From NCBI GenBank assembly GCA_020632265.1, contig JACKFW010000001.1, forward strand, positions 140,223 to 204,222: a stretch of DNA of 64,000 nucleotides. Reading direction: 5' to 3'. This stretch comes from Pseudomonadales bacterium (GTDB lineage: Bacteria > Patescibacteriota > Microgenomatia > UBA1400 > PJMF01). Below the pieces are notes generated by a model. That model had not been told where the DNA came from. It ran no database searches and saw only the letters and a program-made list of their open reading frames with translations. This document shows, one piece after another, positions 1 to 64,000 of this stretch (positions within the stretch are counted from its first letter, which is position 1; every line of letters starts with the position of its first letter). The position numbers were made by a program, and so were the translations under genes.

Positions 1-512
1 AAAGACCTGGTTTACTGCCTGATGACGTAGCATCTGCTTCTGCAGAAGTTGTTTATTTGAAAGCTTTAGGTGGTGAATTAGCTCCCGCCGCATCACAATC
101 AGATGCAGACTTTATTCAAGTAGACCTCGATCGACTTCCAATTGATGATGTGTATAAAATGTATAGTCCCGAAGGATATAAAGGATCAATCAGAGCAATT
201 ATTACTGGAGCAATGACTGGCAATGACAGTATTGTCGACCTAGAAATGAACCATAATGTTGTTGATTATCATCAAGTCCACACTTATCCTCTAAGAAGTT
301 CCAGATCTGCCTGGCAAATCTTACAAGCCGGCGAAGGCTATATTGCTAACAAAGGAAAATCGGAACAAGCAGTAATTCGAACGATCACGCTAGGTTACTA
401 TGATGATTTCGAAGAACAAGAATATTTACAACCAATATATATTTTTGAAAATGAAGACGATGGTTTCTTAGGGTATGTAAGCGCATTAGAACCTACATAC
501 ATTCAAAAATAG
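1..512 (+). CDS. hypothetical protein, probably the C-terminal part of a gene that begins upstream of the window
   Basis: The reading frame is open from position 3 with no stop. The track ORF begins at TTG 57. No recognisable motifs. Confidence 0.35.
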   Translation, partial: RPGLLPDDVASASAEVVYLKALGGELAPAASQSDADFIQVDLDRLPIDDVYKMYSPEGYKGSIRAIITGAMTGNDSIVDLEMNHNVVDYHQVHTYPLRSSRSAWQILQAGEGYIANKGKSEQAVIRTITLGYYDDFEEQEYLQPIYIFENEDDGFLGYVSALEPTYIQK

Positions 513-607
513 ATTTAACAAACACCTATCAATCTAATCTATTAATTAAGAAATATCGAATCTTATAACCATTCGCAATTAACCCAATTTCAAGTTATAA
601 TATTCTC

Positions 608-2044
608 ATGAAAGTAAGAACAAGAATGGCTCCAAGTCCTACTGGAGAAATGCATATCGGCAGTCTTTCAATTTCTTTGAAAAACTATGCTTTTGCAAAA
701 AGACACAATGGTCAATTTATTCTAAGAATTGAAGACACTGACAAAGTCAGAGAAGTTGGCGGAGGTGTCGAAGAAATTCAGAAGATTCTCAAGGCATACT
801 CAATTGATTGGGATGAAGGCCCTGGAGTCGGAGGTTCATATGGACCTTACATTCAATCAAAGAGATTAAATATTTACCAAAAAGCTGCTGAAGAACTTGT
901 TGCAAATGGAAAGGCATATTATTGTTTTTGTAGTAAAGAAAGACTTGAGCAAATTAAAGAAGAACAAAAGATTTCTAAATCTCCTTCAAAATACGATGAA
1001 CATTGTAGAAACTTATCCCCAGAAGAGATAAATAAAAAATTGGCTCAAAAAGTTGAAAAAGTTATTAGACTGAAAGTTCCATCTGGAAAAGATGTTAAAT
1101 TTAACGATCTTATTAGGGGTGAAATCGTGGTCAAGTCTGATATTGTTAATGACCAAGTTTTGATGAAAAGTGACGGTTATCCCACCTATCATTTAGCAGT
1201 CGTAGTAGATGATCATATGATGGACATCACTCACATTATGAGAGGTGAAGAGTGGATTAGCTCCACTCCCAAACATATTTTGCTTTATGAAGCTTTTGGT
1301 TGGGAAATTCCTGTGTATGCACACATACCTGTTTACTTAAATCCAGATGGCAAAGGAAAGATGAGTAAACGCAAAGGAACAGTCTCTGCACAATCTTTTC
1401 TAGATCGAGGCTACCTTCCAGATGCACTGCTTAACTTTATGATGATTTTGGGTTGGTCTCGTGACGATGAAGTTGAAATTATGAATATGAAAGATTACAT
1501 CGAGAGATTCGATCCCAAAGATGTCAGTCCGAAATCTGTAGTTTTTGATATCAAAAAACTTGACTGGATTAACGGCATTTATATTCGAAAATTAGCTCTC
1601 CCAGAACTAGAAAAAAAAATTGAAAAGTTTTTACCAAATGACTTTCCAATCGATAAGCTTGAAAAAATTTTAAATTTAATTAGAGAAAGATTAGAAAAAT
1701 TATCCGATGTAGAACAGTTATCAAGTTTTTTCTACAGAGAAATTCAATTTGATAGCACTTTATTATTGAAAAAATCTAACTCTTCGGATGTCACAGCGCA
1801 ACTAACCAAAACTATAGAGGCGCTGAAAATCATTGAGGAATGGAATACAGCTTCAATTGAAATAAAAATTAGAACTCTTCAAGAAAGTCTTGACTGGAAA
1901 AAAGGTCAATATTTTATGATGTTGAGAATTGCAGTCACAGGAAAAAAGGCAACGCCACCTCTTTTTGAAACTATAGAAGTAATCGGAAAAGAATTGGTCT
2001 TAAAAAGGCTAAAGAATGGTATTCAATTAGTTAATAATTATTAG
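608..2044 (+). CDS. gltX: glutamyl-tRNA synthetase
   Basis: Class I HIGH-type motif (PSPTGEMHIGS) and KMSKS-type motif (GKMSKRKG). Length of 478 aa and overall GluRS-like sequence. Confidence 0.9.
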   Translation: MKVRTRMAPSPTGEMHIGSLSISLKNYAFAKRHNGQFILRIEDTDKVREVGGGVEEIQKILKAYSIDWDEGPGVGGSYGPYIQSKRLNIYQKAAEELVANGKAYYCFCSKERLEQIKEEQKISKSPSKYDEHCRNLSPEEINKKLAQKVEKVIRLKVPSGKDVKFNDLIRGEIVVKSDIVNDQVLMKSDGYPTYHLAVVVDDHMMDITHIMRGEEWISSTPKHILLYEAFGWEIPVYAHIPVYLNPDGKGKMSKRKGTVSAQSFLDRGYLPDALLNFMMILGWSRDDEVEIMNMKDYIERFDPKDVSPKSVVFDIKKLDWINGIYIRKLALPELEKKIEKFLPNDFPIDKLEKILNLIRERLEKLSDVEQLSSFFYREIQFDSTLLLKKSNSSDVTAQLTKTIEALKIIEEWNTASIEIKIRTLQESLDWKKGQYFMMLRIAVTGKKATPPLFETIEVIGKELVLKRLKNGIQLVNNY

Positions 2045-2086
2045 CCCTCATTGAGTTAATTGATAGTTCTGATGTAGAATGAATTA

Positions 2087-2992
2087 TTGATGTCTGCCCA
2101 AACACAAACACCATCTGAAGAGCTTATAAAATTAAAGCGATATTTAGAAAAAACTAAAACAGATTTTTCTAAAGGTAATACTGATTTGCTTGAGTGGCTC
2201 CATGATCGAAATCTCAAAATTGAAAATCTAGGTAAAATAACCGATTCTGATCAGACAAATATTGAGAGTGCCGCTAATTCAGTAGATTCTCAAGTTATTG
2301 AAAAGTTTGCCAAAGAACCTACGGAAAAAGTTAAACTTGAAACTGAAATTTCTCTTGAAGAATATGATGCAATTTTTGAAAAGCTCGTAAACCTTCTAGT
2401 CCTCCCTGCCGGACAACTTGAAAGAGAGTCAGAACTTTATTTAGAACAGCAACTCACAGATTTATTGGGGTTTGATGTAGCAGCCAAACTTGATGACCAA
2501 CAACTCAACCATTCCACTGGTTTACTTGGTCCCGAACCTCATTTAAAACGTTATCCTAACGATGAACTAAAAAATCATGACGATGTCTTAGAAGCAGGAA
2601 TTGCTAATGCTCGAAGTGCTTTTGGCTGGTTTGTTAATCATGGCCAAATCACTCCAGAAGCAACACAGTTTGAAAAATATTACTTTAGTCTTCAACTATA
2701 CCATTTGGAAACTTGGAGCTCACACTATAAAGAGCTTAAAGAATGGTATAAATTCAGAAAAATGATTGCAATCAACCCAATGGAGAAAATTGCAGTTGTT
2801 GGGGTGGTTGGAAACATTGATCATGAAAGCCAACTAAAAAAACAATTTGGCGCTTCACCAGAAATTATTCGAGAAGGCATGATTTGGAGTCCAAAATCCA
2901 GGGGAAAAATCTTATTAATGTTTGTTGATGATCCAGAAAATAAAGTTCCATTAGGTCCAATCGATTTTAAACAGTTATTTAAGCAAAACTAA
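2087..2992 (+). CDS. hypothetical protein
   Basis: Long ORF of 301 aa with no recognisable motif. Confidence 0.45.
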   Translation: MMSAQTQTPSEELIKLKRYLEKTKTDFSKGNTDLLEWLHDRNLKIENLGKITDSDQTNIESAANSVDSQVIEKFAKEPTEKVKLETEISLEEYDAIFEKLVNLLVLPAGQLERESELYLEQQLTDLLGFDVAAKLDDQQLNHSTGLLGPEPHLKRYPNDELKNHDDVLEAGIANARSAFGWFVNHGQITPEATQFEKYYFSLQLYHLETWSSHYKELKEWYKFRKMIAINPMEKIAVVGVVGNIDHESQLKKQFGASPEIIREGMIWSPKSRGKILLMFVDDPENKVPLGPIDFKQLFKQN

Positions 2993-2995
2993 TTT

Positions 2996-3340
2996 ATGAA
3001 TAATAATTTAATTAATGTAGATTACTTTAAAAAAGTGTTTTATAAATCTCTCTTACCGCTTGAAAAGATTAATGAGTTTTTATCAACATTAAATGCAGAA
3101 AATGTTGATCCGGTTACTGAAGTTTTAATTTCTATTTTCAATGTAAGAATTATTGATACTTTGTTGGAAGATTTTGATGACCTGGAGGATAAGAAACAAT
3201 TTTTACGGATGTGCCAAGATGATTTTCAAAACCCGAAAATACTAGACTTTCTTGTTGAAAAATTTCCAGGTAGTCAAGAAATAATTTCCGAAACTATTGA
3301 AAGAACTATTCTGTCGGCAAATAAATCTCTTTCCGACTAA
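2996..3340 (+). CDS. hypothetical protein
   Basis: ORF of 114 aa tightly coupled to the preceding ORF. Confidence 0.4.
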   Translation: MNNNLINVDYFKKVFYKSLLPLEKINEFLSTLNAENVDPVTEVLISIFNVRIIDTLLEDFDDLEDKKQFLRMCQDDFQNPKILDFLVEKFPGSQEIISETIERTILSANKSLSD

Positions 3341-3491
3341 GACTCATTAATTCAAAAAAATCGAATCTTGTTACTATTCAGTTCCAAATTGGTGGCCGAA
3401 AAGATGACGTCATGATCAATAAAGAACTTTTTACAAAAAACCATCATTATCGTATTCAATTATTGTCTTCATTGTAGTATCTTGTATTAGT

Positions 3492-3881
3492 ATGCTAATT
3501 ATTAATCTACATGTTGGCTCTCGCTATCCTATCAACCGGAAAAAACTTCGGCAAACAGCTCAACTGGTTTTAAAAGAAAACAATATTGAACATGCTCAAA
3601 TCGACATCTCAATCGTAGGAAAAAGAAAAATTAAAAAACTCAATGAATCCGAATTAAAACATGAGGGTGTCACTGACGTACTTTCATTCCCTCAGCACGA
3701 AAAAAATAATTTATATGACTTCCCACTTCCAGAGGGAATTCCACCACACCTAGGTGATGTTGTAATTAGTTTTCCAGAAGCAGTACAGAGTGCAAAACGC
3801 TACGGCAAACTTGTTGATGACCAACTTTGCTTTTATTTACAACATGGCATGATGCATTTACTGGGATATCATCATGATTAA
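3492..3881 (+). CDS. ybeY: rRNA maturation endoribonuclease YbeY
   Basis: C-terminal HGMMHLLGYHHD matches the YbeY H-x3-H-x5-H metal-binding motif. About 130 aa. Confidence 0.8.
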   Translation: MLIINLHVGSRYPINRKKLRQTAQLVLKENNIEHAQIDISIVGKRKIKKLNESELKHEGVTDVLSFPQHEKNNLYDFPLPEGIPPHLGDVVISFPEAVQSAKRYGKLVDDQLCFYLQHGMMHLLGYHHD

Positions 3882-3934
3882 AATTTTTCAAAGTTACAAT
3901 AAATTACCATTTATTAAACAAAGAAACAAAAATA

Positions 3935-5677
3935 ATGTCTTGGAATAGAAAATACCGACCAACTAGAATTGAAGATCTGCACCTTGATTCGGTGCGTACC
4001 CAAATTCATCGCATGATGGATGCAGGGAAAATTCCTCAGGCCCTATTATTTTCTGGACCTAAAGGAACAGGCAAAACATCCTCTTCAAGAATTATTGGCG
4101 CAATAGTTAATGATCCAATAAACTATGATCAAGTGGATCAAGCATATTTTTCAAAAAAAGGTCAAAATGAAGCTGATAATAAAAAACCTTCCAAGACTCT
4201 AAACTCCAAATTACTCGAACCTAGTAATGATACTGATTTTGCAAATAAAATATTTGAGGGTTCATCATTTGTAGTTCAAGAGATGGATGCAGCCAGCAAT
4301 CGTGGCATTGACGACATTAGACAATTAAAAACCATGGCCTTTATGCCTCCTCAAGCTGGAAAAATGTCTGTGTTTATTCTTGATGAGGCTCATATGCTTA
4401 CAACCGAAGCATTTAATGCCTTACTCAAATTACTGGAAGAACCACCTGAGCACGCAATATTTATTTTAGCGACCACCGAAATTCACAAAATTCCTGCAAC
4501 GATTATTTCTAGATGTCAAACCATTGAGTTTCATAAAGCAACAAATCAAGAACTTTTAAACACTCTGAAACAAATACTTATCAATGAAAAAATTAAATTC
4601 GAAGACGAAGCGCTTGAAATAATTATCAATCGAGCTGATGGTAGTTTTAGAGATGCCATTAAATTATTGGAAATGACGGCCCAAACAGGTCAGGTAACAG
4701 TCAAAGAAGTCGGAATTTATTCCGCAGCCTCAATAGACAATGAAGTTACAAATTTAATTGATAACTTGTTAAATAAAGATGAAGTAAAGGTCGTAGAACT
4801 TTTTGAGGAACTTAGAAACAAAAATATCGAACAAAAATATTTTCACAAATCCTTACTTGAAATACTTCACACCAGTTTATTACAGAATTTGGGCGTTAAA
4901 GAGGGAAAACCCTTGGTAAATAAAAAAATTGCTCAATTTCTTTTGACTGAGTTAAGTGATGATTTTCTATCAACTCCGAGTCCAATCCCCCACTTAACTC
5001 TCGAATTAAAAATTCTTGAATTAATTGATAGATCAAAAAATAAAAATTCTAAGACAGTAAAAAAAAATCCTGAAAAATTAAAAGTTTTATCAAAAAAAGA
5101 AACAGGATTCAGTTCTGGTTCAAGTTTTGATTCTGGATTAAATCCTGGTTCAAATTTAAATCCTGGTTCTAATTTAAATAATCACGATAACTCTGTCGGA
5201 ATAAACGACCTAAAGCAATTTGGTTCAGTAGACTCAAATATCAACTTAGTGGATTCCATCTCTAACACAAACTTTACCCCAAAGATTGATAAATTCTTTC
5301 CAAGTGAAACCAAAAGAGCTATTGAAGCATTAGATTCATTGGAATTGAATGGTGATGGCAACAAACTTTGTCAAAAATGGCATAACTTCGTTGACTTAGT
5401 AGCTGAAAATAATTCTACCCTTGCCTCACTTCTAAGATCTGCGAAGCCAATTTCTGGAAAAATTGGAGAAGCAACTATTGGGGTTTTCTATAAATTTCAT
5501 CAAGAACAATTATCCCAACCAAAATTTAACACCCTAATTCAAGAATTCATCAAAAGTGTTGCAGACGGATATTTAAAACTTGATTTTATTTTAACCCAAA
5601 CTCCAATCAAAGCTGAATTGGTTGAAATTGAAAATAATGAATCCTTAGCTCAGGTTGCTTCTCAAGCCTTAATGTAG
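3935..5677 (+). CDS. dnaX: DNA polymerase III subunit gamma/tau
   Basis: Walker A GPKGTGKTS and clamp-loader box ILDEAHML. Followed by ybaB as in the canonical dnaX-ybaB arrangement. Contains an S/G/N-rich tandem-repeat linker. Confidence 0.9.
   Translation: MSWNRKYRPTRIEDLHLDSVRTQIHRMMDAGKIPQALLFSGPKGTGKTSSSRIIGAIVNDPINYDQVDQAYFSKKGQNEADNKKPSKTLNSKLLEPSNDTDFANKIFEGSSFVVQEMDAASNRGIDDIRQLKTMAFMPPQAGKMSVFILDEAHMLTTEAFNALLKLLEEPPEHAIFILATTEIHKIPATIISRCQTIEFHKATNQELLNTLKQILINEKIKFEDEALEIIINRADGSFRDAIKLLEMTAQTGQVTVKEVGIYSAASIDNEVTNLIDNLLNKDEVKVVELFEELRNKNIEQKYFHKSLLEILHTSLLQNLGVKEGKPLVNKKIAQFLLTELSDDFLSTPSPIPHLTLELKILELIDRSKNKNSKTVKKNPEKLKVLSKKETGFSSGSSFDSGLNPGSNLNPGSNLNNHDNSVGINDLKQFGSVDSNINLVDSISNTNFTPKIDKFFPSETKRAIEALDSLELNGDGNKLCQKWHNFVDLVAENNSTLASLLRSAKPISGKIGEATIGVFYKFHQEQLSQPKFNTLIQEFIKSVADGYLKLDFILTQTPIKAELVEIENNESLAQVASQALM
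5059..5067 (+). promoter_or_regulatory. A9 homopolymer slippery site (A AAA AAA in the zero frame) inside dnaX; -1 and +1 frames terminate within 2-5 codons
   Basis: gta aaa aaa aat cct ga. The -1 frame reads aaa tcc tga and the +1 frame reaches taa after 4 codons. It sits at about residue 375 of 580, the domain III/linker boundary. Confidence 0.5.
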
Positions 5678-5771
5678 TTTAATATTAGAACGTCTGTGGT
5701 CTATATTCCAAAGATGTAGTAGAATTAGAACGTATCCTAAGAAGATATAATTAAAAAATAGAAAGGTATCT

Positions 5772-6053
5772 ATGGCAAATCCACTAAAAGCTTTGGGCGA
5801 TCTTAATCAATTACGAAAACAAGCTCAAGCAATGCAAAAACAACTTCAAGCAGAAGAAATTAGAGTTGAAGAAGGAGATATTTTAGTAGTTATTTCAGGT
5901 GATCAAAAAATTAAACAATTCTCAGTTCAAGGTATATCAAGCCCAGAAGCAATTGATGCATTAAATAAAGCAATCAAATTATCTCAAGAACTAGCTGCAA
6001 AGAAACTTCAGTCAATGACTGGTGGTTTGGGTGGAATGCTTGGGGGAAATTAA
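5772..6053 (+). CDS. ybaB: YbaB/EbfC family nucleoid-associated protein
   Basis: About 93 aa, coiled-coil-like and Q/K-rich, with a Gly-rich tail. Lies immediately downstream of dnaX. Confidence 0.75.
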   Translation: MANPLKALGDLNQLRKQAQAMQKQLQAEEIRVEEGDILVVISGDQKIKQFSVQGISSPEAIDALNKAIKLSQELAAKKLQSMTGGLGGMLGGN

Positions 6054-6134
6054 AGTTTTGATTAAAACCTCTTATAAATAATTTATCTTCAGGTCCAAAA
6101 TCGTATTTGGACCTCTTAAGTACAGGGTTAAGTT

Positions 6135-6722
6135 ATGAAAATTTTGTTTGCTTCACAAAATAAAGGAAAGCAAAAAGAAGCAAAGATTCTCTTTAAAGAT
6201 CTAGCCATTGATCTAGTTTTCCCCGATGAATTTAAGGAATTTGAAAATTTTGATGTTGACGAAACTGGCAAAACTTTTGCTGAAAATGCAACTTTAAAGG
6301 CCAAAGCCTACGCAAAACAGATAAATTTACCATGTATTGCAGATGATTCCGGAGTAATCATTGATGGAATGAATGGACTTCCTGGAGTTCATAGCAACAG
6401 ATGGTTTAATGGTACTTCAGATGAAAGAAATCAAGAAGTTTTAAATCGCTTGAAAAATAGAACTAATAGAAATGCTAGATATATCACTGTTGCTTGCTTT
6501 TATGATCCAAATACAAAAAAATGTGTTATATTCGAAGGTGTCCTTGAAGGCTCTATTGGTACAAAAATTATTGGAAACACTGGATTTGACTACGATAGAA
6601 TTTTTATTCCAAACGGATTTGATAAAACCTATGCTCAGCTTGGGGAAAATGTAAAGAATTCCACTTCTCAAAGAGCAAAAGCATTTAAAAAAGTTAAAGA
6701 CTACATAAAAAAATATAGATAA
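6135..6722 (+). CDS. rdgB: non-canonical purine NTP pyrophosphatase (Ham1/RdgB family)
   Basis: N-terminal ILFASQNKGK-E motif, ADDSG motif and about 195 aa are typical of the Ham1 family. Confidence 0.8.
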   Translation: MKILFASQNKGKQKEAKILFKDLAIDLVFPDEFKEFENFDVDETGKTFAENATLKAKAYAKQINLPCIADDSGVIIDGMNGLPGVHSNRWFNGTSDERNQEVLNRLKNRTNRNARYITVACFYDPNTKKCVIFEGVLEGSIGTKIIGNTGFDYDRIFIPNGFDKTYAQLGENVKNSTSQRAKAFKKVKDYIKKYR

Positions 6723-6750
6723 CGGTTAAAATTTTGGCCTAGAAAGATTA

Positions 6751-7962
6751 ATGACAAAACCTTACAATCCTCCACAAATTGTTTTGGAGCGATACGCTGA
6801 TGTATTAGTAAATTTTGCTCTTAACTCTGGAGTTGGGGTAAGAAAAAATGAAGTAGTTGAGGTAAATGTGCCAGATGTAGCCAAACCTCTTGCTAAAGAA
6901 CTTCAACGTGCAATTCTTAAAGCAGGCGCTCATCCAATTATTAGACTAATTCCAACTGGGGAATTCACAAAAGATTTTTTTGATCTAGCTTCTGATGAAC
7001 AACTTACTCATTTCCCCCAAAAATATTTTAAAGAAAAAATTAATTTGTTAAACCATGTCATTTCTATTATTGCCGACACCGAACCTGAAGAACTAAAAAA
7101 TATTGATACTAAAAAAATCATGAAGTCTCAGCTTGCTAGATATCCATACAGAGAGTGGATGTTTAAAAAAGAACGCAATCATCAATTTTCTTGGACTCTT
7201 GGACTCTATGGTACTTACGCTAAAGCAAAAATAGTTGGTTTAAGTCTCGAAGAATATTGGAATCAAATTATTCGAGCTTGCTTCCTTGATAAAGATGATC
7301 CAATTCAATATTGGAGAGATTTGAATAAGCTACAACAAGAAATAAAAAATAAATTGAATAGTTTAGAGATTGAATCATTAAATGTTGTTGGCGATGACAT
7401 TGATCTAGAAGTTAGAATTGGTGCTAACAGAGCCTGGAAAACAGGTGGTGGAGCTAATATTCCAAGCTTCGAACACTTCACTTCGCCCGATTGGAGAGGA
7501 ACTAACGGTTGGATAAAGTTTAATCAACCTTTATATAGATATGGAAATATCATTGATGGAATTGAGCTCAAATTTAAAAAAGGCAAAATAATTTTCGCAA
7601 AAGCCAAGATGGGTCAAAAGGTTTTAGATGACATGATTGGGGTAAAAGATGCAAATAAACTTGGTGAATTTTCTTTGACAGATAAAAGACTTTCAAGAAT
7701 TACCCATCCTATGGCAGAAACCTTATATGATGAAAACATCGGTGGTCCATTTGGGAATACCCACATTGCGGTTGGAATGGCATACAAAGATTGTTATAAA
7801 GGAGATCCGTCACGAGTTAAAAATAGCGAATGGAAAAAAATGGGTTACAATAATTCTTCCGTACACACAGATATGGTAAGTACAACAGATAGAACCGTTA
7901 CTGCCAACCTAGTGAATGGAGGAAAAATTGTTATTTATAAGGATGGGCAGTTTACACTTTAG
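6751..7962 (+). CDS. aminopeptidase, M29 (AmpS/PepS/aminopeptidase T) family
   Basis: N-terminal YADVLVNFALNSGVGV...EVV is typical of thermophilic-type M29 aminopeptidases. About 400 aa. Confidence 0.6.
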   Translation: MTKPYNPPQIVLERYADVLVNFALNSGVGVRKNEVVEVNVPDVAKPLAKELQRAILKAGAHPIIRLIPTGEFTKDFFDLASDEQLTHFPQKYFKEKINLLNHVISIIADTEPEELKNIDTKKIMKSQLARYPYREWMFKKERNHQFSWTLGLYGTYAKAKIVGLSLEEYWNQIIRACFLDKDDPIQYWRDLNKLQQEIKNKLNSLEIESLNVVGDDIDLEVRIGANRAWKTGGGANIPSFEHFTSPDWRGTNGWIKFNQPLYRYGNIIDGIELKFKKGKIIFAKAKMGQKVLDDMIGVKDANKLGEFSLTDKRLSRITHPMAETLYDENIGGPFGNTHIAVGMAYKDCYKGDPSRVKNSEWKKMGYNNSSVHTDMVSTTDRTVTANLVNGGKIVIYKDGQFTL

Positions 7963-8019
7963 AAAAAAAATTTAAATATCTAACCACATTACTGAATCAA
8001 AATAAATCTAAAGTGAAAA

Positions 8020-9834
8020 TTACCTATTCCTTGCTTTATTTCGAGCATCTTTGTTGAGTAGTTTTTTACGAAGTCTTAAATTTATTGGAGTAACTTCAAG
8101 TAATTCATCATCATTGATGAAATCTAAACATCTTTCTAGGGTCATTTCAACTGGAGGTGCAATTTTTATCAAGAAATCACCGGCGGATCTGAAATTTGTA
8201 AGCTGTTTACCTTTAGTAACATTCATTTCCATGTCTTCTTGTTTTTTGTTAATTCCAATAATTTGACCTTCATAAACTGTCTGTCCAGGAATAACAAATG
8301 TATCACCTCTCTTTTGAATGGAGTCTAATGAGTAGGCAGTCGCAGAGCCACTTTCTGATGCTATTAAAACACCATTTCTCGATCTTTCAATAAAATCACT
8401 GGCTGGAAAATATCCCATGAATCTACTCGCAAATATACCATTACCTCTAGTTTTTGTTAGAATTTCACTTCTAAATCCAAGAAGATTTCTACTGGTTATT
8501 TCAAAAATCATCTTATTACTACCTTTTTCATTTGTAATTGAATCTTGCATCATTGCTCGACGTTTACCTAATTCCTCTACAATTATTCCTGTGTATGTAT
8601 TTTCAATTTCTATAGTGAGTTCTTCTACGGGTTCATAAGTTTTTCCATCAATTTCCTTTAAAATAACTTCGGGCTTACCTACCTCCAGCTCGTAGCCTTC
8701 TCGACGCATGTTCTCAATTAGAACTGCTAAATGTAACTCGCCCCTTCCAGAAACTATATAACCTGATCCATTTTCATTGGGATTAATTCTAAGTCCAATA
8801 TTTGTCTTTTTCTCCCGAAGCAATCTGTCACCAATTTGCCTGACAGTTGAAAATTCTCCTTCTCTACCTGAGAGCGGAGAAGTATTTGCTGCGATTTGAA
8901 TATTTAGTGTTGGTTCAGTTACTGTAATCATTGGATAACCAGTAAGATCGCTAGGATCTGTGGCTGTTTGACCAATTTTTACATCTGTCAAACCTGTTAA
9001 AGAAATAATGTCTCCAGGTGTACTTTCTGCAACCTCTATGGTTTCTAAACCCATACTTGCAAACACACCTTGAACTTTGTATTGACCAATTTTTTTATTT
9101 TCTTCAAGCAATGCAACTTGTTGGTTTGTTTTTACACTACCCTGCTGAACCTTACCAATGGCACGAATACCTTTATAAGTATCATACTCGATGTTTGAAA
9201 CCTGCATTTTAAAAGGCATGTCTACACGAGTTGTGGGAGCAGGCACTTCTTTGATAATCATTTCAAAAAGTGGATCAAGATTTGCTCTATCTTCAAATGA
9301 ATTTGGCATTTCTAACCAAGCTTTTCCTTCTCTTGCCACCGCATAAACAATTGGAAAATCTAACTGATAATCATGATTTGCTAGTTGTAAAAATAAATCT
9401 TCAATTTCTTGTCTGACTCGTTTCACTTCGGCATCTTTTCTATCAATTTTATTAATAACCACAAGCATTTTTAAATTATTTTCAAGTGCTTTTTCAAGAA
9501 CAAATCTTGTCTGTGGAAGAGGACCTTCAGCTGCATCAACAATTAATAATGCACCTTCTGCCATACTAATTACACGTTCAACTTCACCGCCAAAATCCGC
9601 ATGACCTGGAGTATCAATAATATTAATTTTGATATCACCATACATAACAGCGGTGGTTTTTGCCAAAATAGTAATGCCTCTTTCTCTTTCTTGATCATTA
9701 CTATCTAAAATAGTTGTTTGTTGCATTTCAGCTTGGTTACTACGAAAAGTGTCGGTTTGTTTCAACATTCCATCAACCAAAGTGGTTTTTCCATGGTCAA
9801 CGTGAGCGATAATTGCAATATTTCTAATTTCCAT
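8020..9834 (-). CDS. typA: translational GTPase TypA/BipA
   Basis: G1 AIIAHVDHGKTTL, G3 DTPGHADF and G4 NKIDR motifs. About 604 aa. Confidence 0.9.
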   Translation of the reverse strand: MEIRNIAIIAHVDHGKTTLVDGMLKQTDTFRSNQAEMQQTTILDSNDQERERGITILAKTTAVMYGDIKINIIDTPGHADFGGEVERVISMAEGALLIVDAAEGPLPQTRFVLEKALENNLKMLVVINKIDRKDAEVKRVRQEIEDLFLQLANHDYQLDFPIVYAVAREGKAWLEMPNSFEDRANLDPLFEMIIKEVPAPTTRVDMPFKMQVSNIEYDTYKGIRAIGKVQQGSVKTNQQVALLEENKKIGQYKVQGVFASMGLETIEVAESTPGDIISLTGLTDVKIGQTATDPSDLTGYPMITVTEPTLNIQIAANTSPLSGREGEFSTVRQIGDRLLREKKTNIGLRINPNENGSGYIVSGRGELHLAVLIENMRREGYELEVGKPEVILKEIDGKTYEPVEELTIEIENTYTGIIVEELGKRRAMMQDSITNEKGSNKMIFEITSRNLLGFRSEILTKTRGNGIFASRFMGYFPASDFIERSRNGVLIASESGSATAYSLDSIQKRGDTFVIPGQTVYEGQIIGINKKQEDMEMNVTKGKQLTNFRSAGDFLIKIAPPVEMTLERCLDFINDDELLEVTPINLRLRKKLLNKDARNKARNR

Positions 9835-9888
9835 AATTATTTCTAATTTCCATAACTATTTTGAGTTTCCATAGTTATTCTTAATTTA
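9832..9888 (-). repeat. three tandem, roughly 19-bp copies of the typA start region (ATGGAAAYT...TATGGAAATTAG)
   Basis: The minus strand reads ATGGAAACTCAAAATAGTT, then ATGGAAATTAGAAATAATT, then ATGGAAATTAGAAATATTG, the last being the typA start. This creates two 9-codon uORFs (METQNSYGN*, MEIRNNYGN*), each overlapping the next ATG. Confidence 0.7.
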
Positions 9889-10120
9889 AATTATTATTAC
9901 AAACTCTTAATTAAATAATCATAAATCTAAAAACTCGATACAATCTCTTGGATAGAGATTTAAGCGAGAGTTCTATAACATTCAACATGAAAATAAATTA
10001 ATCTTATGAACTTGCGAACGTTGTATTATACAACATTTATTAACACATTGCTCATTCCAATAAGATATTTTCATAGTAATTTTAGTTTATTGCTCAAGTT
10101 GGGTTGATTCTAAACATAAT

Positions 10121-11794
10121 TTGCACTACACTTTAGAAATGCAATTAACAAATAAAAACCCAATAGCTTATTTTTGTGCAGAATTCGGATTCGATAGTAA
10201 ATTACCAATCTATGCAGGAGGTCTAGGCGTTTTATCTGGAGATACTATTAAACAAGCTGCTGAAGAAAATCTACCATTTGTTGGTATTGGCTTACTTTAT
10301 CGAGGTTATGGAGTGGTTCAAAATGTTTCTGATGACGGCATGCAAACTGAATCAAATTATCCTTTTGACCCCACCACAATTGGTCTAGAACACGTCTACA
10401 AAGATGAAATGCCATTATTTATTAAAGTTCATATGACTGAAGTGGATGTTTGGGTACGATGCTGGAAAAAAACATTTTCCGAAAATGTAACTTTATATTT
10501 ACTTGATACTGAAACTGATCAAAATCTTCCAAATGAAAGAAGTATTACTTCTACTCTATATAGTGGTACTCAGGAGTCACTCTTAAAGCAACAAATAATT
10601 TTAGGTATAGGCGGAGTTAAACTATTAACCACCTTAGGAATTCATCCAGTAGTTTTTCACATGAATGAAGGTCGACCTAATTTTTTGCACTGGCAATTAA
10701 TTCGAGAAATGATGGACACTCATAATATTGACTATGAAACTGCCAAAAAAACTGCAAAAGAAAAAACAGTTTATACTAACCACACCTTAGTTGCAGCAGG
10801 AAACCAAGAGTATTCTATGGACTTATTAAATATTTTTTCAAAATATTATGCTGATAAAATGGGCATTACCAACGAAACACTATTGAAAGATGGCATAGAC
10901 AAAGACCCGAAGATGTTTTCTATCACAAAAGCTGCTTTAAACACGTCCTGTAGAGCAAATGGAGTAAGCAAGGTTCATTCAGACCTTTCAAAGAAAAATT
11001 GGCCAGAATATAACTGGACAAATATTACTAATGGTGTTCACTTGGGAACATGGCAAGAAAATACCATTAAGAATTCTGAGAATAACCTCGATGAGCTTTG
11101 GAGAAACCACCAAAATCAAAAAGTTGCTTTAGAAGCATTTGTTAAAGAAAAAACTGGATATGGTTATGATCCAAACACACTGGTTATTACTTGGGCACGT
11201 AGATTGGCTGGATATAAAAGATTAGATTTAGTTTTTCAGGATATTGAAAGACTACGAAGTATATTTAAAAACTCAAAAAGACCAATCCAACTTTTGGTTT
11301 CTGGAAAGGCTCATCAGGGCGATACTTTGGGAAAGCAGTTGCTACAAAAAATTATTGGCTACATGAAGCGCGAATTGGTTGGACACGCACTATATATCCC
11401 AAATTATAATATTGAAATTGCACAAATGCTGGTAAAAGGCTCCGATGTTTGGCTTAATACTCCAACCCCCGGTCAAGAAGCCAGTGGTACTTCTGGAATG
11501 AAAGCAATTAGTAATGGAATTTTAAATTTGACAACTGCGGAAGGTTGGGCGGCCGAAGTTGATTGGAATGGTATTGGTTGGGTGCTAGATAATAATAATT
11601 TGCCAAATGATCTTTATGAAAAACTTGAAAAGGAAGTAGCACCTCTTTTTTACTCTCGCAATGAAAATAATATTCCAGTAAATTGGTTGGAAATGATGCA
11701 AAAATCAATCAAATTGGCGGAAAATTTTAGCGCCGCTAGAATGTTAAAAGAATATCGAGAAAAACTTTACCTCTATGGCAATACAAAAATTTAA
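10121..11794 (+). CDS. glgP: alpha-glucan (glycogen/maltodextrin) phosphorylase family, GT35
   Basis: N-terminal IAYFCAEFGFDSKLPIYAGGLGVLSGD signature and PLP-lysine motif EASGTSGMKA. Confidence 0.8.
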   Translation: MHYTLEMQLTNKNPIAYFCAEFGFDSKLPIYAGGLGVLSGDTIKQAAEENLPFVGIGLLYRGYGVVQNVSDDGMQTESNYPFDPTTIGLEHVYKDEMPLFIKVHMTEVDVWVRCWKKTFSENVTLYLLDTETDQNLPNERSITSTLYSGTQESLLKQQIILGIGGVKLLTTLGIHPVVFHMNEGRPNFLHWQLIREMMDTHNIDYETAKKTAKEKTVYTNHTLVAAGNQEYSMDLLNIFSKYYADKMGITNETLLKDGIDKDPKMFSITKAALNTSCRANGVSKVHSDLSKKNWPEYNWTNITNGVHLGTWQENTIKNSENNLDELWRNHQNQKVALEAFVKEKTGYGYDPNTLVITWARRLAGYKRLDLVFQDIERLRSIFKNSKRPIQLLVSGKAHQGDTLGKQLLQKIIGYMKRELVGHALYIPNYNIEIAQMLVKGSDVWLNTPTPGQEASGTSGMKAISNGILNLTTAEGWAAEVDWNGIGWVLDNNNLPNDLYEKLEKEVAPLFYSRNENNIPVNWLEMMQKSIKLAENFSAARMLKEYREKLYLYGNTKI

Positions 11795-12089
11795 AAAATA
11801 CTACTCTTTAATGACTGCTCAAAATACGCAATTATTTGATGAATTTGAAGTAATCAACAATGAATTTGCAATAAATAGTAAATCGCGCTTAATTGCTACA
11901 AAATTTCATAAAACAGGACTAGAAGTCATGGATATAATCAGATTTTGGGAACGAAAACTCTGTTCAGGAATGGAAAGAGGTAATAATAATATTTATTCGG
12001 ACAAACTAGCAGATAAATTCTGGAACGAAGTTAGAAAACGTTTTTCTCATATTGATATGGTGGGTCTTAAATCTAAAACTCTAGACTAA
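11775..12089 (+). CDS. hypothetical protein
   Basis: ORF of 104 aa overlapping the glgP end by 20 nt. Confidence 0.35.
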   Translation: MAIQKFKKYYSLMTAQNTQLFDEFEVINNEFAINSKSRLIATKFHKTGLEVMDIIRFWERKLCSGMERGNNNIYSDKLADKFWNEVRKRFSHIDMVGLKSKTLD

Positions 12090-12116
12090 ATCACTCCAAT
12101 CAAGCTATACTTAAAT

Positions 12117-13796
12117 ATGCCTGTTTTTCTTGAAATTAGCCTCGTACTTACATTAGCAACATTTGTTTCATTTGTGATGAAGTTTTTAAAACAACCCTTG
12201 ATTGTTGGTTATATTTTGACCGGAATTATTGCTGGGCCTTATGCGCTTAATATTTTACATTCTCATGAAACTTTGGAACTTTTTTCCAAACTAGGAATTA
12301 CAATATTACTTTTCATCATTGGAATTCATTTGAGTCCAAAAGTTATCAAAGATTTGGGAACTACCTCTCTTTTAGTAGGGGTTGGACAAATATTTTTTAC
12401 TTCTTTAATTGGATTTTTAATTGCTCTATTTTTAGGAATTGATAAAATCGCTGCAATATATGTTTCAATTGCTCTAACTCTAAGTAGTACAATAATTATT
12501 TTAAAATTAATATCAGATAAAGGTGATACTCATAAACTCTATTCAAAGCTAACCATCAGTTTATTAATAATTCAGGATGTAGTTGCAACTTTTATTTTAT
12601 TACTAGTTTCTTCATTTAGTGAATCTGTTGATTTAAATGTTGCAAATCCACTTGGATTAATGCTACTTAAAGTTGTTGGGTTAATCGTGGGTTTTTCCAT
12701 AATTCTTAAATTTATTGTTCCAAAACTATCAAAATTTGCTTCTAACAATCAGGAGTTGCTTTTTCTTTTTTCCATCTCATGGGGACTGGGAACAGCTATT
12801 GCTTTTAACCTAATGGGACTATCAATTGAAGTTGGTGCCCTAATTGCGGGAGTAGCACTTTCTTCTTCAGAATTTTCAGAGGAAATTAGTTCTAGGCTTC
12901 AACCTTTAAGAGACTTTTTTATAGTTTTGTTTTTTATTTTCTTAGGCGCCAACATGATATTAGACATTTCAATACAATCACTACTACCAATTATTGTACT
13001 ATCATTATTTGTCTTAATTGGCAACCCAATTATTTTAGTGATTATCATGAATTTACTTGGATATCACAAAAAAACTAGTTTTATGACTGGAATGGCCATT
13101 GCTCAAATAAGTGAGTTTTCGTTAATTTTAGCAACTCTAGGAATGCAAGTTGGTCATTTAAGTAAGGAAATTGTAACCTTAATTACCTTTGTTGGTCTAA
13201 TTTCAATTTCGGGATCTTCCTATTTTATTATTCATGCTGAGAAAATTTATCCATACATAATAAATCTATTAACATTTTTAGAATTTAGAAAGCATAATAT
13301 TAATAAGGAAAACAAATCCAAAAAATATGACATATTTTTGTTTGGCTTTAATAGATCGGGCAATGACCTTCTAAAGACTTTTCAAGAGATGAATTATAAA
13401 ACCGCAGTAGTTGATTATGATCCTGAAACCAAAGAAAGATTACCAAAAAAATTCAAAGGATTCTTTTTTGGAGATGCAAGTAGCATTGAATTTTTAGATA
13501 CATTATCATTTTCAAAAAGTTTATTAATAATTTCAACATTACCTGATATTGAAACAAATAAATTATTAATAAAATACGCACAAAAACATAAATTAAAAAC
13601 CGTAGTGATAATATATGCTCACACCAAAGATGAAGCGCTTTCATATTATGAAACTGGAGCAGATTACGTAGTCATGCCTCACCACATTGGAGTTAAACAC
13701 ACTGCAAATTTACTAAGGAAAACCGGAATTAATACAAATAGTTTCAAAAGAAAGAAATATCTACATCTTAAAGAATTAGAAACCTCATTTAATTAA
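12117..13796 (+). CDS. monovalent cation:proton antiporter (CPA2/Kef-type) with a C-terminal TrkA-N/RCK-like domain
   Basis: About 12 TM segments, then a Rossmann-like IFLFGFNRSGNDL segment. Confidence 0.7.
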   Translation: MPVFLEISLVLTLATFVSFVMKFLKQPLIVGYILTGIIAGPYALNILHSHETLELFSKLGITILLFIIGIHLSPKVIKDLGTTSLLVGVGQIFFTSLIGFLIALFLGIDKIAAIYVSIALTLSSTIIILKLISDKGDTHKLYSKLTISLLIIQDVVATFILLLVSSFSESVDLNVANPLGLMLLKVVGLIVGFSIILKFIVPKLSKFASNNQELLFLFSISWGLGTAIAFNLMGLSIEVGALIAGVALSSSEFSEEISSRLQPLRDFFIVLFFIFLGANMILDISIQSLLPIIVLSLFVLIGNPIILVIIMNLLGYHKKTSFMTGMAIAQISEFSLILATLGMQVGHLSKEIVTLITFVGLISISGSSYFIIHAEKIYPYIINLLTFLEFRKHNINKENKSKKYDIFLFGFNRSGNDLLKTFQEMNYKTAVVDYDPETKERLPKKFKGFFFGDASSIEFLDTLSFSKSLLIISTLPDIETNKLLIKYAQKHKLKTVVIIYAHTKDEALSYYETGADYVVMPHHIGVKHTANLLRKTGINTNSFKRKKYLHLKELETSFN

Positions 13797-14713
13797 AGTA
13801 AATCGCTTTTGATAAAATATGTCATGATTCCTAACGAAATAATTAAAGTAAAAATAATAATTCCTAAAAAGGCAAGTGGATTATGTTGAGTTGGTAAGGC
13901 TACATTCATTCCATAAAAACTAAAAATCATCGTTGGTATAGTAAGAATTGCAGTTAGCGCCGTCAGAAGTTTCATGGTTTTATTCAAATTACTATTCAAA
14001 ATTGAAGAGTGTGATTCTCTAATATTAACAATACCTTTTAAATTTGATTTACAAATAGCAACTAGTTGTTCATTATCTACTAAAAGTTCTTCTACCAAGC
14101 CCAAATCTCCTTCAAAAAGCTTAACAAATTTACCAGTCATTAATTTTTTTAAGGTAATTAATGCTGGTTCCAAACCAAATAAGAAATCATTAAAAATTGT
14201 TTCAAATCTCACGAATTTACTAATATCCTTGTTATTAATATTTTCCAAATCTGTACTTAAATTTCTAATATCTTTATGAATAGCATTCACAAGTCTTTGA
14301 TAATCTCGGTGAATTTCAAAAAACATTTGAATTAAGAATTTCGTTTTTTGAGTAGTCAAAAATTCAATTTTATTATTTATAAATCTTGTCATGAATGGTA
14401 GTTGTTCTAATGAAATTGTTATTAAAAACTTACTGGTAATAATAAATAAAATCGGAGAGGTAACTATTTTGTCTTCACTTTTGTGAGCAAATCTAGTAAA
14501 AATGTAATTATTACCTTCTTCATTTTCAATTCTAGGAACTTCAAAGGGATCTAATGCATCCAAACAAATATCTGCTTCTAAATTAAATTTTTCACTTAAA
14601 TCGATTAATTCCTTTTCAGAAGGATTTTCAACACTAATCCAAGAACCAACTTTGGGAGAATCAATTACTCTAAGAATTTTATCATTACGGTTTTTTAAGA
14701 AATAACGAATCAT
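13793..14713 (-). CDS. corA: CorA family Mg2+/Co2+ transporter
   Basis: Two C-terminal TM helices joined by the YGMN (GMN) signature. Soluble N-terminal domain. Confidence 0.8.
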   Translation of the reverse strand: MIRYFLKNRNDKILRVIDSPKVGSWISVENPSEKELIDLSEKFNLEADICLDALDPFEVPRIENEEGNNYIFTRFAHKSEDKIVTSPILFIITSKFLITISLEQLPFMTRFINNKIEFLTTQKTKFLIQMFFEIHRDYQRLVNAIHKDIRNLSTDLENINNKDISKFVRFETIFNDFLFGLEPALITLKKLMTGKFVKLFEGDLGLVEELLVDNEQLVAICKSNLKGIVNIRESHSSILNSNLNKTMKLLTALTAILTIPTMIFSFYGMNVALPTQHNPLAFLGIIIFTLIISLGIMTYFIKSDLL

Positions 14714-14909
14714 GATCTAATTATAACTTACAAAAGTGATATTTGGTTTTTTAAATATTTTTATTTAGTACTGATTGAATATATAATAACTTTCGAACTT
14801 ACGAATAAACATTCAAATTAAAAATAGCCTGACTAAATCAGAGATTTAAAGACAAACTAAAGATATACAAAATGAAATAAATTAATGCATATTAAATAAA
14901 TAATCCGAA

Positions 14910-15215
14910 TTAAATCTTTCCCAAAAAATGCATAATTAAAATTGCTAACGTAGAAATTGCAAAAATACCTACGGTTTTTATAAATAGATCAATTGCATCT
15001 TTTTTCTTTGCTTCAATAAACAATAAAAGTGGTTGATAAAAAAACAGGAATGCCATAATGGCCACAGAAAGTGTAAGTACTGATAAAACTAAAATTGGGG
15101 CAAAAAAAGTATCGGGTTTATTTCTCAATGGCTGTGTTGCAAAATTCATAACACCAACTACAAAAATGATGTATACTGAAGCGCTTAAAGCATTAATAAA
15201 AGGATTTTTGGTCAT
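14910..15215 (-). CDS. small integral membrane protein
   Basis: About 101 aa and three hydrophobic segments. Confidence 0.3.
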   Translation of the reverse strand: MTKNPFINALSASVYIIFVVGVMNFATQPLRNKPDTFFAPILVLSVLTLSVAIMAFLFFYQPLLLFIEAKKKDAIDLFIKTVGIFAISTLAILIMHFLGKI

Positions 15216-15503
15216 ATTATAGTTATATATATCAATTAAGATATATTCTCTCCATATTTTATATATAAGTCAATATTATTATATAATTTTTGCAGCCAGA
15301 CAAAGGATGAGAATTTTTCATTCAACTTTGATATAAAGCGTCACATTTCCATCATTAATTTGAAATCGTTAATATTTTTTGAAAGACTTGAAAAAACTCA
15401 GAAAATAAATGACTAAAGCTCTAGGATACTCAATCCTAGAATGTTTATGGTTTCCTTGATATATGTTACTCAATTTATTACTTGGATTTTGTATAAATAT
15501 TAT

Positions 15504-16892
15504 TTAGTAATATTCAGAAAAAGAAATAATTAAATAGGAATTATTTTTTTCAAGAATTTTATTATCAATTAAATCTTCATTTAATCTATTTAAAAGTCCA
15601 TTATTAACAATAAATACTTCGTTTGATTTTTCTTTAATTTTTTCAACCATAGTGTGGTATGGTGCCTCAGATAAATTGAGAGTAATTATATTCTTCTTTG
15701 AATAATAAATAACTGTTGGGAAAAAAGTTTCCACAACATTAATGTTTTCATATTTTCCAGCCTTTATAGAAATATCCTTTTCATCCCCATAATTGTTGTG
15801 ATTTGTATAAATTAAATTAGAAAATTGTTTAAATTGAAAAAATGCCAAAAGAAAAAATAGAATTAAAAATAAATATTCAATCACTATAAATTTTATTGGT
15901 AGCAATTTTAATAAATAGTTTGGAAGTAAGCCAATAAGTAAGGAAACCGCTGGGTATAGAGGAATCAAATGCCATATTTCAGTTTTATCTGATATAAAAA
16001 ACATTGAAAAGCCTACAAGCCATAAAAATAATACTAGAATATTTTTTCTTTGTTTTTTATTAAAGATAAATGTTACGATCGAAATGATTCCAGAAGTCAA
16101 GAAAATTTTGTACCATTTACCTATACCAATTGCTAAATAATTTGAAGCACTGATAATAGAATCAAGGGCAAATGAATTAATCTCCCCCCTTGTACCAATA
16201 GTTATAAAGTGATGATTTAAAAAATTACTATTTAAATGTTGATTGTAAACAAACCAAGGTAATAAAATAATTAAAGCAATTGAAATAGTTTTTAAATAAA
16301 TTTTAAAAGAATATTTTCTATGATTGCTATAAATTAAAAACAATACAGCAGGCAAAATACCAATTCCAACCAAAGCTTTAATTAAGAAAGAGCACGCAAA
16401 ACTTATACTTCCAAAAAATAAATTTTTCTCACCCTTTTTCAAAAGAAAGTATATTGATAATATTTGAAAAAATACTAATGGAGCGTCAAGATTTCCAGAT
16501 CTCGCCCTAAACATAAACCACATACTAGAAAGCAATACTAATGATGCAATAATTCCAGTTATTTTATTGTTCATTTTTTTTCCAACCAAGTAAACTAAAA
16601 TAACACTTCCCATACCAAGTAGAGTTGAGAGAAAGCGCACTGAAAATTCATTACTTCCAAAAAAAATGGCAGGAATTGACATTAGAATAAATCCTAGTGG
16701 TGGATGATCAATAAATATTCCTCCGTTGTATATCAATTTCAACGGATTTTTAGTTATAACTAAATTGCGTGCAACATCACCATACCAGGCCTCATCATAA
16801 CTAAATAATGGAGCATCTGAAATTTTATAAAAAAAGATGGCAATAAGAATAATAGTGACTGAAATATTTAAAGGTTTCAATAAATTTTTCAT
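15504..16892 (-). CDS. GT-C fold membrane glycosyltransferase (GT39/GT83, PMT/ArnT-like)
   Basis: YDEAWYGD motif in the first loop (the PMT/ArnT DE motif). Polytopic. Confidence 0.65.
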   Translation of the reverse strand: MKNLLKPLNISVTIILIAIFFYKISDAPLFSYDEAWYGDVARNLVITKNPLKLIYNGGIFIDHPPLGFILMSIPAIFFGSNEFSVRFLSTLLGMGSVILVYLVGKKMNNKITGIIASLVLLSSMWFMFRARSGNLDAPLVFFQILSIYFLLKKGEKNLFFGSISFACSFLIKALVGIGILPAVLFLIYSNHRKYSFKIYLKTISIALIILLPWFVYNQHLNSNFLNHHFITIGTRGEINSFALDSIISASNYLAIGIGKWYKIFLTSGIISIVTFIFNKKQRKNILVLFLWLVGFSMFFISDKTEIWHLIPLYPAVSLLIGLLPNYLLKLLPIKFIVIEYLFLILFFLLAFFQFKQFSNLIYTNHNNYGDEKDISIKAGKYENINVVETFFPTVIYYSKKNIITLNLSEAPYHTMVEKIKEKSNEVFIVNNGLLNRLNEDLIDNKILEKNNSYLIISFSEYY

Positions 16893-17008
16893 AGATATCT
16901 AGATTGTATGTTATTCAACACAAATAATAAAGAAACCAAATGAATTAATGAAAATCATATCCCTTGCATTTCCGTTTATCTTTTTCCAATTAAATTTTTC
17001 ATGTAATA

Positions 17009-17167
17009 TTAAGGGATTATCATCTGCAACTGGTAGCCATTTTTTAAATCAGGAATGTCAGCATACAGAAGACGACGAACTTCAACCTGGTATGCTTTGC
17101 TTTCAAGAAACTTTTTTATACTAAGTTGCCAATAAGAATTGGGATTGCAACCTGTACCGTGGAGAAT
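17009..17167 (-). pseudogene. remnant of a YdeN/RBBP9-like alpha/beta serine hydrolase (N-terminal fragment, no start codon)
   Basis: Minus-strand translation ILHGTGCNPNSYWQLSIKKFLESKAYQVEVRRLL resembles the ydeN N-terminus (IIHGY...NHWF.WLKK.L). It is bounded by stops and has no ATG. Confidence 0.25.
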
Positions 17168-17269
17168 TTATACATCTTTCATATCTTTTAATTGTAACAA
17201 ATATTAAATTAAATAGTTTTTATAAAATAGATAATTCAAATACATAGATATATAAAGATATATTTAAAA

Positions 17270-17301
17270 GATCCCGTATTTAGACGCTATTCGAACCTAT
17301 T
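17270..17301. repeat. 32-nt dispersed repeat (family 2), copy 1 of 3: gatcccgtatttagacgctattcgaacctatt
   Basis: Near-identical to the copies at about 21821 and 22789. Shares gatcccg...ttcgaacc with the tRNA-Gln 3' end. Confidence 0.7.
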
Positions 17302-17338
17302 ATATAAAATTGATACTGTATAATACTAAGAAATAAAT

Positions 17339-18028
17339 ATGAAAATTAGCAAATACTTGAATAGAAATAAAGCCATTGAATATGCAAGAATGTCTTGGCC
17401 CGAACTTGGATATAACTCAAGTATGGAGCCTTTCTATAGTTGGGTTATAAATTTAATTAAAAAAATTAATAACCCAAAAGAAATAAATTCAATCGTAGAA
17501 ATTGGCTTTGGAGCAGGAAGAATTTTGTATGAGTTAAGTAAACAATTTCCAAACGTTAAAATTCAAGGGCTTGAATTTTCCAGTGACATGAAAAAAATAT
17601 CCGAACAAATTTTAATTTCTAAAGATATATTTGCAATAACTGAAGATCAAAAAATAATTGGAAAAAAACTTGAAAATATTAATTTAAAAGATGGAGTGGA
17701 TATACAAAACTTGAATGAAGTAAAATCTAACCAATTTGACCTAACAGTATGTATTAATGTTCTTGATAGAATAGTAAATCCTAAAAAAGCAACTAAAGAG
17801 TTACTAAGAATAACAAAAATAGAAGGATATTGTATCATTGTTAATGCTTTCGATTATGAAGAAAAAACTCCATTAAAAATGCAAATTGACCCAATATCAT
17901 TTGAGAACTTATTAAATGATCTTAATTTCAAAATATTAACTCAAAAGAAATCAAAACTAGTTAAATCACTGCCAAAAAAACCAATCAGAATATTCAATGA
18001 ATACGGTTACGTTTTACAAAAAAAATAA
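17339..18028 (+). CDS. class I SAM-dependent methyltransferase
   Basis: Motif I VEIGFGAGRIL. About 229 aa. Confidence 0.7.
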   Translation: MKISKYLNRNKAIEYARMSWPELGYNSSMEPFYSWVINLIKKINNPKEINSIVEIGFGAGRILYELSKQFPNVKIQGLEFSSDMKKISEQILISKDIFAITEDQKIIGKKLENINLKDGVDIQNLNEVKSNQFDLTVCINVLDRIVNPKKATKELLRITKIEGYCIIVNAFDYEEKTPLKMQIDPISFENLLNDLNFKILTQKKSKLVKSLPKKPIRIFNEYGYVLQKK

Positions 18029-18031
18029 GAG

Positions 18032-19888
18032 TTAAATGCTAATATATTCATAAACTAACATTCTTTGTAAATATGCTTCAATTTTTTTATATATTTGTTG
18101 GTCAGTCTTATAACCAGTTATTTCAAAATACTGAGCCAACAATACTATTGCAATATATGCCTCTACAGAAATATTAATTTTTTTTGAGTATTTTTTCTGC
18201 AATTTATCAATAATATTTTTCCTTTTTTTAGCAACATTTTCCTTAATATTAGTTATCAGTGGAGATGCTTTCCACTGAGTTGGATATAATAAAGTATTAT
18301 CAGATCCACTAAAACTAATTTCATCTAGAATAATTTTATTTTTAATTGCCTCAAGCCTATTATTTTTCATCAAAGTTAACACACTTGGTGAGTTTGGTGT
18401 AGCAAACACTCCAAAGGTTGCATAAATAATAGCACCCCTTGATAACCAGTATAAAGACTTTTCTGTCGTTAACCTAAGTGATTGATCTGTTTCAAATTGA
18501 TTAAATAACATCAAATTAATTTCTGGAGTAATACCAACTTCCAACATATAGCTTAATGATTCATTAATATTAGCATCAGAAAAATTATTTTTACTCAATC
18601 CAGATCTTACTGTTGAATCAAAACTTTCTACACCACAAGCAATTCGAACGAAATTTGCTTTAAATAATGCGTCTATCAACTCTTGATTGAACGAAGTAAT
18701 TCTCATTTTTCCATGCTTTGGTTGAATCAACCCATTCTTAACCATTTGACCACATAACCAAATCATTTTCTCTGGATCATTTGCTAAATCATTATTATTA
18801 AAAGAAATTACATCAGCATGTTTACCAATATCTAATAAATAGGCTAATTCTTGTTCTCTTGAGTTAAAAACTAAGTTTTTAGGAACAGCACAATATGAAC
18901 ATTTTTGACTACAACTATTATCTGACAAAACTTGAATTGAACCTGTTGCAACTCCATCAACAGAGACCGAATTGGCACTTGAATACATTTGTGGATGAAT
19001 TAAATCCAAATGGCCTTGTGGTATAAATTGATCTTTTGCCGTTTTTCTTGATTGTATGATTCTCTCTAAAATACTTTCCCAATTCTCATTAGTATATAAA
19101 TCTGGAAAATGTTTATGGGCAAATTGCCTTATACTATTTCTAGAAACATCTGTGTTATTGTGTAGGTATTTTGCCAATACTTCTAGCTCTTTAACAGCAT
19201 ATCCTGGAATGATTAAATCAACTGGTAGCACTTCATCTAAGCCTTTTCTCCCCGACATTGTTGGCAAATACTGCAAAGAATCACTGCCAATACCACCAAC
19301 AATTTTTCTTGAGTTTGGAAAAATTTTGTGTATTAACTCAAACAAACTAATATCGTTTCTTAAGTTTACTGGCAACATACTAAAACCAAAAACTACCTGA
19401 GATCCTGGTATTATAAATTCTGATATTTTTGTTAAAAGTTCAGTGGGAGAAGAAAACATATTTGGATCAATACAAAGCGTTGTTGCTTCTTGAGACTTTG
19501 CTAATAACCATTCAGATATTACCCACATACCTTCTGAAGGGACATTAGATGTCCATTCACTGTCTCCTAATAAGCCATAACTTGATATAAAAATAAACTG
19601 CACTGGATTTAAAATTAAATCATCTTTATTTAAAGAAGATGCAGTAAATTTATCAAGGCTTTTAATCTTAATATTAAAAAGCCTAACATTTTTTAATTCA
19701 GAAAATAATTGTAATAAATTAATCTTTTGCTTATCACTGATATGAACTTCATTATTTAATTGACGAACTGTAAGTACCCCATCAGTAATTGAAACTGTAA
19801 CTAAATGTACCTCACTGAAAGGTTTTTGTATATTTTCATACAGGAGATGATCTTCATATCGGCGATGATTTTCAACTGCTCTTTTCAT
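18032..19888 (-). CDS. B12-binding-domain-containing (class B-like) radical SAM protein
   Basis: CSQKCSYC = CxxxCxxC at about residue 335. N-terminal Rossmann-like region of about 300 aa. 618 aa. Confidence 0.65.
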   Translation of the reverse strand: MKRAVENHRRYEDHLLYENIQKPFSEVHLVTVSITDGVLTVRQLNNEVHISDKQKINLLQLFSELKNVRLFNIKIKSLDKFTASSLNKDDLILNPVQFIFISSYGLLGDSEWTSNVPSEGMWVISEWLLAKSQEATTLCIDPNMFSSPTELLTKISEFIIPGSQVVFGFSMLPVNLRNDISLFELIHKIFPNSRKIVGGIGSDSLQYLPTMSGRKGLDEVLPVDLIIPGYAVKELEVLAKYLHNNTDVSRNSIRQFAHKHFPDLYTNENWESILERIIQSRKTAKDQFIPQGHLDLIHPQMYSSANSVSVDGVATGSIQVLSDNSCSQKCSYCAVPKNLVFNSREQELAYLLDIGKHADVISFNNNDLANDPEKMIWLCGQMVKNGLIQPKHGKMRITSFNQELIDALFKANFVRIACGVESFDSTVRSGLSKNNFSDANINESLSYMLEVGITPEINLMLFNQFETDQSLRLTTEKSLYWLSRGAIIYATFGVFATPNSPSVLTLMKNNRLEAIKNKIILDEISFSGSDNTLLYPTQWKASPLITNIKENVAKKRKNIIDKLQKKYSKKINISVEAYIAIVLLAQYFEITGYKTDQQIYKKIEAYLQRMLVYEYISI

Positions 19889-19955
19889 ATATTTGGTTTG
19901 TTCATGTGTGTATTATATCTGTATTATATAGTATAATTATATTTTTTCAAAAAAT

Positions 19956-20666
19956 ATGTCAAAAGAATCAAGAACAATAATTAGCATCAAAGCCAAAATT
20001 GAACCTCCCTTTTTTCGAAAAGAAGACATGAGAGGCAAGAAAGGGATTACAATTGCTTTACAAAAAAGCGGTGAGCTTTCTAATATTGCTCTCATTACCT
20101 TATCACAGATCTTAAATAGAAGTATTCCAAAAGAACCTAATGATAGAAAATTTTTTGTAAAAAATGGTGACGATAATTTAGTTTTTGCTAGAAATTCAGA
20201 TATTGTTCATCTTGTTAACAGTGGCGCAGCAGATATCGCTGTTATTGGTATAGATCGACTAATTGAAGAAGGATTTGGACATTTAGTTGGAATTCAGACA
20301 CAAAATATAGATACAAATATACTAATAATAAAATGTTTAGAGACATTACAGCCATGGAGAATAGTTCTTGCAACAAAACAAAAACTACTAGACCTAAGAC
20401 AAATTAGTCAAATTGCAACAAGTTATCCAATAATAGCCCAGGTATTTTTTAACACACTTTCTCAAGATATAAATCTTATTTCAGTTAATGGAAGTACGGA
20501 AGCGATGATTAATCTCAAGTTTAACAATGCACCAATCGATGCTATCATTGATTTAACTGTATCAGGGAAAACCCTTAAAGCGAACGGGTTGATTCCTTGG
20601 AAAAATGATATACTCCATATTTACCCAGTCGTTATTGCAAATAAACAATTCTTGCAAAGTTTATAA
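19956..20666 (+). CDS. hisG: ATP phosphoribosyltransferase (HisG, short form)-like protein
   Basis: Blocks ITIALQKSGEL, DIAVIGIDRLIEEGF, IATSYPIIAQVFF and STEAMINL..APIDAIIDLTVSGKTLKANGL align to conserved HisG blocks. Confidence 0.55.
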   Translation: MSKESRTIISIKAKIEPPFFRKEDMRGKKGITIALQKSGELSNIALITLSQILNRSIPKEPNDRKFFVKNGDDNLVFARNSDIVHLVNSGAADIAVIGIDRLIEEGFGHLVGIQTQNIDTNILIIKCLETLQPWRIVLATKQKLLDLRQISQIATSYPIIAQVFFNTLSQDINLISVNGSTEAMINLKFNNAPIDAIIDLTVSGKTLKANGLIPWKNDILHIYPVVIANKQFLQSL

Positions 20667-20705
20667 AACATGATTTTTTTAGATAGTAAGTAGATCAAAA
20701 CCAGT

Positions 20706-21249
20706 TTAAGTTTCAAGTTTAATTAAATTCAAGTCGATCGTATTTGATGATTTGTATTGTCTGACAATTTCACCAATAATGAATAAAACATATTTTTCTC
20801 TCAAAGATGGAGGTATCAGGGGTGATAAATTTAGCACAACTTTCCTTCCATAACTAATTCTTCCATCAGCTTGAGTACTGTGATATATAGGATCTTCTCG
20901 ACTAACCCTTCCAGAAATTGTTGTGTATCCAGTGGAAAAAGTGGCGGGTGTTGACAAATTATTGTCAACAACACTCAATATTGCATGTTCAAGAACGTGT
21001 GCAAATTCATCTGGGTATTCTGGTTCCTCCAAATCATCATACCAAAGTTCGTAGCCACGATTAGATGCTCTTAATCTTAATTGATCTTCAAGTTTTTTTT
21101 ACAGAATTAAATAAAAGCCTAGCAGGAATTTCCAACTCTAACCTATATAATAAATCCTTATCTAAAACTACAGAAGGAAACTTTTTTTCAAATGGAGATC
21201 GCTCAACAGTATAAACTTTTTTTATGTTTTTTGAATTTACTTCAAACAT
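20706..21249 (-). pseudogene. conserved hypothetical gene split by a frameshift in an A8 run (upstream part MFEVNSKNIKK...NSVKKT*, downstream part is track ORF 20706..21032)
   Basis: Removing one A from gtaaaaaaaac fuses the two reading frames into one protein of about 181 aa. The downstream ORF starts at a TTG with no independent RBS. Confidence 0.45.
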
Positions 21250-21284
21250 ATAAATATCGTAACATAAAACAATTCATTAATAAT

Positions 21285-21569
21285 CTACTCAATATTAAAT
21301 AGGTTTTTAAGAATTGCTAGTATTGTTGAGTCTTCAATATGTTGACCCGCAGCTATATTCTCTATTCCTCTTCTTTGCAAACCAACTCTTTGTTTTTTAG
21401 ATTTGGGTTGAACACTAACCTGTATGGGTCTTCCATTCACAACAGCATCAGTTTTATTACCATAATCTTCTTGAGTAGTAGCTAATCTAGCAGATAAACC
21501 TAATCTTAATGCAATATCTACTACTCTTTCCTCTGCCGCCCGTCCATTTTCTTGCGATTTTCTTGTCAT
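21285..21569 (-). CDS. hypothetical protein
   Basis: 94 aa, basic. No motif. Confidence 0.35.
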   Translation of the reverse strand: MTRKSQENGRAAEERVVDIALRLGLSARLATTQEDYGNKTDAVVNGRPIQVSVQPKSKKQRVGLQRRGIENIAAGQHIEDSTILAILKNLFNIE

Positions 21570-21671
21570 AAGAAATTATTTTATCAAAAATGAACTATAT
21601 TGTAAATTACTTGAGCAATAGCGAATAAAAATAATATTATTTATATTCGTATATAGTTATAATTGTTTGAA

Positions 21672-21757
21672 GATCCCAGACTAGGGTTCACGACTCGCTT
21701 CACTCACATGCACTAGGAAGGTGTTTCGCATTCGCTCTACACTTTCCGTCGCGAACC
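21672..21757 (-). repeat. GC-rich structured repeat (family 1, copy A) beginning with an 18-19-nt copy of the tRNA-Gln 3' end
   Basis: gatcccagactagggttc. Conserved blocks gcactaggaagg, cattcgct and ttccgtcgcgaacc are shared with copy B. The ends GGTTCGCGAC and GTCGTGAACC can pair. Confidence 0.65.
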
Positions 21758-21785
21758 AAATAATTTCAATCTTACAATTCAAGAT

Positions 21786-21821
21786 CAAATAATTAACCAG
21801 CTTTCGCTGGTTAATTATTTG
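21786..21821. terminator. perfect 16-bp hairpin (caaataattaaccagc-tttc-gctggttaattatttg)
   Basis: Palindrome read directly. No clear U-tract. Lies between family-1 copy A and family-2 copy 2. Confidence 0.4.
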
Positions 21822-21852
21822 ATCCCGTACGTGGACAGTATTCGAACCTATT
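21821..21852. repeat. 32-nt dispersed repeat (family 2), copy 2 of 3: gatcccgtacgtggacagtattcgaacctatt
   Basis: Sequence identity to the copies at about 17270 and 22789. Confidence 0.7.
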
Positions 21853-21879
21853 TTGTACACACATGCTACAATCTAACTG

Positions 21880-22239
21880 ATGAAAAAAATATATGATGAT
21901 CTAAGTAATTCAGAAGAAGTTAATTCTTTTTTAAAAACTATTCCTTACCAAAACAGACGAGAGGCTATATTTAAAGCTAAAGAGAATCTAGAAGAGATAA
22001 CATTGAGGATATGGTTAGAAGAACTTGCTAATATATCAGAAAAAATTAAGAATAAAAACAACCTACAACCAAATCTACAGGGATGGCAAAATTACTTAAA
22101 ACTAGGCTTTTCAAAAGATAAATTTAGAAGAAAATACGGATTTGATGATTGGTCAACTAAATATAAAATGGAAATGTTTATTCAATATGAAGAAGATGAC
22201 TACAGAAAAAAAATGGTGATACTAAATTTTTACGGTTAA
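21880..22239 (+). CDS. hypothetical protein
   Basis: 119 aa. No motif. Confidence 0.4.
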   Translation: MKKIYDDLSNSEEVNSFLKTIPYQNRREAIFKAKENLEEITLRIWLEELANISEKIKNKNNLQPNLQGWQNYLKLGFSKDKFRRKYGFDDWSTKYKMEMFIQYEEDDYRKKMVILNFYG

Positions 22240-22367
22240 AAAATAAAAGTTTTTTTGAATATTACTTTGGAGGTGCTGGCATAAATCCAGAAATTTGGTG
22301 GGCAAAGAAGAAAAATATAAATCCAAACAGCCTTCTTGTTCATGCACTCACTCCAAAATCCTTATTA

Positions 22368-22697
22368 ATGGTAATAAGAACAGGAACAGTTGGAAGAGGA
22401 AGTTTTGATCAAGTCGCTATGAGCCAAGATAGAATAATATATAATTCTGGGTATGCAATTATTTTTCAAGCAAGTGACTTAGTGAAAGCTGGCTACTCAT
22501 TATTACCAATACAGGAAGTCAGTCGTGATTCACATATTCTGCAAGAATGGAGATCGCCTGTTGCAATAGATATTAACATAGCTCGTTTAATTGTACCAAT
22601 TTCTGATATACCTGACCACAAAAATGCTACTAAATCTCAAATTGCTAGAAGTTATTTTGGTGAAAAGTTCCTCAAAAACTTAAAAAGAATATATTAA
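22368..22697 (+). CDS. hypothetical protein
   Basis: 109 aa. No motif. Confidence 0.35.
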   Translation: MVIRTGTVGRGSFDQVAMSQDRIIYNSGYAIIFQASDLVKAGYSLLPIQEVSRDSHILQEWRSPVAIDINIARLIVPISDIPDHKNATKSQIARSYFGEKFLKNLKRIY

Positions 22698-22788
22698 TAA
22701 TTTTTTCTACCAAAAAAGACATTGTCCAACCTAGTTTTGTTACTTAAATTTAAAAATTAGATTGATATATAATGATATATTTGAAAAA

Positions 22789-22820
22789 GATCCCGTACGT
22801 GGACGCTATTCGAACCTATT
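22789..22820. repeat. 32-nt dispersed repeat (family 2), copy 3 of 3: gatcccgtacgtggacgctattcgaacctatt
   Basis: Sequence identity to the other two copies. Confidence 0.7.
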
Positions 22821-22831
22821 TAATAGTAAAA

Positions 22832-23221
22832 TCAACTGGAGAGGGATTTTATTACAGCGAGAACTGAGTCGTATTGTTCACTTGTAATATTTTTGCTGAA
22901 TCTGCCATTAAACCCACCAAACTTCAAACCGCCACCATTTTCATAATCAACAGAGTGAGTATCAATAAACATATAGGCTTTTGAACCATCAAGATATGTT
23001 ATGTCTATCCTTCTGTGTCCGACACTGTGATTATCCCTGATAAACTCTATTCGAAAATGATTTTTTTCTTCATCAGTATGTTCTACAGTTGCCTCTTGAT
23101 ATAATGGATGATTAGTATTAGTCCATATTAATTTTCCCCGAGCTATTATGCAATCCATGGCACTAATAAATTGTCCTGTATGTGGGTGAAATTGTTCCGT
23201 TCGATCGATTTCAGTTTTCAT
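22832..23221 (-). CDS. hypothetical protein (start moved to the internal ATG preceded by AAGGAG)
   Basis: The track ORF extends to 23290 into the family-1 repeat. The internal Met (MKTEIDRTEQ...) has a good RBS (aaggagaagagaatATG). Confidence 0.45.
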   Translation of the reverse strand: MKTEIDRTEQFHPHTGQFISAMDCIIARGKLIWTNTNHPLYQEATVEHTDEEKNHFRIEFIRDNHSVGHRRIDITYLDGSKAYMFIDTHSVDYENGGGLKFGGFNGRFSKNITSEQYDSVLAVIKSLSS

Positions 23222-23270
23222 ATTCTCTTCTCCTTCATTATATTTAAATGATATTATATCATTTAAATTT

Positions 23271-23371
23271 GATCCCGGACTAGGGTTCACGACTCGCCAC
23301 TATTTACACTTTCTGGATGTTGGCTCGCTTGCACTAGGAAGGCTCACTACATTCGCTTTCCGTCGCGAACC
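23271..23371 (-). repeat. GC-rich structured repeat (family 1, copy B) beginning with a 19-nt copy of the tRNA-Gln 3' end
   Basis: gatcccggactagggttc. Shares conserved blocks and the terminal pairing with copy A. Lies about 70 nt downstream of tRNA-Gln on the same strand. Confidence 0.65.
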
Positions 23372-23403
23372 TGTAGCCCAAACCCTCCAACCCGAATAAT
23401 ATT

Positions 23404-23432
23404 AAAAAAGATAGCAAGTGCTATCTTTTTTT
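23404..23432 (-). terminator. intrinsic terminator hairpin after tRNA-Gln (aaaaaagatagca-ag-tgctatcttttttt)
   Basis: 7-bp GC-poor stem flanked by A and T runs on both sides, so bidirectional. Confidence 0.55.
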
Positions 23433-23438
23433 ATTATG

Positions 23439-23509
23439 ATCCCGGACTAGGGTTCGAACCTAGGATAACAGTTCCAGAAACTGTTGTGATGCCACTTCAC
23501 TATCCGGGA
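23439..23509 (-). tRNA. tRNA-Gln (anticodon CUG)
   Basis: Manual fold of TCCCGGA-TA-GTGA-AGTGGCA-TCAC-A-ACAGT-TTCTGGA-ACTGT-TATC-CTAGG-TTCGAAC-CCTAG-TCCGGGA-T. Has the bacterial tRNA-Gln U1:A72 pair. CCA is not encoded. Confidence 0.85.
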
Positions 23510-23682
23510 GCGCATGTAAATAACATTCTACTACGTTTTGTATAAATCGATAATAAATAAAGTATTTTCTTCTTCTTTAACAAAACCGTTAGTATATCAA
23601 ATTATATCATTAAATTCTAATCTTGTTCTTAATTTTATAATATGCAATATTCACTAAATTTATTTACTGTATACAGACAATT

Positions 23683-24357
23683 ATGAAAAAAATTTTAATA
23701 GTCGAAAACGACAAAACCTTACTAAATACCATAGCAGATTTTTTCAAATCGAAAGGCTTTACTTGTGAAACTTGCTCAACTGTTCAAAAAGCTTGCGACT
23801 TAATTGAACAAAATGATTATGATTTGCTGATACTAGACAGAATCTTAGATGATGGTGACGGATTAGAAGTGGCCGAATTTCTTAATGATTTTAATTATAA
23901 AACAAGAATAATTATTCTTTCACAAAAGTCAAAAGTAGAAGAAAGAATTAATGGACTAGAAATTGGTGCTGATGACTATTTAGCAAAACCTTTTTCAATG
24001 TCGGAACTATTCTTACGAGTTAAAAATTTATTAGCAAAACAAAAGGTAAAAAACTCCAACTCACTTTCACTTGGAAAAGTTACCATTTTTCCAAAAACTG
24101 GCGAGGTGATACTCAAAGAAAGAAACCTTACAATGAGAAGAAAAGAAATTCAAATTCTTGCCTGCCTATTTAAACACAAAAATCACGTGGTAAGCCGAAA
24201 CATGATTATTGACGATGTTTGGACTGGAGGAATGGAAATTCCCACTCATACAACTTTAGATGTATATATAAGAAGAATTCGAATATTTTTAGGTAGTGAA
24301 AAAGCTTTGATCAAGACTGTAAGGGGTTTTGGTTATATGGCTTCGTTAGTGGAATAA
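23683..24357 (+). CDS. OmpR/PhoB-family two-component response regulator
   Basis: Receiver domain (DLLILD...KPF) and C-terminal winged-helix (VWTGG...TLDVYIRRIR). Confidence 0.9.
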   Translation: MKKILIVENDKTLLNTIADFFKSKGFTCETCSTVQKACDLIEQNDYDLLILDRILDDGDGLEVAEFLNDFNYKTRIIILSQKSKVEERINGLEIGADDYLAKPFSMSELFLRVKNLLAKQKVKNSNSLSLGKVTIFPKTGEVILKERNLTMRRKEIQILACLFKHKNHVVSRNMIIDDVWTGGMEIPTHTTLDVYIRRIRIFLGSEKALIKTVRGFGYMASLVE

Positions 24358-25075
24358 TCCAGGTAATATGAGTACCAAATCCAGGGCTACTTTGGATTGA
24401 CATTTTTCCAGAAAATATTTCTTCAATGGTTTTTTTAACAAAATGCAACCCAATTCCTTGACCATTTTTTCTAAAGCTCAAACCATCAATCAAAGCTAAT
24501 TTTTGAGTTATCAAATTCATGCCACAAGCAAAATCAACAAAATCAATTTTTAAATTATTATCTTCCTTTCTAACAATTAGGTTTATCGGCTTATGCAATT
24601 TATTTTTATATGCTTGAAAAGCATTATTTAAAATACAAGAAAGCGCTTCCTGAAAATATAACTTATTACCGATTAAATATATTTCATTATCACTGAAATA
24701 TTTGCAATCAATATTACAATTATTTATTCTTGGATTCCATAAACAAAACACTTCATTTATAGAATCCATAACACAAAATCTTTCATTTTTATTAACATCT
24801 CCAGAAACTGAATTTATAATTTTTGCTAATTTTTTTGCAGCTTCAAGAGAACTTTTTTGCTTTATATGAACATTCGATTCATCATCTAACGCAAATTCTA
24901 AGTTTGATAATAAAATTGTTAAAGGTGTTGAGCATGCATGGAAAAATATTTTACTCTTAACCAAAGAATACTTTGGAATTTGATTTTTCAGATTGATGAT
25001 ATTAAGTACTCCAATTAAAAAAATATTGTTATTAAAAATTACAACCTGAAAAAATTCTGCTACTTTTTTTAACAT
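24311..25075 (-). CDS. sensor histidine kinase without TM/sensor domain
   Basis: H-box HACSTPLT and HATPase G-boxes GQGIGLHFVK...GFGT. 254 aa. Its 3' end overlaps the regulator by 47 nt in convergent orientation. Confidence 0.7.
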   Translation of the reverse strand: MLKKVAEFFQVVIFNNNIFLIGVLNIINLKNQIPKYSLVKSKIFFHACSTPLTILLSNLEFALDDESNVHIKQKSSLEAAKKLAKIINSVSGDVNKNERFCVMDSINEVFCLWNPRINNCNIDCKYFSDNEIYLIGNKLYFQEALSCILNNAFQAYKNKLHKPINLIVRKEDNNLKIDFVDFACGMNLITQKLALIDGLSFRKNGQGIGLHFVKKTIEEIFSGKMSIQSSPGFGTHITWIIPLTKPYNQNPLQS

Positions 25076-25186
25076 ATAAGTTGTCTATGTAGGCAGTTTT
25101 TTGAAATTTTATTAAATATATATTACAATGTAAAGGTATCAAACTTATACATTTACAAATATTAAATCATGTGTGAAAATAAAGGA

Positions 25187-26806
25187 TTATTTTATATAAG
25201 AATCAAAGTTTTCAGTGAGATCCCAAACTTGCAAACAAGGACCATCATAAGGCCTACAAAATTCAGCTATGAGATATTTACTGTTAATTTTAAGTAAGAG
25301 TCGGTGTGAATTAACTATTAGCCATTTTTTTTGATAGTTATTTGCTCTATCTGCAAAACTTTTTGGTAAAAACGAAACAGGTTGTCCTATACCCTCTAAA
25401 TAAAGATTATCTACATTTGTTCGATGTAAATACATTAATAAGCCATCAGGCAAAGTTCCAAAATATCCTTCAGTTGCAACCGCAAGCGTATTTTGTGTTG
25501 TTTCTTTCTCAATTAAATCAACAGTATCTTTAATCCCATGTCCAGAAGACCATTCAGTAAGATATTGAGTTATATCTGAAGAAACAAATGGTATTTTATT
25601 TGGTTCCAAGATTGAAAACTGAATGTAATTTGCACAAACAACAAATATATTTGCTAAAATCAAAGAAGTTGATACGCCAATCAATACTTTTTTCCAAAAC
25701 CTACTTTTCCCTTCAAATACATTATCCAAAAGACTTTCTAAACCCATTACAGCTGACAAGGTAAAAAAGAATGATGCTGGAAAAAGATATCTTGGATAGA
25801 CAGTTTTTCCCATTAAAGCTATGGGAAAAATAAATAATAGACCTGACCAAAACAACACATGAGAAATCAGTTGATTTTTTTTGGAAAACAAACCTATTAA
25901 TGCAAATATAATTATTCCAGGTGTTAAATAAATGTAAAAATAATATAAATAATTAGGAACATTCGAAACAGTGTAGAGCCATGACCCATTAAGCAAATCA
26001 GATATAGGAAACAGAAAATCTCCACCGCGACTAAATAATTGACCAAAAGTTGGATTAAGTTTTAATGAAAAGAACATAACTATGCCGATAGCAAGGCATA
26101 CAGAAACTTTTAAAAAACCTATGAATAATGTTTTAGTACTTTTATCCTTAGTTAGAAAGATGGATAAATATAAAGAAGGAATAAATAAAATTGCGGGAAT
26201 TTTTGTAAGAAGAGCCAGCCCAAAGAAGAATCCAGAAATTAAAATATTATTAACACTACTTTTGTCAAATACCGCTGAAACAATTGAAGTATTTTTTGTT
26301 AAAGTTAGTGATTTTTTTGAGTTAAAAACTTTAACTAAAAATAAATATGAAATTGAAATTAATAAAGCTAGTAAACCATCCATTAGGGCCATTTGATGAT
26401 GAAAATACCAGAAAGGTAAAACTATAGTGAAAATTCCCATCAATAATTGAGTTGATTTTTTTCCACCCAAACATTTTACAACATCCATATTTACAAAAAC
26501 CTGAATCAACCCCACTAAAACAGCTAAAAATCTTCCTGCAAACAATTGGTCTTTAAAAATATATTGAAAAGGAACTAATAACCAAATAAACAAGGGAGTC
26601 TTGCCGTCGTTCATTGAAAAAAACAGATACCTCTTCCAATCATCAATAATTAATTGAGCCCATCTAATATATATAGATTCATCCGCAAATACTGGTAACC
26701 TAGTTAAGGCGAATAAATGAATGAAAAAATATATAAGAATTAACCCTATGTATAAAGATATACTAAGTTTATTTTTTACAATAAATTTTTGTAATTTTTT
26801 AAGCAT
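25187..26806 (-). CDS. GT-C fold membrane glycosyltransferase (PMT/ArnT-like)
   Basis: FADESIYIRWAQ loop-1 DE motif. Polytopic. 539 aa. Confidence 0.6.
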   Translation of the reverse strand: MLKKLQKFIVKNKLSISLYIGLILIYFFIHLFALTRLPVFADESIYIRWAQLIIDDWKRYLFFSMNDGKTPLFIWLLVPFQYIFKDQLFAGRFLAVLVGLIQVFVNMDVVKCLGGKKSTQLLMGIFTIVLPFWYFHHQMALMDGLLALLISISYLFLVKVFNSKKSLTLTKNTSIVSAVFDKSSVNNILISGFFFGLALLTKIPAILFIPSLYLSIFLTKDKSTKTLFIGFLKVSVCLAIGIVMFFSLKLNPTFGQLFSRGGDFLFPISDLLNGSWLYTVSNVPNYLYYFYIYLTPGIIIFALIGLFSKKNQLISHVLFWSGLLFIFPIALMGKTVYPRYLFPASFFFTLSAVMGLESLLDNVFEGKSRFWKKVLIGVSTSLILANIFVVCANYIQFSILEPNKIPFVSSDITQYLTEWSSGHGIKDTVDLIEKETTQNTLAVATEGYFGTLPDGLLMYLHRTNVDNLYLEGIGQPVSFLPKSFADRANNYQKKWLIVNSHRLLLKINSKYLIAEFCRPYDGPCLQVWDLTENFDSYIK

Positions 26807-28124
26807 GATCTATTTTTGTCCATATTTTAGTCTTAATATTTGTAAATAGATATATTAATGGTATTATCCATACAATTAATGTTTGATTGGCAATAATTTT
26901 TGGACTATATTCCAAACCATTAAACAACCATGGCAAATATCTTAAACTTGAACTGACAGTAAATACTAAAAGTAAGTTGCGAAGTTTTTTCATTTTCATG
27001 AACGGCAACCAAACAAGCACCCAAATAAAATACCAAGGATAAAATTGATGCGATCTAGGAGTAAATAACAGAAGCATCATAATGGTAGCTGCTAAATCTG
27101 GAATATAAAAAATCCATTTATTAACAATTATGAAAAATATTTTATCTATGAAATTTTGATCAATATTTATTTTAAATCTGCGCTTCACGATTTTTGCAAG
27201 TCGATAATAAAAAAGATAAATTAATAAAACTAAAAACCAAATTGGCAACAAAGCTAGCGTCGCATATTTAATTGAAATAGAAATAGAAAGGAAAAGAATT
27301 GAAACCAAAAAATATTTAACTTTTAAATAATTGTCGCTTATTTGAGAAGTAATCGGCTTAATTAAGAAACTCAATCCATAAATTGCAAAAGGCATCATTA
27401 ATAAGTCATTGTGATAATTTGAAATATATTCTATTAAGAAAAATGGATTTAAAAACACCATTGCACTTTCGTAAAGGTTCATCCGTCTTTTAAATAATGT
27501 CATGGAAAAATTTTGCATTGAAAAATATAAAAGAATCATACATAAATAGCTCCAGACTCTAAAAGCAGCGAGAGTTAAAGAAAATTTGCCAAAACCTAAA
27601 TAATAGGGAATTAAAGTAAAGTAAGTCCATCCTCTTCCGTATACATCAGTGACATTGGTGTTATGCATAAATCTAATCCAAAGGTCATTGGGAAAATCAA
27701 GCGCTGTATAAAGTTTTGTGTCTACCCCATATTTTGCAATCATCCTGGCATAAAAAATATAATTAAAAACGTCGTGAGATAATGAATTATATGAAAATGC
27801 AATTGGAGCAATAATTACTAAAAAGATTAAAACATATTTATTAAAAAATATTTTTTTTAAATTTACCTTTTTTGATTTTAACTTTTTTAGTATATAAAAA
27901 TATAAAATAAATAATGAAATTATTAAGAAAAGATAAATATATCCTGTCAATATTGAGTTGTGAAAAAATGTTTTCCACATGAAGTTTTGAAATTTCCAAT
28001 AAATATCATTTGAAGTCAAAACCAAATTGGGATCCACCAAACTATATGAAAATATTGAATATATCAATAAAATTATAAAATACAAAATAAATACTGTCAT
28101 TAAAATCTTATTTATATTTACCAA
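26799..28124 (-). CDS. polytopic membrane protein, possible GT-C-like glycosyltransferase
   Basis: About 12 TM segments with no soluble domain. Sits inside the glycosylation cluster. Confidence 0.35.
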   Translation of the reverse strand: MVNINKILMTVFILYFIILLIYSIFSYSLVDPNLVLTSNDIYWKFQNFMWKTFFHNSILTGYIYLFLIISLFILYFYILKKLKSKKVNLKKIFFNKYVLIFLVIIAPIAFSYNSLSHDVFNYIFYARMIAKYGVDTKLYTALDFPNDLWIRFMHNTNVTDVYGRGWTYFTLIPYYLGFGKFSLTLAAFRVWSYLCMILLYFSMQNFSMTLFKRRMNLYESAMVFLNPFFLIEYISNYHNDLLMMPFAIYGLSFLIKPITSQISDNYLKVKYFLVSILFLSISISIKYATLALLPIWFLVLLIYLFYYRLAKIVKRRFKINIDQNFIDKIFFIIVNKWIFYIPDLAATIMMLLLFTPRSHQFYPWYFIWVLVWLPFMKMKKLRNLLLVFTVSSSLRYLPWLFNGLEYSPKIIANQTLIVWIIPLIYLFTNIKTKIWTKIDHA

Positions 28125-28872
28125 ATATATCCATCATCCTAATAATTAAAATATCACGAAACATTCTAAGAGAATCTTTGATTGGGCTTACCCTATTAGA
28201 TTCGTTGTGATTCCAAACAATTGGAACTTCCTTAATTTTGAAACTATTTTTTTTAGCTAAAAACAATAGTTCAACATCAAACGCACCTGTAAAAGCATCC
28301 TTTCTTACTTGATTACCACCATAAACATATAGTTGATTAAACAACTTTTCTGTGGCTTCACTAGAAAATAGTTTGAAACCACATTGAGTGTCGAGTATTC
28401 CAGGAATAGCTATCATTTGAACAATAATATTGAACCCTCTACCCATAACATGCCGATGAAATGGTTCTTTATCTCTGCGAGCACCTACAATTTCTCTTGA
28501 ACCAACAACAACATTAGCGCCATTTTTTGTATATTTGAATAATTTTTCAACTTCTTTAAGAGGTGTTGATTGATCAAAGTCAGTAAATAATCTCCATTCT
28601 CCTGTTGCCGCCAACATGCCTGCTTTTACCGTGGGAGCTTTGCCTGCGTGTTTGTTATGCAACACTTTTATTCTCTTATCTTTTTGTGCAAATATATCTA
28701 ATTGATAGGGCGTATCGTCAGTAGACCCATCATCAGACAAAATTAGTTCCCATTCATAATCTTGAACTTTTAAGTAATCCCAAACTTCATTTAAGACTTT
28801 CCTTTTGAAATTCTTTGCTTCATTGTAAGATGGAATTATGACTGATAAATATGGTTTCATGTGATTAATCAT
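28108..28872 (-). CDS. GT2 polyprenol-phosphate glycosyltransferase (DPM1/GtrB-like)
   Basis: LSVIIPSYNE, DDGSTDDT and DFDQS (DxD) motifs. Confidence 0.85.
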   Translation of the reverse strand: MINHMKPYLSVIIPSYNEAKNFKRKVLNEVWDYLKVQDYEWELILSDDGSTDDTPYQLDIFAQKDKRIKVLHNKHAGKAPTVKAGMLAATGEWRLFTDFDQSTPLKEVEKLFKYTKNGANVVVGSREIVGARRDKEPFHRHVMGRGFNIIVQMIAIPGILDTQCGFKLFSSEATEKLFNQLYVYGGNQVRKDAFTGAFDVELLFLAKKNSFKIKEVPIVWNHNESNRVSPIKDSLRMFRDILIIRMMDIFGKYK

Positions 28873-28903
28873 ACACTAATACTAAAGTTCAATAAAACAC
28901 TAA

Positions 28904-30448
28904 CTACTCTCTTCTCAATACTGTTATTTCTGGGCCATTTTCTACTTCATAGACCTCACTAGGGATTTTATTGGGGAAAACGACAATTTCATAAATTGGG
29001 GAATCAACAACATTTGTTAAAACTCTATCATCATTAATAATAAAGAGCGTATCGATATTGCCTCGATCTTCATCTACTACTGGTGGATTATTTGTTGCAC
29101 TCAAAAAATACCGATAATTTTGACCTTCAATGTCACCTGTTCCAGTCAGTAAAATAATATTATATTTTTCATTTTGCTTAACTCTACTGGTAATTGTATC
29201 CACGGCTCGCTGGATGTCTACAATTCTGCCTCCGGTGTCTGACATTACAATTTTCATTAAAGGTAGATTGTATTTTAAAAAGAAAAAAATAAATACTAAT
29301 ATAAGAAATTTTCCCAAAATTCCTTTTTTATATAAATAATCCCCAGTAATTCCTAATGTTAAAAAAGTAATTGGAAATAAATATGCTACGTAGTGATCAT
29401 AGATAGTATGTTGATAAAATCCAATTAAAAATATCCCAGAAAAAAGAAAAGTAAAAATAATATTTATTCCATACTTATATTTTTTCCGCTGATCAACTTT
29501 TAATTCTCTAAAATTTAAGAAAAGTAGTATTAAAATGATTGCTAAGAAAACCAAATTAATTTGATTATTCTGGCCAAGAGGAATATCAACTAAGATGTGT
29601 CTTGCTTCCTTTTGTGTATCTCGAACATATTCACTAAGCCTGCCTTTTAAATCAGTTGATGTTTGCTCAAAGCTATCTTCACCGACTAAAATATTCTGAA
29701 AAGCTTTAAAATTTAAAGCATCGTGTTTTAAATCAAATAGTACGAGTGGCAAAATCGAGGTAAAAAATATAACCGCTCCTACCGCTGTTGCAAAAAACAT
29801 TTTCTTCACCAATTTTTTGTCATTAAACCTAGAGATAAGTTGCCAGAGCCAAATTAATCCTATTCCAGCGCTTGATAATAAAGTTAGATAATGTAGTTGA
29901 ATCAATACGCTAAATAATAAAATTACTATTGCCCAATACTTCACGTCACTTTTTATTGCCTTAAATATGGCATAAATCATTAATAAAGATATCAATGGCG
30001 CTGGATTAGGATTCCAGCTAAACCTCGTAAATGAAACCACTATCGCTGAAAACGCCATTAATGTTGCAGCAAAAAGAGCTGCTCTTTCTCCCACCATTTC
30101 TTTACCTAAAACATACATTAAATAGATGGTCAATAATCCTAAGAAAGCCACGGCATAAACCGGACCAAGAGGACTTGGATAAGATAACATTAGAAAAGGA
30201 ACCATAAAATAATAATAGAGAGGCCCAAGATACATGTTGCCAACGCTAGTAACTGGACCAATAAAAACTAAGTCATGATTCTTAAATATCTTTGAAACAA
30301 TTAAAGCATCCCTACCTTGATCGCCAAGAAATTGCACTGAGTTGGGAATGTTCCAAAATCTTACGAATGTAGCCAATAGCAACACTAAAATAAATAAGTA
30401 ATGTCTTATTTCCATTTTTTTTGGAAATCCAGGAAAATTCATCTTCAT
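28904..30448 (-). CDS. GT-C fold membrane glycosyltransferase (GT39-like)
   Basis: Polytopic N-terminal region with an FLGDQGRDA loop, plus a C-terminal soluble domain. 514 aa. Confidence 0.55.
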   Translation of the reverse strand: MKMNFPGFPKKMEIRHYLFILVLLLATFVRFWNIPNSVQFLGDQGRDALIVSKIFKNHDLVFIGPVTSVGNMYLGPLYYYFMVPFLMLSYPSPLGPVYAVAFLGLLTIYLMYVLGKEMVGERAALFAATLMAFSAIVVSFTRFSWNPNPAPLISLLMIYAIFKAIKSDVKYWAIVILLFSVLIQLHYLTLLSSAGIGLIWLWQLISRFNDKKLVKKMFFATAVGAVIFFTSILPLVLFDLKHDALNFKAFQNILVGEDSFEQTSTDLKGRLSEYVRDTQKEARHILVDIPLGQNNQINLVFLAIILILLFLNFRELKVDQRKKYKYGINIIFTFLFSGIFLIGFYQHTIYDHYVAYLFPITFLTLGITGDYLYKKGILGKFLILVFIFFFLKYNLPLMKIVMSDTGGRIVDIQRAVDTITSRVKQNEKYNIILLTGTGDIEGQNYRYFLSATNNPPVVDEDRGNIDTLFIINDDRVLTNVVDSPIYEIVVFPNKIPSEVYEVENGPEITVLRRE

Positions 30449-30463
30449 AATCTTTTTCTTAAC

Positions 30464-31651
30464 CTAGTTTTTCTTTTTCCAAATAAATTTGTTATATGCA
30501 AAGAAATTCCAAAACAAACCAATAACAATTCCAGACATAGCGAAAACAATACCTGTATCAACATTAAAGTTTATAAATGGTAAAACAAATAATGATTTTA
30601 AGCCTATGAAAGTTTCGCCTAATGAATTGATAGTTAATTGAATCAAAATTGATCCAGCAGAAGCTAAATTAAATTGCAAAAACTTTGTAGGGATTTGAGA
30701 TTTTTTTAATTTTCTATCAGAAAATGTCCATAAATTATTAAGTGCAAAATTAGACATAATTGCTAATTCAATACTCAATAAAGTCGCAACCAAAAAATTA
30801 GTAAAAACCAATAATTGAAAGGTGGGAAGTAAGTTTCTGATAATTGAAAGTGAAACTAGTTGAACAAAAGTACCAACCCCTCCCACAAAAGCAAACTTAA
30901 AAATTCTACTATTAAGCATATCTTTAATCCTTACTTTTAAAATATATAATAAAGTGTTTTTAATATATTCAGCACCCAATTTAGATTCACCAATAGTTCT
31001 ATCTACAAAAACAAAAGGAACTTCCTTGATTTTAAAACCAGCTCTTACAGCGTTGTTCAAAAATCCAATTTGAAATGTGTAACCCATAAATCTTTCATCA
31101 TTGATTAGTGGACGCACTTTGTCGTAAACTTTTTTTCTAACTGCACGAAAGCCGGTCGTCCAATCTTTAATTTTAAAATTTGTAAGAACAGTAGTAATTA
31201 CTAAATTACCAACAATACTTAAAAACTTTCTATCCAAACCCCAATTGGCAGGAATACCTCCACCTTTTATATACCTCGAACCTAAAACTAGATCTGCTCC
31301 GTTATCAATTTCCTTCATAAATTCGGGTATTTTTGTATAATCATGTGAAAGATCAGCATCAAACTGAAAAATAACCTCAGATTTTAACTCACCAAACGCA
31401 TATTCCATACCTTTAAGATATGCTCCACCTAAGCCCGCCTTTTTAGAATTTACAAGCAAATGTACTTCTTTATGTAGTTTGGTCAATTCTTGTACCTCCT
31501 CATATGTTTTGTCTGGAGAAGTGTCGTCGACAACCAATATTCCCATTTCCCAGTTTTTCACTTTTTTAAAAATTTCAAGTAAAAGAGGAATAACTTTTTG
31601 AATATTTTCTCGTTCATTATAGGTTGGGATTATGACAATTGCTTTTTGCAT
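30464..31651 (-). CDS. GT2 polyprenol-phosphate glycosyltransferase fused to a GtrA-like membrane domain
   Basis: VIIPTYNERENI, DDTSPDKT and DADLSHD motifs. C-terminal FKFAFVGGVGTFVQL is GtrA-like. Confidence 0.8.
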   Translation of the reverse strand: MQKAIVIIPTYNERENIQKVIPLLLEIFKKVKNWEMGILVVDDTSPDKTYEEVQELTKLHKEVHLLVNSKKAGLGGAYLKGMEYAFGELKSEVIFQFDADLSHDYTKIPEFMKEIDNGADLVLGSRYIKGGGIPANWGLDRKFLSIVGNLVITTVLTNFKIKDWTTGFRAVRKKVYDKVRPLINDERFMGYTFQIGFLNNAVRAGFKIKEVPFVFVDRTIGESKLGAEYIKNTLLYILKVRIKDMLNSRIFKFAFVGGVGTFVQLVSLSIIRNLLPTFQLLVFTNFLVATLLSIELAIMSNFALNNLWTFSDRKLKKSQIPTKFLQFNLASAGSILIQLTINSLGETFIGLKSLFVLPFINFNVDTGIVFAMSGIVIGLFWNFFAYNKFIWKKKN

Positions 31652-32620
31652 TTACTTGCTTTCAATTTCAATTTCTGCCTCTACCATTAATTTTACTAAT
31701 TCCTCAAAACTAATTGATGGTTTCCATCCAAGTTTTTGATTAGCCTTAGTTGGATCACCAATTAATAAATCAACTTCAGCGGGACGATCAAATTCGGGAT
31801 TATGTTTCCATACGGATTTCCAATCTTCAATGCCGGCATATTTGCAACTAAGTTGTAAAAATTCTTCAACTGAATGAGTTTCACCTGTGGCAACTACAAA
31901 ATCTTCAGGTTCATCTTGTTGAAGCATTAGCCACATGGCTTCAACATAATCTTTAGCATATCCCCAATCTCGCATTGAGTTTAAATTTCCAAGTTCAACA
32001 TTTTCTTGCTTGCCTAACTTAATTCTAGCAACTGCATTGGCAATTTTTCTGGTAACAAACTCCAGCCCTCTTCTTGGAGATTCATGATTAAATAAAATCC
32101 CTGAAGTTGCAAACATATCAAATGATTCTCTGTAATTAACAGTGATCCAATGACCATAGACTTTAGCAACACCATAAGGAGATCTTGGATAAAATGGAGT
32201 CGATTCTTTTTGCGGAACTTCTTGAACTTTTCCAAACATCTCACTTGAGCTTGCCTGATAAAATTTAGCGCTTGGACATGCTAATCTTAATGCTTCCAAA
32301 ACTCTAACGACTCCTAACGCTGTAAACTCGCCGGTTAAGACTGGTTGATCCCAACTGGCTTTAACAAATGATTGTGCTGCCAAATTATAAACTTCATCTG
32401 GTTGAACATCTTTCAAAGCATAAGTTAAAGAATGCTGATCAATTAAATCTCCTGAAATCAATTTCAGGTTATCATTGTGAATAATATGCTGAATGCGTGC
32501 AAAATTTTGAGTGCTTGTTCTTCTTGTAAGGCCATAAACCTTGTAGCCTTTTTCCAAAAGAAATTCGGCTAAATAAGATCCATCCTGTCCAGTAATACCT
32601 GTAATAAATGCTTTTTTCAT
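31652..32620 (-). CDS. gmd: GDP-mannose 4,6-dehydratase
   Basis: N-terminal [23 protein letters not shown] is nearly the canonical GMD signature. SDR YxxxK present. Confidence 0.9.
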
Positions 32621-32653
32621 AAAAATTTCTCCAGTGATATTTATTTAAACCTC

Positions 32654-33613
32654 TTAATTATTTTTATTACGAATTGAATCTATTATTCTAGCCAAAGAGT
32701 CATCGAGAGATATAGTTGGAGTCCAACCTAATGATTTAATTTTATCATTTTTTGCTACCATTTTAGGAATATCAAGCGGTCTTATTCTAGAAGGATCTTC
32801 TTCTATATCAATTTTTACGATTGATAAAGAAGCCAGCTTCTTGACAACTTCACTCATTTTAATACCAACCCCACTGCCAATGTTATAAACTTCTCCAGTT
32901 TCACCTTTATTCATTACAATAATATATGCAAGCATCATGTCTTTAACATCTGTGAAATCTCTAATTGCAGATAAATTTCCAACTCTTAATTTATCTTGAG
33001 AGCCATTTTCAATTGCAACAATTTGAGTTGCAAATGCTGGTATAGCAAAATCCGGCGACTGTCTTTCACCAATATGGTTAAATGGCCTAACAGTCACTAT
33101 GTCTAGATTAAAAGATATGTGATATGAATAAGCCAACATGTCTTGAGCAATTTTTGAAACTGCATAAGGATTAATGGGTCTTAATTTATGATCTTCATCG
33201 CAAGGAAGTTCATCTTCACTTTTACTTACTCCATACTCTTCAGCTGAACCAACAACTAGCAATCTTGCTTTAGGTACGAAATCTTTTACAGCTTTTAGTA
33301 AATTCAATTGCAAAGTAATATTGTTGGCAAGTAATTCATCTGCTTTTTCAAAACTTTTACCCACGTATGCAAACGAAGCCAAATGATAAATTTGATCTGG
33401 AACTAATTCTTTTAATAAAATATTTGTATTTTCGGCATTTGTTAAATCTAGTTGATGAATATTTGCTTTACCAATTAAATTGGCTAAATATTCAGACCCA
33501 CCACCAAAAGATGTTGTGTGAATGTTTTCGAAGCCTTTAGATTGAAGTGCTTCAACTAAATGTGATCCTGCAAAACCAGTTCCGCCAGTAATTAGTATTT
33601 TTGGTTGATCCAT
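32654..33613 (-). CDS. SDR-family NAD(P)-dependent epimerase/reductase, likely GDP-4-keto-6-deoxy-D-mannose reductase (Rmd)-like
   Basis: ILITGGTGFAGSHL Rossmann motif, YAVSK (YxxxK), and a position adjacent to gmd. Confidence 0.65.
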   Translation of the reverse strand: MDQPKILITGGTGFAGSHLVEALQSKGFENIHTTSFGGGSEYLANLIGKANIHQLDLTNAENTNILLKELVPDQIYHLASFAYVGKSFEKADELLANNITLQLNLLKAVKDFVPKARLLVVGSAEEYGVSKSEDELPCDEDHKLRPINPYAVSKIAQDMLAYSYHISFNLDIVTVRPFNHIGERQSPDFAIPAFATQIVAIENGSQDKLRVGNLSAIRDFTDVKDMMLAYIIVMNKGETGEVYNIGSGVGIKMSEVVKKLASLSIVKIDIEEDPSRIRPLDIPKMVAKNDKIKSLGWTPTISLDDSLARIIDSIRNKNN

Positions 33614-33631
33614 AATGTCCTTAAAAATTAA

Positions 33632-34945
33632 TTATCTCCCAACTCCTAAATACTTAAATCCCCAATTGGAAATCAGTTGAGGTGAAAATTGGTTTCTAGC
33701 ATCAATAAACCACTGAGACTTTTGTTCTTTTCTTACTTTGGAATAATCAAAGTTCAATATTTCAGGCCACTCGATTAGAGCAATAATTACATCTATTTCT
33801 TGACATGCTTCTTCAACTGACCCAACATATGAAACACTTGGATCTTCCTTTATAAAATATTTAACTAATTCTAATGATTTGGGATCGAAACCTCTAACTT
33901 GAGCTCCTTCATTTAATAAATGAGGAATAACTTTAGTGCTTGGTGCTTCTCTCATATCATCAGTGTTTGGTTTAAATGCTAATCCCAAAACGGCTACATT
34001 TTTTCCTTGAAAACCTCCAATTTTTCTTGAGTAATTATCTAATAATTTTTTAATTCTATTTTCATTAATTTCACTAATCTTATTAAACAAATTTCCATCT
34101 TCTCCAATTTTTCTTGAATAATGAGCAAGCTCTTTTACATCCTTTGGAAAACACGAACCACCATAACCAAATCCTGGATACCAATAATGCTTGCCAATTC
34201 TTTTATCAAGCCCAATTGCTTTAATTACCTCTTGGATATCAGCCCCATTTTTTTCGCATAAATCGGCAATTTGATTAATAAAAGTAATCCTTGTAGCCAA
34301 ATATGCATTATTGCTATATTTTGCCATTTGAGCAGATTCAGGAGATACTTTAATAATAATTGTATTAAATGGTTTATGTAATTCCTCCAAAACTTTGAAG
34401 GCATAATCATCTTTAACCCCAATGACAATTCTATCTGGATTCGTGGTGTCATAAACCGCCGTACCTTCCTTTAAAAACTCAGGCACCGATGCAGTGAAAT
34501 ATTTCGTTTGAGTCAATTTGGTAATTCTTGCTTCAACTTCACCCAATGTTCCCGGAGGAACTGTTGATTTTACAACTACCACAGCATTTTCATTTAAATA
34601 TGGAGCTAAAGACTCACTAGAAGCAAATACGTATTTCAAATCGGCATTTCCATCTTCAGATGACGGTGTTCCTACAGCAATAATAATCACATCAGAACCT
34701 GTAATTGCATCCTGATATGAAGTTGTAAAGGTCAGATTTCCATTTCTTTGAGCTGTTTGCAATAATTCTTCTAATTGTGGTTCAAAAAAAGGAACTCTGC
34801 TAGATTTTAAGGACTCGATTTTTTTTTCATCTACATCTAGACCCACCACCTCATGTCCAAAAGATGCATAAACTGCAGCAGATACAACTCCAACGAAACC
34901 TGTGCCAATAACTGTAATTTTCATAATTTGATTTTCTTTAAACAC
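33632..34945 (-). CDS. ugd: nucleotide-sugar 6-dehydrogenase (UDP-glucose/GDP-mannose dehydrogenase family)
   Basis: MKITVIGTGFVGVV NAD-binding motif and catalytic GGSCFPKD. Confidence 0.85.
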   Translation of the reverse strand: MFKENQIMKITVIGTGFVGVVSAAVYASFGHEVVGLDVDEKKIESLKSSRVPFFEPQLEELLQTAQRNGNLTFTTSYQDAITGSDVIIIAVGTPSSEDGNADLKYVFASSESLAPYLNENAVVVVKSTVPPGTLGEVEARITKLTQTKYFTASVPEFLKEGTAVYDTTNPDRIVIGVKDDYAFKVLEELHKPFNTIIIKVSPESAQMAKYSNNAYLATRITFINQIADLCEKNGADIQEVIKAIGLDKRIGKHYWYPGFGYGGSCFPKDVKELAHYSRKIGEDGNLFNKISEINENRIKKLLDNYSRKIGGFQGKNVAVLGLAFKPNTDDMREAPSTKVIPHLLNEGAQVRGFDPKSLELVKYFIKEDPSVSYVGSVEEACQEIDVIIALIEWPEILNFDYSKVRKEQKSQWFIDARNQFSPQLISNWGFKYLGVGR

Positions 34946-35013
34946 ATAAATTTATTTTCAATAAACAGATAAATTTAATTTCTTTATACATTTATACAAT
35001 AGTACTAAATATA

Positions 35014-36024
35014 TCAGCTTTTTTGCACAATTTGTTCTGGAGTTAACCAGATGTAATTATTAAAAACCCAATCTATTAATTGCGATGTTTCTTGATATCT
35101 ATTCTCACTTCCCATAAGAATTATTAAAATATTTCTGTTATCTCGATTAAATTGAGTTATTAGCACTTCGCTAGCACCCTCAGTTGTACCTGTTTTAATT
35201 CCCACAACAGAATCATCAACGCCTAAAAGTAGATGAGTGTTGTATAAATAATGTTTATGAATTCCGGATATATCAGTAATAATATCTTCTTTAATTCCCA
35301 CAATGCTTCTTAAAAATTCATCCTTCATAAGCTCCTTGCTCATAACTGCTAAATCGTGTGCAGAGCTTCTTTGATGTTCGGCATCAAAACCCGCAGGATT
35401 TTCAAAAAATGTATTTTTTAACCCAAAATCTACAGCTTTTTTGTTCATTAAATCAACATATGCGTCATATCCGTCTGAATAATTTAGCGCCAAGATATAA
35501 GCCGCATCATTATTTGACTGAATTAATGCAGCTTTTAGCAAATTAGAAACAGTAACTTTTTCACCTTTGTAAAATCCAACGTCAATTCCTTCAATTTGAG
35601 AGATATCTGGAACTTCAAGAACTTGATCTAAACTATATACCTCAAGAGCTACTAAGGCAGTCATAATTTTTGTTGTAGATGCGGGAAGCAAAAGTCTCTC
35701 AGAATTTTTCTCAAATAGTTGGGTTGCTGTGTCAATATCTTCAATATAAACTGCTTTAGCACTCAATTGATCAATTTGAAAATCATTTTCAGTAACTGGG
35801 GCTAAATTGCTCTCTTCTCCAGGAGACAAATCACTTTGAGATTCAATTTCAGCAGTATTGAGAACGGGTATTTCAACTATATCTCTTGAATAAACATCAA
35901 ATTTCTTTACCGTATCATTTTTGGCAAAAATAATATAGTCAGTGGCTTTATAAAGAAACATTGTGATTATTAATATCACAATACTTATAATCTGATATTT
36001 TTTATTTACTAAAACTTTCTTCAT
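35014..36024 (-). CDS. dacA: D-alanyl-D-alanine carboxypeptidase (PBP5/6-like serine peptidase)
   Basis: STTK (SxxK), SNN (SxN) and KTGT (KTG) active-site triad. N-terminal signal/TM. Confidence 0.8.
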   Translation of the reverse strand: MKKVLVNKKYQIISIVILIITMFLYKATDYIIFAKNDTVKKFDVYSRDIVEIPVLNTAEIESQSDLSPGEESNLAPVTENDFQIDQLSAKAVYIEDIDTATQLFEKNSERLLLPASTTKIMTALVALEVYSLDQVLEVPDISQIEGIDVGFYKGEKVTVSNLLKAALIQSNNDAAYILALNYSDGYDAYVDLMNKKAVDFGLKNTFFENPAGFDAEHQRSSAHDLAVMSKELMKDEFLRSIVGIKEDIITDISGIHKHYLYNTHLLLGVDDSVVGIKTGTTEGASEVLITQFNRDNRNILIILMGSENRYQETSQLIDWVFNNYIWLTPEQIVQKS

Positions 36025-36072
36025 TAATAATGTAATTGTACCTCAAGATAAGGTGGTCTTGCTAGTATTAGT

Positions 36073-37494
36073 CTATTTCTTTCTTTCAATGACTCTAAGA
36101 CTTAATTCATCTAGCTGAGCTTGAGACACCTGAGCAGGTGCATCCATTACCGCAGTTTTCCCAGATGAAGTCATAGGAAAAGCAATTACTTCTTTAATTG
36201 ATGTTTCTCCTGCTAAAATCATAACCAAGCGATCAAGACCCAGAGCAATACCACCATGAGGTGGAGTACCAACTTCAAAAGCTTCTAACATATGACCTAT
36301 ACTAGAATTGATCTGATCATCAGAATAACCCATTATTTTAAAAGTTGCTCTCAAAACCTCTGGCCTATGTGCTCTTATGCTTCCACCACCAGCTTCGTAT
36401 CCATTGCAGACTAAATCATATTGAGCAGTTACAATTTTATCAATGTTTTTTCCCTTTAAATGCCATTCTAAATGCTCTTCCAACGGTGTGCTGAAAGGAT
36501 TATGTGTAAACGTCCAACCGCTTTTTCCATCTTGAACTTCTGCTTGGTCATCTTTATCAACTTTTTTGAAAAAAGGAAATTTTACAACCCAGGCAAAAGC
36601 TAAAGTTCCATTGGTTTTTTCTTCTTCAGTTCTAAGATCAAATTTGTCTGCGCCAAATTGTTGAATTGCTTGATCATAGGTAAAAACTGGAAATTTTTCA
36701 TCTTTAATTTTTCCACCCACAGCTTTGACTGCATATTTGGTCATATCCTCAACTATGCTCATTACTTCATCTTGAGTCACGAAGCTTGTTTCTATATCCA
36801 ACTGAGTAAACTCAAAACCTCGATCAGATCTTAAATCCTCATCTCTAATACATTTTGCAACTTGAAAATAATTCTCTACACCAGCCGTCATTAAAAGCTG
36901 TTTATATTGTTGTGGACTCTGTGGCAAAGCATAAAATTTTCCAGCTTGAAAACGAGAAGGAACAATAAAATCTCGAGCTCCCTCTTTTGTAGCCAAAGAT
37001 AATAAGGGAGTCTCAACTTCAATAAATTCTTTTTCAAATAAATACTCCCTAAAACTTTGGATTAACTTAGATCTTAATATGAGATTTTTTCTCATTCTGT
37101 TGCGTCTCAAATCAAGATATCGGAATTTTAATCTAACTTCCTCTTTAACATCATAGGCATCACCCTCAACTTGAATTGGTAACTCTTTTGATGGATTTAA
37201 GATTTGGTATTCGCTAACCTCCATCTCCACCACACCCGTTTCAATCTCTTTATTGATCATTTTTTCAGGTCTATCTTTGATCGTACCAAATACAGATATA
37301 ACCGACTCCGTAGTCAAATCACCCATCATTTTAAAACCAACACATTGAATTGTTCCAGAACGATCTCTTAAATCAATAAAAGTTATTTTTCCATGGTCTC
37401 TTTTGGTTTCAACCCAACCTTTTAATAAAACTTTTTTACCAGAAAGTTTTGGTGTTTCTTTAACTAAAGTTCTTTTTATTGTTATTTCTGACAT
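36073..37494 (-). CDS. aspS: aspartyl-tRNA synthetase, bacterial-type core without the GAD insertion domain
   Basis: QSPQQYKQLLMTAGVENYFQVAKCIRDEDLRSDRGFEFTQLDIETSF nearly matches the E. coli AspRS motif 2 region. Only 473 aa. Confidence 0.9.
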   Translation of the reverse strand: MSEITIKRTLVKETPKLSGKKVLLKGWVETKRDHGKITFIDLRDRSGTIQCVGFKMMGDLTTESVISVFGTIKDRPEKMINKEIETGVVEMEVSEYQILNPSKELPIQVEGDAYDVKEEVRLKFRYLDLRRNRMRKNLILRSKLIQSFREYLFEKEFIEVETPLLSLATKEGARDFIVPSRFQAGKFYALPQSPQQYKQLLMTAGVENYFQVAKCIRDEDLRSDRGFEFTQLDIETSFVTQDEVMSIVEDMTKYAVKAVGGKIKDEKFPVFTYDQAIQQFGADKFDLRTEEEKTNGTLAFAWVVKFPFFKKVDKDDQAEVQDGKSGWTFTHNPFSTPLEEHLEWHLKGKNIDKIVTAQYDLVCNGYEAGGGSIRAHRPEVLRATFKIMGYSDDQINSSIGHMLEAFEVGTPPHGGIALGLDRLVMILAGETSIKEVIAFPMTSSGKTAVMDAPAQVSQAQLDELSLRVIERKK

Positions 37495-37537
37495 AATTCA
37501 CCCTTTTTATGATTTATTACAATATTTTCAGGGCAAT

Positions 37538-37790
37538 AAAAAAACACGTTGCCCCTTAATAATTTGAAAGGGCTCTACGTGTTTGCGTAAGAGCGGTACC
37601 ACCTGTCTTTTTACTTGATTCCAGCGATTACGGGCTTACCCGACTTGTTCTACTAACTTCTCCAATTTTGATTTAAAAAAGTTTTCTTCAAGCAACGCGG
37701 CTAATCTCTAGCACTCGTCTGGTGTCAACAAACTAATATGCGTTTTTAAAAAAATTTCTTAAGAGTAATTATAACCTAAATTGACTAAAG
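37538..37790 (-). promoter_or_regulatory. T-box riboswitch-like leader of aspS with promoter, T-box sequence and terminator
   Basis: On the minus strand: TTAACA-17-TATAAT promoter; AGGUGGUACCGC matches the T-box consensus AGGGUGGNACCGCG; terminator ACACGTAGAGCCCTT..AAGGGGCAACGTGT+U7; alternative GCUCU/AGAGC antiterminator pairing. GAC triplets are present in the putative stem I. Confidence 0.5.
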
Positions 37791-37807
37791 TGTTAAGCGA
37801 TAAAATA

Positions 37808-39493
37808 TTAAGTGCTAATGACATAATTTTTTATATCTTTAAGTGAGGTCTGAACTGATCTTGTTCCGTTCCAAATATTCAACTCAAGAGAACCAATGAT
37901 AGAAATCCTATCACCAACATTAAATTTATCCATTAAATTACCCATCTTCCAGCCAACAGCTTTTAAAACATCTGAGCTCATTTTATCTTTGCCAGAAAAA
38001 ATTAACACTAATCTTAAATGGTTATTATCATCTCCCATCTGGAATATATTTTTTATTACTAAATCCTTAATTTCAAACATAGGCTTCCGATTTCCCTGAC
38101 CAAATGGCTCAAATTTGTCAATCATTTGAATGGTTTCTTCAGTCAATAAATTTTTTGAGAGAATACACTCAGCCTCAATGCATTTTTCCAAACTTTCTTT
38201 AAAAATAGTTTCTTTTGCCAACTTAAATAGCTTTGATTTAATTGTTTCAAGCTTCTTAGATTCAAACCCAAAACCTGCTGCCATTGGATGACCACCAACC
38301 TCAATCAAGTCATCCTTAATTATTCTAAGTAAATCTACAATATTCACACCAGGAACGGACCTCGCCGATGCTTTTGCAAATTTTCCATCAATGTTAATAG
38401 CAATTGAAGGTTTGTTAAATTTTTCCAGCATTGAACCTGCAATCAAGCCCAAGATACCTTCATGATAATTTTCAGAATGAACTATTAAAATGTGCTCGGT
38501 TCTAATTTTCTCAATCTGATTTTTGGCATCATCTAGTAACTCATAAGTCAAATTCTTTCGTTGATCATTTGTATCTAATAGTACACTTAATAATCTTGTT
38601 GCCTGAGAACTACTTTTAGTACACAAAAATCTTAATGCAACAATTCCTTCAGCCATTCTTCCCATCGCATTAATTCTAGGAGCAATAATATATCCAATCG
38701 AATCTGAATTTATTTGATTAACGTCTTTGATGGTATTTTTCAACAATAACTTTAATCCAATTCGTTGAGAATTTTTTATTGCTTCTATACCAAATTTAGC
38801 AAAACTTCTATTTGCACCAGTTAATTTAACCTGATCAGCAATAGTTGCTATACCACATAAATCTAAAAGTTCCTTTGAAAGATTTGGATTTATCTCTCTT
38901 GCTAACATCCATGAAACAGTTGCTCCACATAATTTTGTTGAATGAATAATATAATTTGCATTAGGAAATATAGGTTTGCCTAGTTCAAATTCTGGTTGGT
39001 GATGATCAGTAATAATCACATCAATATTTTGGTTTCTTAAGTATGCAACAGGTTTATGAGCAACAATACCATTATCAACAGAAATAACTAAATCTGGTTT
39101 CTTATCTAAAATAATATCATCTATTGCCTTAATAGAAATCCCGTATCCATGTTTTTTTCTATTAGGAATAAAAGGCTTTACATTACAACCAAAATCATAA
39201 AGAGTTTGCCAAAGTATTGCAGTAGCACAAATTCCATCGGCATCATAATCACCAAATATGACTATGTATTGATTATTTTTTTTAGCTTTTTTAATCCTTT
39301 TTAACACAGATTTAATCTGTTTTTCATCAATTTCTACATTTTTCAAACTAATTTCCAAAGGATAAATTGGTTCAAAGAAGTTTTCATCACGATCATCAAT
39401 TGATCTATTATCTAAAATTATCTTACGTAAATCGGCTAAATTGGAAGGAATCTTTGTATTTTTTAATAACCATTTCATACATATAATATACAA
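37808..39493 (-). CDS. recJ: single-stranded-DNA-specific exonuclease RecJ
   Basis: DHH family motifs (GDYDADGICA, ITDHH) and DHHA1 region. 561 aa. Confidence 0.85.
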   Translation of the reverse strand: MYIICMKWLLKNTKIPSNLADLRKIILDNRSIDDRDENFFEPIYPLEISLKNVEIDEKQIKSVLKRIKKAKKNNQYIVIFGDYDADGICATAILWQTLYDFGCNVKPFIPNRKKHGYGISIKAIDDIILDKKPDLVISVDNGIVAHKPVAYLRNQNIDVIITDHHQPEFELGKPIFPNANYIIHSTKLCGATVSWMLAREINPNLSKELLDLCGIATIADQVKLTGANRSFAKFGIEAIKNSQRIGLKLLLKNTIKDVNQINSDSIGYIIAPRINAMGRMAEGIVALRFLCTKSSSQATRLLSVLLDTNDQRKNLTYELLDDAKNQIEKIRTEHILIVHSENYHEGILGLIAGSMLEKFNKPSIAINIDGKFAKASARSVPGVNIVDLLRIIKDDLIEVGGHPMAAGFGFESKKLETIKSKLFKLAKETIFKESLEKCIEAECILSKNLLTEETIQMIDKFEPFGQGNRKPMFEIKDLVIKNIFQMGDDNNHLRLVLIFSGKDKMSSDVLKAVGWKMGNLMDKFNVGDRISIIGSLELNIWNGTRSVQTSLKDIKNYVIST

Positions 39494-39509
39494 CGAATTT
39501 TAATTATGA

Positions 39510-41204
39510 TTGCTAGCGGTTGCTAAAGAGGTTACAATTTCAATACAGATGCAAGATTTATTATCAATTAAAGTCGCCTTAGAACCATTATATATTCTTC
39601 ACAAATTAAGACAAAATAATTTTGAAGCATATATTGTTGGTGGAGCAGTCAGAGATATTCTCATTGAATCCATTGAAAATAAAATGGCTGGCAAGCTCAC
39701 TAACAACACTTATCACATCAAAGCTTCTGACTACGATTTTACAACATCAGCAAAACCTGAACAAATTCAGAAAACATTTCCAGAAAATTTTTATGAAAAC
39801 AAATTTGGCACAGTCAGTGTAACAAGAACTCACCTTCGCGAACAAATGAATTTACAAAATATTAAATTTACAGAATCCAATTCTAAAAAATTATTTTCTT
39901 CAACATTCAATAAAAAAACAATAAATTTATCTTCAGCCACAAAAATTCATGAGTCACTAAAAAATAACATCAAAAATAATCAAATAGAAGATAATAAACT
40001 GAATATAAATGATAAAAAAAATATTGATGATAATGAAGTTTATGAAATTACAACATTTAGATCGGATGGCGAGTATTTAGATTATAGGCGTCCAGAAGAT
40101 GTGTCCTGGGGCGAATCATTACAAAGTGATCTAAACAGACGAGATTTTAGTATTAATGCAATGGCAATTAAAATTAGCGATCAATTTTTAAATTCACTAA
40201 ATTTTAAAGAATCTGAAGAAATTGTTACCATTAACCCCGATAATTTTGAAGTTATCGATCAACATTTTGGAATGAAAGATTTACAAAATGAAATTATCAA
40301 AACAGTAGGAAATCCTGATGAAAGATTTAATCAAGACGCACTAAGACTTTTGCGTGCTATTAGATTCTCAATTCAATTAAACATGCAAATCGATGATCAA
40401 ACATTTGAAGCTATTATTAAAAATTCTCATCTAATTCAACATGTGAGTTGGGAAAGAATTAGAGATGAATTATTAAAAATGTTATCAAGTAATTACCCCA
40501 AAGAAGCAATTAAAATTTTAGACGAAACCGGATTATTAAAAATAATTATTCCCGAATTAATTGAAGGTAAGGGAGTCATGCAAGGTGGTCATCACATCAG
40601 TGATGTTTGGAATCACAATTTAGATTCATTAGATAATTGTCCTTCCATCGATCCAATCGTGAGACTAGCAACTTTACTACACGACATTGGTAAACCCAGA
40701 ACACTAAAGATTATTGATGGAAAACCTACATTTTATAATCATGAAATTATTGGTTCTAGAATAGCTAAAGATATCGCAAAAAGATTAAAACTATCAAAAA
40801 TTGAAATTGAAAGAATATTCATTTTAGTTCGTTATCATATGTTTCATTACCAACCAGAAAATACTGATTCATCAATAAGAAGATTTATGAAAAAAGTTGG
40901 CCTGGAAAATATCAATGATATTTTGGATCTAAGAGAGGCCGATAGAATTGGTAGTGGAGCAACTAAATCCAGCTGGAGATTAGAAGAAATGAAACAACGT
41001 ATGGTGGAACAACTTCACCAACCATTTTCAATTAGTGATTTAGCCATTAATGGAAATGATTTAATGAAAGAACTAAATATTCAACCTGGTCGAATTGTTG
41101 GAGAAATATTAAATACATTATTTGAAGAGGTAATTGAGAATCCAGAACTTAATTCCAAAAATGAGCTTTTAAAAATTGCGAAAAGAATTGTAACAAAATT
41201 ATAA
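39510..41204 (+). CDS. cca: CCA-adding enzyme / poly(A) polymerase family nucleotidyltransferase with HD domain
   Basis: GGAVRD head motif, RRDF, HD domain (LLHDIGKP). Carries a roughly 90-aa low-complexity N/K-rich insertion. Confidence 0.8.
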   Translation: MLAVAKEVTISIQMQDLLSIKVALEPLYILHKLRQNNFEAYIVGGAVRDILIESIENKMAGKLTNNTYHIKASDYDFTTSAKPEQIQKTFPENFYENKFGTVSVTRTHLREQMNLQNIKFTESNSKKLFSSTFNKKTINLSSATKIHESLKNNIKNNQIEDNKLNINDKKNIDDNEVYEITTFRSDGEYLDYRRPEDVSWGESLQSDLNRRDFSINAMAIKISDQFLNSLNFKESEEIVTINPDNFEVIDQHFGMKDLQNEIIKTVGNPDERFNQDALRLLRAIRFSIQLNMQIDDQTFEAIIKNSHLIQHVSWERIRDELLKMLSSNYPKEAIKILDETGLLKIIIPELIEGKGVMQGGHHISDVWNHNLDSLDNCPSIDPIVRLATLLHDIGKPRTLKIIDGKPTFYNHEIIGSRIAKDIAKRLKLSKIEIERIFILVRYHMFHYQPENTDSSIRRFMKKVGLENINDILDLREADRIGSGATKSSWRLEEMKQRMVEQLHQPFSISDLAINGNDLMKELNIQPGRIVGEILNTLFEEVIENPELNSKNELLKIAKRIVTKL

Positions 41205-41250
41205 AAAAATATAAATTTATAAAAATAAATATATTTAAGAATACTTTAGA

Positions 41251-42138
41251 TTATTTTTTCTTAAAATTCTTTATTTTAAGTTCATCCCAAAGTAAAAGTA
41301 AAGGTGCTGCTGTAAATGTTGAGGAATATGTTCCAGTTATCGCTCCCACCAATAAGGCAACAGCAAACCAACGAATGCTATCTCCACCAAGCAAAGCTAA
41401 TGAAAATAACATTACAATAATCGTTATTGAATTATTTATTGATCGACTTAGAGTTTCAATCACAGCCATATTTACAATTTCTTGATAATCCATTCCTCGC
41501 TGTTTTCTTTTTAATTCCCTAATTCTATCGTAAACCACAATTGTATCGTGAACTGAGAATGAAAGAGTAGTTAATAATGCTGTCACAAACAGCACGTCAA
41601 CTTGAATTCCAAATAATATTCCAAGAATACTAAAGGTTCCTAATAATATTAGTGAGTCGTGGAACATTGCTAAAATTGCACAAATACCATACTTTAATTC
41701 GTCAAATTGTTTCCACACATAGATAGTAATAATTGTTGCAACTAAAAATAGCGCGGTTAATGTTTTTCTTAGTAACTCACTACTTAATGTTGCACCAACA
41801 GTTTCAAATTTTAATTCTGTAACATCTTGATATATTTTTTGGAGCTCTATCAAACTTTGTTGTTTGGTTTCATTAATAATATTTTCACCAATAATTACAT
41901 ATTTATTATCTTGGCCAGCTTTAACACTTTCTACACGATAAATTCCCGAAAATATCTCATTAATTTTATTTATATCAACTTTTTCACCACTATCATTTTT
42001 CACTCTAACTTCCAATTGAGATCCTCCAACAAAATCAATTGAAGGTTTTAAGCCATAAAGAATTAATGAAAAAATACTTGGAATTAAAAAGAATAAAGAA
42101 ATTGCAAAAAATAATTTCTTATATTTCATCACATTCAT
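41251..42138 (-). CDS. secF: protein-export membrane protein SecF
   Basis: Six-TM SecDF-family C-terminal module immediately downstream of secD, with a 4-nt overlap. Confidence 0.75.
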   Translation of the reverse strand: MNVMKYKKLFFAISLFFLIPSIFSLILYGLKPSIDFVGGSQLEVRVKNDSGEKVDINKINEIFSGIYRVESVKAGQDNKYVIIGENIINETKQQSLIELQKIYQDVTELKFETVGATLSSELLRKTLTALFLVATIITIYVWKQFDELKYGICAILAMFHDSLILLGTFSILGILFGIQVDVLFVTALLTTLSFSVHDTIVVYDRIRELKRKQRGMDYQEIVNMAVIETLSRSINNSITIIVMLFSLALLGGDSIRWFAVALLVGAITGTYSSTFTAAPLLLLWDELKIKNFKKK

Positions 42139-43511
42139 GATTTATCTCCTTTAAGAAACAATCTCATTAAAGTTCTGGTAACAAAAACTCCAGTGAAGAG
42201 AGACAAAACTACTCCGATCAGAAGCGTAATTCCAAAACCTCTGACCATTCCACCGCTATTTAAAAATGGAAAGTCCATTGGATTAATTAGAATTAATGCA
42301 GTTATTATCGTGGCTAGATTAGCATCTTTAATACTATCCCAAGCTCTTCCAAAACCTAACTCTAAGGCAATTTTAAATGGTTTTTCCAATCTCAATTCTT
42401 CTTTCATCCTTTCAAAAATTAATATATTTGAATCAACCGCCATACCAACTGATAGCAACAATCCTGCTATTCCAGGAAGGGTAAGAGTAACACCAATAAT
42501 TTTATACACAGCAATAGTTAGAACAGCATAAATTATTAAAGCAATGCTAGCCAAAAAACCCTTTGTACCATAATAAATAATCATAAATAACATAACTAAT
42601 GCAATCCCAACTAATCCAGCAAAAGCACTTTTTTGAATTGACTCAGTTCCCAATGTTGCATCAACATTTCTTTGTTCCAATACTGTAATAGGAACTGGTA
42701 AGGCTCCTGCATTAAGCTGAATACTAAGTTTCTCGGCCTCTTCAACAGAAAAACTTCCTGTAATAGTAGCTTGACCATTTATAATCGCACTTTGAATTAC
42801 GGGTGCCATTAAAACTTGATTATCAATCACAATTGCCAAAGACTCGCCAATGTGATCGGTGGTCAATTTTGCAAACAAATCTCTGCCCTCTTCGTTAAAT
42901 TGAATTGCAACTAATGGTTCGCCCGTTGTTTGATCAAATTGAATTGTAGATTTTTTTAATTGACTTCCAGTTAAGCCTGTTTGTTCAAGGGTAATGGCTG
43001 ATGGAGTGGCTTGTGAATCAACCGATTCTCCCTCAGGAGGTAACTCAGGATACTTTAGTAACTGAAATTCAAGTAATGCTGTTTGACCAACTAATTCTAG
43101 CGCTTGCTGAGGATCGTTAAGGCCTGGAAGTTCAACCACTATCCGATAATCATTTTCTGCTATAAGAGTTTTCACAATCGGTTCTGCCAAACCATACATA
43201 TCTACTCTACGCAAAATTATTTCTCTTGAAGATTCTAAAGCGGCAACTCTATCTGAAGGATCAATTTGAGAAACATCTGCCTGGAGAACTACCTGAATAC
43301 CTCCTTGAATATCAAGACCCTTTTTAAGTTCAAATTCTTTTTGATATCTTTTATTTAAAAAACTAAAATCAATTTTTGGAGAACTAAGTGTGAAAGACAA
43401 ATTTCTGCCAAAAATATCTAGAGAAACTGGATAATTACTTGGAAGAGCTATTAATCCAGCCAAAAAGGTCAAAAAAATAATAACAATGAATACTTTTATT
43501 GGATTTTTCAT
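42135..43511 (-). CDS. secD: protein-export membrane protein SecD
   Basis: DIQGGIQVVLQAD periplasmic P1 signature and SecDF TM core. Confidence 0.85.
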   Translation of the reverse strand: MKNPIKVFIVIIFLTFLAGLIALPSNYPVSLDIFGRNLSFTLSSPKIDFSFLNKRYQKEFELKKGLDIQGGIQVVLQADVSQIDPSDRVAALESSREIILRRVDMYGLAEPIVKTLIAENDYRIVVELPGLNDPQQALELVGQTALLEFQLLKYPELPPEGESVDSQATPSAITLEQTGLTGSQLKKSTIQFDQTTGEPLVAIQFNEEGRDLFAKLTTDHIGESLAIVIDNQVLMAPVIQSAIINGQATITGSFSVEEAEKLSIQLNAGALPVPITVLEQRNVDATLGTESIQKSAFAGLVGIALVMLFMIIYYGTKGFLASIALIIYAVLTIAVYKIIGVTLTLPGIAGLLLSVGMAVDSNILIFERMKEELRLEKPFKIALELGFGRAWDSIKDANLATIITALILINPMDFPFLNSGGMVRGFGITLLIGVVLSLFTGVFVTRTLMRLFLKGDKS

Positions 43512-44111
43512 CTAAACTCCCAAGGGATTTCTTTCGACAAAGTCATCTTCGTTGCCAATAACCATAATTCTACTGTCATACAAAACATCCATAACAAATG
43601 GGTCTCTTCTAGTTTTTCTAAAATCAAACTCATCGTCTGAAAAAATGGCATAGTTTATTTCTCTACCAAGAGTTTTTTCTTCTGCCTTAACCAAAAGTTC
43701 GAGCTCAGAAAGAACAATATCTCCGATTACAAGCATATCAATTTTACCTTGCTTAGGATTCAATCTTCTAACAAATCTTCCAGAGAACATTATAAAACTT
43801 ACTGATCCAAGCTTACGTCTGAATTTTCTCAATTTTTTGCCTAATCCAGTACTTTTAACCACCATTTGATGAATTTCTTGAAAATAAGAGTATTTTTTAT
43901 TTAAAAAATAATATAATCTATTACCACGCTGTTCGCTTTTTAATATACCTGCAGAGAGCATTCTATCTAGTTCTCTTCTTACTGCATTAATTTCTTCCTT
44001 AATTTCTCTGGTAATTTCACGAACGTAATACATTTCTTCTATGTTAGTAAAAAAGAGTTTTATCATTTTTACTCTAACTTTAGAAATCATGAAATCTTGT
44101 AAGTTATTCAT
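43512..44111 (-). CDS. hypothetical protein (possible wHTH regulator-like N-terminus)
   Basis: 199 aa. No firm motif. Confidence 0.35.
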   Translation of the reverse strand: MNNLQDFMISKVRVKMIKLFFTNIEEMYYVREITREIKEEINAVRRELDRMLSAGILKSEQRGNRLYYFLNKKYSYFQEIHQMVVKSTGLGKKLRKFRRKLGSVSFIMFSGRFVRRLNPKQGKIDMLVIGDIVLSELELLVKAEEKTLGREINYAIFSDDEFDFRKTRRDPFVMDVLYDSRIMVIGNEDDFVERNPLGV

Positions 44112-44116
44112 ATTAT

Positions 44117-45340
44117 TTAATAATTTACTTCAGTTGCAGTACTGACTACCGATATCCAAGTCAAACCTCTAGCAAACTCAACAGCGTCACCTTTCCTATC
44201 AAAAAATTCTAACTCAGATTCTCTAGTAGGTTTCGACCAAGTAGCTTTAATTACGTCACCATTTCTAAATATCAAAGCATTTCCTTTTCCAATTGTTGTA
44301 TAAAGCATGTGCTTTAGTTCATCTATTGGTCCTTTTTCAGTTGTTAAAAGTACTATAACATTAGCAGCCTGAATTTGCTTGTCGTGGTTCAAATCTATGT
44401 GTGGTTCACCAGCCATAAATCTTTTATATGAATTAGATTCTTTATCATATTGCCATTCAACTCCAAAATCACTAAAGCCATCCCAAAATTCATATTTAAT
44501 ATTTGTGGTAGTTCCAATTGTTCCAACTTGATCTTGAAAACTCCAACCTACATAGGTTTCTTTCCAATCATTACCGCCAATTTTTTTTCTGCCTAAGTTT
44601 CTTTCTGGAGCAATATTTGTCCAATCTCTCTGCTTTCCTACATCCCACAAAGCTTCAGTTGTACTTTGCATTGTATGCTCTGTTGCAACTTCTTTATCAA
44701 GACGATCATTATTTCTCACGAATGTTGGATATCCTATTGAAAATTGGTTTAAGTCATTTTCTAACGACCATCCATATTCCCCAATTTGACCAAGAGCATT
44801 GGCTGGTCCAGGGATATTTGCTCCACCAACGTGTACATAGAGAGGATAGTTAAATCCAGAAGCGTATTCAACAAAATAAGTTCTTGCTGATCTAATTGGA
44901 GCAATAATTGTGTCATATTTTTGTACTCCGCAATAAAACAAACCCATAAATCTGGTAACACCACCTTCAGCAATGGCTTCAAAAACAATGTCTGCATCAG
45001 CTAAGCCAGATTGAGGTCGTGAGTCAACCGAATTTTCAATCATAATAGCCAAAGGTCTTTTTTTCTCCCAAGCATCTTTTTCTTGTTTTGTAAACATTTT
45101 ACCATTAAGAGGACATGCTTCGTTTTTTGCTGCTGAAGGATCTATATCTAATAACGCAGTTAATAAAGTTGTGTCTTCATTTGTTCCACTATCATTACCT
45201 TGAGAATCTGAACTAGTAATAATATTCTTGAGCATACTAGAACCCGCAAAAAATGAGAATGCTGAGTAAGAAAAGACTGAAGATATAATATAAATAATCA
45301 AGGTTATTATAAGTATTCTTTTATTCATTATTCCTTTCAA
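44117..45340 (-). CDS. hypothetical secreted protein
   Basis: N-terminal signal/TM segment. 407 aa. Confidence 0.45.
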   Translation of the reverse strand: MKGIMNKRILIITLIIYIISSVFSYSAFSFFAGSSMLKNIITSSDSQGNDSGTNEDTTLLTALLDIDPSAAKNEACPLNGKMFTKQEKDAWEKKRPLAIMIENSVDSRPQSGLADADIVFEAIAEGGVTRFMGLFYCGVQKYDTIIAPIRSARTYFVEYASGFNYPLYVHVGGANIPGPANALGQIGEYGWSLENDLNQFSIGYPTFVRNNDRLDKEVATEHTMQSTTEALWDVGKQRDWTNIAPERNLGRKKIGGNDWKETYVGWSFQDQVGTIGTTTNIKYEFWDGFSDFGVEWQYDKESNSYKRFMAGEPHIDLNHDKQIQAANVIVLLTTEKGPIDELKHMLYTTIGKGNALIFRNGDVIKATWSKPTRESELEFFDRKGDAVEFARGLTWISVVSTATEVNY

Positions 45341-45387
45341 GTTTAAAACAGTCAGTATACTTCATTTACTAAACTTAATAAACAACT

Positions 45388-45636
45388 TTATTTAGTTACA
45401 AAAAATATTACTACTAAAACACCAAAAACTATTAAGGTGGTAATTAATGTTTTTATTAAGTCCTTATATAATAAGCTTACCTGAGATTGAGAAAAAGTGG
45501 TAGATTTAGTTTCAACCTTTTTTGATTCAACCATACCTAAAGACAACTCTCCAGTTTGAGAAACCGAAACCATAGTAGTATTCATCGATCTTTTTTCTGA
45601 TTTTTGCTTTTCTTTTTTTGTCTTTTTTCTAGCCAT
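45388..45636 (-). CDS. small hypothetical membrane-anchored protein
   Basis: 82 aa with a basic N-terminus and a C-terminal TM segment. Confidence 0.3.
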   Translation of the reverse strand: MARKKTKKEKQKSEKRSMNTTMVSVSQTGELSLGMVESKKVETKSTTFSQSQVSLLYKDLIKTLITTLIVFGVLVVIFFVTK

Positions 45637-45638
45637 GA

Positions 45639-46823
45639 TTATTTTCCAAATATTCTTAAAACATCTTTAAATGTTATAAACCCAACCAATGTTAAAAGAA
45701 ATATGTAACCACCATAATTTAAATAATATTCAATTTTTTTAGTTCTTTTTTTCTTAAAAATTAACTCTAGCACAACAAATAAGGCTCTTCCACCATCAAG
45801 AGGAGGAAATGGCAAGACATTCATTACTGCTAAGTTAATCGATAACATGCCCGCAAAGGAAAGTACTGTTGAAAAACCTTGCTCAAAAATTCCAAATGTT
45901 TGCGCTTGATGAATAATCCCAATTGGACCAGCTACATCACCTGAAATTTTAGCTTGAGTAAATAATCCAAAGATTACTCCAAAAAATGCTTGAATGACTT
46001 GAACGCCTAAAAATAATGCTTGTTGTAATCCATAAGCAATACTTTTAAATGGCATTTGCCATCCTGGATAAAAAACATAAACAACCTGATCAAAAACTAT
46101 GCCTAAAGAACCCTGATCCTGAGGAGTTTCTTCTAGCAACCTCAAATAAACTGTGTATTCATTCTCAGTTTTATCACACTCTAAAACCTCACACTGACCT
46201 GTAGTAAAAATTTTAACAGTTTTTCCTTTATGCTGAGAAATTTCTTCAATTAAAGCATCGACATTTGAAATATTTACTCTTTCAGCATTCTCCATTTGAA
46301 ATCCAACAATATTAACTCCAGAATTAATTCCAGCTTCTTGAGCAGGCGATCCCTCACTAATTTCCCCAATCCTTGCTTCGTTAATGTATTGTGGAATACC
46401 CATTTTTGAAAATACAATTGCAAATGCAAGGACTCCAAAAATAAAATTAATAGATGCTCCAGACAAAATGATCATTAATTTTTGAATTACTGTAGCTTGA
46501 TAAAATTGTCCAGATTTTTTTCCTGATGATTTTATTTCTAATGATTTTTGTACTGCAACCTGTTTTTTAGATGATTTATGAGATTGTTGACCAGTTGGCT
46601 CTATAACAACATCCTCACCTTGCATTCTGACAAAACCTCCAAAAGGAATCCAATTAATTGTAAAATCGGTGCCTCTCCAGGTAAATAATTTAATTGCCTT
46701 GGGAGGATAACCAATTCCAAACTCATCAACCTTTACTTTAGACCATTTAGCTGCAATAAAATGACCTAGTTCGTGAATAATTACTAAAAATGATAATACT
46801 AATATAAATATAATTGTGCTCAT
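45639..46823 (-). CDS. rseP: RIP zinc metalloprotease RseP (site-2 protease, M50)
   Basis: HELGHF HExxH motif, PDZ-like middle region and C-terminal LDGG motif. Confidence 0.85.
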   Translation of the reverse strand: MSTIIFILVLSFLVIIHELGHFIAAKWSKVKVDEFGIGYPPKAIKLFTWRGTDFTINWIPFGGFVRMQGEDVVIEPTGQQSHKSSKKQVAVQKSLEIKSSGKKSGQFYQATVIQKLMIILSGASINFIFGVLAFAIVFSKMGIPQYINEARIGEISEGSPAQEAGINSGVNIVGFQMENAERVNISNVDALIEEISQHKGKTVKIFTTGQCEVLECDKTENEYTVYLRLLEETPQDQGSLGIVFDQVVYVFYPGWQMPFKSIAYGLQQALFLGVQVIQAFFGVIFGLFTQAKISGDVAGPIGIIHQAQTFGIFEQGFSTVLSFAGMLSINLAVMNVLPFPPLDGGRALFVVLELIFKKKRTKKIEYYLNYGGYIFLLTLVGFITFKDVLRIFGK

Positions 46824-46829
46824 TTAATT

Positions 46830-47384
46830 TTAAACCGTTAATAATTCTTTTTCTTTATTAGCAAGCAAACTATCTAATTTTTCCATGTTTTCTTTAAGTA
46901 TCTCATCTAACTCAATTATTTCTAGCTTAATATCATCTTCACTAACACCTTCAGACCCTTTTTGTTTCTCAATATCCCTTTTGGTATCTGACCTTAAATT
47001 TCTAAACATTACTCTTCCAGACTCAATTTTTTTGTATAAAATTTTTACCATTTCTTTTCTTTTCTCTTCAGTCAATTGAGCAATTTTAATTCTAATAACA
47101 TCTCCGTCAACTACTGGATTTAAATTAAGATCTGCAGTGGAAATTGCTCTTTCAATATTTGACAACAAACCCTTATCCCAAGGAGTTATTAAAAGCATTG
47201 ATGGATCTGGAGCTTGAACTGAGGCTAACTCTGCAATTCTCATTTTTGTTCCATAGGCCTCAACAACTACTGGATCTAAGATCTGCACTGTAGCCCTGCC
47301 TGTTCTTAGAGAAGCAACGTCATTCATCACAAATTCATAAGCCTTTTCAAGCTTTGATCTAAAATTTAAAAATTCAAACGACAT
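46830..47384 (-). CDS. frr: ribosome recycling factor
   Basis: 184 aa with characteristic LRTGRA...LDPV..EAYG and a C-terminal coiled-coil. Confidence 0.9.
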   Translation of the reverse strand: MSFEFLNFRSKLEKAYEFVMNDVASLRTGRATVQILDPVVVEAYGTKMRIAELASVQAPDPSMLLITPWDKGLLSNIERAISTADLNLNPVVDGDVIRIKIAQLTEEKRKEMVKILYKKIESGRVMFRNLRSDTKRDIEKQKGSEGVSEDDIKLEIIELDEILKENMEKLDSLLANKEKELLTV

Positions 47385-47485
47385 ATTTTCTTTCTAGTAT
47401 TTTTTTTGATATATTCTCTAATTAAAAAGACATCTAATTGTACCAAAATTTGTAGGATCGCGATAGGCACGCTATACTCCATTAT

Positions 47486-48343
47486 ATGAAACTAAAAAAT
47501 TATTTTTCAAACTTAATTAAAAGTATTTCAACAACTGAACACTATTCTCATGCCCTTAAAAAACCTCTTAAAAATTCATTTTTCTTTTTCATAATCAGTG
47601 TTACCATAATGGGATTGATTAACGGAATACATATAGCTTTAACAATATTGCCCGAGTTAAAATCAGATTTTTTCCTTACTCTTGATGAATTAAATAAAAA
47701 TTATGATCCAAATTTAGAAATAATTTGGGCAGACAATCAGTTGGAAATTAACCAAGAATACGTCTATATTTATTGGCCTTCAATTATTAATTACAAATAT
47801 TTTCAACTGCCCCATACATTTGCATTAATTAACAATTCAGATCTTGAACCCCAAGAAGCTTCTCAATTAAATGATATGAGTACATTAATCTATTTGAATA
47901 ATGATAATTTTTACACCTTAAGCGACATTGAAAATCATGAATGGTCTTCATTTCCTCTTAATACTATATTGGATGGATTGAGCTCATTTAGCATTAATAA
48001 ACAAAATTTACCAAAACTAATATCTGGATTAAAAGATGGAGTAAATAAAATATTTTTTCAAATACAAATTGTTGAAGTTTTATTTGCTATACCAATATTT
48101 ATATTTTCTAAATTTTGGCTACTATTATCTGAATCGATCTTAGTATACTTCCTTTTCAAAATTTACAATTTTAATTTTAACTTTAAAAAAATATTGAAAT
48201 TGAATTTAAATATTTTGGTACCAACTAGTATTATTACTTTATTTGCAAATGTATTTGTTCCCAGACTAAGTTTTCCAATAGAATCAATTGCTTTTTGGGT
48301 AATTCTAATTTTTATAAGTTTTCAACTCAAAAAAGTTGATTAA
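47486..48343 (+). CDS. hypothetical membrane protein
   Basis: 285 aa with several TM segments. Confidence 0.45.
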   Translation: MKLKNYFSNLIKSISTTEHYSHALKKPLKNSFFFFIISVTIMGLINGIHIALTILPELKSDFFLTLDELNKNYDPNLEIIWADNQLEINQEYVYIYWPSIINYKYFQLPHTFALINNSDLEPQEASQLNDMSTLIYLNNDNFYTLSDIENHEWSSFPLNTILDGLSSFSINKQNLPKLISGLKDGVNKIFFQIQIVEVLFAIPIFIFSKFWLLLSESILVYFLFKIYNFNFNFKKILKLNLNILVPTSIITLFANVFVPRLSFPIESIAFWVILIFISFQLKKVD

Positions 48344-48427
48344 CTAACCCTAAAGAAATTGATTACCAAAAAAAATTGATTAACTAAATTATCTATTTAT
48401 TAATAAAAAAATTAAACAGATTTGTAA

Positions 48428-48805
48428 TTATTTTTCTTTCTTATCTAAACGAAGACCCATATCTACTGGTGGAAACGTTAAATCTTGATTGGCGGGATCA
48501 GCAGCATCCAAGTCAATTCTTGCATTCTCAATTCTTTGTTCAAGCGGACCGAAGTTTTTAATAACTTCCTGTTGAATATTTTCAAAAATATTTTCGGGAG
48601 TTTTCTTTTTTGATCTTAACATCACAATCACAAATAAAATTAACAATGTAAGAACCACCAAACCAATAATAATAAAAAATTTTATACTTTTTTTTGGATT
48701 TTGATCTATTGGAGTCGGTTCCACTGGTAATTCAACATTCAGATCTTGAAAAATTGGTTCTTCAAAAGCAAATTGTGTTTGATTATCTTCTTGACTGTTA
48801 TTCAT
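48428..48805 (-). CDS. hypothetical single-pass membrane protein
   Basis: 125 aa with a central TM. Confidence 0.4.
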   Translation of the reverse strand: MNNSQEDNQTQFAFEEPIFQDLNVELPVEPTPIDQNPKKSIKFFIIIGLVVLTLLILFVIVMLRSKKKTPENIFENIQQEVIKNFGPLEQRIENARIDLDAADPANQDLTFPPVDMGLRLDKKEK

Positions 48806-48806
48806 A

Positions 48807-49730
48807 TTAAAGTTTTAGTAACTCCTCTAAGTGATCTAATGATTTTGACAATTGGATATAAATTGGCTCCAAATCCCTAAGAATTCTTTCATAAAAAAGC
48901 CTTCCAAAATTTTCTTCATCTCCATTAATAATCTTATTATTTAGTTCCGAAAACTCATTATTAATTTCAAGAAAATTTCGTTGTATTTCTTGATATGCTC
49001 TATCTCTCTTTGCCTGAATAACCGCGCCAACTTCAGAATTAACCTTACTTTCTTTAATATCTTCATCAATGAGAATTGACACATCATAAACAGCTTGCAT
49101 TTGACCAATTCTGATCAAAGATAATGCTTTATAGGTAATCTGATTATAGGGCTCTACAAAAATCTCAAAACTATCTGCTAATAAATTAACAGCATTTCTA
49201 TCTTTAGATAAATCAATATCATCTTGATGAAGCCGTAATGTAATAATTAATGATTCTATTTGTTTTAAACTCTGATCTTTTAAAGATATTTCCACACCAG
49301 CAGTATCTTCCAAAGTTGCGCTGATCAGTTCCAAATAGGTAATTAAAACCTTTGATCTATCTTTCATTGCTTGACGAGTTGCATTAACTGCATCTTCTAA
49401 AGCAGTCAATGTTTGAACATTAAAGTAATTGCTTTGGGCAACGTTAAATTCTTTAGCTGAATTTCTATATGCTTCAATTTGATCTCTGTATAAAATCTTT
49501 AAATCGATAATTTTTTGAGTATTTCTTTTTTTATTTAAAATTTGAGTTGAAAAAGATGCTGTATTTACATCTTCATTAATTTCTAATTTAGGAACTATTT
49601 CATTTGATTGAGAACTCTCTTGAGAAGGCATTCCTTCTAATTCCTGAGCCTTTATTGATGGAACAAAAAGAATACTTAAAATTAATAATTGGATTACTAA
49701 GAATATTTTATAAAAAGATAATTTTCTCAT
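48807..49730 (-). CDS. hypothetical secreted protein
   Basis: 307 aa with an N-terminal signal. Coupled to the downstream ORF. Confidence 0.45.
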   Translation of the reverse strand: MRKLSFYKIFLVIQLLILSILFVPSIKAQELEGMPSQESSQSNEIVPKLEINEDVNTASFSTQILNKKRNTQKIIDLKILYRDQIEAYRNSAKEFNVAQSNYFNVQTLTALEDAVNATRQAMKDRSKVLITYLELISATLEDTAGVEISLKDQSLKQIESLIITLRLHQDDIDLSKDRNAVNLLADSFEIFVEPYNQITYKALSLIRIGQMQAVYDVSILIDEDIKESKVNSEVGAVIQAKRDRAYQEIQRNFLEINNEFSELNNKIINGDEENFGRLFYERILRDLEPIYIQLSKSLDHLEELLKL

Positions 49731-50443
49731 TTTGATAATTCTCTATTTCTTGCAAAAATAATTGCCTCATGAAGAGATTCAAAGGTTCCGGTATCTAACC
49801 ATTTCCCCTCAACTTGAGCTACATCTAATTTTCCTTCATGCAAATATAAATTATTAAGATCAGTAATTTCTAGTTCACCCCTTGAAGAAGGAGTTAAATT
49901 TAGAGTCTTTTCAATGACTGAGTGATCATAAATATACATTCCAGTTACTGCAAAATTCGATTTAGGGTTCTGAGGTTTTTCTTCTATTGAAATCACTTTA
50001 TTATTTTGATCAAACTCCGCTACTCCAAATCTTTCAGGATCAGTAACTTCTTTAACAAAAACTCTTCCACCAGATTCAAAGCTATTTATTGAGTCAGAAA
50101 AATTATCTTCATAAAGATTATCTCCTAAAATCAGGGTAACATTGTCATTGCCAATAAAGTTTTTCCCAATCAAGAAGGCTTGTGCTAATCCTTCGGGTTT
50201 ATCTTGAATTTCATAAGTGAACTTACAATCAAATTGACTGCCACTTCCAAGTAATTTCAAAAAATCACCAGCATGATCTGGAGCAACAATAATAAGAATA
50301 TCCTTAATTCCTGCACTTAACAATGTTTCAAGAGGATAAATGATCATTGGTTTATTATAAATTGGCAACAACTGCTTGCTAGTAACTTTAGTGAGTGGGC
50401 TTAATCGGGATCCTGACCCACCTGCTAAAATAATTCCCTTCAT
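49727..50443 (-). CDS. sugar-phosphate nucleotidyltransferase (RmlA/glucose-1-phosphate thymidylyltransferase-like)
   Basis: N-terminal MKGIILAGGSGSRLSPLT signature. Confidence 0.8.
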   Translation of the reverse strand: MKGIILAGGSGSRLSPLTKVTSKQLLPIYNKPMIIYPLETLLSAGIKDILIIVAPDHAGDFLKLLGSGSQFDCKFTYEIQDKPEGLAQAFLIGKNFIGNDNVTLILGDNLYEDNFSDSINSFESGGRVFVKEVTDPERFGVAEFDQNNKVISIEEKPQNPKSNFAVTGMYIYDHSVIEKTLNLTPSSRGELEITDLNNLYLHEGKLDVAQVEGKWLDTGTFESLHEAIIFARNRELSK

Positions 50444-50528
50444 ATTTCTCCTTTATTTATTTCACTCAATGTCATCACTTGTATCAATCATTACACCCTA
50501 GTTTAGCACTTTTATTAATAATTTGTAT

Positions 50529-50786
50529 TTAAAAAGTTAATAAAAATAAGACTGAACCAGCCAATAATGATACTGATAAATATTCAAAAATTACATGTCT
50601 GTGAAGTTTATTCATTTTTGAGTGCACCATAACCCCCCAAAAAAAATAAAAAGAGGACATAAAAATTATTAAGAATCTTTGAATATCTCTATTTGGCCAA
50701 TAATGTAAAAATAATAATGAAAAAATTAAAAGTATTAAAATTAAAACAATATATGCTTTATGGTGTTTTTTAAACTCTGCTATCAT
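50529..50786 (-). CDS. small membrane protein
   Basis: 85 aa with two or three TM segments. Confidence 0.35.
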   Translation of the reverse strand: MIAEFKKHHKAYIVLILILLIFSLLFLHYWPNRDIQRFLIIFMSSFYFFWGVMVHSKMNKLHRHVIFEYLSVSLLAGSVLFLLTF

Positions 50787-50788
50787 AA

Positions 50789-51805
50789 TTAGACTGCTCC
50801 TCCTTTAAAGAAAACAATTAGATAAGCTATAAAAATAAACAAAATGATATGAGCCAAATTTTTCCCCACAAGTCTTGAAGGTTTTTTATGTCCAATAATA
50901 AGAAAATCATAAATTAAAACGACAACTATTAAGAAAATAATGCTTAAAAAGAAAGCTTTTAATACGTGAAGTGGTGACATTAATATCCCTTGAGATAAAC
51001 TACCTTGCGGCACCGATGCAATTGCTAAAACATCATTTGGCGAAGAATTTTCCAGATCATTTGCATCTACTTCAATTACTTCTTGAGAATCAATTTCTAA
51101 TTCTTCTTTAGTTTGTGGTTTATTTACAACATTTACTGGAACAGGAGTATTTGTAACCACCGGCTTTGTTTCAGCTACCGTAACTGCAGGAACCTCAACG
51201 CTTGGATTTGAGTTAGATACAGATCCATCGACCAAAGTTCCAAACATTTGTACAACTAAAGTCGTTTCTGTCCCATTTAATTTTCCATCAACAACTGCTA
51301 ATCCTATATCTCTATATCTTGGATTCATAATATTTGCTCTATGAGTCGGTGAATTCATCCATGCAGAAATCATAGGTCCAGTGGAATCAAAATCTCTAGC
51401 CAAATTCTCTCCGGCAACTTTGTAGTTATAATTAACACTCTTTATAAAATCCCATGGTTCCTTGCCAGTGGGAGATGTATGAGCCCAATATTGGTTGTTA
51501 AACATATCTTGAGCTTTTGCTAAAGCGGCTTCCGACAAAACACCGTTATATGTTAGTTGCGCTAATCCTTGAGTTGCTCTCTCTCTATTCGTGCCCTCAA
51601 TTACTTGTGCAACTGTGATTGAAGATGCATAACCTAAAATACTACCTTGAGGCAAATTAATTGAAGAAACGATTCCAACTATTTGGAAAAAACCCAATGC
51701 AATCAGAGACATAAAAATCATTGGTCTAGGATGAAGTATTTTAGGTCGATGGTTATTAGACTTTTGCGGATGAAATAAATGCTTTAAAGTTTTTGTTATT
51801 TTCAC
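50789..51805 (-). CDS. CAP/SCP (YkwD-like) domain protein, membrane-anchored
   Basis: YWAHTSPTG...GENLAR CAP-domain signatures. Terminal TM segments. Confidence 0.65.
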   Translation of the reverse strand: MKITKTLKHLFHPQKSNNHRPKILHPRPMIFMSLIALGFFQIVGIVSSINLPQGSILGYASSITVAQVIEGTNRERATQGLAQLTYNGVLSEAALAKAQDMFNNQYWAHTSPTGKEPWDFIKSVNYNYKVAGENLARDFDSTGPMISAWMNSPTHRANIMNPRYRDIGLAVVDGKLNGTETTLVVQMFGTLVDGSVSNSNPSVEVPAVTVAETKPVVTNTPVPVNVVNKPQTKEELEIDSQEVIEVDANDLENSSPNDVLAIASVPQGSLSQGILMSPLHVLKAFFLSIIFLIVVVLIYDFLIIGHKKPSRLVGKNLAHIILFIFIAYLIVFFKGGAV

Positions 51806-51898
51806 TTTATTATCTATTAAATAATAATTTTCATTATGATAATAAATGTTTTTTTGTACAAGGGTTGAACTCTTGAGTAAAAATATTTTTTAATGATA

Positions 51899-53182
51899 TT
51901 AATATATATTTATATATCCTAAGTTATAAATAGGTGAATAATTTCCGGCTTGATCAAAAAACTTTATTGCAAAATATTTATTACCTAAATCTAAATTATC
52001 AATTAATATATTTTCATTATGGTCGGGATTAATTATCATTTGAGAGTCTTGGTATTTTTTGTGATTAGAAATTGCAATGACTTTGCTTTTTTTCCAATTC
52101 TCTTCACTTAATATATCATCATCTGAAACTCTAATTTGATATGAATTTTTGGAATTAAAAATTTGATTAACATTTTGAAGATTGGATTCTTTCGACGGAT
52201 AATCAAAAATGATATTTAATTGCAAATCTCCTTCAGCAAATAATTCAGCCCGTTCAAGATTTTTTGGAGAATTTAAGTCAACTTTGACTACTAAAAATTT
52301 TGATTCTTCAACTTTTTCCTGCGAATTAATGACATAATACTCAATTAAGTCATTTTCAAATGCATCATTGATCTTAAGAATATATGGACTTAAAATTTGA
52401 TAATGATGTTGAATAATTTTCCCTTCATTATTGGATTTATATTTAACAAAAATTTTTGAATTTGACGGCAATGCTTCAAAAGCTATTTGATCACCAATTT
52501 TTGCTAAAAATTTAGAAGTACTAATTTCTTTTAACATCAGCGATGGCGGATCCATTTCATCAAATGAATTTTGTGAAAAAAAATTAACAACAAAATGATT
52601 ATTATTTGAGTTAAAATTTTTTAAATTTATAAAACCTTGATTCCAAACTCCACTTTCTGAAAAATCATGAAATGCATACCTGTCATTTACTTTAACTATA
52701 AAATTTGGATCATCAAACCCATCTAATTTTTCTTGAGTTTCAATTTTATATTGAAATGATAAATATTGATTTTCAGTAGTATAAAAATTTTGAATATCCA
52801 TACTTGAATCATTTTTTGAAACTAATTCATCAATAAAATATATATGATCGTCTTTAATAATTTTCACAGTAACTTTTGTAGGCTCTGATTCAGCGCTCAC
52901 AAAACCTTCATTGTTTATGTAAAAGTTTTTAAAAGGGTTAATTTTACTGACCAAATTAACTAACTTTATATTTTCAAAATCTCTGAAATTATTTGGAGCA
53001 ATATTTTTAACAATATCCTTGATCTTTGAATCAAAATTTAATGGCTGATCAATATTTGAAGAACCAAGAACACTATCACTTAAATCTTCATTTGGTTCAT
53101 TATTCAACACAGCAGTAAATAAAAAAATTATAGTAATAACTAAAATTATTATGCAAAATATATATATAATTTTCTTTTTCAT
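51899..53182 (-). CDS. hypothetical secreted protein
   Basis: 427 aa with an N-terminal signal anchor. Confidence 0.45.
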   Translation of the reverse strand: MKKKIIYIFCIIILVITIIFLFTAVLNNEPNEDLSDSVLGSSNIDQPLNFDSKIKDIVKNIAPNNFRDFENIKLVNLVSKINPFKNFYINNEGFVSAESEPTKVTVKIIKDDHIYFIDELVSKNDSSMDIQNFYTTENQYLSFQYKIETQEKLDGFDDPNFIVKVNDRYAFHDFSESGVWNQGFINLKNFNSNNNHFVVNFFSQNSFDEMDPPSLMLKEISTSKFLAKIGDQIAFEALPSNSKIFVKYKSNNEGKIIQHHYQILSPYILKINDAFENDLIEYYVINSQEKVEESKFLVVKVDLNSPKNLERAELFAEGDLQLNIIFDYPSKESNLQNVNQIFNSKNSYQIRVSDDDILSEENWKKSKVIAISNHKKYQDSQMIINPDHNENILIDNLDLGNKYFAIKFFDQAGNYSPIYNLGYINIY

Positions 53183-53317
53183 TTATTGAAAATATTTTTT
53201 ATTAGTATGAAAGTAAACTATAATTATTGCTTTAAGCTTTATTTATGTGTTTGGTTTCCATTAAAATTTGGTTTTGTATCAAGTTAGTCTAGTTGATATA
53301 ATATGATTTTAATCAAA

Positions 53318-53389
53318 GGCCCCATCGTCTAGCGGTTAGGACACCAGGTTCTCATCCTGGCAGCCAGAGTTCGATTCTCTGTGGGGTCA
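53318..53389 (+). tRNA. tRNA-Glu (anticodon CUC)
   Basis: Manual fold: GGCCCCA acceptor; anticodon arm CCAGG-TTCTCAT-CCTGG; T-arm CAGAG-TTCGATT-CTCTG; 3' acceptor TGGGGTC; discriminator A. Confidence 0.85.
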
Positions 53390-53574
53390 CAATATAAAAA
53401 AAGATCCATTTATGGATTCTTTTTTTATATTGTGGTCGCATAGTTTGAAAAGCACTCCGCCGAGCAAAGCGAAGCAGAGTTCTGACGGAGAGTGCAAAGC
53501 ACCCTCCTAATGCAAGTGAACCATCCTACAGAAATCATAAATTGTGGCGAATCGTAGATTCTCTGTGGGGTCAC
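53385..53574 (+). repeat. 190-bp repeat R190, copy 1; begins inside the tRNA-Glu 3' end and ends with a second copy of the tRNA 3' 18-19-mer (gattctctgtggggtcac)
   Basis: About 95% identical to 55448..55637. Contains a terminator-like hairpin (aaaaaaagatccat-tt-atggatcttttttt) and a GC-rich segment. Confidence 0.8.
53396..53427 (+). terminator. intrinsic terminator after tRNA-Glu (A-run, gatccat-tt-atggat, T-run)
   Basis: Palindrome read directly. Also present, with a perfect stem, in R190 copy 2 at about 55459..55490. Confidence 0.55.
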
Positions 53575-53596
53575 ATTTTTGTTAAGAACACACTAA

Positions 53597-54097
53597 TTAT
53601 TCTATATTATAAATTTCATTCATCACAAAATGAAAAGCGTCACCAAATTTTTTAGGATTTTCCTTTAATTCTTTCAGTAACTGATCCCTTGAAAATCTTT
53701 CATAAGAATCAGATTCATGATTCAACACAGGTTCCTCATCGGAATATATTTCATAAACAATAAAATAATGGTTTTCTTTTCTTCCAATAACTTCTCTGTT
53801 GTAGATCTTCTTACCAACAAACTTAAAATCAAATTCTGTAATACCCAATTCTTCTTCAGTCTCTCTTCTTAATGCTTCTTCTTCAGTTTCACCAGACCGA
53901 ATATGTCCTCCAACAGGAGATACATACTGTCCAGCATCTTGTCTATCATTTGCTTGTTTTACTAAAATCCAGTTACCGTGTGAATCAATTAGTTCTGAAA
54001 TAATAACTCTATGTAGAATGCCTTTTTCATGACACTCTACTTTAGGACAATTACCTGTTACTTCATCTTTTGCATTTACTATGTCAACTATTTCCAT
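53597..54097 (-). CDS. Nudix hydrolase
   Basis: Nudix box GGHIRSGETEEEALRRETEEELGI. Confidence 0.8.
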   Translation of the reverse strand: MEIVDIVNAKDEVTGNCPKVECHEKGILHRVIISELIDSHGNWILVKQANDRQDAGQYVSPVGGHIRSGETEEEALRRETEEELGITEFDFKFVGKKIYNREVIGRKENHYFIVYEIYSDEEPVLNHESDSYERFSRDQLLKELKENPKKFGDAFHFVMNEIYNIE

Positions 54098-54123
54098 ATA
54101 TTATGTTCTAAATTTGCTTTCAA

Positions 54124-55335
54124 CTACTCAACTTTTACAAACTTCTTTTTACCCTCAAGAGTAACCTTCATAACTTTCATATAAATCAAAATAAAAATAA
54201 ATACTCCTACTGCATACAAAGCAGAAATTAGCAGTGCTGTTCTTAATTCAAAAGTATCAAATACATATCCAGCAACAATAGCTAATACAGATGCCACTAA
54301 AGCCTCATATACCTTAATACTTGAAAGAGTTGTTGCCCTAATCTTTGATGGTATATGCTTTTGTCCAAAACTATTTATTATTGCTTCTTTAAATGGCTCA
54401 GATACATAAAAAACCATTGCAGATAATAAACCTACAAAACCAAAAAACTTGCTCATTCCAAACAACCCTATTGCAAAAATAAACCAAGAAATAAACATTA
54501 GTTGGAACTCACTTAAATACTGTTTTAACTTTGCAAACTGAGAAACTACTATTGCTTGTAATCCATAAACAATTGCAACAAAAACTCCTAACCATTTAAC
54601 ATCAAATAGTTCTAAACCTAAAATGTATGGCTTATCAACTGAATGGATAAAGTAGTGGTGAAACCCATATAGCAATGAGACAAATAACGTAATAAAAAAC
54701 AACTCTTTTGAAATTAAAATATGCTTTAACCCTGCAAATACATTTAGCTCTTCTTCAACAATACTTTCTGAAGCTTTTTTTTCAGATTTCATAAACCAAA
54801 CTATTACAGCAGAAATGCAAAAGAATACTGCTAAAAGATAATACGGATAATTATGATTTATCGAAAACAAATATGCACCAATAATACTTCCTATAGCAGC
54901 TGCTATATAATTAACACTTCCACTGTAAGAAATAATTTCATCATATATTGAAACTTTTTTTTGAGAATCTAAATAATCATAAATATATGCTTCAAGAGAA
55001 CCAGAAATAAAAGAAATACCTAACATCCAAACTGCAGCAAAGAATGCAAACTGGATAGTAGTTTCTAAACCAGTCCAAATTAACGACGTTGCTGTCATTG
55101 TAATTAAACCAACAATAACACTAGCTTTTCTTCCAAATTTATCACCAAAAAAACCTGTTGGAATTTCAAACAAAAAACCAGCTACAGAAAACACTCCAAA
55201 AACTATGGCAATGTCTGCATAACTTAAGCCTTTTGCTAAGAAAAATAAGGCAATAATTACGTTGATTGGATATAATCCATAAATGAATTTATATAGTATG
55301 TATAAAAATAAGGTTTTGTCTTTGAGATATTTCAT
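54124..55335 (-). CDS. MFS transporter
   Basis: 12 TM segments and a GDKFGRK-type MFS motif between TM2 and TM3. Confidence 0.75.
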   Translation of the reverse strand: MKYLKDKTLFLYILYKFIYGLYPINVIIALFFLAKGLSYADIAIVFGVFSVAGFLFEIPTGFFGDKFGRKASVIVGLITMTATSLIWTGLETTIQFAFFAAVWMLGISFISGSLEAYIYDYLDSQKKVSIYDEIISYSGSVNYIAAAIGSIIGAYLFSINHNYPYYLLAVFFCISAVIVWFMKSEKKASESIVEEELNVFAGLKHILISKELFFITLFVSLLYGFHHYFIHSVDKPYILGLELFDVKWLGVFVAIVYGLQAIVVSQFAKLKQYLSEFQLMFISWFIFAIGLFGMSKFFGFVGLLSAMVFYVSEPFKEAIINSFGQKHIPSKIRATTLSSIKVYEALVASVLAIVAGYVFDTFELRTALLISALYAVGVFIFILIYMKVMKVTLEGKKKFVKVE

Positions 55336-55386
55336 CTATGTGATTTTATCATTAAATGTAACTACTTATATTTAGCAGTTGGTACA

Positions 55387-55445
55387 CAATATATAAGACG
55401 TAGCCTCTCGAGGTTTTCAAGAAATGGTTCAAACTGAGTTACCTT
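55387..55445 (+). repeat. repeat X, copy 1 (tatataagacgta..cctct..tggttcaaactgagtta.ctt)
   Basis: About 75% identity to 60361..60420. Immediately precedes R190 copy 2. Confidence 0.5.
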
Positions 55446-55447
55446 AA

Positions 55448-55637
55448 GGTCACAATATAAAAAAAGATCCATTTATGGATCCTTTTTTTATATTTTGGTC
55501 GCATAAATTGAAAAGCACTCCGCCGAGCAAAGCGAAGCAGAGTTCTGACGAAGAGTGCAAAGCACCCTCCTAATGCAAGTGAGCCATCCTACAGAAATCA
55601 TAAATTGTGGCGAATCGTAGATTCTCTGTGGGGTCAC
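55448..55637 (+). repeat. 190-bp repeat R190, copy 2, ending with a third copy of the tRNA-Glu 3' 19-mer
   Basis: Direct repeat of 53385..53574 with about 9 mismatches. Confidence 0.8.
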
Positions 55638-55783
55638 AAGTATCGTTTTGTTCAGTGCGACCCGTAAGGGTGCGCAGAAAATCCCGATAAAACCTACTAA
55701 TTTTTCTTCAACTTCTTCAAAATGTCGTTTTAGATCCTGTAATTATTTACAAAGTTTTTTATAATGATATACTTCGATGTACT

Positions 55784-57049
55784 ATGAATGTAGAAAAAAC
55801 TCCCAAACATATTATTCGAGCCGTAGTTGATACTCTCCAAGAATGCAACCTTAGATGCCAGTACTGTCACCCGGGTCATACCTGGGAAAAGAAACACTTG
55901 TCAGCTAATCTTATAGAACAAACACTTAGTGAGGCAGAGCAACGTGGTTTATTAGAAGTTACTTTAACTGGTGGAGAAATCACACTCCATCCCGAATTGG
56001 TAAAAATCTTGGAGTCAACTCAAGTTTTAGATCGTACAGTTTCAACTCTCATTACTAATGGCACAACCATGACCCCTGAATTAGCTAGACAGTTTCGTGA
56101 TTCTAACGTTTCCAGAATTTGTACCAGTATCGATGGCCCAGATGCCGGTACACATAACACATACAGGGGAAACTCATTTGACAGAGCAATAAATGGCTTG
56201 CGTTTACTGCAAGAAACGGGAAAACCAATTACCGTTATCACTGTTGCCCACCACAAAAACTACGAGCATGTTCTTGAACTAAGTAATCTCCTTGCCAAAG
56301 AAGGACTCGCGGCAGAACATCACATCTGTGCTCCATCATATTCTGGTACTGCCAAAGATAACTATGAAGAATTTAGATTGAGACAAGAAGAGTTTTTTGC
56401 TCTGCAACAAATGGTAGATGATTCATATCAGGATTTAAAAAACCAAGGATTGTTTGTTACTTTCAACTCTTTTTGGCCCGCTACTGGAGAAAGAGCAAAA
56501 ACCAATAACTCCAGGACAATTACTCTAGTTCAGTTAACAGAACAGCTAAAAGATTGCTATATCATCGTCCGTCCAAATGGTGACGTTAGGCTAACTGCTG
56601 CTGCATGGGGAAGAGAAACTATTGGTAATGCAGTAACGGGAAATCTTCATACTGACAGCGTTAAAATCGCTCTTAATCAAGCTGAACAAATATACAATCA
56701 AGGTTTAGTGAAGCAACTTCCAAGAGAGATCGAGGCTGTTCACAAATTTCATTACGGGAAAGATGTCAATCCTGCAATAACCAATAAGATACTTAGTGAT
56801 AAAGAAAGTGGTGCCGGTTTAGTTCAAATGGTACCAATTAAGCCACTCTCGGAGTCAGATCTGTTCCAGATACCTCTTTCCGAAGAACAAATGCTGTCTA
56901 TTGCGAGCAATCTCCAAATGCAACCAGACAGATACAGGCTTGTTAACATTGCTGGCAATTCATACGTACTGTTTGATAGGCTGACAACCCACATTACTCT
57001 TCTCAAGCCTGAGGAAGTGCTTATGATTGTTGGCTTAGGAAGTCACTAA
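55784..57049 (+). CDS. radical SAM domain protein
   Basis: CNLRCQYC = CxxxCxxC at residue 21, and TLTGGE glycine-rich SAM motif. 421 aa. Higher GC than its surroundings. Confidence 0.8.
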   Translation: MNVEKTPKHIIRAVVDTLQECNLRCQYCHPGHTWEKKHLSANLIEQTLSEAEQRGLLEVTLTGGEITLHPELVKILESTQVLDRTVSTLITNGTTMTPELARQFRDSNVSRICTSIDGPDAGTHNTYRGNSFDRAINGLRLLQETGKPITVITVAHHKNYEHVLELSNLLAKEGLAAEHHICAPSYSGTAKDNYEEFRLRQEEFFALQQMVDDSYQDLKNQGLFVTFNSFWPATGERAKTNNSRTITLVQLTEQLKDCYIIVRPNGDVRLTAAAWGRETIGNAVTGNLHTDSVKIALNQAEQIYNQGLVKQLPREIEAVHKFHYGKDVNPAITNKILSDKESGAGLVQMVPIKPLSESDLFQIPLSEEQMLSIASNLQMQPDRYRLVNIAGNSYVLFDRLTTHITLLKPEEVLMIVGLGSH

Positions 57050-57051
57050 AT

Positions 57052-58440
57052 ATGCCTTTAAAAGAAGTTGACACAAGACTTCTAAGGGCGCTAAGTGAAT
57101 ACAGAGCTTTTGTTAGCGCTCTAGCCATTGAAACTGGCCAGCGATCCTTAATTAGAGATATCATACTTAGCGAGCCTTCTACTACATCTGCTAAAATTAT
57201 GAAGGCTGTGGGGATTTCGGCCGAGGAGTTAGTAAAAATCTATCGAGACTTGCAAACGGATGAAGAATTTCAGTTAGCAGTCAACTCTCCTTACTATTCT
57301 CGCCGTCTCATGTTTAATGTCGCGCGAACAGTCGTGCATGATCTGGCCTCTGACTCTGATTATACTCAGAGATTGATCTCAGGAGATCCAGTATCTTCAA
57401 GAGTAGTTGAACTTCATACAACCAAAGGAACTTGTAACTACAACTGTGTGATGTGCTTATGGTCAGATAAAGGGGAACGTACCTATGACACAGCTCAGAT
57501 GAAGGGTTTTGGCTTAATGCAAACTGAGGAATGGAAAAACACTTTAGCAACCATCCGCGAGTTTGGTACCAAAGTAGCTGTTTTTTCTGGTGGAGGTGAA
57601 GTATTGCTGAATAAGGATTTTTTCAGATTGCTGGCGTTCTCACATTCGGTTGGTCTGAAAACCCAGCTCTATACTAGTGGATACAACATGACCCATCTTG
57701 AGGAGGAAGAGTGGGGAGAATTGTTGAACATGGATCGAATTAGATTTAGCATACACTCATCAAATGAGGGCACATACAATGATATTGTTAGTATGCCAGA
57801 ACACGCTCATGCACTCACTAAAGTTGACAACAACTTAAAGTTATTATTAGAGAAACGAAATATCGTAGGCTCCGATTTAAAAATAGGTATTGGATTCGTG
57901 ATACAGCCACTAAATACAATGCAGGTAGAGGATATTGTTGAGTTTGCAAAAAGGACTGGAGTGGACTATCTCAACATCCGCCGGGATGAAATTTTAGTAA
58001 CCAATCCTCTGGATCAAGAATCAGAAGTCGAGCTCAGAAAGCAGTTATTACGCATTAGACAAAACATTGTTAATGGCGTTTATGGGAATTTAGAAATTGA
58101 TTTTTCGGACAATTTAGTTGCATTTATGAACGAGGAGAAATACTTACTACCTCAAGTGCCACAATGTGTTATCAAACACTTTAGACCCACTATTAATCCG
58201 TATGGTCTGTGGAATTCGTGTGATCTTAAAGGTGAACCAATGTATGCGGATCCAGATTTTGTGATTGGTGATCTACATCAGGATGGTGTTGTAAAAATTT
58301 TGGCTCGCACACAGCAAACAACTATCCCTGCAGCATGTACAAGTTGTATGCCCAGTGGTCAAACTGGAAATGCTATTTTCACTAAATTACTTCAAGATCA
58401 CGCTTTGGGGATTGATTTTAAAGATCAGCCATTTTTTTAA
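57052..58440 (+). CDS. radical SAM domain protein with an N-terminal extension of about 110 aa
   Basis: CNYNCVMC = CxxxCxxC at about residue 128, and FSGGGE. Start lies 2 nt after the preceding stop, consistent with an operon. Confidence 0.8.
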   Translation: MPLKEVDTRLLRALSEYRAFVSALAIETGQRSLIRDIILSEPSTTSAKIMKAVGISAEELVKIYRDLQTDEEFQLAVNSPYYSRRLMFNVARTVVHDLASDSDYTQRLISGDPVSSRVVELHTTKGTCNYNCVMCLWSDKGERTYDTAQMKGFGLMQTEEWKNTLATIREFGTKVAVFSGGGEVLLNKDFFRLLAFSHSVGLKTQLYTSGYNMTHLEEEEWGELLNMDRIRFSIHSSNEGTYNDIVSMPEHAHALTKVDNNLKLLLEKRNIVGSDLKIGIGFVIQPLNTMQVEDIVEFAKRTGVDYLNIRRDEILVTNPLDQESEVELRKQLLRIRQNIVNGVYGNLEIDFSDNLVAFMNEEKYLLPQVPQCVIKHFRPTINPYGLWNSCDLKGEPMYADPDFVIGDLHQDGVVKILARTQQTTIPAACTSCMPSGQTGNAIFTKLLQDHALGIDFKDQPFF

Positions 58441-58897
58441 TCACGTCTTTTACCGTTTGACTTGTCGGTGTATTAGACTGATCGATATCACGAAAACTAA
58501 CTTTGACGACGTCCTTCCCGTTTCCCTTGGTCACAAATTTTCCTGATACTTCATAGATAAAATAGAATTTTCGGAAAGTTTTCCATGCCTGGTGAGATTC
58601 TAAATCATAAAATAATTCATTAGCAGAATAAATAAGATTATCTTCACGAATAGATTCATCAATCAGAACGAGGCCAGTCTCTTCCCAGAATTCCCTACGG
58701 AGCGCTTCTTTTTCGGTCTCACCCATTTCAACACCACCACCAGGAAACTCCCATAGGTTTGATTTCGAATCCTGAACCATTAAAAATAATCCACTCATTT
58801 TATACACAGCATAGACTGCAATACGCTGAATTAAGTCAGCCTCTAATACTTGGTGACTCTTGCCTTTGGCATCTTGAATTTGTATGAATGTATTCAT
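58418..58897 (-). CDS. Nudix hydrolase
   Basis: Nudix box GGGVEMGETEKEALRREFWEETGL. Confidence 0.8.
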   Translation of the reverse strand: MNTFIQIQDAKGKSHQVLEADLIQRIAVYAVYKMSGLFLMVQDSKSNLWEFPGGGVEMGETEKEALRREFWEETGLVLIDESIREDNLIYSANELFYDLESHQAWKTFRKFYFIYEVSGKFVTKGNGKDVVKVSFRDIDQSNTPTSQTVKDVIKKMADL

Positions 58898-59574
58898 TAT
58901 TGATTAGCCTCTGTTTTATGTATGCCTGTGGTGGTTTTCAAGAAGAAGTGATTGCCGTTCATTTCTAAAACAACGTAGGCTGTATTTTCAATTGAACCTT
59001 TTGTTAATTCATCAAAGGTTGAAAAACCAATTTTCATTAGCAAAGATTTCATAAGTGCACCATGAAAAACAACTAGAATTGAAAGACCCTTATAGATCAA
59101 CTCTAATTCTTTTATAAAGGTTAAAAAACGCAAGGCTGCTTCTTCAAAAGTTTCCATGTCTTCGCTAATTCGGAAGTTTACCTTTTCCTGCTGAGATAGT
59201 CGCCGAAAAGTATCTGGTACTATATTGTGTCGATCAAAAAAAATTTTGTGTAAGTTGCCGGCACTGGTTTCACGGATACGTTGAGAAGTGCTCACTGAAA
59301 GTTGGTGACGGACAGCAATAATCTCTCCTGTTTTTTGGGCTTTTTTAGCATCGGATGAAAAGACCGCATTCAAATGAATGTTTTGAAATTTTTCTGAAAG
59401 TATCGTGGCCTGCTCGATGCCCAGGGATGTAAGGTCGCTATCATGCCAAAGTGAGGAATCCTGACTTGCTCCAGCATCAGATAGGACATTAGTTTGAGAT
59501 CGAGCATGTCTAACTAAGTAAAATATGGTCGATGGTGGAAAATTTTGAGGAGATTTGTTCATAACTTGAAACAT
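58897..59574 (-). CDS. histidine phosphatase (phosphoglycerate mutase-like) family protein
   Basis: N-terminal LVRHARSQ (RHG-like) and C-terminal VVFHGALMK second-His motif. Overlaps the Nudix gene by 1 nt. Confidence 0.6.
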   Translation of the reverse strand: MFQVMNKSPQNFPPSTIFYLVRHARSQTNVLSDAGASQDSSLWHDSDLTSLGIEQATILSEKFQNIHLNAVFSSDAKKAQKTGEIIAVRHQLSVSTSQRIRETSAGNLHKIFFDRHNIVPDTFRRLSQQEKVNFRISEDMETFEEAALRFLTFIKELELIYKGLSILVVFHGALMKSLLMKIGFSTFDELTKGSIENTAYVVLEMNGNHFFLKTTTGIHKTEANQ

Positions 59575-59795
59575 TTTTTATTAACCAACAATATCCTTAT
59601 TATACTCTACCGCTATTATTAGTAAGAGTTTATATTCTTGTTTATAAATAATTTCCTAGTTGATTAGGTAGCTATTTAAACTAAAACTATCTTAGACCTA
59701 TAATTACTTGAGGTGAAAGTCGTGCGGTGAGAATCCCATTGCGGTCACAAATATCGTAAAGTTCAGCGCTTCTTGAAAGAACTCGTGAGGTAGGC

Positions 59796-60104
59796 TTGAT
59801 GAAAGCTATGGGAATGAAATCATTTGAGATACGAGATTTATTTATGACAGAATCTATGATTATGGGATTTTTTGGAGGAATAGGAGGAATAATTTTAGGA
59901 TATGTTTCGGGAAAAGTCTTAGGAATAATTCTTTCATCATTTGTTATTGCAAAGGGTCTAGGATTCATTGATGTGTCATATATTCCGTTTCTATTTGTTA
60001 CAGTAATTTTCTTTTTATCATTGATTGTGGGGATTATTACAGGAATATATCCAGCTAAAAGAGCTACGAAAATAAGTGCTTTGAATGCTCTTAGGTATGA
60101 ATAA
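59796..60104 (+). pseudogene. C-terminal fragment of an FtsX-family ABC transporter permease (gene remnant)
   Basis: Last two TM helices plus the canonical C-terminus IYPAKRATKISALNALRYE. The N-terminal roughly 300 aa are missing. TTG/ATG start with no upstream domain. Confidence 0.55.
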
Positions 60105-60360
60105 AGAAAGCTAATAAACAATATGCTTATATCTAATTAAACCATAACATATCAAAGTAATCCTTAAACATAGAAATATGCTTCAAGAATATTTGGAGTA
60201 TGATCGCCCAATACTAATCCAGCAAGTAAAGAGCCTAATCTAGTTTTTTTCTGCCGGCCATTTTTGACAAGAACTTTTAGTTAACTACAATATTTTTCAA
60301 GGCAGTGTCTGGCTATTGGTGTTAGTAGTGATAAATATTTTTTATTTCCTCTCCTGTCTC

Positions 60361-60420
60361 ATTATATAAGACGTAACTCCTCTAGCTCAGCTAAAAGTGG
60401 TTCAAACTGAGTTATCTTGG
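60361..60420 (+). repeat. repeat X, copy 2
   Basis: Shares tataagacgta, cctct and tggttcaaactgagtta with 55387..55445. Confidence 0.5.
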
Positions 60421-60534
60421 ATTCACCAAATTTAATTCACATAAAAATAATCTTATCGGGCTCTTCCTAAGACTTATCAAAAATGTTATACTTTTGGGTA
60501 TAATCTTAACTAAGTAACAAATAATAAGGTTTTT

Positions 60535-60729
60535 ATGATCAAAAAAAATGAAGGTCCAGCTGATAGAGCAATCAGAATAATCTTAGGCTTGACTTTAATA
60601 ACAATAGCCTATACACAACAAATCAACTGGTTATATATTGTAGGAGCAGTCGCCCTCATAACAGGTATAACTGGATTTTGTGGACTGTACACATTGCTAG
60701 GAAAAAATACCTGCCCTATGAAAAAATAG
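60535..60729 (+). CDS. small membrane protein, DUF2892 (YgaP TM-domain)-like
   Basis: DRAIRIILGL...GITGFCGLYTLLG pattern, two TM segments. 64 aa. Confidence 0.5.
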   Translation: MIKKNEGPADRAIRIILGLTLITIAYTQQINWLYIVGAVALITGITGFCGLYTLLGKNTCPMKK

Positions 60730-61045
60730 TTATTTTTTGACTCAAAATCTTGTTTAATTTCTTTGTCTTAGCAGAAAATAGTCTCTTTTATCCTAATTCA
60801 CATCATTTTGTTGCGCTAATTTTACTACTTCATCTAATTAAAAATCAAACACTGTATTAAATTCGTTAATTAATTTCTTATTATACTTAAATAGCATCAT
60901 TAACCAAAGAGTTCGAGATATTTAAACGTGGGGTCATAATTTAGTTGGTATATCAATATAAAAATGTATTAATGAACAATTAAATTTATCAAAAGGTGCT
61001 TCTTTATATTAGACAACATCACTATTAAGTCTTATAATATACCTT

Positions 61046-62353
61046 ATGGTAGAAAATGACAGAAGAAGACGCTTATTTACTTCGCTTATTGAAACAGGTC
61101 GGCGCTATGTAGAAGAAAGCAATACAGACATAGCTGTAGAACTTAGCTTAGAAGCATTAGTTGGACTTTTTGCGCTTATTACTGCCATAGAAGCAGGAAA
61201 AACACATCTTGTCTCTGTTAATGCAATTGCATTAGATAAATACATAGACAACCCACAGTTACTGCAAATTGGTAGAGAAAAATTAAATAATTTAGAAGCA
61301 GGTTTATTAGAACTCTCTGAATCTCTTAAAACCCTAAGTTCTGAATGGAGAAGAAATTATAGAAAATCAAGAACAGTGATGAAATCTCGAACTACAACTG
61401 ATTGTGATTCTAAGGGACACTGCACTACTAGTACAGAATTTTATACTGAAACTGAATACTATTGGGATGAACCAAATGAATGGACATCACTCGGACTAGA
61501 TCACAATACAATATCCAGTTGGCAAAATTCTATTAATTCTCAAATAAATAGCGTTAACTCTTCATACAATTCACTCCCAAACACCCCTACCTTCGTGGAT
61601 GGCTATGATACATACAGAGTTACGGCAACTCCACTAGATACAACTAAACGGAGCTTTATCACCACAATTGGCTTTGCGTCTGCATCTGTTGGTTTTGCGT
61701 TCTATGAAGAAGTCATCACCGCTCTCGCAAAATATTATGGAGGATATGACTCAATACTAAGAAAATTTGCAAATACAAGAGTTAAGCGAAGATCTTTCTT
61801 AAAATTTATTGCAGGCTCCTTCGCTATCGATAAATTAAAAGAATGGAATACAACATTTGCAAAAGAAAATTCTGGAGTTAAGGAAAAAATAGAAGGAGAG
61901 ATTAAAAGTACCATAAAGAATATTAAACTGAATGATGAATTAGCAATTCAAACACTACTTGGATCAAACATAAACAGCATCATTTATACACATAAAATTA
62001 TTTCAGAAATACTTGGTGCAGCACTAAATAATAACGGCAACGGAATTGAAGACTATGCAGTAATTAGACCATTACTAGATAATGTGGTTGATCAGAATCA
62101 AAATAGAGGAATCATTTTGGAAGCCTACACCAAAAATGGCAATACAACTGAAGTCTCACAAGAGTTAAAAGACATTGCTTCACATGTAAAAGCTGATAGG
62201 TATATCCAAAGCCTCACTGCAGAGCAACAATCACAAGCAACATGGAATGCCATTCTACAAGTTGTTATTCTAATTGGGGCGTTTACAGGAATTGCCCTTA
62301 CTGCAGAAATTGCACTCGTTGTCACAGATGAAGTCTACAGAAACTTTAACTAA
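61046..62353 (+). CDS. hypothetical protein
   Basis: 435 aa with an N/S/T-rich central region and hydrophobic segments. Confidence 0.45.
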   Translation: MVENDRRRRLFTSLIETGRRYVEESNTDIAVELSLEALVGLFALITAIEAGKTHLVSVNAIALDKYIDNPQLLQIGREKLNNLEAGLLELSESLKTLSSEWRRNYRKSRTVMKSRTTTDCDSKGHCTTSTEFYTETEYYWDEPNEWTSLGLDHNTISSWQNSINSQINSVNSSYNSLPNTPTFVDGYDTYRVTATPLDTTKRSFITTIGFASASVGFAFYEEVITALAKYYGGYDSILRKFANTRVKRRSFLKFIAGSFAIDKLKEWNTTFAKENSGVKEKIEGEIKSTIKNIKLNDELAIQTLLGSNINSIIYTHKIISEILGAALNNNGNGIEDYAVIRPLLDNVVDQNQNRGIILEAYTKNGNTTEVSQELKDIASHVKADRYIQSLTAEQQSQATWNAILQVVILIGAFTGIALTAEIALVVTDEVYRNFN

Positions 62354-62612
62354 TCTACTTTGTATACCTATACTGAGTACCCACACCAAGTTCTTGCACA
62401 TCTGTTGCAAACCCTTTATACAACCCCACCAGGTCTGCAATCAATTCGATCGGATTCGACAACGTTAGGGTCACCAAATTTTATTATCCAGATATAAGTA
62501 TTCAAGAATGTATTTTTTTTCGTCAGATTTCCAGGTTTAATTAGTTCTAATCCCTGTGGGTAGATTTTAAGTATCTCCAAACCAAAAATCGAAACTTGAT
62601 AACCCCTGTCGT

Positions 62613-63137
62613 ATGAGTATTAAGATCCTTTCAGCAATATATGAGACCTTATATCTAGAATATTATATATACATCTGTCATAATATTCCTATGCCAGAGC
62701 AAATAAATACTATTATTCCTACAAAAGATGAGTTAAATCTTCGGGAGCAAGAGCCTGAGGAAAGATTATTGGGGAGTCAGGTAAATAAACTAGCAACAAG
62801 AGGCCAAAGACTAGATTTTATTGAAAAAGCTGAATCAGATGCTTATGAAGAATACGATAGCGTACTTGTTAGAAAAGCGAATAAATTGCTTCTGAATCCA
62901 ATGTTAGAACCAATGGATAAAGAAAGAATAACTGCCCTTGTAAAAGACGCCACTCATTCCTTACAATTACTCGGTGCTGTTATTACCTCACTTGAAAATA
63001 AATTATCAGCCCCGTCAGAAAGAGCTGTTGTCAGCAATATGATTGATATTATAGAGAAATTAGTTTTAAAGGATTATAAAAACAGTAAAGAAATTTCTGG
63101 TACAGAAATTTATTCTCAAGACATAGAAACAATGTAA
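62613..63137 (+). CDS. hypothetical protein
   Basis: 174 aa. No motif. Confidence 0.4.
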   Translation: MSIKILSAIYETLYLEYYIYICHNIPMPEQINTIIPTKDELNLREQEPEERLLGSQVNKLATRGQRLDFIEKAESDAYEEYDSVLVRKANKLLLNPMLEPMDKERITALVKDATHSLQLLGAVITSLENKLSAPSERAVVSNMIDIIEKLVLKDYKNSKEISGTEIYSQDIETM

Positions 63138-63297
63138 ATCAATCTCGGAAAAGCTTTGTTTCCTGACGGGTTGCCAAAAGAAGTTGAAATAATTCCACAC
63201 GCACAAACTCTGTCTGGTCAAGGAAATATTTTCATACTCGTTGACAACAGATCAGGTTTTCCTCAAGTCAAATATATCAAAACTGAAATAAATAGCA

Positions 63298-64000
63298 TGA
63301 TCATAAAACGTGACCCTAATCTATTGAGAGAATTAAGCAGAGACTTCGATTTTCAATATAATAATGCAGATACTGAATTTAATATAGTAAGACCAAATGG
63401 GACAGCGCATGATGCAAATGCCATCAACAAAGTCATTACATTACCAAATGCAGTAAGGGCTATAGTAATGAATCAAGTCCTGGACTCACGAAATTTGTTA
63501 GATGAACTTAGCCTTGCAAATGAAGATAAACATATTTTTTTAAAAAACGCTGCTCAAGAATTAGCTTCTTTTTTAAAATTGTTCCTAACTATGTATAGTG
63601 ATCCCGGTACATTTCCAAAGGACTGGGGTTTAGAAGATAGTAGAGCGTTCAGCCCAGAATTTAAAGGAGTTGGTTTTTTCCCAAAAACCACAAATGATCT
63701 TGCACCAAATATTGGAATATATGACTTTACAGTTTTGGCTAGGAATACTTCATATGTCCCAACCATAGAAAAAAAATTTCTATGCAACATTCCTGCACTA
63801 TTGCTGTCAATGAGCGGTCATAGCGATTTACTTAGCGCGCTTACTGATCTCTCGCCAGCTGCTCTAAGGAGGAATGTTGAATATGGAGAATTCGCAAAAA
63901 TTTCATTTATATCTAGGCTTAAAGAACAGAAATTACAACTCAAATCAATATTTGAAGATATGGGATTTCCCGAATTACTCCCCGCACTTGAAGAAGCTTT
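63298..64000 (+). CDS. hypothetical protein, 3'-partial (runs off the window end)
   Basis: The frame is open from 63138 to 64000 with no stop, so it is absent from the stop-bounded ORF track. First ATG at about 63298, with a possible TTG at about 63167. Same frame as the preceding ORF. Confidence 0.35.

Follow-up and report, generated by a model that had tools for sequence, protein, structure and literature searches.

The dnaX gene and the A9 run behind domain III

The open reading frame at positions 3935–5677 on the plus strand of the window (the whole stretch of DNA analysed, 64,000 nt) is dnaX, the tau/gamma gene of the clamp loader. Its zero-frame product, taken from the list of open reading frames, is tau-like, with 580 aa and 64.8 kDa. 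It matched TIGR02397 (dnaX_nterm) with 279.6 bits against a cutoff of 250, the Pfam families DNA_pol3_delta2, AAA and DNAX_ATPase_lid, and PDB entries of E. coli gamma/tau down to an E value of 5e-40, and its alignment to NCBIfam PRK05563 extended to residue 561. The host is an uncultivated bacterium of the Patescibacteria/Microgenomates type with a genome GC content of 31.5%.

Three parts of the protein were delimited with an AlphaFold2 model. Clamp-loader domains I–III (residues 1–369; 3935–5041, plus strand), common to tau and the predicted gamma, were modelled with high pLDDT and close with a helix at residues 354–369; the conserved block of the protein alignment runs up to ..LELKILELIDRSKNK. 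They are followed by a disordered linker rich in Ser, Gly and Asn (residues 372–460; 5048–5314, plus strand; pLDDT below 50) that would be present in tau only and whose alignment columns are hypervariable except for a VKKN motif. The third part is a folded C-terminal domain (residues 457–553; 5303–5593, plus strand) that the predicted gamma lacks. Its modelled alpha/beta fold (pLDDT about 80) resembles the DnaX_C domain of tau. The Pfam DnaX_C match to this domain was collinear but below threshold (E value of 0.035), whereas the same family was matched significantly in a relative, protein P0036 (31.6 bits against a cutoff of 26.2).

A candidate slip site, a homopolymer of nine A residues at 5059–5067 on the plus strand, starts six residues past the last domain III helix of the model. 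It spans codons 375–378, with codon 375 (GTA, 5057–5059) followed by AAA AAA AAT CCT GAA, and includes an in-phase A_AAA_AAA heptamer at 5059–5065. The -1 frame reads AAA AAA AAA TCC TGA and stops two codons on (TGA, 5071–5073, plus strand), and the +1 frame reads AAA AAA ATC CTG AAA AAT TAA and stops four codons on (TAA, 5079–5081, plus strand). The -1 stop would be reached by one A inserted in the mRNA or by a -1 ribosomal shift, with a predicted product of 379 aa and 42.8 kDa ending in ..VKKKS; the +1 stop would be reached by an mRNA that has lost one A or gained two, with a predicted product of 381 aa and 43.1 kDa ending in ..VKKILKN. An earlier note on this DNA had placed an A9 run with codons GTA AAA AAA AAT at about residue 375 of 580, after the clamp-loader domains and before the linker, with quick stops in both other frames and a gamma of about 43 kDa. 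The sequence bears out the run and both stops, the AlphaFold2 boundaries agree with the position, and the computed masses of the predicted short products (42.8–43.2 kDa) agree with the size.

Two other accounts of the site were set aside. An alternative genetic code in which TGA is not a stop is unlikely, because translation with table 11 leaves long conserved genes unbroken and 4 of the 41 long open reading frames terminate at TGA, and the opposite strand at the site holds only short spurious open reading frames. The tRNA genes found in the window are those for tRNA-Gln and tRNA-Glu only.

Conservation of the run among dnaX orthologues

Within this single AT-rich genome the evidence is weak. 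When the codon order of dnaX was shuffled, a run of at least nine A residues arose somewhere in the gene in 37% of the trials and within the 165 nt following domain III, here called the boundary region, in 4% (P about 0.04). Close alternate-frame stops are common as well: of the positions in these AT-rich dnaX genes, 28% have a -1 stop within two codons and 29% a +1 stop within four. The earlier judgement that the arrangement is unlikely to be accidental was thus too strong for one sequence, and since the run alone is not significant in the shuffles, our case does not rest on single-genome statistics. The window holds three sense-strand A9 runs in coding genes, including the one in dnaX, and the three sense runs of at least nine A compare with 7.4 expected (P = 0.07). 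As evidence of selection against long A runs in the genome this is no more than a trend, and a stretch of 64 kb is too short to settle the matter.

The comparison set consisted of 31 non-redundant orthologue loci with about 40–86% identity. At the boundary, 4 of them carry A10, 15 carry A9, 4 carry A8, 6 carry A7 and 2 have no run; in other words, 23 of the 31 have a run of 8–10 A residues after domain III and 19 have one of 9 or 10. The run is not universal in the clade, given the six relatives with A7 only and the two without a run. Across the orthologue dnaX genes, 21 runs of at least nine A were found in the boundary region and none in the remaining 44.8 kb of the open reading frames. For runs of at least eight A, the densities were 6.5 per kb at the boundary and 0.2 per kb elsewhere (odds ratio 33, P = 8e-25), a P value that, like the others given for the orthologues, treats related loci as separate and so overstates their independence. 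A genome scan with the full alignment returned at least 80 loci, mostly from other phyla, which served as the outgroup control; among the matches listed, a run of this kind near the boundary was present in 4 of 63 dnaX genes of other lineages (P = 2e-11). A metagenome scan with the domain III sub-alignment gave at least 8 loci. Judged on the orthologue comparison, and only there, the pattern is far beyond chance.

Synonymous positions and reading frames indicate what has been kept. At the sites encoding [V/I]KKN, GTA or ATA serves as the Val/Ile codon in 11 of 12 cases, where the background would give about 23% (P = 1e-6), and the Lys codon is AAA in 24 of 24 against 78%. The run persists through changes of phase and of flanking residues (KKN, KKK, AKKT), and A10 is kept in a locus of 49.5% GC (L011). 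These features indicate that selection at the run acts on the nucleotides rather than the peptide, and the run is conserved beyond what the protein sequence needs. As a control, an A9 run in gltX of the window is missing from a relative with 80% identity. Furthermore, a -1 stop lies within two codons at 13 of 21 orthologue sites with at least eight A, compared with the background of 28% (P = 1.2e-3), and within nine codons at all 21. The +1 stop falls within nine codons at 14 of 21 sites, which does not differ significantly from background (51%, P = 0.11). Conservation of the run in orthologues had been proposed earlier as a check, and the outcome was positive, both in the 23 of 31 loci with A8–A10 and in the synonymous sites held. 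Taken together, the comparative evidence for a putative slip site is strong.

Candidate mechanisms for a short DnaX

The A9 run is probably a conserved programmed site of transcriptional slippage, of the type described in Thermus, with a predicted gamma of about 43 kDa as its short product. According to this scheme, RNA polymerase would slip on the nine A residues and yield mRNAs with A runs of variable length. Transcripts with 9 or 9 ± 3 A would be translated into full-length tau of 580 aa, with domains I–III, the linker and the C-terminal DnaX_C domain, whereas other lengths would lead into the -1 or +1 frame and to a stop after 2 to 4 further codons. The outcome would be a gamma-like DnaX of 379–382 aa and about 43 kDa ending just past domain III. 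Slippage of RNA polymerase on A9 in this organism, the accumulation of gamma and the ratio of gamma to tau are what we infer from the sequence comparison, and a minor share of gamma may come from -1 ribosomal slippage on A_AAA_AAA. According to Baranov et al. (PMC1088944), slippage on 9-nt runs may be suppressed by the RNA polymerase in some AT-rich organisms, and the possible presence of such polymerases counts against programmed slippage.

The E. coli type of frameshift was examined through its stimulators. In the window, 73 nt and 81 nt around and downstream of the run were folded, with z values of -0.78 (minimum free energy of -12.7 kcal/mol) and -0.86 and no significant hairpin. The 60 nt downstream, folded in 23 orthologues, had a mean z of -0.30 and no common structure, so that the downstream stem-loop proposed earlier as a check did not emerge from the window or these relatives. 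The 20 nt upstream of the run (AATAAAAATTCTAAGACAGT) contain no GGAG-like, Shine-Dalgarno (SD)-like element, none is conserved in the 23 orthologues, and an Rfam scan at an E value of at most 10 returned noise matches only and no DnaX element. The model of a stimulated, E. coli-type frameshift was rejected because hairpin, SD-like element and Rfam match were all missing. The earlier proposal of a tau/gamma site of either the Thermus or the E. coli type thus holds for the conserved run and loses the E. coli-type stimulators; of the two mechanisms offered, the Thermus type fits better with the sequence data.

It is rather unlikely, though still conceivable, that gamma arises by -1 slippage of the ribosome instead of RNA polymerase, with two tRNA-Lys re-pairing in the -1 frame on A_AAA_AAA or the ribosome sliding on poly(A), and translation ending at the TGA at 5071–5073. 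The heptamer does stand in X_XXY_YYZ phase in the window and in all A7-only relatives (L006, L019, L094, L095, L097), one relative (L003) carries the exact E. coli motif A_AAA_AAG, and the -1 stop alone, not the +1 stop, is nearer than background. Nevertheless, such a shift would have to do without a conserved downstream hairpin, an upstream SD-like stimulator or an Rfam DnaX element, and on a heptamer, A_AAA_AAA, reported to be much less shift-prone in E. coli than A_AAA_AAG (PMC5009743). A heptamer would also suffice for it, yet 19 of the 31 relatives hold 9–10 A, and the A8 and A10 alleles described below require corrections in opposite directions. Frameshifts in both directions are a criterion of Antonov et al. 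for transcriptional realignment (PMC3711429). Quite unlikely, too, is the absence of any recoding, where the run is a by-product of a short basic Lys-Lys(-Asn/Lys) motif within a Lys-rich linker of AT-rich genomes and any slippage is noise. AAA makes up 78% of the Lys codons, the shuffles readily produce long A runs (37%), two further sense A9 runs occur in ordinary genes of the window, alternate-frame stops are frequently near, and 8 of the 31 relatives have A7 or less, all of which speak for such a by-product. It would not account for A at the third Val/Ile position in 11 of 12 sites where 23% is expected, for a run that outlives changes in phase and encoded residues, or for 21 boundary runs of at least nine A against none in the other 44.8 kb. 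The A10 of the 49.5% GC locus, the significantly near -1 stop and the unconserved gltX run also speak against it.

Alleles with a different run length bear on a further alternative. In L091, which is 99.8% identical to L086 (A9), the run is A10, so the zero frame encodes gamma (379 aa) and the C-terminal part lies in the +1 frame; in L092 the run is A8 and the C-terminal part lies in the -1 frame. A C-terminal-domain search for the orphan C-terminal open reading frames of such split alleles gave 2 proteins from 3 candidates, too few for a frequency. The A8 and A10 alleles could be homopolymer errors of assembly. A DNA-level contingency, or phase-variable, locus, in which replication slippage switches between an A9 with tau in frame and a gamma-only A8 or A10 and the switching itself is selected, would explain the occurrence of A8, A9 and A10 alleles, including two contigs of 99.8% identity that differ by one A. 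It is nonetheless highly improbable. Tau of dnaX is essential in the bacteria studied (10.1101/2022.11.10.516041), and a tau-less allele would be lethal if neither RNA-level nor ribosome-level slippage restored the protein, so this reading leads back to the main explanation of transcriptional slippage. Moreover, just 2 of about 35 close homologues are truncated, and single-base homopolymer errors are possible in metagenome assemblies. A combination of both levels is also quite unlikely. Here, replication slippage would make the A8, A9 and A10 alleles and swap tau and gamma in the zero frame, even among strains of 99.8% identity, and efficient RNA polymerase slippage would keep all alleles viable and set the tau to gamma ratio. 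DnaX of gamma length only was found in other Patescibacteria lineages; if the two-level switch is true, the clade together with these lineages would form a natural series for the separate needs for gamma and tau.

Relation to known dnaX recoding systems

The candidate site most likely belongs to a kind already known from Thermus, with one gene here giving both the longer clamp-loader subunit, tau, and the shorter one, gamma. Programmed transcriptional slippage in dnaX of Thermus thermophilus was described by Larsen et al. (2000, PNAS), as cited in later accounts (PMC1088944, PMC5009743). Common to both are the dnaX gene itself, a sense-strand A9, tau in one uninterrupted open reading frame, near stops in both non-zero frames, and a short product without the C-terminal tau domains, predicted in the present case; as far as these secondary accounts go, no requirement for an E. 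coli-type hairpin is reported for Thermus. The tau/gamma boundary lies at the same place, after domain III, in E. coli and Thermus (PMC5009743, PMC1088944). Thermus is, however, a GC-rich thermophile, whereas the present host is AT-rich and its slip site is a candidate read from the sequence; because the host is AT-rich, neither the run nor the stops contrast with the background as strongly as in Thermus.

In E. coli and other enterobacteria, dnaX is subject to a -1 programmed ribosomal frameshift at A_AAA_AAG, stimulated by an SD-like element upstream and a stem-loop downstream (Rfam DnaX element). The gene and the predicted outcome are alike, an in-phase lysine heptamer marks where the gamma-coding part ends, and a stop follows almost immediately in the -1 frame, after one codon in E. 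coli and two here. The heptamer in the window differs in being A_AAA_AAA inside A9, with no SD-like element, no significant or conserved downstream stem-loop and no Rfam match. Two-ORF dnaX genes with A10 have been described in Chlorobium, Flavobacterium, Coraliomargarita and others (Antonov et al. 2013, PMC3711429). The relatives L091 (A10) and L092 (A8) have just this layout, with gamma encoded in the zero frame and tau dependent on recoding at the poly-A run, whereas the gene in the window is a single open reading frame with A9. In this clade dnaX appears to be mostly a single-ORF gene, with the split form an occasional allele and not the fixed state. Poly(A)-tract frameshifts presumed to be rescued by transcriptional slippage are described for reduced, AT-rich endosymbionts, in the case of Blochmannia in dnaX (PMC3017870). 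An AT-rich small genome, a homopolymer in dnaX and frameshifted alleles with a presumed rescue at the RNA level are shared features, but the Blochmannia tract lies downstream of the gamma site, in the part specific to tau, and is interpreted as gene erosion, whereas in the window the run lies at the boundary of domain III and has been kept in distant relatives.

A literature search found no report of dnaX recoding in the candidate phyla radiation. Organisms of this radiation have very small genomes and, to our knowledge, no cultured representatives. The present finding adds a lineage of the radiation to those with a candidate gamma-making device, and each independent lineage that keeps such a device argues that the short form is selected. 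In annotation, gene callers will label A8 and A10 alleles as truncated dnaX or pseudogenes, for example the 379-aa NCBI protein P0014, and for metagenome-assembled genomes such mislabelling can bias calls of completeness and of essential genes.

The A9 run in the dnaX gene

The ORF at 3935..5677 (+ strand, 580 aa) encodes DnaX, the tau/gamma subunit of the DNA polymerase III clamp loader, according to family and structure matches. Its product matched NCBIfam TIGR02397 with 279.6 bits (cutoff 250) and the Pfam entries DNA_pol3_delta2, AAA and DnaX ATPase lid, and the closest solved structures were those of E. coli gamma/tau (E 5e-40). Codon 375 is GTA (5057-5059), followed by AAA AAA AAT CCT GAA, and the run of nine A's (A9) spans 5059-5067 (+). 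The -1 frame reads AAA AAA AAA TCC TGA, with its stop at 5071-5073 (+), and the +1 frame reads AAA AAA ATC CTG AAA AAT TAA, with its stop at 5079-5081 (+). All statements of the earlier note on the run and these stops proved correct on re-reading of the sequence. The computed zero-frame product has 580 aa (64.8 kDa), while mRNAs with ten or eight A's were predicted to yield 379 aa (42.8 kDa, C-terminus VKKKS) and 381 aa (43.1 kDa, C-terminus VKKILKN), respectively.

In an AlphaFold2 model built on a 36-sequence alignment, the chain was folded up to helix 354-369, which closes domain III, residues 372-460 had pLDDT <50, and a separate alpha/beta domain was folded at 457-553. The Pfam DnaX_C match to this C-terminal domain was collinear but below threshold (E 0.035); in P0036, a relative's DnaX of the same family, it was significant (31.6 bits, cutoff 26.2). 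Because the model folds to residue 369 and again at 457-553, the run is placed by model and Pfam matches 6 residues past the clamp-loader core and ahead of all tau-specific parts, where a gamma-generating site would be expected. This bears out the suggestion that it lies after the clamp-loader domains and before the linker.

An insertion in the AAA+ module (window 4109-4240, residues ~59-102) was poorly conserved and of low pLDDT (76-85 <50), and the HMM matches to DnaX fell into two stretches on either side of it. E. coli DnaX carries a four-Cys zinc module at the corresponding place; the window insertion has no cysteine. The gene order gltX, two small unannotated ORFs, ybeY, dnaX, ybaB, a Ham1/RdgB-like gene and an M29 aminopeptidase gene (window 608-7962) was kept across the clade (loci L091-L100).

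Chance expectation and conservation of the A-run

The window has a GC content of 31.5% and contains three runs of nine in 64 kb, each an A9 in the sense strand of a coding gene. The other two, in gltX (1611-1619, +) and in ORF 33632..34945 (34819-34827, - strand, sense), read GAA AAA AAA ATT/ATC and encode E-K-K-I in ordinary genes. Codon-order shuffling of dnaX produced a run of at least nine A's anywhere in the gene in 37% of shuffles and inside the 165 nt following domain III (the boundary region) in 4%. Across the clade's dnaX genes, 28% of positions had a -1 stop no more than 2 codons away, and 29% had a +1 stop no more than 4 codons away. Since such runs often arise by shuffling and near stops are common, the earlier note's argument that position and double termination were unlikely to be accidental is weak from the window alone, and judged from this genome the A9 run is barely beyond chance. 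Within coding sequence, the homopolymers of the window's 51 long ORFs differed strongly between strands: compared with codon-order shuffles, sense-strand T>=7 was depleted (12 observed, 33 expected) and A>=7 enriched (61, 45), A>=9 tended to be low (3, 7.4) and A>=10 was absent (0, 3.0).

The window organism belongs to Patescibacteria, and its homologues were named Patescibacteria group, Pacebacteria or Microgenomates. When the 35 closest homologues (58-80% identity) were aligned as proteins, the linker proved hypervariable save for a short VKKN(P) motif exactly at the A9 site. DNA was gathered for 31 non-redundant orthologue loci among the matches listed, and the longest A-run in the boundary region was scored for each. 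As a result, A10 was found in 4 loci, A9 in 15, A8 in 4, A7 in 6 and no run in 2. Conservation in orthologues, a check named in the earlier note, was thus observed as at least eight A's after domain III in 23/31 loci; the putative slip site is not universal in the clade, as 8/31 relatives had A7 or less. One further locus (L016, ~1376-1420), from a GTDB genome, was N-masked right after TCT AAA AAA, where relatives carry the A-run, and was left out of scoring.

Runs of A>=8 occurred at 6.5 per kb at the boundary versus 0.2 per kb in the other parts of these ORFs, 44.8 kb in total (odds ratio 33, P=8e-25; this and the other P values count related sequences as independent and overstate significance, but direction and size of the comparative effect are clear), and A>=9 runs numbered 21 versus 0. 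At [V/I]KKN sites, the Val/Ile codon was GTA or ATA in 11/12 (background ~23%, P=1e-6) and the Lys codons were AAA in 24/24 (background 78%). The adjoining Pro codon varied freely (CCT, CCC, CCA), and therefore synonymous sites at the motif are not frozen in general. Furthermore, the run outlasted shifts of phase and residues (GTA AAA AAA AAT, NNN AAA AAA AAA(A), GCA AAA AAA ACA), and a locus of 49.5% GC (L011) had A10 with the -1 stop 2 codons on and the +1 stop 0 codons on. These comparisons indicate that selection at the A-run acts on nucleotides. The -1 stop lay within 2 codons in 13/21 sites (P=1.2e-3) and within 9 in 21/21; the +1 stop distance showed no departure from background at orthologue sites. 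As controls, the gltX A9 was broken (AAA CAA AAA) in an 80%-identical relative, and A>=8 near the boundary occurred in 4/63 dnaX genes of other lineages among the matches listed (P=2e-11). Comparison of the orthologue sequences lends good support to the proposed dnaX slip site.

Possible mechanisms at the A9 site

Gamma can be made, or tau rescued, in four known ways: E. coli shifts ribosomes by -1 at A_AAA_AAG, aided by an SD-like element and a hairpin; Thermus relies on transcriptional slippage at an A9 run that has stops close by in both frames; Caulobacter uses proteolysis; and in two-ORF A10 dnaX genes recoding is required for tau (PMC5009743, PMC1088944, PMC3711429, 10.1101/2022.11.10.516041). 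Unlike E. coli dnaX, the window site has no hairpin, SD-like element or Rfam DnaX element: no stimulatory structure was present downstream of the A9 (fold z = -0.78; mean z -0.30 in 23 orthologues), the upstream sequence lacks an SD-like element, and Rfam gave no DnaX element there at E<=10. The conserved feature is a run of 9-10 A's, compared with the 7 needed for a ribosomal shift, and in many bacterial genomes counterselection of slippage-prone runs becomes visible at a length of nine (PMC1088944).

Two close homologues were annotated as truncated DnaX proteins. In L091, a dnaX locus from an NCBI MAG (GCA_018816485.1), the run is A10, the zero-frame product is 379 aa long (ending VKKKSQKFRG*) and the +1 frame goes on to encode the C-terminal domains; in L086, which matches L091 at 99.8% identity over 3.2 kb, the run is A9 and the gene is one ORF. 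In L092 the run is A8, the zero frame stops after 371 aa and the remaining gene lies in the -1 frame. It is the same two-ORF arrangement as that reported for dnaX with A10 in Chlorobium, Flavobacterium and others, and alleles needing opposite-direction correction, such as these two, are one criterion of Antonov et al. for transcriptional realignment (PMC3711429). The A10 and A8 alleles may be real or homopolymer assembly errors.

Because stimulators are absent, 9-10 A's are kept and opposite-direction alleles occur, the A9 site is probably one of Thermus-type programmed transcriptional slippage. The main rival, unstimulated -1 ribosomal slippage on the in-phase A_AAA_AAA, would fit the observation that only the -1 stop, and not the +1 stop, is unusually close, as well as the A7 relatives that retain the heptamer in phase; set beside the conserved length, we regard it as unlikely. 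Less likely still are an A-run without function, which chance in the window might allow but which agrees poorly with the boundary enrichment and is quite improbable, and a DNA-level phase switch at the run, which is very improbable. Under Thermus-type slippage, RNA polymerase would slip on the A9 to give A10 and A8 mRNAs and hence gamma of 379 or 381 aa, and A9 mRNAs would give tau of 580 aa; that the host RNA polymerase slips, that gamma is present and in what ratio to tau are inferences from sequence.

dnaX in other lineages

Full-text literature searches that combined dnaX with candidate phyla radiation or Patescibacteria yielded no account of recoding. As the device is known elsewhere, in Thermus A9 and A10 two-ORF genes, what would be new is a dnaX recoding site in Patescibacteria. 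Other Patescibacteria loci (L020, L025, L028-L032, L034, L036; Saccharibacteria, Paceibacterota, Gribaldobacteria, Harrisonbacteria and others) had a dnaX ORF of only ~370-398 aa, with a genuine stop right behind the last domain III helix. The next gene was a tRNA or one unrelated to dnaX, and none of the frames encoded a C-terminal tau domain. DnaX in these lineages is apparently of gamma length only, in contrast to the window clade with its tau and putative slip site. Further candidate sites near codon 370-385 in L003, L068 and L075 (Mariprofundaceae and Ghiorsea), L023 (Buchananbacteria) and L039 (Nealsonbacteria) suggest dnaX recoding in more lineages. An in-phase E. coli-type A_AAA_AAG was present in L003 (CAA AAA AAG just past domain III), L068, L039 and L075, and an A9 run in L023 (codon 379) and L075 (codon 372).

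Follow-up and report, generated by a model that had tools for sequence, protein, structure and literature searches.

The nearest known counterparts of the HisG-like protein considered here are the HisGS-HisZ ATP phosphoribosyltransferase and the HisG homologue of the pentostatin clusters. HisGS is active by itself, and its activation by HisZ is about 29-fold (PMC9734150). In the enzyme of P. arcticus, the R32A replacement alone causes a 25-fold loss, and one leaving-group arginine suffices for residual activity (PMC9734150). A HisG homologue, PenA, works in pentostatin biosynthesis, where PRPP is coupled to an adenine nucleotide and an intermediate from early in the histidine pathway is channelled to a product other than histidine (PMC12648386). 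Further points of comparison are the class B radical SAM (rSAM) enzymes, such as TsrM, CysS, TokK, MgmA and OxsB, and viperin-type antiviral nucleotide synthesis. The locus considered here brings a HisG-like protein together with a class B-type rSAM enzyme and a methyltransferase, and no published description of this gene combination was found in the literature.

The window, that is, the whole stretch of DNA analysed, consists of 64,000 nucleotides from a Pseudomonadales bacterium. Four genes had been predicted between positions 17339 and 21250, and all of them are found there, within the following set of features:

17248..17306, minus strand: repeat D1a, left island border, resembling a tRNA 3' half (repeat comparison)
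17339-18028, plus strand: class I SAM-dependent methyltransferase (MT), 229 aa
18032..19888, minus strand: rSAM enzyme, 618 aa, built like those of the cobalamin class (class B)
19956-20666, plus strand: divergent HisG, catalytic core only, 236 aa
20028, plus strand: alternative HisG start at M25, giving 212 aa, a more typical length
20706..21249, minus strand: gene split by one frameshift into pieces of 53 aa and 108 aa, containing HVLEH
21285..21569, minus strand: 94-aa ORF within the island (ORF call)
21656..21721, minus strand: repeat D2a plus D3, in which the 3' end of tRNA-Gln and sequence next to it are copied
21799..21857, minus strand: repeat D1b, right border of the cassette-bearing segment
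22767..22825, minus strand: repeat D1c, which shares 80% identity with D1a over 59 nt
23255..23342, minus strand: repeat D2b plus D3, second copy of the tRNA-Gln 3' end
23438..23509, minus strand: tRNA-Gln (CTG), the presumed integration target

The HisG-like protein exceeds the cut-offs of both PF01634 (80.6 bits against 25.5) and TIGR00070 (86.8 bits against 75.75), and the predicted similarity to HisG therefore persists under profile searching. In the PDB it matches HisGS chains best (E about 4e-10); no HisG shares more than 34% identity with it. Among the HisG copies linked to this rSAM family it is the most divergent, with 86.8 bits vs about 170 and a very long branch. The block DAIIDL..SGKTLKANGL is present (alignment A2), as are the PRPP loop D..D...SG.TL.ANGL and the SD, GAAD, ATxYP and GSxE blocks (A2 and alignments with PDB chains). 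When the catalytic residues are inspected, R64, K65 and C127 prove to be the equivalents of P. arcticus Arg56, Lys57 and Cys115, whereas the position of Arg32, which with Arg56 forms the pair of leaving-group arginines, is occupied by Gly39/Glu40. The protein resembles the HisGS of the HisGS-HisZ system in the length of the catalytic core, in Arg56/Lys57 and Cys115 and in the PRPP loop, but differs from it in the replacement of Arg32, in two insertions, in the lack of a nearby HisZ and in an N-terminal motif, QKSGE, which resembles the QKxGR of long-form enzymes.

The regulatory domain PF08029 is absent from this HisG in the Pfam search. Annotation of the window, either from Pfam or precomputed, covers about 13-24.9, 32-45 and 53.6-63 kb, and the remaining ORFs were judged by eye from their N-terminal 40 residues. 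In the annotated parts there is no HisZ-like gene and none of hisD, C, B, H, A, F, I, E or Z is recognised, so that the description of this HisG as an orphan holds within them. The accompanying argument that short HisG normally needs HisZ was overstated, as HisGS is active alone (PMC9734150).

In the rSAM enzyme, a Rossmann domain at about residues 95-260 follows a small domain at the N-terminus and precedes a barrel and a C-terminal helical region. By fold comparison the barrel aligns to many rSAM structures. It carries the motif C326xxxC330xxC333, whose three cysteines are invariant in the family alignment, and a conserved YISI ends the C-terminus of the family. On PF04055 the protein scores 25.5 bits, under the cut-off of 29.5. 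The B12-binding domain PF02310 has no match at E <= 0.1 in the window protein and is detected in its relatives. Its best structural match is TsrM, a tryptophan C2-methyltransferase, and the top matches also include AprD4, a Rossmann-bearing rSAM enzyme that is not known to use cobalamin. The two-domain fold of cobalamin-class enzymes and the cysteine motif, both part of the original prediction, are confirmed. The suggested grouping with cobalamin-dependent enzymes is favored by the class B fold, by PF02310 in relatives and by corrinoid adenosyltransferase genes beside some of them, but not by the Pfam search of the window protein; the family may use cobalamin. It also differs from the characterized enzymes. 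TsrM, CysS, TokK, MgmA and OxsB show only 10-16% identity to it, its profile matches AprD4 only, and weakly (22.7 bits), among solved structures, and its small N-terminal domain and terminal YISI are its own when compared with known class B enzymes.

The assignment of the third protein to the class I methyltransferases is borne out by five generic Pfam families of that class that exceed their gathering cut-offs, among them Methyltransf_31 (39.6 bits against 27) and Methyltransf_11 (36.8 bits against 21.2), and by a GxGxG SAM motif, EIGFGAGR, which is conserved in the family. The family signature comprises KY..KA.EYA.MSW, EPFY, EIGFGAGR, NVLDR and A.DYE..TP elements. The most consistent specific match is the OvoA C-terminal mercaptohistidine N-methyltransferase (TIGR04345), found in nine of the ten members with a best E of 3e-12; its score of 41.9 bits is far under the cut-off of 170 and is equalled by generic UbiE/BioC matches. 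Matches to DREV/METTL9 and CARME are weaker than that to OvoA. The predicted structure of the MT is poor (pLDDT 45, from a two-sequence alignment).

The gene beside hisG was correctly recognised as frameshifted. The minus-strand ORFs 21088-21249 and 20706-21032 join via one frameshift into a protein of about 180 aa, and the frameshift site is an A8 run near 21085. An independent read-based assembly (L024) has the identical sequence, 100% over 11.9 kb, and the frameshift is thus present in two assemblies. No Pfam family or PDB entry matches the repaired protein, and its identification as an M16 peptidase from the HVLEH motif is unsupported.

The locus had also been described as flanked by a dispersed repeat and by tRNA-Gln scars, and the borders agree with this. 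Repeat D1a is composed of a GGTTCGAA T-loop and a CGGGATC acceptor strand on the minus strand. A 32-nt repeat core occurs in three copies, at 17270, 21821 and 22789, against a chance expectation of none, and the 3' end of tRNA-Gln is copied twice, at 21672 and 23271. Altogether, five tRNA-half repeats lie between 17270 and 23288, beside the tRNA-Gln gene and all in its orientation. A perfect 19-nt hairpin at 21783-21824 overlaps D1b. Direct repeats that copy a tRNA 3' end thus bracket the cassette, which is a feature of tRNA-targeted islands. Among the ORFs between 17.3 and 23.4 kb, none has an integrase domain.

Members of the rSAM family are very rare: 1.84 billion protein clusters contain only about 15 of its representatives. 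Nine lineages pair the family with this MT, and in one of them the two are fused: the MT domain of the fusion protein, P0022, shares 35% identity with the window MT (E 5e-40). In the window, L002, L007, L008, L010, L015, L026 and L027, the MT gene lies next to the rSAM gene or close to it. The neighbourhood is also conserved as a trio, since HisG, rSAM and MT occur together in four independent lineages, namely the window, L001/L021-23, L007 and L027, with different gene orders and a host GC of 0.30 to 0.67. HisG accompanies only 4 of about 14 rSAM lineages and is therefore an optional partner. The linked HisG copies are polyphyletic, comprising long-type and short-type proteins and one deep branch; those of L007 and L027 reach 170-173 bits on TIGR00070. 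PF08029 is absent from all of them and no HisZ lies near any. This repeated recruitment from different branches suggests that the ordinary HisG reaction is what the cassette needs. L001/L021-23 carry a genuine HisE (NF001611, 118 bits vs a cut-off of 99) and no HisI, which would be consistent with phosphoribosyl-AMP as a branch point. A dedicated HisG subfamily was considered and dropped: a profile of three linked copies ran into ordinary HisG at about 230 bits, and QKxG(R/E), taken at one stage as its derived mark, is the normal motif of long-form HisG in a broader alignment.

Other members of the rSAM family have neighbours of a different kind. A thymidylate-kinase-like domain is fused to rSAM in P0156, the same kinase (46% identity) adjoins it in L018, and a P-loop ORF lies in the L004 locus. 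Genes for corrinoid adenosyltransferases (CobA or PduO) are found directly upstream of rSAM in L017, L018 and L019. Further neighbours across the family include a NUDIX protein (one locus), a divergent IGPS-like gene, a CobC-like phosphatase, a nucleotidyltransferase and, in L001/L021, an M20 peptidase that is not specifically an Xaa-His dipeptidase. Fusion or adjacency to a thymidylate/cytidylate-kinase-like protein recalls viperin-type antiviral nucleotide synthesis, as does the position of the window cassette on an island at a tRNA gene. However, the members linked to the kinase or to CobA group apart, in a clade that lacks both MT and HisG, so that the nucleotide theme may not carry over to the cassette. 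The TrpD of L019 sits in a trpE-trpG-trpD run and is probably an ordinary neighbour, and a second rSAM cluster of the window, at 55.8-58.4 kb, has only generic similarity to the extra rSAM genes of L017/L019. No member of the family was found in plasmid, phage or viral collections. Against the defence models of PADLOC-DB v2, rSAM and HisG have no match, and the other matches of the cassette are weak, generic MT ones. Neither the window nor any of 16 related loci shows a riboswitch, and no regulator gives a clue.

The MT-rSAM fusion, the recurrent trio, the class B fold and the repeats all speak for an accessory tailoring pathway rather than amino acid biosynthesis, as was originally suggested. 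The leading interpretation, a tentative one, is that the window contains a horizontally acquired tRNA-Gln island whose cassette serves to make a specialised nucleotide-derived product and not histidine. In the proposed sequence of steps, the HisG core, which has no histidine-sensing domain, would condense ATP and PRPP to N1-(5-phosphoribosyl)-ATP, and HisE, where present, would trim this to phosphoribosyl-AMP. The cobalamin-type rSAM enzyme would then act on the N-phosphoribosyl purine nucleotide or a close derivative, most likely by C-methylation at an unactivated carbon, although a rearrangement of the OxsB kind is conceivable. The class I MT would add a methyl group to a heteroatom, possibly a ring nitrogen. 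Stated in full, this scheme would define a new branch off the first histidine-pathway intermediate, with a new modified purine nucleotide as its product, serving as an antiviral or antimicrobial nucleotide analogue or as a signal; in so specific a form it is possible at best. The nearest precedent is the use of a HisG homologue for a product other than histidine in the pentostatin clusters (PMC12648386). Yet the genes for PenB (a short-chain dehydrogenase) and PenC (a SAICAR-synthetase homologue) are absent from the island and from L001, L007, L021 and L027; HisG is associated here instead with a class I MT and an rSAM enzyme of the class B type, in hosts outside the actinomycetes.

Among the alternatives, the supply of a precursor fares best, although it is unlikely. 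A HisG core that cannot sense histidine would push flux into the host histidine pathway, and such a histidine-insensitive enzyme, with HisE, could feed an rSAM-MT pair that methylates histidine, or a molecule containing it, on a ring carbon and a ring nitrogen. The loss of the regulatory domain from all linked HisG copies, the lack of a nearby HisZ and the recruitment of HisG from several branches fit this scheme, and the structural similarity of the rSAM enzyme to TsrM, its best match, points in the same direction. The OvoA match of the MT, with the weaker ones to DREV/METTL9 and CARME, does so as well, but its score is far below the cut-off and equalled by generic matches; the M20 peptidase of L001/L021 would also fit, but it is not specifically of the Xaa-His type. 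The scheme also requires hisI, hisA, hisF, hisH, hisB, hisC and hisD, none of which is recognised in the annotated window parts or in the flanks of L001, L021 and L007, and the source genome is small (contig 1.08 Mb). Finally, a HisE duplicated without HisI would be odd if only more flux were wanted.

It is less probable still that the cassette was functional when acquired and that the HisG-like gene of the window and its neighbour are now losing function. The frameshifted neighbour and the missing integrase mean that the window copy could be decaying, and its HisG scores lowest on the profile, sits on a very long branch and lacks Arg32. On the other hand, none of the three enzyme ORFs is interrupted or shortened. 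R64/K65, C127, the GAAD block, ATSYP, GSTE and the PRPP loop are preserved in HisG, and residual activity needs no more than one leaving-group arginine (PMC9734150). The rSAM enzyme retains all 60 of the 60 family-invariant residues, a count that follows from the construction of alignment A1.

Tailoring of the lower ligand or nucleotide loop of a cobamide is improbable. In this scheme, the phosphoribosyltransferase would activate a base of the purine or benzimidazole type, which would be methylated by the MT and the B12-dependent rSAM enzyme. CobT together with BzaC and BzaD/BzaE follows the same logic, and a gene set that joins a phosphoribosyltransferase to an MT and a class B rSAM enzyme would suit it. 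The adenosyltransferases upstream of rSAM in L017, L018 and L019 also speak for it, but they belong to the clade without MT and HisG, and the supply of cofactor explains them more simply. The CobC-like phosphatase of L010 has alpha-ribazole phosphatase as its best match, but its 60 bits are far under the cut-off of 162.9. Moreover, no CobS, CobU, CobT or CbiZ occurs at any locus examined, and the linked HisG and HisE are typical enzymes of the histidine pathway. That the gene is a normal hisG from a histidine pathway with dispersed genes, placed by chance beside an unrelated MT-rSAM pair, is scarcely credible: the protein passes the HisG equivalog cut-off, but the adjacency recurs in four independent lineages with differing gene orders and HisG from different branches, and the host of L007 (labelled Polyangiales) has a large genome, so that its cassette HisG is likely an extra paralogue.

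If a tRNA-Gln island with a cassette for a nucleotide-derived product is the correct reading, a function would be assigned to a rare and unstudied rSAM family. Pentostatin is the only cited route that diverts early histidine-pathway chemistry (PMC12648386), and a route through a cobalamin-type rSAM enzyme would add to nucleotide chemistry. The cassette is small: it has three genes, and only two when MT and rSAM form a fusion, and versions of it exist at expression-friendly GC (L027, L007, L001); the hypothesis is therefore directly testable. Why a pathway with such a demand for cofactors is retained by a bacterium whose contig measures only 1.08 Mb is a further question. A modified-nucleotide product could explain the movement of the cassette between distant bacteria, on islands and beside transposases.

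Between 17.3 and 21.6 kb, the window (GC about 31%) encodes five genes:

17339-18028, plus strand: class I methyltransferase (MT), 229 aa, above the cut-offs of five generic Pfam MT families
18032-19888, minus strand: radical SAM (rSAM) protein, 618 aa
19956-20666, plus strand: HisG-like protein, 236 aa, above the cut-offs of PF01634 and TIGR00070
20706-21249, minus strand: split gene, in pieces of 53 aa and 108 aa separated by one frameshift
21285-21569: ORF of 94 aa

The MT and rSAM genes are convergent and lie 3 bp apart, and the rSAM and HisG-like genes are divergently oriented. The frameshifted unknown gene of the original prediction is indeed present: one frameshift at an A8 run restores it to about 180 aa, and the repaired protein has no match in Pfam or PDB. 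The frameshift is probably real, since a separate read-based assembly (L024) is identical to the window, 100% over 11,857 bases, split gene included. The label "Pseudomonadales bacterium" of the source record is probably wrong, as it is a poor fit for 31% GC, a contig of 1.08 Mb, and the large number of GT-C/PMT-type glycosyltransferase genes.

The cassette of MT, rSAM, and HisG-like genes occupies the outermost segment (17307-21672) of an island next to a tRNA-Gln gene, which is marked by the following elements:

17270, 21821, and 22789: three copies of a 32-nt core repeat (repeat search; 0 expected by chance)
21672 and 23271: two further tRNA-half repeats
23438-23509: tRNA-Gln gene

All five repeats align to the 3′ half of this tRNA-Gln in the same orientation, and the T-loop GGTTCGAA and the acceptor strand CGGGATC are common to the repeats and the tRNA gene. 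This is the pattern that successive integrations into a tRNA gene would leave behind. Domain searches of the island ORFs found no remaining integrase, and in GC the island (0.30) differs little from its flanks. On the right-hand border of the cassette segment, the start of the repeat copy at 21799-21857 is overlapped by a perfect inverted repeat of 19 nt (21783-21824; 4-nt loop). Transposases or integrase-type genes flank several loci of related rSAM genes (L002, L008, and L027); in L027, a DDE_3 transposase (2933-4018) lies between rSAM and MT, splitting an otherwise same-strand HisG-rSAM-MT operon. A second accessory-looking cluster of the window (53318-59574) directly follows a tRNA-Glu gene, with local GC up to 0.41 versus a window mean of 0.31. 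It contains a NUDIX gene, an MFS transporter, two adjacent rSAM genes (421 and 462 aa), a second NUDIX gene, and a His_Phos_1 phosphatase; the similarity of its rSAM genes to the extra ones in loci L017 and L019 is no more than generic.

Sequence comparison places the window rSAM protein in a family that is small and well conserved. A word-indexed search yielded 13 relatives with 33-47% identity, and 60 columns of the family alignment are invariant, C326xxxC330xxC333 among them. Among 1.84 billion cluster representatives searched exhaustively with a profile, full-length members above 400 bits number only about 15, and scores fall off sharply after them. A set of 185,579 species-representative genomes yielded only two family loci, the JGI metagenome set yielded eight, and no member was found in plasmid, phage, and viral collections.

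The best structural match of the window rSAM protein is TsrM, and MgmA, OxsB, TokK, and AprD4 are also near the top; with OxsB, 434 residues are aligned at 16% identity. In sequence, solved structures are only remotely similar to the family, the one PDB profile match being AprD4 at 22.7 bits. AprD4 has a Rossmann domain but is not known to use cobalamin. With Pfam, a B12-binding domain is missing from the window protein but is detected at the equivalent position in the more distant relatives P0159, P0158, and P0184. In L017, L018, and L019, the gene directly upstream of the family member encodes a corrinoid adenosyltransferase of the CobA/BtuR or PduO type. The earlier description as class-B-like is thus supported by fold and by the context of relatives, although the Pfam B12 domain is absent from the window protein itself, and cobalamin use is putative. 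Very large multidomain proteins, 2000-6600 aa long, contain distant relatives (P0165, P0184, and others): in P0165 an MT domain is accompanied by two stretches that match rSAM and by a weak match to the B12 domain, and in P0184 a B12-rSAM unit is fused to a DprA-like DNA_processg_A domain.

The commonest partner of the rSAM gene is the MT (window, L002, L007, L008, L010, L015, L026, and L027). In the L001/L021 lineage, the MT is fused to the rSAM N-terminus; a full-length alignment of this fused domain with the window MT gives 35% identity (E 5e-40). The pairing looks ancestral, because MT-linked members are scattered across the family on a neighbour-joining tree, trees here being of that kind and built from small samples. 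HisG accompanies the pair in four independent lineages, a count that rests on about 14 loci, several on short contigs. Besides the window (host GC 0.30), these are arranged as follows:

L001/L021-23 (host GC 0.39): M20 peptidase, HisG, HisE, MT-rSAM fusion
L007 (host GC 0.67): nucleotidyltransferase, rSAM, MT, HisG
L027 (host GC 0.60): HisG, rSAM, transposase insertion, MT

The cassette genes are linked repeatedly, with MT and rSAM fused in one lineage, and the trio first seen in the window is conserved as a neighbourhood. Beside HisG in L001, a 93-aa gene encodes a true HisE, the phosphoribosyl-ATP diphosphatase (NF001611, 118 bits versus a cut-off of 99). In the wider rSAM family, a thymidylate-kinase-like protein is fused to the rSAM member in P0156, L018 has a separate gene 46% identical to this fused domain, and L004 has a P-loop ORF of this kind. 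Other neighbours are NUDIX, a CobC-like phosphatase, a sugar-phosphate nucleotidyltransferase, additional rSAM genes, and a divergent IGPS-like protein that reaches none of the TrpC cut-offs. The rSAM gene adjoins pheS in L016 (2195-5158) and pheS-pheT in L019 (8031-15378), two different lineages. In a Desulfobacterales lineage without MT, a 316-aa ORF overlapping the rSAM stop codon (L012 9785-10735, equal to L014 3271-3921) has no match in Pfam or NCBIfam and may be an alternative partner. The rRNA operon of L021/L001 abuts the MT-rSAM fusion gene, and its 23S rRNA match (L021 12103-15577, also L001 1-1312) spans 3475 nt versus a 2925-nt model, which implies a putative insertion of about 550 nt.

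The HisG similarity of the window protein holds under profile searching (PF01634, 80.6 bits versus a cut-off of 25.5; TIGR00070, 86.8 versus 75.75), and most HisG signature blocks are kept in the alignment. Residues were mapped on the short-form HisG (HisGS) of P. arcticus (chain 5m8h_E, whose index is one ahead of native numbering):

Arg56/Lys57: window R64/K65
Cys115: window C127
Arg32 position: window Gly39/Glu40

[quoted passage not shown] The window enzyme could therefore still work. The rSAM-linked copies are polyphyletic in a broader alignment and neighbour-joining tree: those of L001/L021 and L007 fall on two long-form-type branches, that of L027 on the short-form branch, and that of the window on a long, deep branch. 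The L007 and L027 copies score 170-173 bits with TIGR00070, about twice the window value. The motif QKxGR was considered as a special mark of rSAM-linked copies and rejected, as the broader alignment showed a plain long-form HisG motif. In all four lineages (window, L001/L021-23, L007, and L027), the linked HisG lacks the histidine-binding C-terminal domain and no HisZ gene lies beside it. The repeated recruitment of HisG from different branches suggests that its ordinary reaction is what the cassette needs, and HisE without HisI points to phosphoribosyl-AMP (PR-AMP) as the point where the pathway would leave histidine synthesis.

As the likeliest mechanism we infer, tentatively, the substrates and chemistry of the cassette enzymes: HisG, with HisE where present, would make phosphoribosyl-ATP (PR-ATP) or PR-AMP, a nucleotide that would then be tailored by the MT and the class-B-type rSAM enzyme. 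The closest known parallel is pentostatin biosynthesis, in whose gene cluster PenA, a HisG homologue, feeds the nucleoside pathway (PMC12648386). PenB and PenC are absent here. Viperin-type pathways resemble the wider family in that a nucleotide kinase accompanies the rSAM enzyme but differ in fold class. OxsB is a cobalamin-class rSAM enzyme able to act on adenine nucleotides.

In the main alternative, which we consider unlikely, a regulation-free HisG would only boost flux to histidine, and the rSAM enzyme and MT would methylate histidine or a derivative. The first rank of TsrM among the structural matches is in its favour, as is the OvoA C-terminal mercaptohistidine N-methyltransferase, the most consistent specific MT match (9/10 MT members); however, the OvoA match falls far short of its cut-off, and generic UbiE/BioC matches score at least as well. 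This alternative also needs the rest of the his pathway, none of which was seen near any cassette (the window search used annotation of about 13-24.9, 32-45, and 53.6-63 kb and judged other ORFs from their N-terminal 40 residues). Decay of the window copy is still less probable, tailoring of a cobamide lower ligand is very improbable, and chance adjacency of an ordinary hisG is the least probable.

PADLOC defence-system models gave weak, generic matches to the MT and none to the rSAM and HisG proteins, and no published description of the HisG-rSAM-MT combination was found in the literature searched. The observation behind the original prediction is confirmed, and its interpretation as an accessory tailoring pathway is supported and extended: the cassette is rare, mobile, and uncharacterised, and is built from known enzyme superfamilies.

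Follow-up and report, generated by a model that had tools for sequence, protein, structure and literature searches.

The window analysed here, that is, the whole stretch of 64,000 nucleotides, carries on its minus strand a tRNA-Gln(CUG) gene on which the ARAGORN call and the Rfam tRNA model agree, followed by an intrinsic terminator hairpin and by two GC-rich elements, B and A, that repeat the end of the tRNA (Table 1). As the initial annotation had observed, the 3'-end sequence recurs: GAACCCTAGTCYGGGATC is found three times in the window, always on the minus strand, at 23438-23455 in the tRNA, at 23271-23288 in B and at 21672-21689 in A, against a chance expectation of 0.02 (0 of 100 shuffled sequences reached three copies). 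The conserved 5' block described for both elements, GGTTCGCGACGGAAAG, is exact at 23356-23371 in B and at 21742-21757 in A, and the tail repeat, this block and the C sites described below all lie far above chance (expectation at most 0.02). The proposed identity to the final 19 nt of the tRNA is complete in B, but in A it covers 18 nt with one C-to-T difference; it begins at G57 of the T-loop and ends 1-2 nt beyond the discriminator. Both elements were located correctly but reach further 5' than had been drawn, to the approximate limits given in Table 1. The suggested pairing between the 5' and 3' blocks, here called P1, joins GGUUCGCGAC to GUCGUGAACC by 10 bp, including one G-U, and is present in the minimum-energy folds. 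CCA is not encoded in the tRNA-Gln(CUG) gene or in tRNA-Glu(CUC), the window's only other tRNA. The host genome is small and of Patescibacteria type, and no further tRNA was found in it to the left of the window.

Only orphan ORFs lie around and between the two elements, as had been noted; none has a Pfam match, and the two adjacent ones between the sites C1 and C2 are possibly one disrupted gene. The array reads, outward from the gene, tRNA, B, cargo, C1, cargo, C2, A, further genes and C3, and the succession of C2, hairpin and module A parallels that of tRNA, terminator and module B. The terminator behind the tRNA, having both an A-run and a T-run, could act in both directions. The hairpin in front of A has a weak T-run and was not picked up by the terminator scan; A is an older, diverged copy.

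Table 1. Features of the tRNA-Gln and tRNA-Glu loci, with positions counted from the first nucleotide of the window; scar, cargo and mimic are the roles proposed in the text.
Feature	Position	Strand	Evidence
tRNA-Gln(CUG), parent of modules B and A	23438/9-23509	-	ARAGORN; Rfam RF00005, 59.5 bits
Intrinsic terminator hairpin, A-run and T-run, first part of module B	23404-23431	-	Terminator scan and sequence
Module B, candidate tRNA-like element	23270-23397	-	Sequence, repeats, folding, alignment
B, acceptor/T 5'-strand mimic AUUCGGG-UUGG, linker next	23387-23397	-	
B, P1 5' strand	23362-23371	-	
B, P2 hairpin	23337-23361	-	
B, junction UAGUGCAAGCGAG	23324-23336	-	
B, P3 hairpin	23297-23323	-	
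B, CGA-GUCGU	23289-23296	-	
B, tail, equal to tRNA positions 57-75	23270-23288	-	
Orphan ORF, 129 aa from its ATG, cargo between B tail and C1	22832-23221	-	Pfam: no family
C1, TAGGTTCGAATAGCGTCCACGTA then CGGGATC	22789-22818	-	
Two adjacent orphan ORFs, cargo between C1 and C2	21880-22239, 22368-22697	+	
C2, second C-type scar copy	21821-21850	-	
Hairpin AATTAACCAGC-GAAA-GCTGGTTAATT, first part of module A	21791-21816	-	Direct sequence reading
Module A	21671-21784	-	Repeats, folding, alignment
A, mimic UCUUGAA-UUGU	21774-21784	-	
A, P1 5' strand; P2 longer, P3 absent	21748-21757	-	
A, tail, C68-to-U pairing with mimic G5	21672-21689	-	
C3, third C-type scar, 3 mismatches to pattern	17270-17299	-	
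tRNA-Glu(CUC), parent of modules E1 and E2	53318-53390	+	ARAGORN, Rfam
Terminator hairpin and T-run, first part of module E1	53403-53426	+	Direct sequence reading
Module E1	53434-53575	+	Sequence, folding, alignment
E1, mimic GGUCGCA-UAG	53434-53443	+	
E1, exact tRNA-Glu T-stem 5' half and UUC	53475-53482	+	
E1, P2	53487-53507	+	
E1, junction UAAUGCAAGUGAA	53508-53520	+	
E1, P3	53521-53547	+	
E1, CGA-AUCGUA	53548-53556	+	
E1, tail, equal to tRNA-Glu positions 57-75	53557-53575	+	
NUDIX hydrolase, cargo between E1 and C-type scar	53597-54097	-	Pfam
MFS transporter, cargo between E1 and C-type scar	54124-55335	-	Pfam
C-type scar of Glu locus, GGTTCAAACTGAGTTACCTTAA then GGTCACA (last 7 nt of tRNA-Glu)	55426-55454	+	
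Terminator hairpin, first part of module E2	55466-55481	+	Terminator scan
Module E2	55497-55638	+	Near-identical to E1, ~5 differences

Each repeat closes a module of recurrent layout, in which a terminator is followed by an 11-nt segment copying the acceptor 5' strand and T-stem 5' strand of the tRNA (the mimic), a 14-33-nt linker in the place of the D and anticodon arms, a GC-rich body, and the tail formed by tRNA positions 57-75. The body effectively interrupts the T-loop between positions 56 and 57, always following its GTTC, and consists of the stem P1 carrying the hairpins P2 and P3, with the conserved junction strands UARUGCAAGYGAR and CGARUCGU. In B and A the mimics stand in ungapped register at the homologous position directly after the terminator. 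The mimicry is larger than the 3' part recognised initially, in that the 5' strand completes an acceptor/T-type helix. The same architecture, which the initial annotation does not mention, occurs twice behind tRNA-Glu (E1 and E2) in the order tRNA, E1, cargo, C, E2, and both tRNAs of the window carry two modules each. One of the few differences between E1 and E2 turns a G-C pair of P2 into A-C in E2.

Homologous modules were also found downstream of tRNA-Gln(UUG) in the Patescibacteria MAG PAT3 (locus L122) and at the loci L125, L136 and L138. Their tails read GAACCCTAGTCGGGCATCA or GAGTCCTAGTCGGGCATC and always equal positions 57-75 of the local tRNA, and the repeat of 18-19 nt starting at G57 is common to these four copies and to B, A, E1 and E2. 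When an occupied site was compared with an empty one in relatives, L122 and L134 proved to have equal flanks and to differ exactly at the repeat, with the 152-nt module missing in L134; the 19-nt repeat delimits the module as a clean indel. It is also absent from L137, L139, L140, L142, L143 and L144. Modules have so far been seen behind tRNA genes for Gln and Glu, and those for Leu and Val carry none. Beyond the tail the flank is hypervariable between genomes; the segment between tRNA and tail keeps a constant ~110-165 nt and is never a ragged remnant (the modules measure 130-190 bases). The body motifs occur only in front of such tails, and the conserved blocks have no copies away from tRNA tails in the window and the other searched loci. 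Scans of genomes and metagenomes with an exact 20-mer and 18-mer taken from the body/tail junction yielded, besides three chance matches, a single Patescibacteria MAG and one relative, so this exact block is rare. Two exact blocks and two degenerate two-block patterns gave only chance matches in GC-rich coding DNA among viral contigs, and blastn with the modules found none in phage and plasmid records.

Single-sequence folding energies of the modules are not unusual taken alone (z from -0.8 to -2.4), so the structural evidence comes from comparison between copies. As MAFFT alone misaligns P2, manual alignments padded with N were used. In the alignment A4, which, being hand-made and padded, leans towards the proposed structure and holds ~5 independent sequence types, 90% of the cells of 32 pairs are paired, against 34-48% when the partners are slid, and 12 pairs changed on both sides, a number that 0 of 500 shuffles reached. 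By the same alignment P2 has 98% of cells paired with 5 of 8 pairs compensatory, and the acceptor/T helix 90% with 6 of 11 pairs changed on both sides. Covariation-aware folding with RNAalifold bears out part of this fold: P2 was found unaided and P1, P2 and P3 together on a gapped version of the alignment, but the acceptor-like helix was recovered neither there nor on the other alignment. A strong P1 is confined to the Gln-type copies, that of E1 and E2 being weak.

A preference for the cognate tail was seen in six of seven copies, with none in A. Pairing energies between the spacer and its own tail, against those with other tails (given as the Gln(CUG) B-tail or Gln(UUG) column, then the Glu column), are -15.1 versus -7.2 and -4.4 kcal/mol in PAT3, -13.4 versus -5.8 and -7.6 in E1/E2, -9.5 versus -6.9 and -4.9 in B, -11.5 versus -7.9 and -4.0 in L136, and -13.9 versus -12.3 and -6.7 in L138. 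The complementarity of mimic and tail may partly be inherited from the parent tRNA rather than selected.

Comparing the two strands, we found the acceptor helix paired in 51 of 54 cells on the tRNA strand (19 of them G-U) against 33 of 54 on the other, and P1 in 48 of 58 against 42 of 58. P2 is paired in 45 of 52 cells on the tRNA strand versus 51 of 52 on the opposite one, where its conserved A-C mismatch becomes a G-U pair, and the consensus folding energy is -16.6 kcal/mol on the opposite strand versus -15.2 on the tRNA strand. Counted by eye against the tRNA's own 5' strand, the mimics show ~10 C-to-U or A-to-G changes that keep the pairing and no transition that breaks it. Promoter scans in this AT-rich DNA (~30% GC) stayed at chance level, with no promoter callable. 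From such sequence comparisons we infer that the tRNA strand is the RNA strand, and likewise where the RNA would end.

The C sites form a family of 30-nt repeats, three behind tRNA-Gln and one behind tRNA-Glu, with 0 expected by chance. C1 is composed of the T-arm 5' half, 12-13 unrelated nt and the last 7 nt of tRNA-Gln, and we read it as a junction scar of an island of serine-recombinase type; C3 is probably the outer limit of the tRNA-Gln array. A relative (L145) contains an intact 12.6-kb island that starts at tRNA-Glu and encodes a large serine recombinase (2520-4007, overlapping the 3' end of tRNA-Glu), a Prim-Pol and methyltransferases. Its far end at 15167-15197, GAGTTCGAGGTATTACAACGT then GGGGTCACA, is built from the T-arm 5' half, 13 nt and the final 9 nt of the tRNA; another scar is present at 16118-16148. 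The C-site design appears to be that of this far junction, the single intact example, and since the C sites match the junction of an intact serine-recombinase island, both loci of the window would be arrays of island scars. A recombinase inside the bounded segment was found only for the C-type junction, in L145: no recombinase, integrase or transposase was detected by Pfam in the window ORFs scanned, no recombinase lies beside the modules in L122 and L134-L138, and no integrase lies near any of the 8 module copies.

Of the two interpretations offered initially, that of att-type duplications survives in so far as the region behind tRNA-Gln appears to be an integration hot spot with partial-tRNA junction scars, but the clearest scars are the C sites and not A and B. 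A and B are not attL and attR of one element: B lies only ~40 nt beyond the terminator of tRNA-Gln, the ~150-nt unit is a stand-alone indel elsewhere, and no recombinase was detected among the window ORFs scanned. The other interpretation, a small RNA family mimicking the tRNA 3' end, gains from the modules with their own tRNA's tail behind tRNA-Glu and tRNA-Gln(UUG) and from the compensatory helix changes, and seems the better description.

The modules match no described RNA family, as judged by Rfam: Rfam 15 gave only chance-level matches (FsrA at 17 bits versus a threshold of 80, and miRNA models on the terminator). With the tRNA cloverleaf model (RF00005, E up to 10) only the two true tRNAs score, and ARAGORN finds none in the modules. 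A split tRNA or tRNA intron does not apply, the upstream tRNA being complete. A tmRNA fragment was considered for a presumed likeness of the module to GGAUUCGACGGG and GCGAAUGUA in the tmRNA 3' region, which was not borne out: the Rfam tmRNA models and ARAGORN find none, there is no intact T-arm, and the G3-U70 pair is absent, position 3-70 being U-G or C-G. On the opposite strand, a retroviral-type primer-binding site would lack the TGG required for the CCA end. Integron attC sites have the R''/R' consensus RYYYAAC / GTTRRRY; P1 (GGTTCGC...GTGAACC) has C at the fourth core position, the fold is three-way, and the scanned ORFs include no integrase. The modules have no motifs of hammerhead and other small ribozymes, of T-boxes or of the template/variable repeat pair of a DGR, and the differences between E1 and E2 show no adenine specificity. 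Random insertion of the body into old att remnants disagrees with its presence at 8 of 8 tails. For miniature elements of IS200/IS605 type or omega-RNA, expected to have subterminal hairpins and to insert 3' of a fixed 4-5 nt target, the picture is mixed: the body does always follow GTTC, and TnpA and TnpB were not found in the window.

Tentatively, and at slightly less than even odds (a probability of about 0.45), we interpret A, B, E1 and E2 as a family of tRNA-derived, tRNA-like RNA modules, each directly 3' of its parent tRNA gene, at a site used by mobile islands. The match of the tail to the local tRNA, a mimic that pairs best with its own tail and uses many G-U pairs, and the compensatory changes of P2 together favour a tRNA-like RNA without anticodon, read from the tRNA strand, over a mere att arm. 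The terminator would end the tRNA transcript, and in the module RNA the 5' mimic and the tail would pair into an acceptor/T-type minihelix ending in N73 and then CA. Because such a minihelix is the part of tRNA recognised by RNase P, the 3' trimming enzymes and the CCA-adding enzyme, the RNA may undergo tRNA-type maturation, the body being its presumed working part. A CCA-adding enzyme is encoded in the window (39510-41204), making CCA addition available. At the DNA level the tail would duplicate the target of island recombinases within the tRNA. The pattern of presence and absence and the tandem copies suggest recombination between the two 19-nt repeats, by which the module would be deleted or duplicated, and serine-recombinase islands, entering either at the tRNA end or at the tail, would leave C-type scars behind and displace older modules further from the gene; such is the order of events we infer. 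A bolder version, quite improbable in our judgement, makes the module a self-propagating tRNA mimic, its RNA joining the acceptor/T helix of one specific tRNA to a conserved three-way-junction domain; this RNA would direct insertion of the module's DNA beside the tRNA gene, or else serve as a decoy that shields tRNA-Gln and tRNA-Glu, or the genes for them, against acceptor-end attackers such as toxins and island recombinases.

A reading of the modules as DNA scars only, which we consider somewhat unlikely, takes them for attP-arm remnants of tyrosine-integrase islands crossing over in the tRNA T-loop: the terminator would be the P' arm, the GC-rich body the P arm, the 19-nt tail the displaced original tRNA end, and conservation would reflect binding sites for integrase and accessory proteins, with no RNA. 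Identity from one fixed T-loop position to the 3' end, seen in all copies, is typical of T-loop-type att sites, a displaced tail would automatically follow its host tRNA, and the clean indel at the repeats and the hypervariable flank past the tail agree as well. There is good documentation of islands seeded at tRNAs that have partial-tRNA repeats and degraded remnants (bioRxiv 10.1101/2020.12.28.424599). However, an integrase is near 0 of 8 copies and no intact island with such an arm was found, the tRNA-to-tail segment is always the same ~110-165 nt and never ragged, the G-U pairs of the mimic-tail helix (19 of 54 cells) would be mismatches in DNA, the shape of P2 is kept by compensatory changes, and a 5' mimic that tracks tail identity is unexpected if the tail derives from the host.

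The modules might also be miniature non-autonomous mobile elements that actively home to the 3' part of the cognate tRNA gene and are moved in trans by a recombinase or transposase with its gene elsewhere, with the folded structure, as RNA or single-stranded DNA, serving for recognition or as a guide. Their sporadic presence among close relatives fits this, as does the arrangement of each window locus, with one module by the tRNA and an older one displaced past island scars; the near-identity of E1 and E2 implies a recent copy, the P3 loop of B is closer to E than to the tRNA-Gln module of PAT3, suggesting a change of target within the genome, and the body always follows the GTTC of the T-loop. 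We nevertheless hold it unlikely on the whole: it has no candidate enzyme, no terminal inverted repeats and no copies away from tRNA tails or in viral contigs, phage and plasmid records, and duplication and loss are more simply explained by recombination of the 19-nt repeats. Highly improbable, finally, is a small antisense RNA transcribed from the flank side into the tail, with the complement of the tRNA's final 19 nt at its 5' end and the bidirectional terminator at its 3' end. The A and T runs on both sides of that terminator, the near-perfect P2 and slightly better consensus energy of that strand and a weak FsrA-like match there (E = 5) speak for it; the acceptor-like helix (33 of 54 cells) and P1 (42 of 58) are worse than on the tRNA strand, any promoter would need to be sited in flanks that are different in each genome, and the FsrA-like match is at chance level.

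Repeats of part of a tRNA downstream of its gene commonly pass for inert marks of past integration. In the modules, such a repeat would supply the 3' side of a conserved fold with compensatory changes, modelled on the acceptor and T stems of the tRNA next to it. Should this RNA exist, it would add a new tRNA-like family to the few known, in poorly studied reduced genomes, link an RNA gene directly to the growth of genomic islands at tRNA genes, and help annotators to mark where islands begin and end in Patescibacteria, a group in which integrases are frequently lacking. A self-propagating mimic or decoy, if true, would represent, among ultra-small bacteria, a tRNA-specific RNA element of a new class, and even as an att arm only, the module would be unusually structured.

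Among known systems, the guides of RNA-guided elements (omega RNA of TnpB/IscB, homing crRNA of CAST at tRNA genes) likewise have a scaffold followed by ~19 nt equal to the adjoining target, but the modules have no nuclease or transposase gene, a much shorter scaffold and a 'guide' that is paired intramolecularly. With attC and other folded single-strand sites (CTX phage attP, IS200/IS605 ends) they share a structure that is kept while the sequence varies, conserved mismatches, and a place at cassette boundaries with short gene cassettes between; unlike these, they have no R''/R' consensus in P1 and form a three-way junction instead of a simple hairpin, and their heavily used G-U pairs point to RNA. 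tRNA-seeded islands such as the tycheposon arrays of Prochlorococcus resemble both loci in their tRNA 3' direct repeats at junctions, older material pushed outward, degraded cargo, recombinase-less remnants and hypervariable flank, and in having, in L145, an intact relative with recombinase and primase-polymerase at the same tRNA. Different from such islands, the 19-nt repeats of the modules are always preceded by a conserved GC-rich body and a helix-completing 5' strand, and the smallest unit is ~150 nt and gene-free. Closest to the reading as a tRNA-like RNA are the known tRNA-like non-coding RNAs (the tmRNA domain, YrlA/Y RNA modules, mascRNA and viral 3' structures), which are matured by tRNA enzymes and share with the modules an acceptor/T-type helix, an unpaired N73 tail and a joined non-tRNA domain. 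The modules differ from them in having no Rfam or ARAGORN match and no intact T-loop, D-loop analogue or G3-U70, in carrying the extra domain in the T-loop rather than in place of the anticodon arm, and in ending with 19 nt identical to those of the adjacent tRNA.

The initial annotation had described a terminator and two related GC-rich elements, B and A, behind tRNA-Gln(CUG), each carrying a copy of the tRNA 3' end, and all of these features are present. The 18-mer GAACCCTAGTCYGGGATC occurs on the tRNA-Gln strand in the tRNA, B and A (three copies; chance expectation 0.02), GGTTCGCGACGGAAAG is confined to B and A, and the 10-bp pairing of GGUUCGCGAC with GUCGUGAACC appears in minimum-energy folds. 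Folding energies of the single sequences are ordinary (z -0.8 to -2.4), so the case for structure must rest on comparison. The finding is real and broader than reported. Behind tRNA-Glu(CUC) the arrangement is the same, with a terminator, a module (E1), NUDIX and MFS genes, a second terminator and a further module (E2) nearly identical to E1; between the genes and the second terminator lies GGTTCAAACTGAGTTACCTTAA followed by GGTCACA, which resembles the C sites, a separate repeat family. The tail of E1, GATTCTCTGTGGGGTCACA, equals tRNA-Glu positions 57-75, and the E body is homologous to that of B (a common P2 hairpin, UAAUGCAAGUGAA versus UAGUGCAAGCGAG, a P3 hairpin with a similar loop, and CGAAUCGU versus CGAGUCGU).

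Features at and around the two tRNA loci (window positions unless another contig is named)
Feature	Position	Strand	Remark
GluRS gene	608-2044		
C sites C1, C2, C3	22789-22818; 21821-21850; 17270-17299	tRNA-Gln strand	last copy with 3 mismatches
AT-rich sequence after C sites	22758-22788; 17239-17269; L145 15198-15225		
18-mer in A	21672-21689	tRNA-Gln strand	
Orphan ORF pair	21880-22239; 22368-22697	plus	adjacent, between C1 and C2
18-mer in B	23271-23288	tRNA-Gln strand	
UCCAGAA in P3 loop of B	23311-23317	minus	
Terminator behind tRNA-Gln	23404-23431	minus	
tRNA-Gln(CUG)	23439-23509	minus	
Putative insertion arrays	17270-23438; 53391-55638		
CCA-adding enzyme gene	39510-41204		HD domain
tRNA-Glu(CUC)	53318-53390		only other tRNA in the window
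Competing hairpins	53450-53495		
CCUACAGA in P3 loops of E1, E2	53526-53533; 55589-55596	plus	
High-GC stretch	56000-60000		just past E2
Radical SAM genes	55784-57049; 57052-58440		
Intact L145 island	2486-16148		GCA_900089805, contig FLOH01000256; span includes older remnant beyond island

A scan of a genome collection gave one match, the Patescibacteria MAG PAT3 (locus L122), in which a terminator and a homologous body come after tRNA-Gln(UUG), the body ending in GAACCCTAGTCGGGCATCA, the end of that genome's own tRNA, and a metagenome scan added a relative, L125. With homologues of the neighbouring acyltransferase, the orthologous locus was obtained across a graded genome series: the module is present in L122, L125 and L136, shorter and diverged in L138 (tail GAGTCC..., matching that tRNA's different T-loop), and absent from L134, L137, L139, L140, L142, L143 and L144. 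Comparison with empty sites, suggested by the initial annotation, shows that L134 lacks exactly the 152 nt, from tRNA end to tail end, that L122 has, with identical sequence downstream. L122 and L125 are ~85% identical through the last base of the tail, diverge for ~400 nt and then realign, and nearly all the genomes have a different first gene past the tRNA or module. Copies at many loci unrelated to tRNA genes, a pattern that the annotation had set against its own reading, were not found: in the searched loci all body motifs precede tails, none lying away from them, and the tRNA-Leu and tRNA-Val of these loci have no tail copies.

Identity with the tRNA starts at G57 in every copy. Immediately 5' of the body stands the 5' half of the cognate T-stem with UUC, as an exact copy in E (CAGAGUUC) and an approximate one in B and PAT3, so that, judged from sequence, the body looks like an insertion between T-arm positions 56 and 57. 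Right behind the terminator, all copies carry 11 nt complementary to positions 62-72 of the tail, imitating the 5' strand of the acceptor stem joined to that of the T-stem (AUUCGGG-UUGG in B, UCUUGAA-UUGU in A, UGUCUGA-UUGG in PAT3, UUCCCGA-UUGG in L138 and GGUCGCA-UAGU in E1). Each spacer pairs most strongly with its own tail type (e.g. PAT3, -15.1 versus -7.2 and -4.4 kcal/mol; E, -13.4 versus -5.8 and -7.6 kcal/mol), except that of the old copy A, which has no preference. This complementarity could in part be a mere inheritance from the parent tRNA.

MAFFT misaligned the variable loops; the alignment was written by hand with N padding, and pairs were counted by a tool. On this hand-made alignment, which biases counts towards the proposed structure, 90% of the cells of 32 pairs are paired (34-48% with partners slid), both bases are altered in 12 pairs (matched by 0 of 500 shuffles), and the covariation score is 0.33 versus 0.18 in shuffles. 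On the same alignment five of the eight P2 pairs are compensatory (GGAA/UUCC, GGAG/CUCC, GGCA/UGCC etc.), and RNAalifold, which the annotation had proposed for covariation-aware folding, recovers P2 unaided; P1 is invariant or partly kept, and weak in E. The acceptor/T helix has both-sided change in 6 of 11 pairs there. From a gapped alignment, RNAalifold predicts a three-way junction of P1, P2 and P3 on both strands (-15.2 kcal/mol on the tRNA strand, -16.6 on the other).

Several local motifs accompany these helices. In E1 and E2, CCUACAGA is complementary to positions 62-69 of the module's own tail (8 pairs, one G-U), which offers the tail another pairing partner or a pseudoknot; by duplex energy, 21 of 300 shuffles were equally good. 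Upstream GCACUCCG can pair with CGGAGAGUGC, the P2 5' strand, giving two mutually exclusive hairpins, and AGCAAAGCGAAG precedes the T-arm half in E1/E2 but is inside the P2 loop in PAT3. UCCAGAA in B, which has the Gln codon CAG inside it, matches the reverse complement of the anticodon loop of tRNA-Gln (UUCUGGA) at every base; an element of this length would contain any one 7-mer with a probability of ~0.6%. The heptamer is absent from A, E and PAT3-type modules and so is possibly a coincidence.

The acceptor-like helix is paired at 51/54 on the tRNA strand (19 G-U) and 33/54 on the other, P1 at 48/58 and 42/58, and P2, including an A-C position, at 45/52 and 51/52; this conserved A-C mismatch becomes G-U on the opposite strand. 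Against the tRNA 5' strand, the mimics show about 10 C-to-U or A-to-G substitutions with pairing preserved via G-U, and no transitions that break it (manual count). G-U pairs are stabilising in RNA and not in duplex DNA, so that on balance an RNA transcribed in the same direction as the tRNA seems the likelier reading.

The C site, TAGGTTCGAATAGCGTCCACGTACGGGATC, is a 30-nt repeat with three copies at the Gln locus, none being expected by chance. In L145, an extended version of relative locus L127, tRNA-Glu(CUC) has no module and is instead abutted by a 12.6-kb island encoding a large serine recombinase, Prim-Pol, SpoVG, two DNA methyltransferases and an excisionase-like HTH protein (HTH_17), with the recombinase gene converging on the tRNA and overlapping its 3' end. 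The island terminus, GAGTTCGAGGTATTACAACGT then GGGGTCACA, shares the C-site design (the 5' half of a T-arm, an unrelated spacer of 12-13 nt and the final 7-9 nt of the tRNA), a second junction site ~950 nt past the island end bounds an older remnant, and the AT-rich sequence behind C1 (AAATATATCATTATATATCAATC) is closely like that behind the L145 site (AAATATACATTGTTATATCAATC). We read the C sites as probable junction scars of L145-like serine-recombinase islands, which would make both regions downstream of the tRNAs arrays of degraded insertions, as known at other tRNA-seeded islands (bioRxiv 10.1101/2020.12.28.424599). The AT-rich sequence, conserved in two genomes behind two different tRNAs, may be the end nearest the tRNA in a single family of islands. 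The orphan ORF pair resembles one gene split by a frameshift or stop, which would suit decaying cargo. Another segment that may have been acquired is the high-GC stretch (0.41 and 0.37 versus ~0.30 for the rest), which carries genes for two radical SAM proteins, a NUDIX protein and a histidine phosphatase.

The window otherwise holds ordinary bacterial genes (GluRS, a clamp-loader subunit, BipA, SecDF, RRF, an AsnRS/AspRS-type synthetase, RecJ, a CCA-adding enzyme and many glycosyltransferases), and the Pfam-scanned ORFs include no recombinase, transposase or reverse transcriptase. Exact protein matches put it on a 1.08-Mb contig of an NCBI MAG (locus tag H6772_00885) and on a 120-kb Logan contig. 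Its NCBI label, 'Pseudomonadales bacterium', looks wrong, since gene content, a GC of ~31%, the 1.08-Mb contig and the closest relatives point to Patescibacteria. CCA is not encoded in either tRNA gene, each of which has CA behind the discriminator base. A near-identical strain from a second sample (L147, Logan SRR28385526_77931) has a 20.4-kb contig that would stop at about window position 20200, near the tRNA-Gln array, which may reflect an assembly break at repeats or a strain difference.

At both loci one module adjoins the tRNA and the older one lies past island scars; the near-identity of E1 and E2 implies a recent copy, and B and A have diverged from each other. Recombination between the 19-nt repeats could have produced both tandem duplication (E1/E2) and clean loss (L134), and islands inserting at the end of the tRNA or at a tail would have pulled copies apart. 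Active homing of the module, or its carriage as the tRNA-proximal end of islands, cannot be told apart here from such recombination plus insertion.

Rfam 15 gave no match for the modules even at E up to 10, ARAGORN found no tRNA or tmRNA in them, and assignment to tRNA, tmRNA or attC failed. Literature searches returned tRNA-seeded islands and no description of such a module. We favour, at a probability of roughly 0.45, the reading that the modules form a new family of tRNA-like RNAs that derive from tRNAs, lack an anticodon and carry a T-loop insert, and that they sit within the island traffic at tRNA-Gln and tRNA-Glu and are reshuffled by it. The main rival, that the modules are conserved att arms with no RNA role, seems to us rather unlikely; no recombinase is associated with them. 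In their DNA-level behaviour the modules are like att repeats, and in their sequence evolution they are like a tRNA-like non-coding RNA.

Follow-up and report, generated by a model that had tools for sequence, protein, structure and literature searches.

Eight genes, lettered H-G-F-E-D-C-B-A in reading order (Table 1), combine sugar-nucleotide enzymes with membrane glycosyltransferases and raise the question which envelope molecule they decorate and with which sugars. They occupy positions 25187-34945 on the minus strand of the window, i.e., the whole 64-kb stretch of DNA analyzed, which comes from a genome placed in Patescibacteria by the source names of its homologues in databases. The preliminary description of a co-oriented, tightly packed cluster with overlaps is borne out: all eight open reading frames were confirmed, with intergenic gaps (in order from H to A) of 18, 33, 0, 15, 31, -17, and -8 nt, an operon-like packing that includes two gene overlaps. 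The eight genes are a real operon, in which three GT-C transferases of unrelated families and two GT2 synthases are found in a single unit. Literature searches retrieved no paper on this operon.

Table 1. Features of the locus and its surroundings, with positions in the window
Gene	Predicted product	Position	Strand	Basis or remark
H	Nucleotide-sugar 6-dehydrogenase, UDP-glucose dehydrogenase-like (Ugd)	33632..34945	-	UDPG_MGDP_dh domains, TIGR03026
G	Rmd-like reductase	32654..33613	-	Rmd structures as best solved relatives
[quoted passage not shown]
E	Polyprenol-phosphate sugar synthase, GT2 fused to a four-helix GtrA/DPMS membrane domain	30464..31651	-	PF00535, PF04138, 5mlz
D	GT-C fold transferase, uncharacterized family, conserved C-terminal extracytoplasmic domain	28904..30448	-	PMT_2, predicted structure
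C	Second DPM1-like GT2, 254 aa	28108..28872	-	PF00535, 5mlz
B	MptA/MptB-family GT-C, about 11-13 helices	26799..28124	-	PF26314 in homologues
A	PMT-like (GT39-type) GT-C, conserved C-terminal outside domain	25187..26806	-	PMT_2, DE motif
X	Separate ArnT/PMT-like GT-C	15504..16892	-	PMT_2 2.7e-21, PMT 1e-11
	Minimal histidine kinase	24311..25075	-	HATPase_c 2.4e-8; directly downstream of A
	OmpR-type response regulator	23683..24357	+	Response_reg 2.6e-24, Trans_reg_C 3.6e-18
	D-Ala-D-Ala carboxypeptidase (Dac)	35014..36024	-	Peptidase_S11 4.3e-42; 68 nt upstream of H

Enzymes for nucleotide sugars and lipid-linked sugars

The first three genes encode the nucleotide-sugar 6-dehydrogenase, the Rmd-like reductase, and the GDP-mannose 4,6-dehydratase that had been named in the preliminary description. 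H contains three UDPG_MGDP_dh Pfam domains (7e-61, 1e-34, and 8e-29), reaches 434 bits on TIGR03026 (cutoff 190), and is nearer to UDP-glucose dehydrogenase (best solved relative 4a7p, 3.4e-100) than to GDP-mannose dehydrogenase (1mfz, 5e-64). Its true start is likely the ATG at 34924, giving the N-terminus MKITVIGTG. G has a YxxxK motif and, as its best solved relatives, two Rmd structures (2pk3, 2.7e-61; 6x3b, 3.4e-42); on the Fcl model it reaches only 82 bits (cutoff 500). F exceeds the TIGR01472 cutoff (441.7 versus 415 bits), matches PF16363 at 2.9e-136, and is 77-90% identical to its orthologues at related loci. F and G resemble the GDP-D-rhamnose pathway of the Aneurinibacillus thermoaerophilus S-layer glycan and the Pseudomonas aeruginosa common polysaccharide antigen, since F passes the Gmd equivalog cutoff and the Rmd enzymes of these two species are the two best solved relatives of G. 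To our knowledge, the consumers in the known GDP-D-rhamnose systems are cytoplasmic GT-B transferases, whereas the only nucleotide-sugar transferases encoded in H-A are DPM1-like GT2 enzymes.

These two enzymes, E and C, correspond to the predicted DPM1/GtrB-like pair with a single GtrA fusion. E joins a Glycos_transf_2 domain (PF00535, 9.5e-27) to a GtrA_DPMS_TM domain (PF04138, 7.3e-15) and aligns over residues 3-351 with the type-III dolichyl-phosphate mannose synthase of Pyrococcus furiosus (PfDPMS, 5mlz; 4.9e-41), likewise a single chain, of which the catalytic, interface, and four-helix transmembrane parts all align. E retains the DXD motif of PfDPMS and the His after it, but DADLQH (PMC5526996) is changed to D98-A-D100-L-S-H, with Ser in place of the metal-binding Gln. 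By the strict definition of its authors, type III is confined to hyperthermophilic archaea (papers cited for this system: PMC5526996, PMC12992685), whereas E is bacterial and directly follows Gmd and Rmd. The transmembrane domain of PfDPMS, an enzyme similar to E, has been observed with flipped Dol-P-Man bound (PMC12992685). C has no transmembrane segment, matches PF00535 at 6.8e-26, carries D98-F-D100 as DXD motif, and also has 5mlz as best solved match (1.6e-15). For both proteins the top NCBIfam name is PgfS, at 62-72 bits where the cutoff is 500.

GT-C transferases of three unrelated families

Where three or four GT-C transferases had been proposed, the cluster contains exactly three (D, B, and A), and profile comparison detected no relationship between their families. 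All three have conserved acidic residues just past the first helix (D43/D47 in D, D31 in B, and D42/E43 in A). The DE motif ascribed to the GT-C enzymes holds for A, where D42-E43 is invariant across 31 sequences, and for X outside the cluster (D32-E33), but not for D and B. D instead has the invariant motif G-D43-Q-G-R-D47, along with invariant R142, H186, and D239, and B has D31 (at least 90% conserved) and H117-D118.

D passes PMT_2 weakly (32.6 bits, cutoff 26.1) and found no match in a sequence search of the PDB. Its predicted structure (pLDDT 86.8) resembles STT3, ArnT, AglB, PglB, ALG12, and PMT structures, with STT3 (8e-7) and ArnT (1e-6, TM 0.58) as top Foldseek matches, and we propose that D may represent a new ArnT/STT3-like GT-C family. 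For B, two starts keep the conserved first helix, a long TTG start at 28124 and an ATG nine codons downstream. B had no match in our local Pfam copy; precomputed PF26314 (MptA_B_family) annotations are present in 120 of 120 B homologues among the matches listed. Among 33 members of the B family, 11 match MptA (TIGR03459, best 2e-15) and six match MptB (NF038066, best 7e-10), while the B of the window reaches 14.7 bits on MptB against a cutoff of 40. The predicted structure of B (pLDDT 90.3) gives weak GT-C fold matches (best E 0.16 versus solved structures). A is also a weak pass on PMT_2 (31.9 bits, cutoff 26.1); most of its homologues carry PF02366 (PMT) and PF13231, and it has no match to the NCBIfam Pmt equivalog. 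A natural B+A fusion protein occurs on two contigs (P0385, P0500). The additional transferase X, announced as a fifth GT-C at 15.5 kb, is indeed a GT-C enzyme (1e-6 to 5ezm) but the fourth of the window, because the cluster has exactly three. It is absent from the 10-kb flanks of the related loci and lies outside the conserved unit.

Conservation and genomic neighborhood

We compared 80 related loci from Patescibacteria, which have ultra-small genomes, with D identities of 38-63%. The order H-G-F-E-D-C-B-A is kept in most of them despite two different flanks. Among the loci whose contigs extend far enough to judge, D is accompanied by C in 77 of 78, B in 71 of 73, E in 66 of 72, gmd and rmd in 64 of 70 each, ugd in 59 of 65, and A in 57 of 64, so the genes are retained together as one unit, and the lack of conservation named earlier as a refuting outcome is not seen. 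The histidine kinase gene 3' of A is a conserved neighbor in many related loci, and the response regulator gene, convergent with it and overlapping it by 47 nt, is one in most.

The upstream flank is RecJ-AspS-Dac in 21 of the 80 loci (order AspS-Dac-H), with Dac adjoining H only within the sub-clade of the window, and LCP-RmlB-RmlD in 38. About half of the related loci thus have an LCP wall-polymer ligase, RmlB, and RmlD beside the block, and several have a Wzx flippase and a YfhO-like GT-C as well. In these 38, the genes for Ugd, Rmd, and Gmd are preceded, at a distance of a few kb at most, by RmlB and RmlD, forming a loose sugar-supply block, and in locus L062 an unrelated gene, TrmD, intervenes. 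The D family is found beside an LCP ligase in four independent arrangements: LCP-RmlB-RmlD...H..A (e.g., L062), an LCP gene directly 5' of D-C-B-A with genes for a YfhO-like GT-C, Wzx, and three GT2 enzymes after A (L032, L065, and L079), and those of L006 and L039. We should note that the 64 kb of the window contain no LCP, Wzx, RmlB, or RmlD gene, so the link to wall polymers comes from the relatives.

Proposed mechanism and alternative readings

The reading that we favor, at somewhat better than even confidence, is loading of sugars onto a lipid carrier followed by their addition to a wall polymer outside the cell by three unrelated GT-C enzymes. In the cytoplasm, Gmd and Rmd would turn GDP-mannose into GDP-D-rhamnose (or its 4-epimer GDP-6-deoxy-D-talose), and Ugd would provide UDP-glucuronate. 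E and C would each move a sugar from a nucleotide sugar to polyprenol phosphate at the inner membrane face, and the fused four-helix domain of E could help move the lipid-linked sugar across to the outer side. There, D (ArnT/STT3-like), B (MptA/B-like), and A (PMT-like) would pass sugars from lipid donors to an envelope acceptor, with B possibly extending chains and B and A presumably working together. Homology backs each step of the logic proposed earlier, from nucleotide sugar over polyprenol-phosphate sugar and flipping to GT-C transfer outside. The carried sugar may be D-rhamnose, mannose, or glucuronate; one observation, the co-location of the genes, suggests that the 6-deoxyhexose and the uronic acid travel on the lipid carrier. 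LCP enzymes join wall glycopolymers to peptidoglycan, and as acceptor we consider a secondary wall glycopolymer linked to peptidoglycan the most likely. Between the protein and the surface polymer first offered as acceptors, the LCP, Rml, and Wzx linkage in relatives thus favors the polymer. Against this stand the shared ancestry that partly accounts for the LCP adjacency, and the membership of A in the PMT-like group, whose characterized members glycosylate proteins.

Sets of GT2, flippase, and GT-C are an established Gram-positive route for decorating wall polymers outside the membrane (PMC8035078). The three-component systems CsbB/GtcA/YfhO, GtlA/GtlB, GacI/J/K/L, and lactococcal CsdAB/CD/EF with CflA (PMC8035078) share with H-A a GT2 for polyprenol-phosphate sugar, a GtrA-type module, and a GT-C with an extracytoplasmic acidic motif, and are matched by the wall-polysaccharide linkage in relatives. 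H-A differs in its fixed operon of three unrelated GT-C and two synthases, the fusion of the GtrA-type module to a synthase, the built-in GDP-6-deoxyhexose pathway and Ugd, and its patescibacterial host, and no cluster protein reaches an equivalog score for any characterized member.

It is possible, although we doubt it, that the same transmembrane system carries ordinary lipid-linked sugars (mannose, glucose), and that Gmd, Rmd, and Ugd adjoin it only because the sugar-supply genes of one polymer are grouped. The supply block shared with RmlB/RmlD in many loci may serve cytoplasmic transferases, with genes elsewhere, instead of E and C; in L011 the cluster is present but has no Ugd nearby, and literature searches yielded no polyprenol-phosphate-rhamnose donor. 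However, L032, L065, and L079 have lost E along with Ugd, Rmd, and Gmd while D-C-B-A remain, which ties E to the sugar-supply genes, and the block has no other transferase able to use GDP-D-rhamnose. Protein O-glycosylation, with E making polyprenol-phosphate-mannose or -6-deoxyhexose, A adding the first sugar at Ser/Thr residues of membrane or secreted proteins, and B and D extending or branching, is unlikely in our view. Its models are actinobacterial Ppm1/Pmt and streptococcal Pgf and GtrB/PgtC2, and it draws on the invariant DE motif of A, the PMT/PMT_2 matches of most A homologues, the similarity of E to Dol-P-Man synthase, and the name PgfS for E and C. The Pgf operon (PgfS, PgfM1, PgfE, PgfM2) likewise combines a GT2, two GT-C genes, and a sugar-modifying enzyme, and streptococcal LCP, PBP, and PrsA carry O-glycans from GT2 and GT-C pathways (PMC12041528), so LCP or Dac neighbors could be targets instead of partners and the LCP adjacency is compatible with protein acceptors. 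Yet the PgfS scores are far below cutoff, the GT-C families differ from those of Pgf, A lacks a Pmt equivalog match, no Ser/Thr-rich tract was found in window ORFs of at least 100 aa, Dac, or the neighboring LCP proteins, and the recurrent linkage to Wzx, RmlB/RmlD, GT2, and the YfhO-like gene resembles a polysaccharide locus.

Still less probable is a lipomannan-like, membrane-anchored lipoglycan built wholly outside the membrane, with E as Ppm1, B extending the mannan, A and D priming or branching, and D-rhamnose, without a 6-OH, capping a 1,6-linked chain. The DPMS-like E, PMT-like A, and MptA/B-family B parallel the actinobacterial polyprenol-phosphomannose toolkit of Ppm1, Pmt, and MptA/MptB (PMC3485146, PMC2440535, PMC2157549). 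Unlike there, the B of the window stays below the MptB cutoff, A has no Pmt match, no PimA/PimB/PimE-type or inositol-lipid genes occur among the window ORFs scanned, and H-A adds Gmd, Rmd, Ugd, a second GT2, and the D family; a 6-deoxy sugar is unable to accept a 1,6 linkage, and the LCP linkage suggests a wall-attached polymer. A locus for ArnT-type modification of lipid A or LPS is effectively refuted. Some public records of D and A homologues are named '4-amino-4-deoxy-L-arabinose transferase-like' and D has ArnT as one of its best fold matches, but the equivalog cutoffs are far off (X, 41.7 versus 567 for ArnT; E and C, 42-46 versus 529 for ArnC), A and D do not match the ArnT model, and the Pfam/NCBIfam scan of window ORFs, which covered about 43 of the 63 with 100 aa or more, gave no ArnA, ArnB, or ArnD. 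The lineage argues in the same direction: Patescibacteria are, as far as we know, held to be without an outer membrane and LPS.

We consider the mechanism itself not new; the locus is most likely a variant within the transmembrane glycosylation systems already known.

Organization and conservation of the gene cluster

The region between positions 25187 and 34945 contains eight open reading frames (genes H, G, F, E, D, C, B, and A) arranged head to tail on the minus strand. Successive gaps from H to A measure 18, 33, 0, 15, 31, -17, and -8 nt, in agreement with the co-oriented, tightly packed cluster of the preliminary description. Promoter-like sites between 23 and 38 kb were at shuffle level (76 versus 73 in the shuffled sequence), and most terminator-like matches in the same region lie inside genes.

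Predicted products of the cluster genes and of the separate gene X, with their positions in the window
Gene	Predicted product	Position	Strand	Supporting match
H	Nucleotide-sugar 6-dehydrogenase (Ugd-like)	33632-34945	minus	Above TIGR03026 cutoff
G	SDR, Rmd-like	32654-33613	minus	Top solved relatives Rmd 2pk3, 6x3b
[quoted passage not shown]
E	GT2 + GtrA_DPMS_TM fusion	30464-31651	minus	PF00535, 9.5e-27; PF04138, 7.3e-15
D	GT-C	28904-30448	minus	Weak pass on PMT_2; structure model
C	Second DPM1-like GT2, no membrane segment	28108-28872	minus	PF00535, 6.8e-26; 5mlz, 1.6e-15
B	MptA/B-family GT-C	26799-28124	minus	Precomputed PF26314 match
A	PMT-like GT-C	25187-26806	minus	PF13231, 31.9 bits (cutoff 26.1)
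X	ArnT/PMT-like GT-C	15504-16892		

The window has a G+C content of about 31% and the gene content of a small-genome bacterium, with tRNA synthetases, SecDF, RRF, and RecJ and few metabolic genes. The named sources of homologues of the cluster proteins are Patescibacteria, Pacebacteria, Woesebacteria or Microgenomates. A contig of 1,082,363 bp, probably a complete genome, carries a protein identical to that of gene A; with a probable genome size of about 1.08 Mb, the operon takes up about 0.9% of it. Public records tag many related small-genome, CPR-like contigs as ‘uncultured Pseudomonadales,’ ‘Vitreimonas sp.’ or ‘TM6’ (loci L004, L005, L008, L013, L062, and others, as well as protein P0241), including the record with the exact window protein. 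These labels look like wrong taxonomy assignments. Elsewhere in the window, two adjacent radical-SAM genes (55784-58440), the second with weak similarity to DesII-like and viperin-like enzymes, lie in a stretch of 41% G+C versus about 31% elsewhere, and this stretch may be acquired DNA. The aspartyl-tRNA synthetase (36073-37494) is only 473 aa long, aligns to the bacterial model of 590 positions in two segments, and seems to be without the usual insertion domain.

An alignment of D homologues served to scan one genome per GTDB species, and the D family was found in 282 species-level genomes. The best 80 loci from these genomes were taken with 10-kb flanks, and the window proteins were mapped onto them by tblastn. 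The order H-G-F-E-D-C-B-A is kept in most of the 80 loci at a D identity of only 38-63%, so that the proposed unit withstood the comparison. Among loci with enough contig to judge, D has as neighbors C (77/78), B (71/73), E (66/72), gmd (64/70), rmd (64/70), ugd (59/65), and A (57/64). The upstream flanks vary by sub-clade, with RecJ-AspS-Dac in 21 loci (the relatives of the window) and LCP-RmlB-RmlD in 38 others; since the flanks differ between sub-clades, the core is conserved beyond background synteny. The retained gene order, together with the occurrence of D in 282 species-level genomes, implies strong selection.

Downstream of A, most loci encode a small histidine kinase together with an OmpR-type regulator, and the pair may therefore regulate or sense the envelope system. 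The corresponding window genes (23683-25075) are convergent, the kinase on the minus and the response regulator on the plus strand, and their 3′ ends overlap by 47 nt. The kinase beside A is minimal, with 254 aa, a single N-terminal hydrophobic stretch and no sensor domain.

Nucleotide-sugar and lipid-sugar genes

The first three genes encode putative nucleotide-sugar enzymes. The dehydratase F and the 6-dehydrogenase H of the preliminary description score above their family cutoffs, and H is nearer to UDP-glucose dehydrogenase (4a7p, 3.4e-100) than to GDP-mannose dehydrogenase (1mfz, 5e-64). The reductase G had been described as Rmd-like, and Rmd rather than Fcl is borne out: both top solved relatives are GDP-6-deoxy-D-lyxo-4-hexulose reductases (2pk3, 2.7e-61; 6x3b, 3.4e-42), while G reaches 82 bits on the GDP-fucose synthase (Fcl) model with a cutoff of 500. 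The predicted product of G may be GDP-D-rhamnose or its 4-epimer GDP-6-deoxy-D-talose, which sequence alone does not separate. Genes gmd and rmd have also been noted as phage-borne auxiliary genes for Patescibacteria (PMC12911398).

Both claimed DPM1/GtrB-like GT2 proteins were recovered, E being the one fused to a GtrA-like domain. Residues 3-351 of E align with the Pyrococcus furiosus Dol-P-Man synthase (PfDPMS; 5mlz, 4.9e-41) and residues 252-391 match GtrA_DPMS_TM. Based on the 5mlz alignment, the ‘GtrA-like flippase domain’ of E is a four-helix membrane domain in a type-III DPMS architecture, where, as in PfDPMS, a single chain combines a GT2 domain, interface helices and four GtrA-like transmembrane helices. 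The metal-site motif reads DADLSH in E and DADLQH in PfDPMS (PMC5526996), and the authors of the strict PfDPMS motif set found it only in archaea (PMC12992685). A 2026 study presents crystallographic data suggesting that the four-helix domain of PfDPMS may flip the product; E carries such a GtrA-type membrane module for movement of lipid-linked sugars, with a putative role in flipping (PMC12992685). Both E and C contain a DXD motif and can be placed among the predicted polyprenol-phosphate sugar synthases of the DPM1/GtrB/CsbB type. We also considered the PfDPMS sugar contacts as a guide to a 6-deoxy donor and discarded them: Arg117, near mannose O6, also positions the lipid phosphate, so this contact cannot discriminate such a donor.

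By family-level homology, Gmd and Rmd would yield GDP-D-rhamnose and Ugd would yield UDP-GlcA. E and C would then place sugars on polyprenol phosphate, an assignment at the same family level in which the sugar of each synthase is presumed; the transmembrane domain of E may assist product flipping, and D, B, and A would carry out sugar transfer outside the membrane. Three variant loci (L032, L065, and L079) retain D-C-B-A and are missing the sugar-supply genes and E, and this joint loss of E with H, G, and F ties E weakly to the GDP-sugar supply. Since E is DPMS-like and directly follows Gmd and Rmd, and since the unit holds no other possible GDP-D-rhamnose consumer besides the GT2 synthases, a lipid-linked D-rhamnose is reasonable but unproven. 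In the literature we found no report of a polyprenol-phosphate-rhamnose donor.

GT-C transferases of the cluster

The preliminary description listed three or four GT-C transferases with a DE motif. Three GT-C genes (D, B, and A) are indeed present, but within the cluster the DE motif occurs in A alone. The gene at 15.5 kb, X, was rightly described as a GT-C and is ArnT/PMT-like; it is, however, the fourth rather than the fifth of the window and no part of the unit. X adjoins a SAM methyltransferase gene (17339-18028) and a gene for a 618-aa protein with a weak radical-SAM match (18032-19888). Paralogy among the three cluster GT-C proteins was rejected by profile comparison, which detected no mutual relationship between their families; the PMT_2 core is common to D and X alone. 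Searches of A, B, D, and their profiles against the PDB by sequence gave no meaningful match.

For D, where even the profile search left the PDB without a match, a structure model (pLDDT 86.8) matches STT3, ArnT (TM 0.58), AglB, PglB, ALG12, and PMT structures with E-values from 1e-6 to 1e-4. As a GT-C, D belongs to a family in which no member has been characterized. For A, PF02366 (PMT) is also precomputed on most homologues, and the acidic pair D42-E43, just past the first helix in the first outside loop, does not vary among 31 aligned sequences.

B is a distant relative of MptA/MptB and not an orthologue. PF26314 (MptA_B_family) is precomputed on window B and all 120 homologues listed, while none of 33 family members matched in the local Pfam copy. 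Against NCBIfam, 11 of the 33 match MptA TIGR03459 (best 2e-15) and six match MptB NF038066 (best 7e-10); window B itself reaches 14.7 bits on NF038066, under the cutoff of 40. The B model (pLDDT 90.3) matches solved GT-C folds weakly, and residue D31 is conserved. Among the 150 strongest matches of the B-family profile in a library of 1.84 billion proteins we found close relatives only and no bridge to MptB. The same search yielded natural B+A fusions of 938 and 952 aa on two related metagenome contigs (proteins P0385 and P0500), with an A part 44% identical to window A. A shared substrate of B and A is therefore probable. If B kept the 1,6 regiochemistry of MptA/B, it would need an acceptor hexose that has a 6-OH, and any 6-deoxy sugar would be limited to capping or branching the chain.

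Putative acceptor and biological significance

The neighbors of the cluster in related loci point toward the cell wall. LCP (LytR-CpsA-Psr) enzymes join wall glycopolymers to peptidoglycan. In locus L062 the genes upstream of H encode a Wzx-type flippase, an LCP ligase, an RmlB-like dehydratase, and RmlD. The three variant loci that keep D-C-B-A have LCP directly before these genes and a YfhO/PTPS-like GT-C, a Wzx flippase and three GT2 genes after them, and two more arrangements (L006, L039) again place D beside LCP, Wzx, RmlB, and a YfhO-like gene. None of LCP, Wzx, RmlB or RmlD is found in the 64-kb window, although 38 of the 80 related loci have these genes alongside the cluster. Sets of GT2, flippase, and GT-C are the established Gram-positive route for decorating wall polymers outside the membrane (PMC8035078). 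Mainly from these neighbors and the known Gram-positive sets, a wall polymer is preferred as acceptor; the context in the 38 loci only hints at a single-sugar transfer from the lipid-linked donor to a polymer of the wall or to a protein on the outer side of the membrane.

Two side observations concern the same gene families. L006 encodes D followed by a second D paralogue at 27% identity (10001-13100), within an LCP/YfhO-like/Wzx/GT2 locus without E, C, B, and A. In the window, a short, 238-aa RmlA-like glucose-1-phosphate thymidylyltransferase (49727-50443) scores 312 bits, just under the cutoff of 360, and overlaps by 4 nt a downstream 307-aa open reading frame (48807-49730) without a family match.

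Protein O-glycosylation is a possible alternative to wall-polymer decoration, given that A is PMT-like and that in streptococci GT2/GT-C pathways glycosylate the LCP, PBP, and PrsA proteins themselves (PMC12041528). However, A has no match at E ≤ 0.01 in NCBIfam, including the bacterial Pmt equivalog NF058602 (cutoff 800 bits), and E and C, at 71.8 and 61.8 bits, score far under the cutoff of 500 of the PgfS equivalog (Streptococcus mutans Pgf). Ser/Thr-rich tracts are also absent from the window ORFs and the neighboring LCP and Dac proteins. The trio E, A, and B would suit a lipoglycan resembling lipomannan, but no PIM-type gene turned up among the window ORFs scanned. The ArnC/ArnT route to lipid A (LPS) was rejected: X scores 41.7 against an ArnT cutoff of 567, A and D have no ArnT match, and E and C reach 42.1 and 46.5 bits with an ArnC cutoff of 529. 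Pfam and NCBIfam scans of about 43 of the 63 window ORFs of at least 100 aa revealed no ArnA, ArnB or ArnD for an Ara4N donor.

In its most far-reaching form, the proposal holds that the operon makes polyprenol-phospho-D-rhamnose through the type-III-DPMS-like E, which would both make and flip it, and that the three unrelated GT-C proteins, of which two can be fused, build a Microgenomates-specific wall glycopolymer or lipoglycan outside the membrane; we regard this full version as rather unlikely. Multi-component transmembrane glycosylation systems likewise combine a GT2 synthase, a GtrA- or Wzx-type module, and a GT-C whose outside loop bears acidic residues. Systems of this kind are already known, and function is assigned here at annotation level, with no new mechanism shown. 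The literature on the candidate phyla radiation yielded nothing specific on this cluster. In the literature searched, the combination of three unrelated GT-C proteins, two synthases (one of type-III DPMS architecture), and a built-in GDP-6-deoxyhexose/UDP-GlcA supply is undescribed, and so is the constant gene order within a Patescibacteria clade.

Patescibacteria are very abundant and nearly all uncultured, and to our knowledge their envelopes are essentially without chemical characterization. Their presumed way of life is attachment to other cells, which makes their surface glycans prime candidates for host recognition and for phage receptors. The cluster adds a concrete, testable parts list: a pair of predicted lipid-sugar synthases, members of three GT-C families, and enzymes dedicated to supplying a GDP-6-deoxyhexose. 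Should D-rhamnose not ride on a lipid carrier, the cluster would still be a well-conserved but conventional wall-decoration system. If it does, bacterial glycobiology would gain a new donor type, and polyprenol-phospho-D-rhamnose would imply a lipomannan-like assembly logic beyond Actinobacteria and a lineage-defining envelope structure of episymbiont-like cells. For the candidate phyla radiation, the cluster offers a solid and testable starting point for work on surface chemistry.
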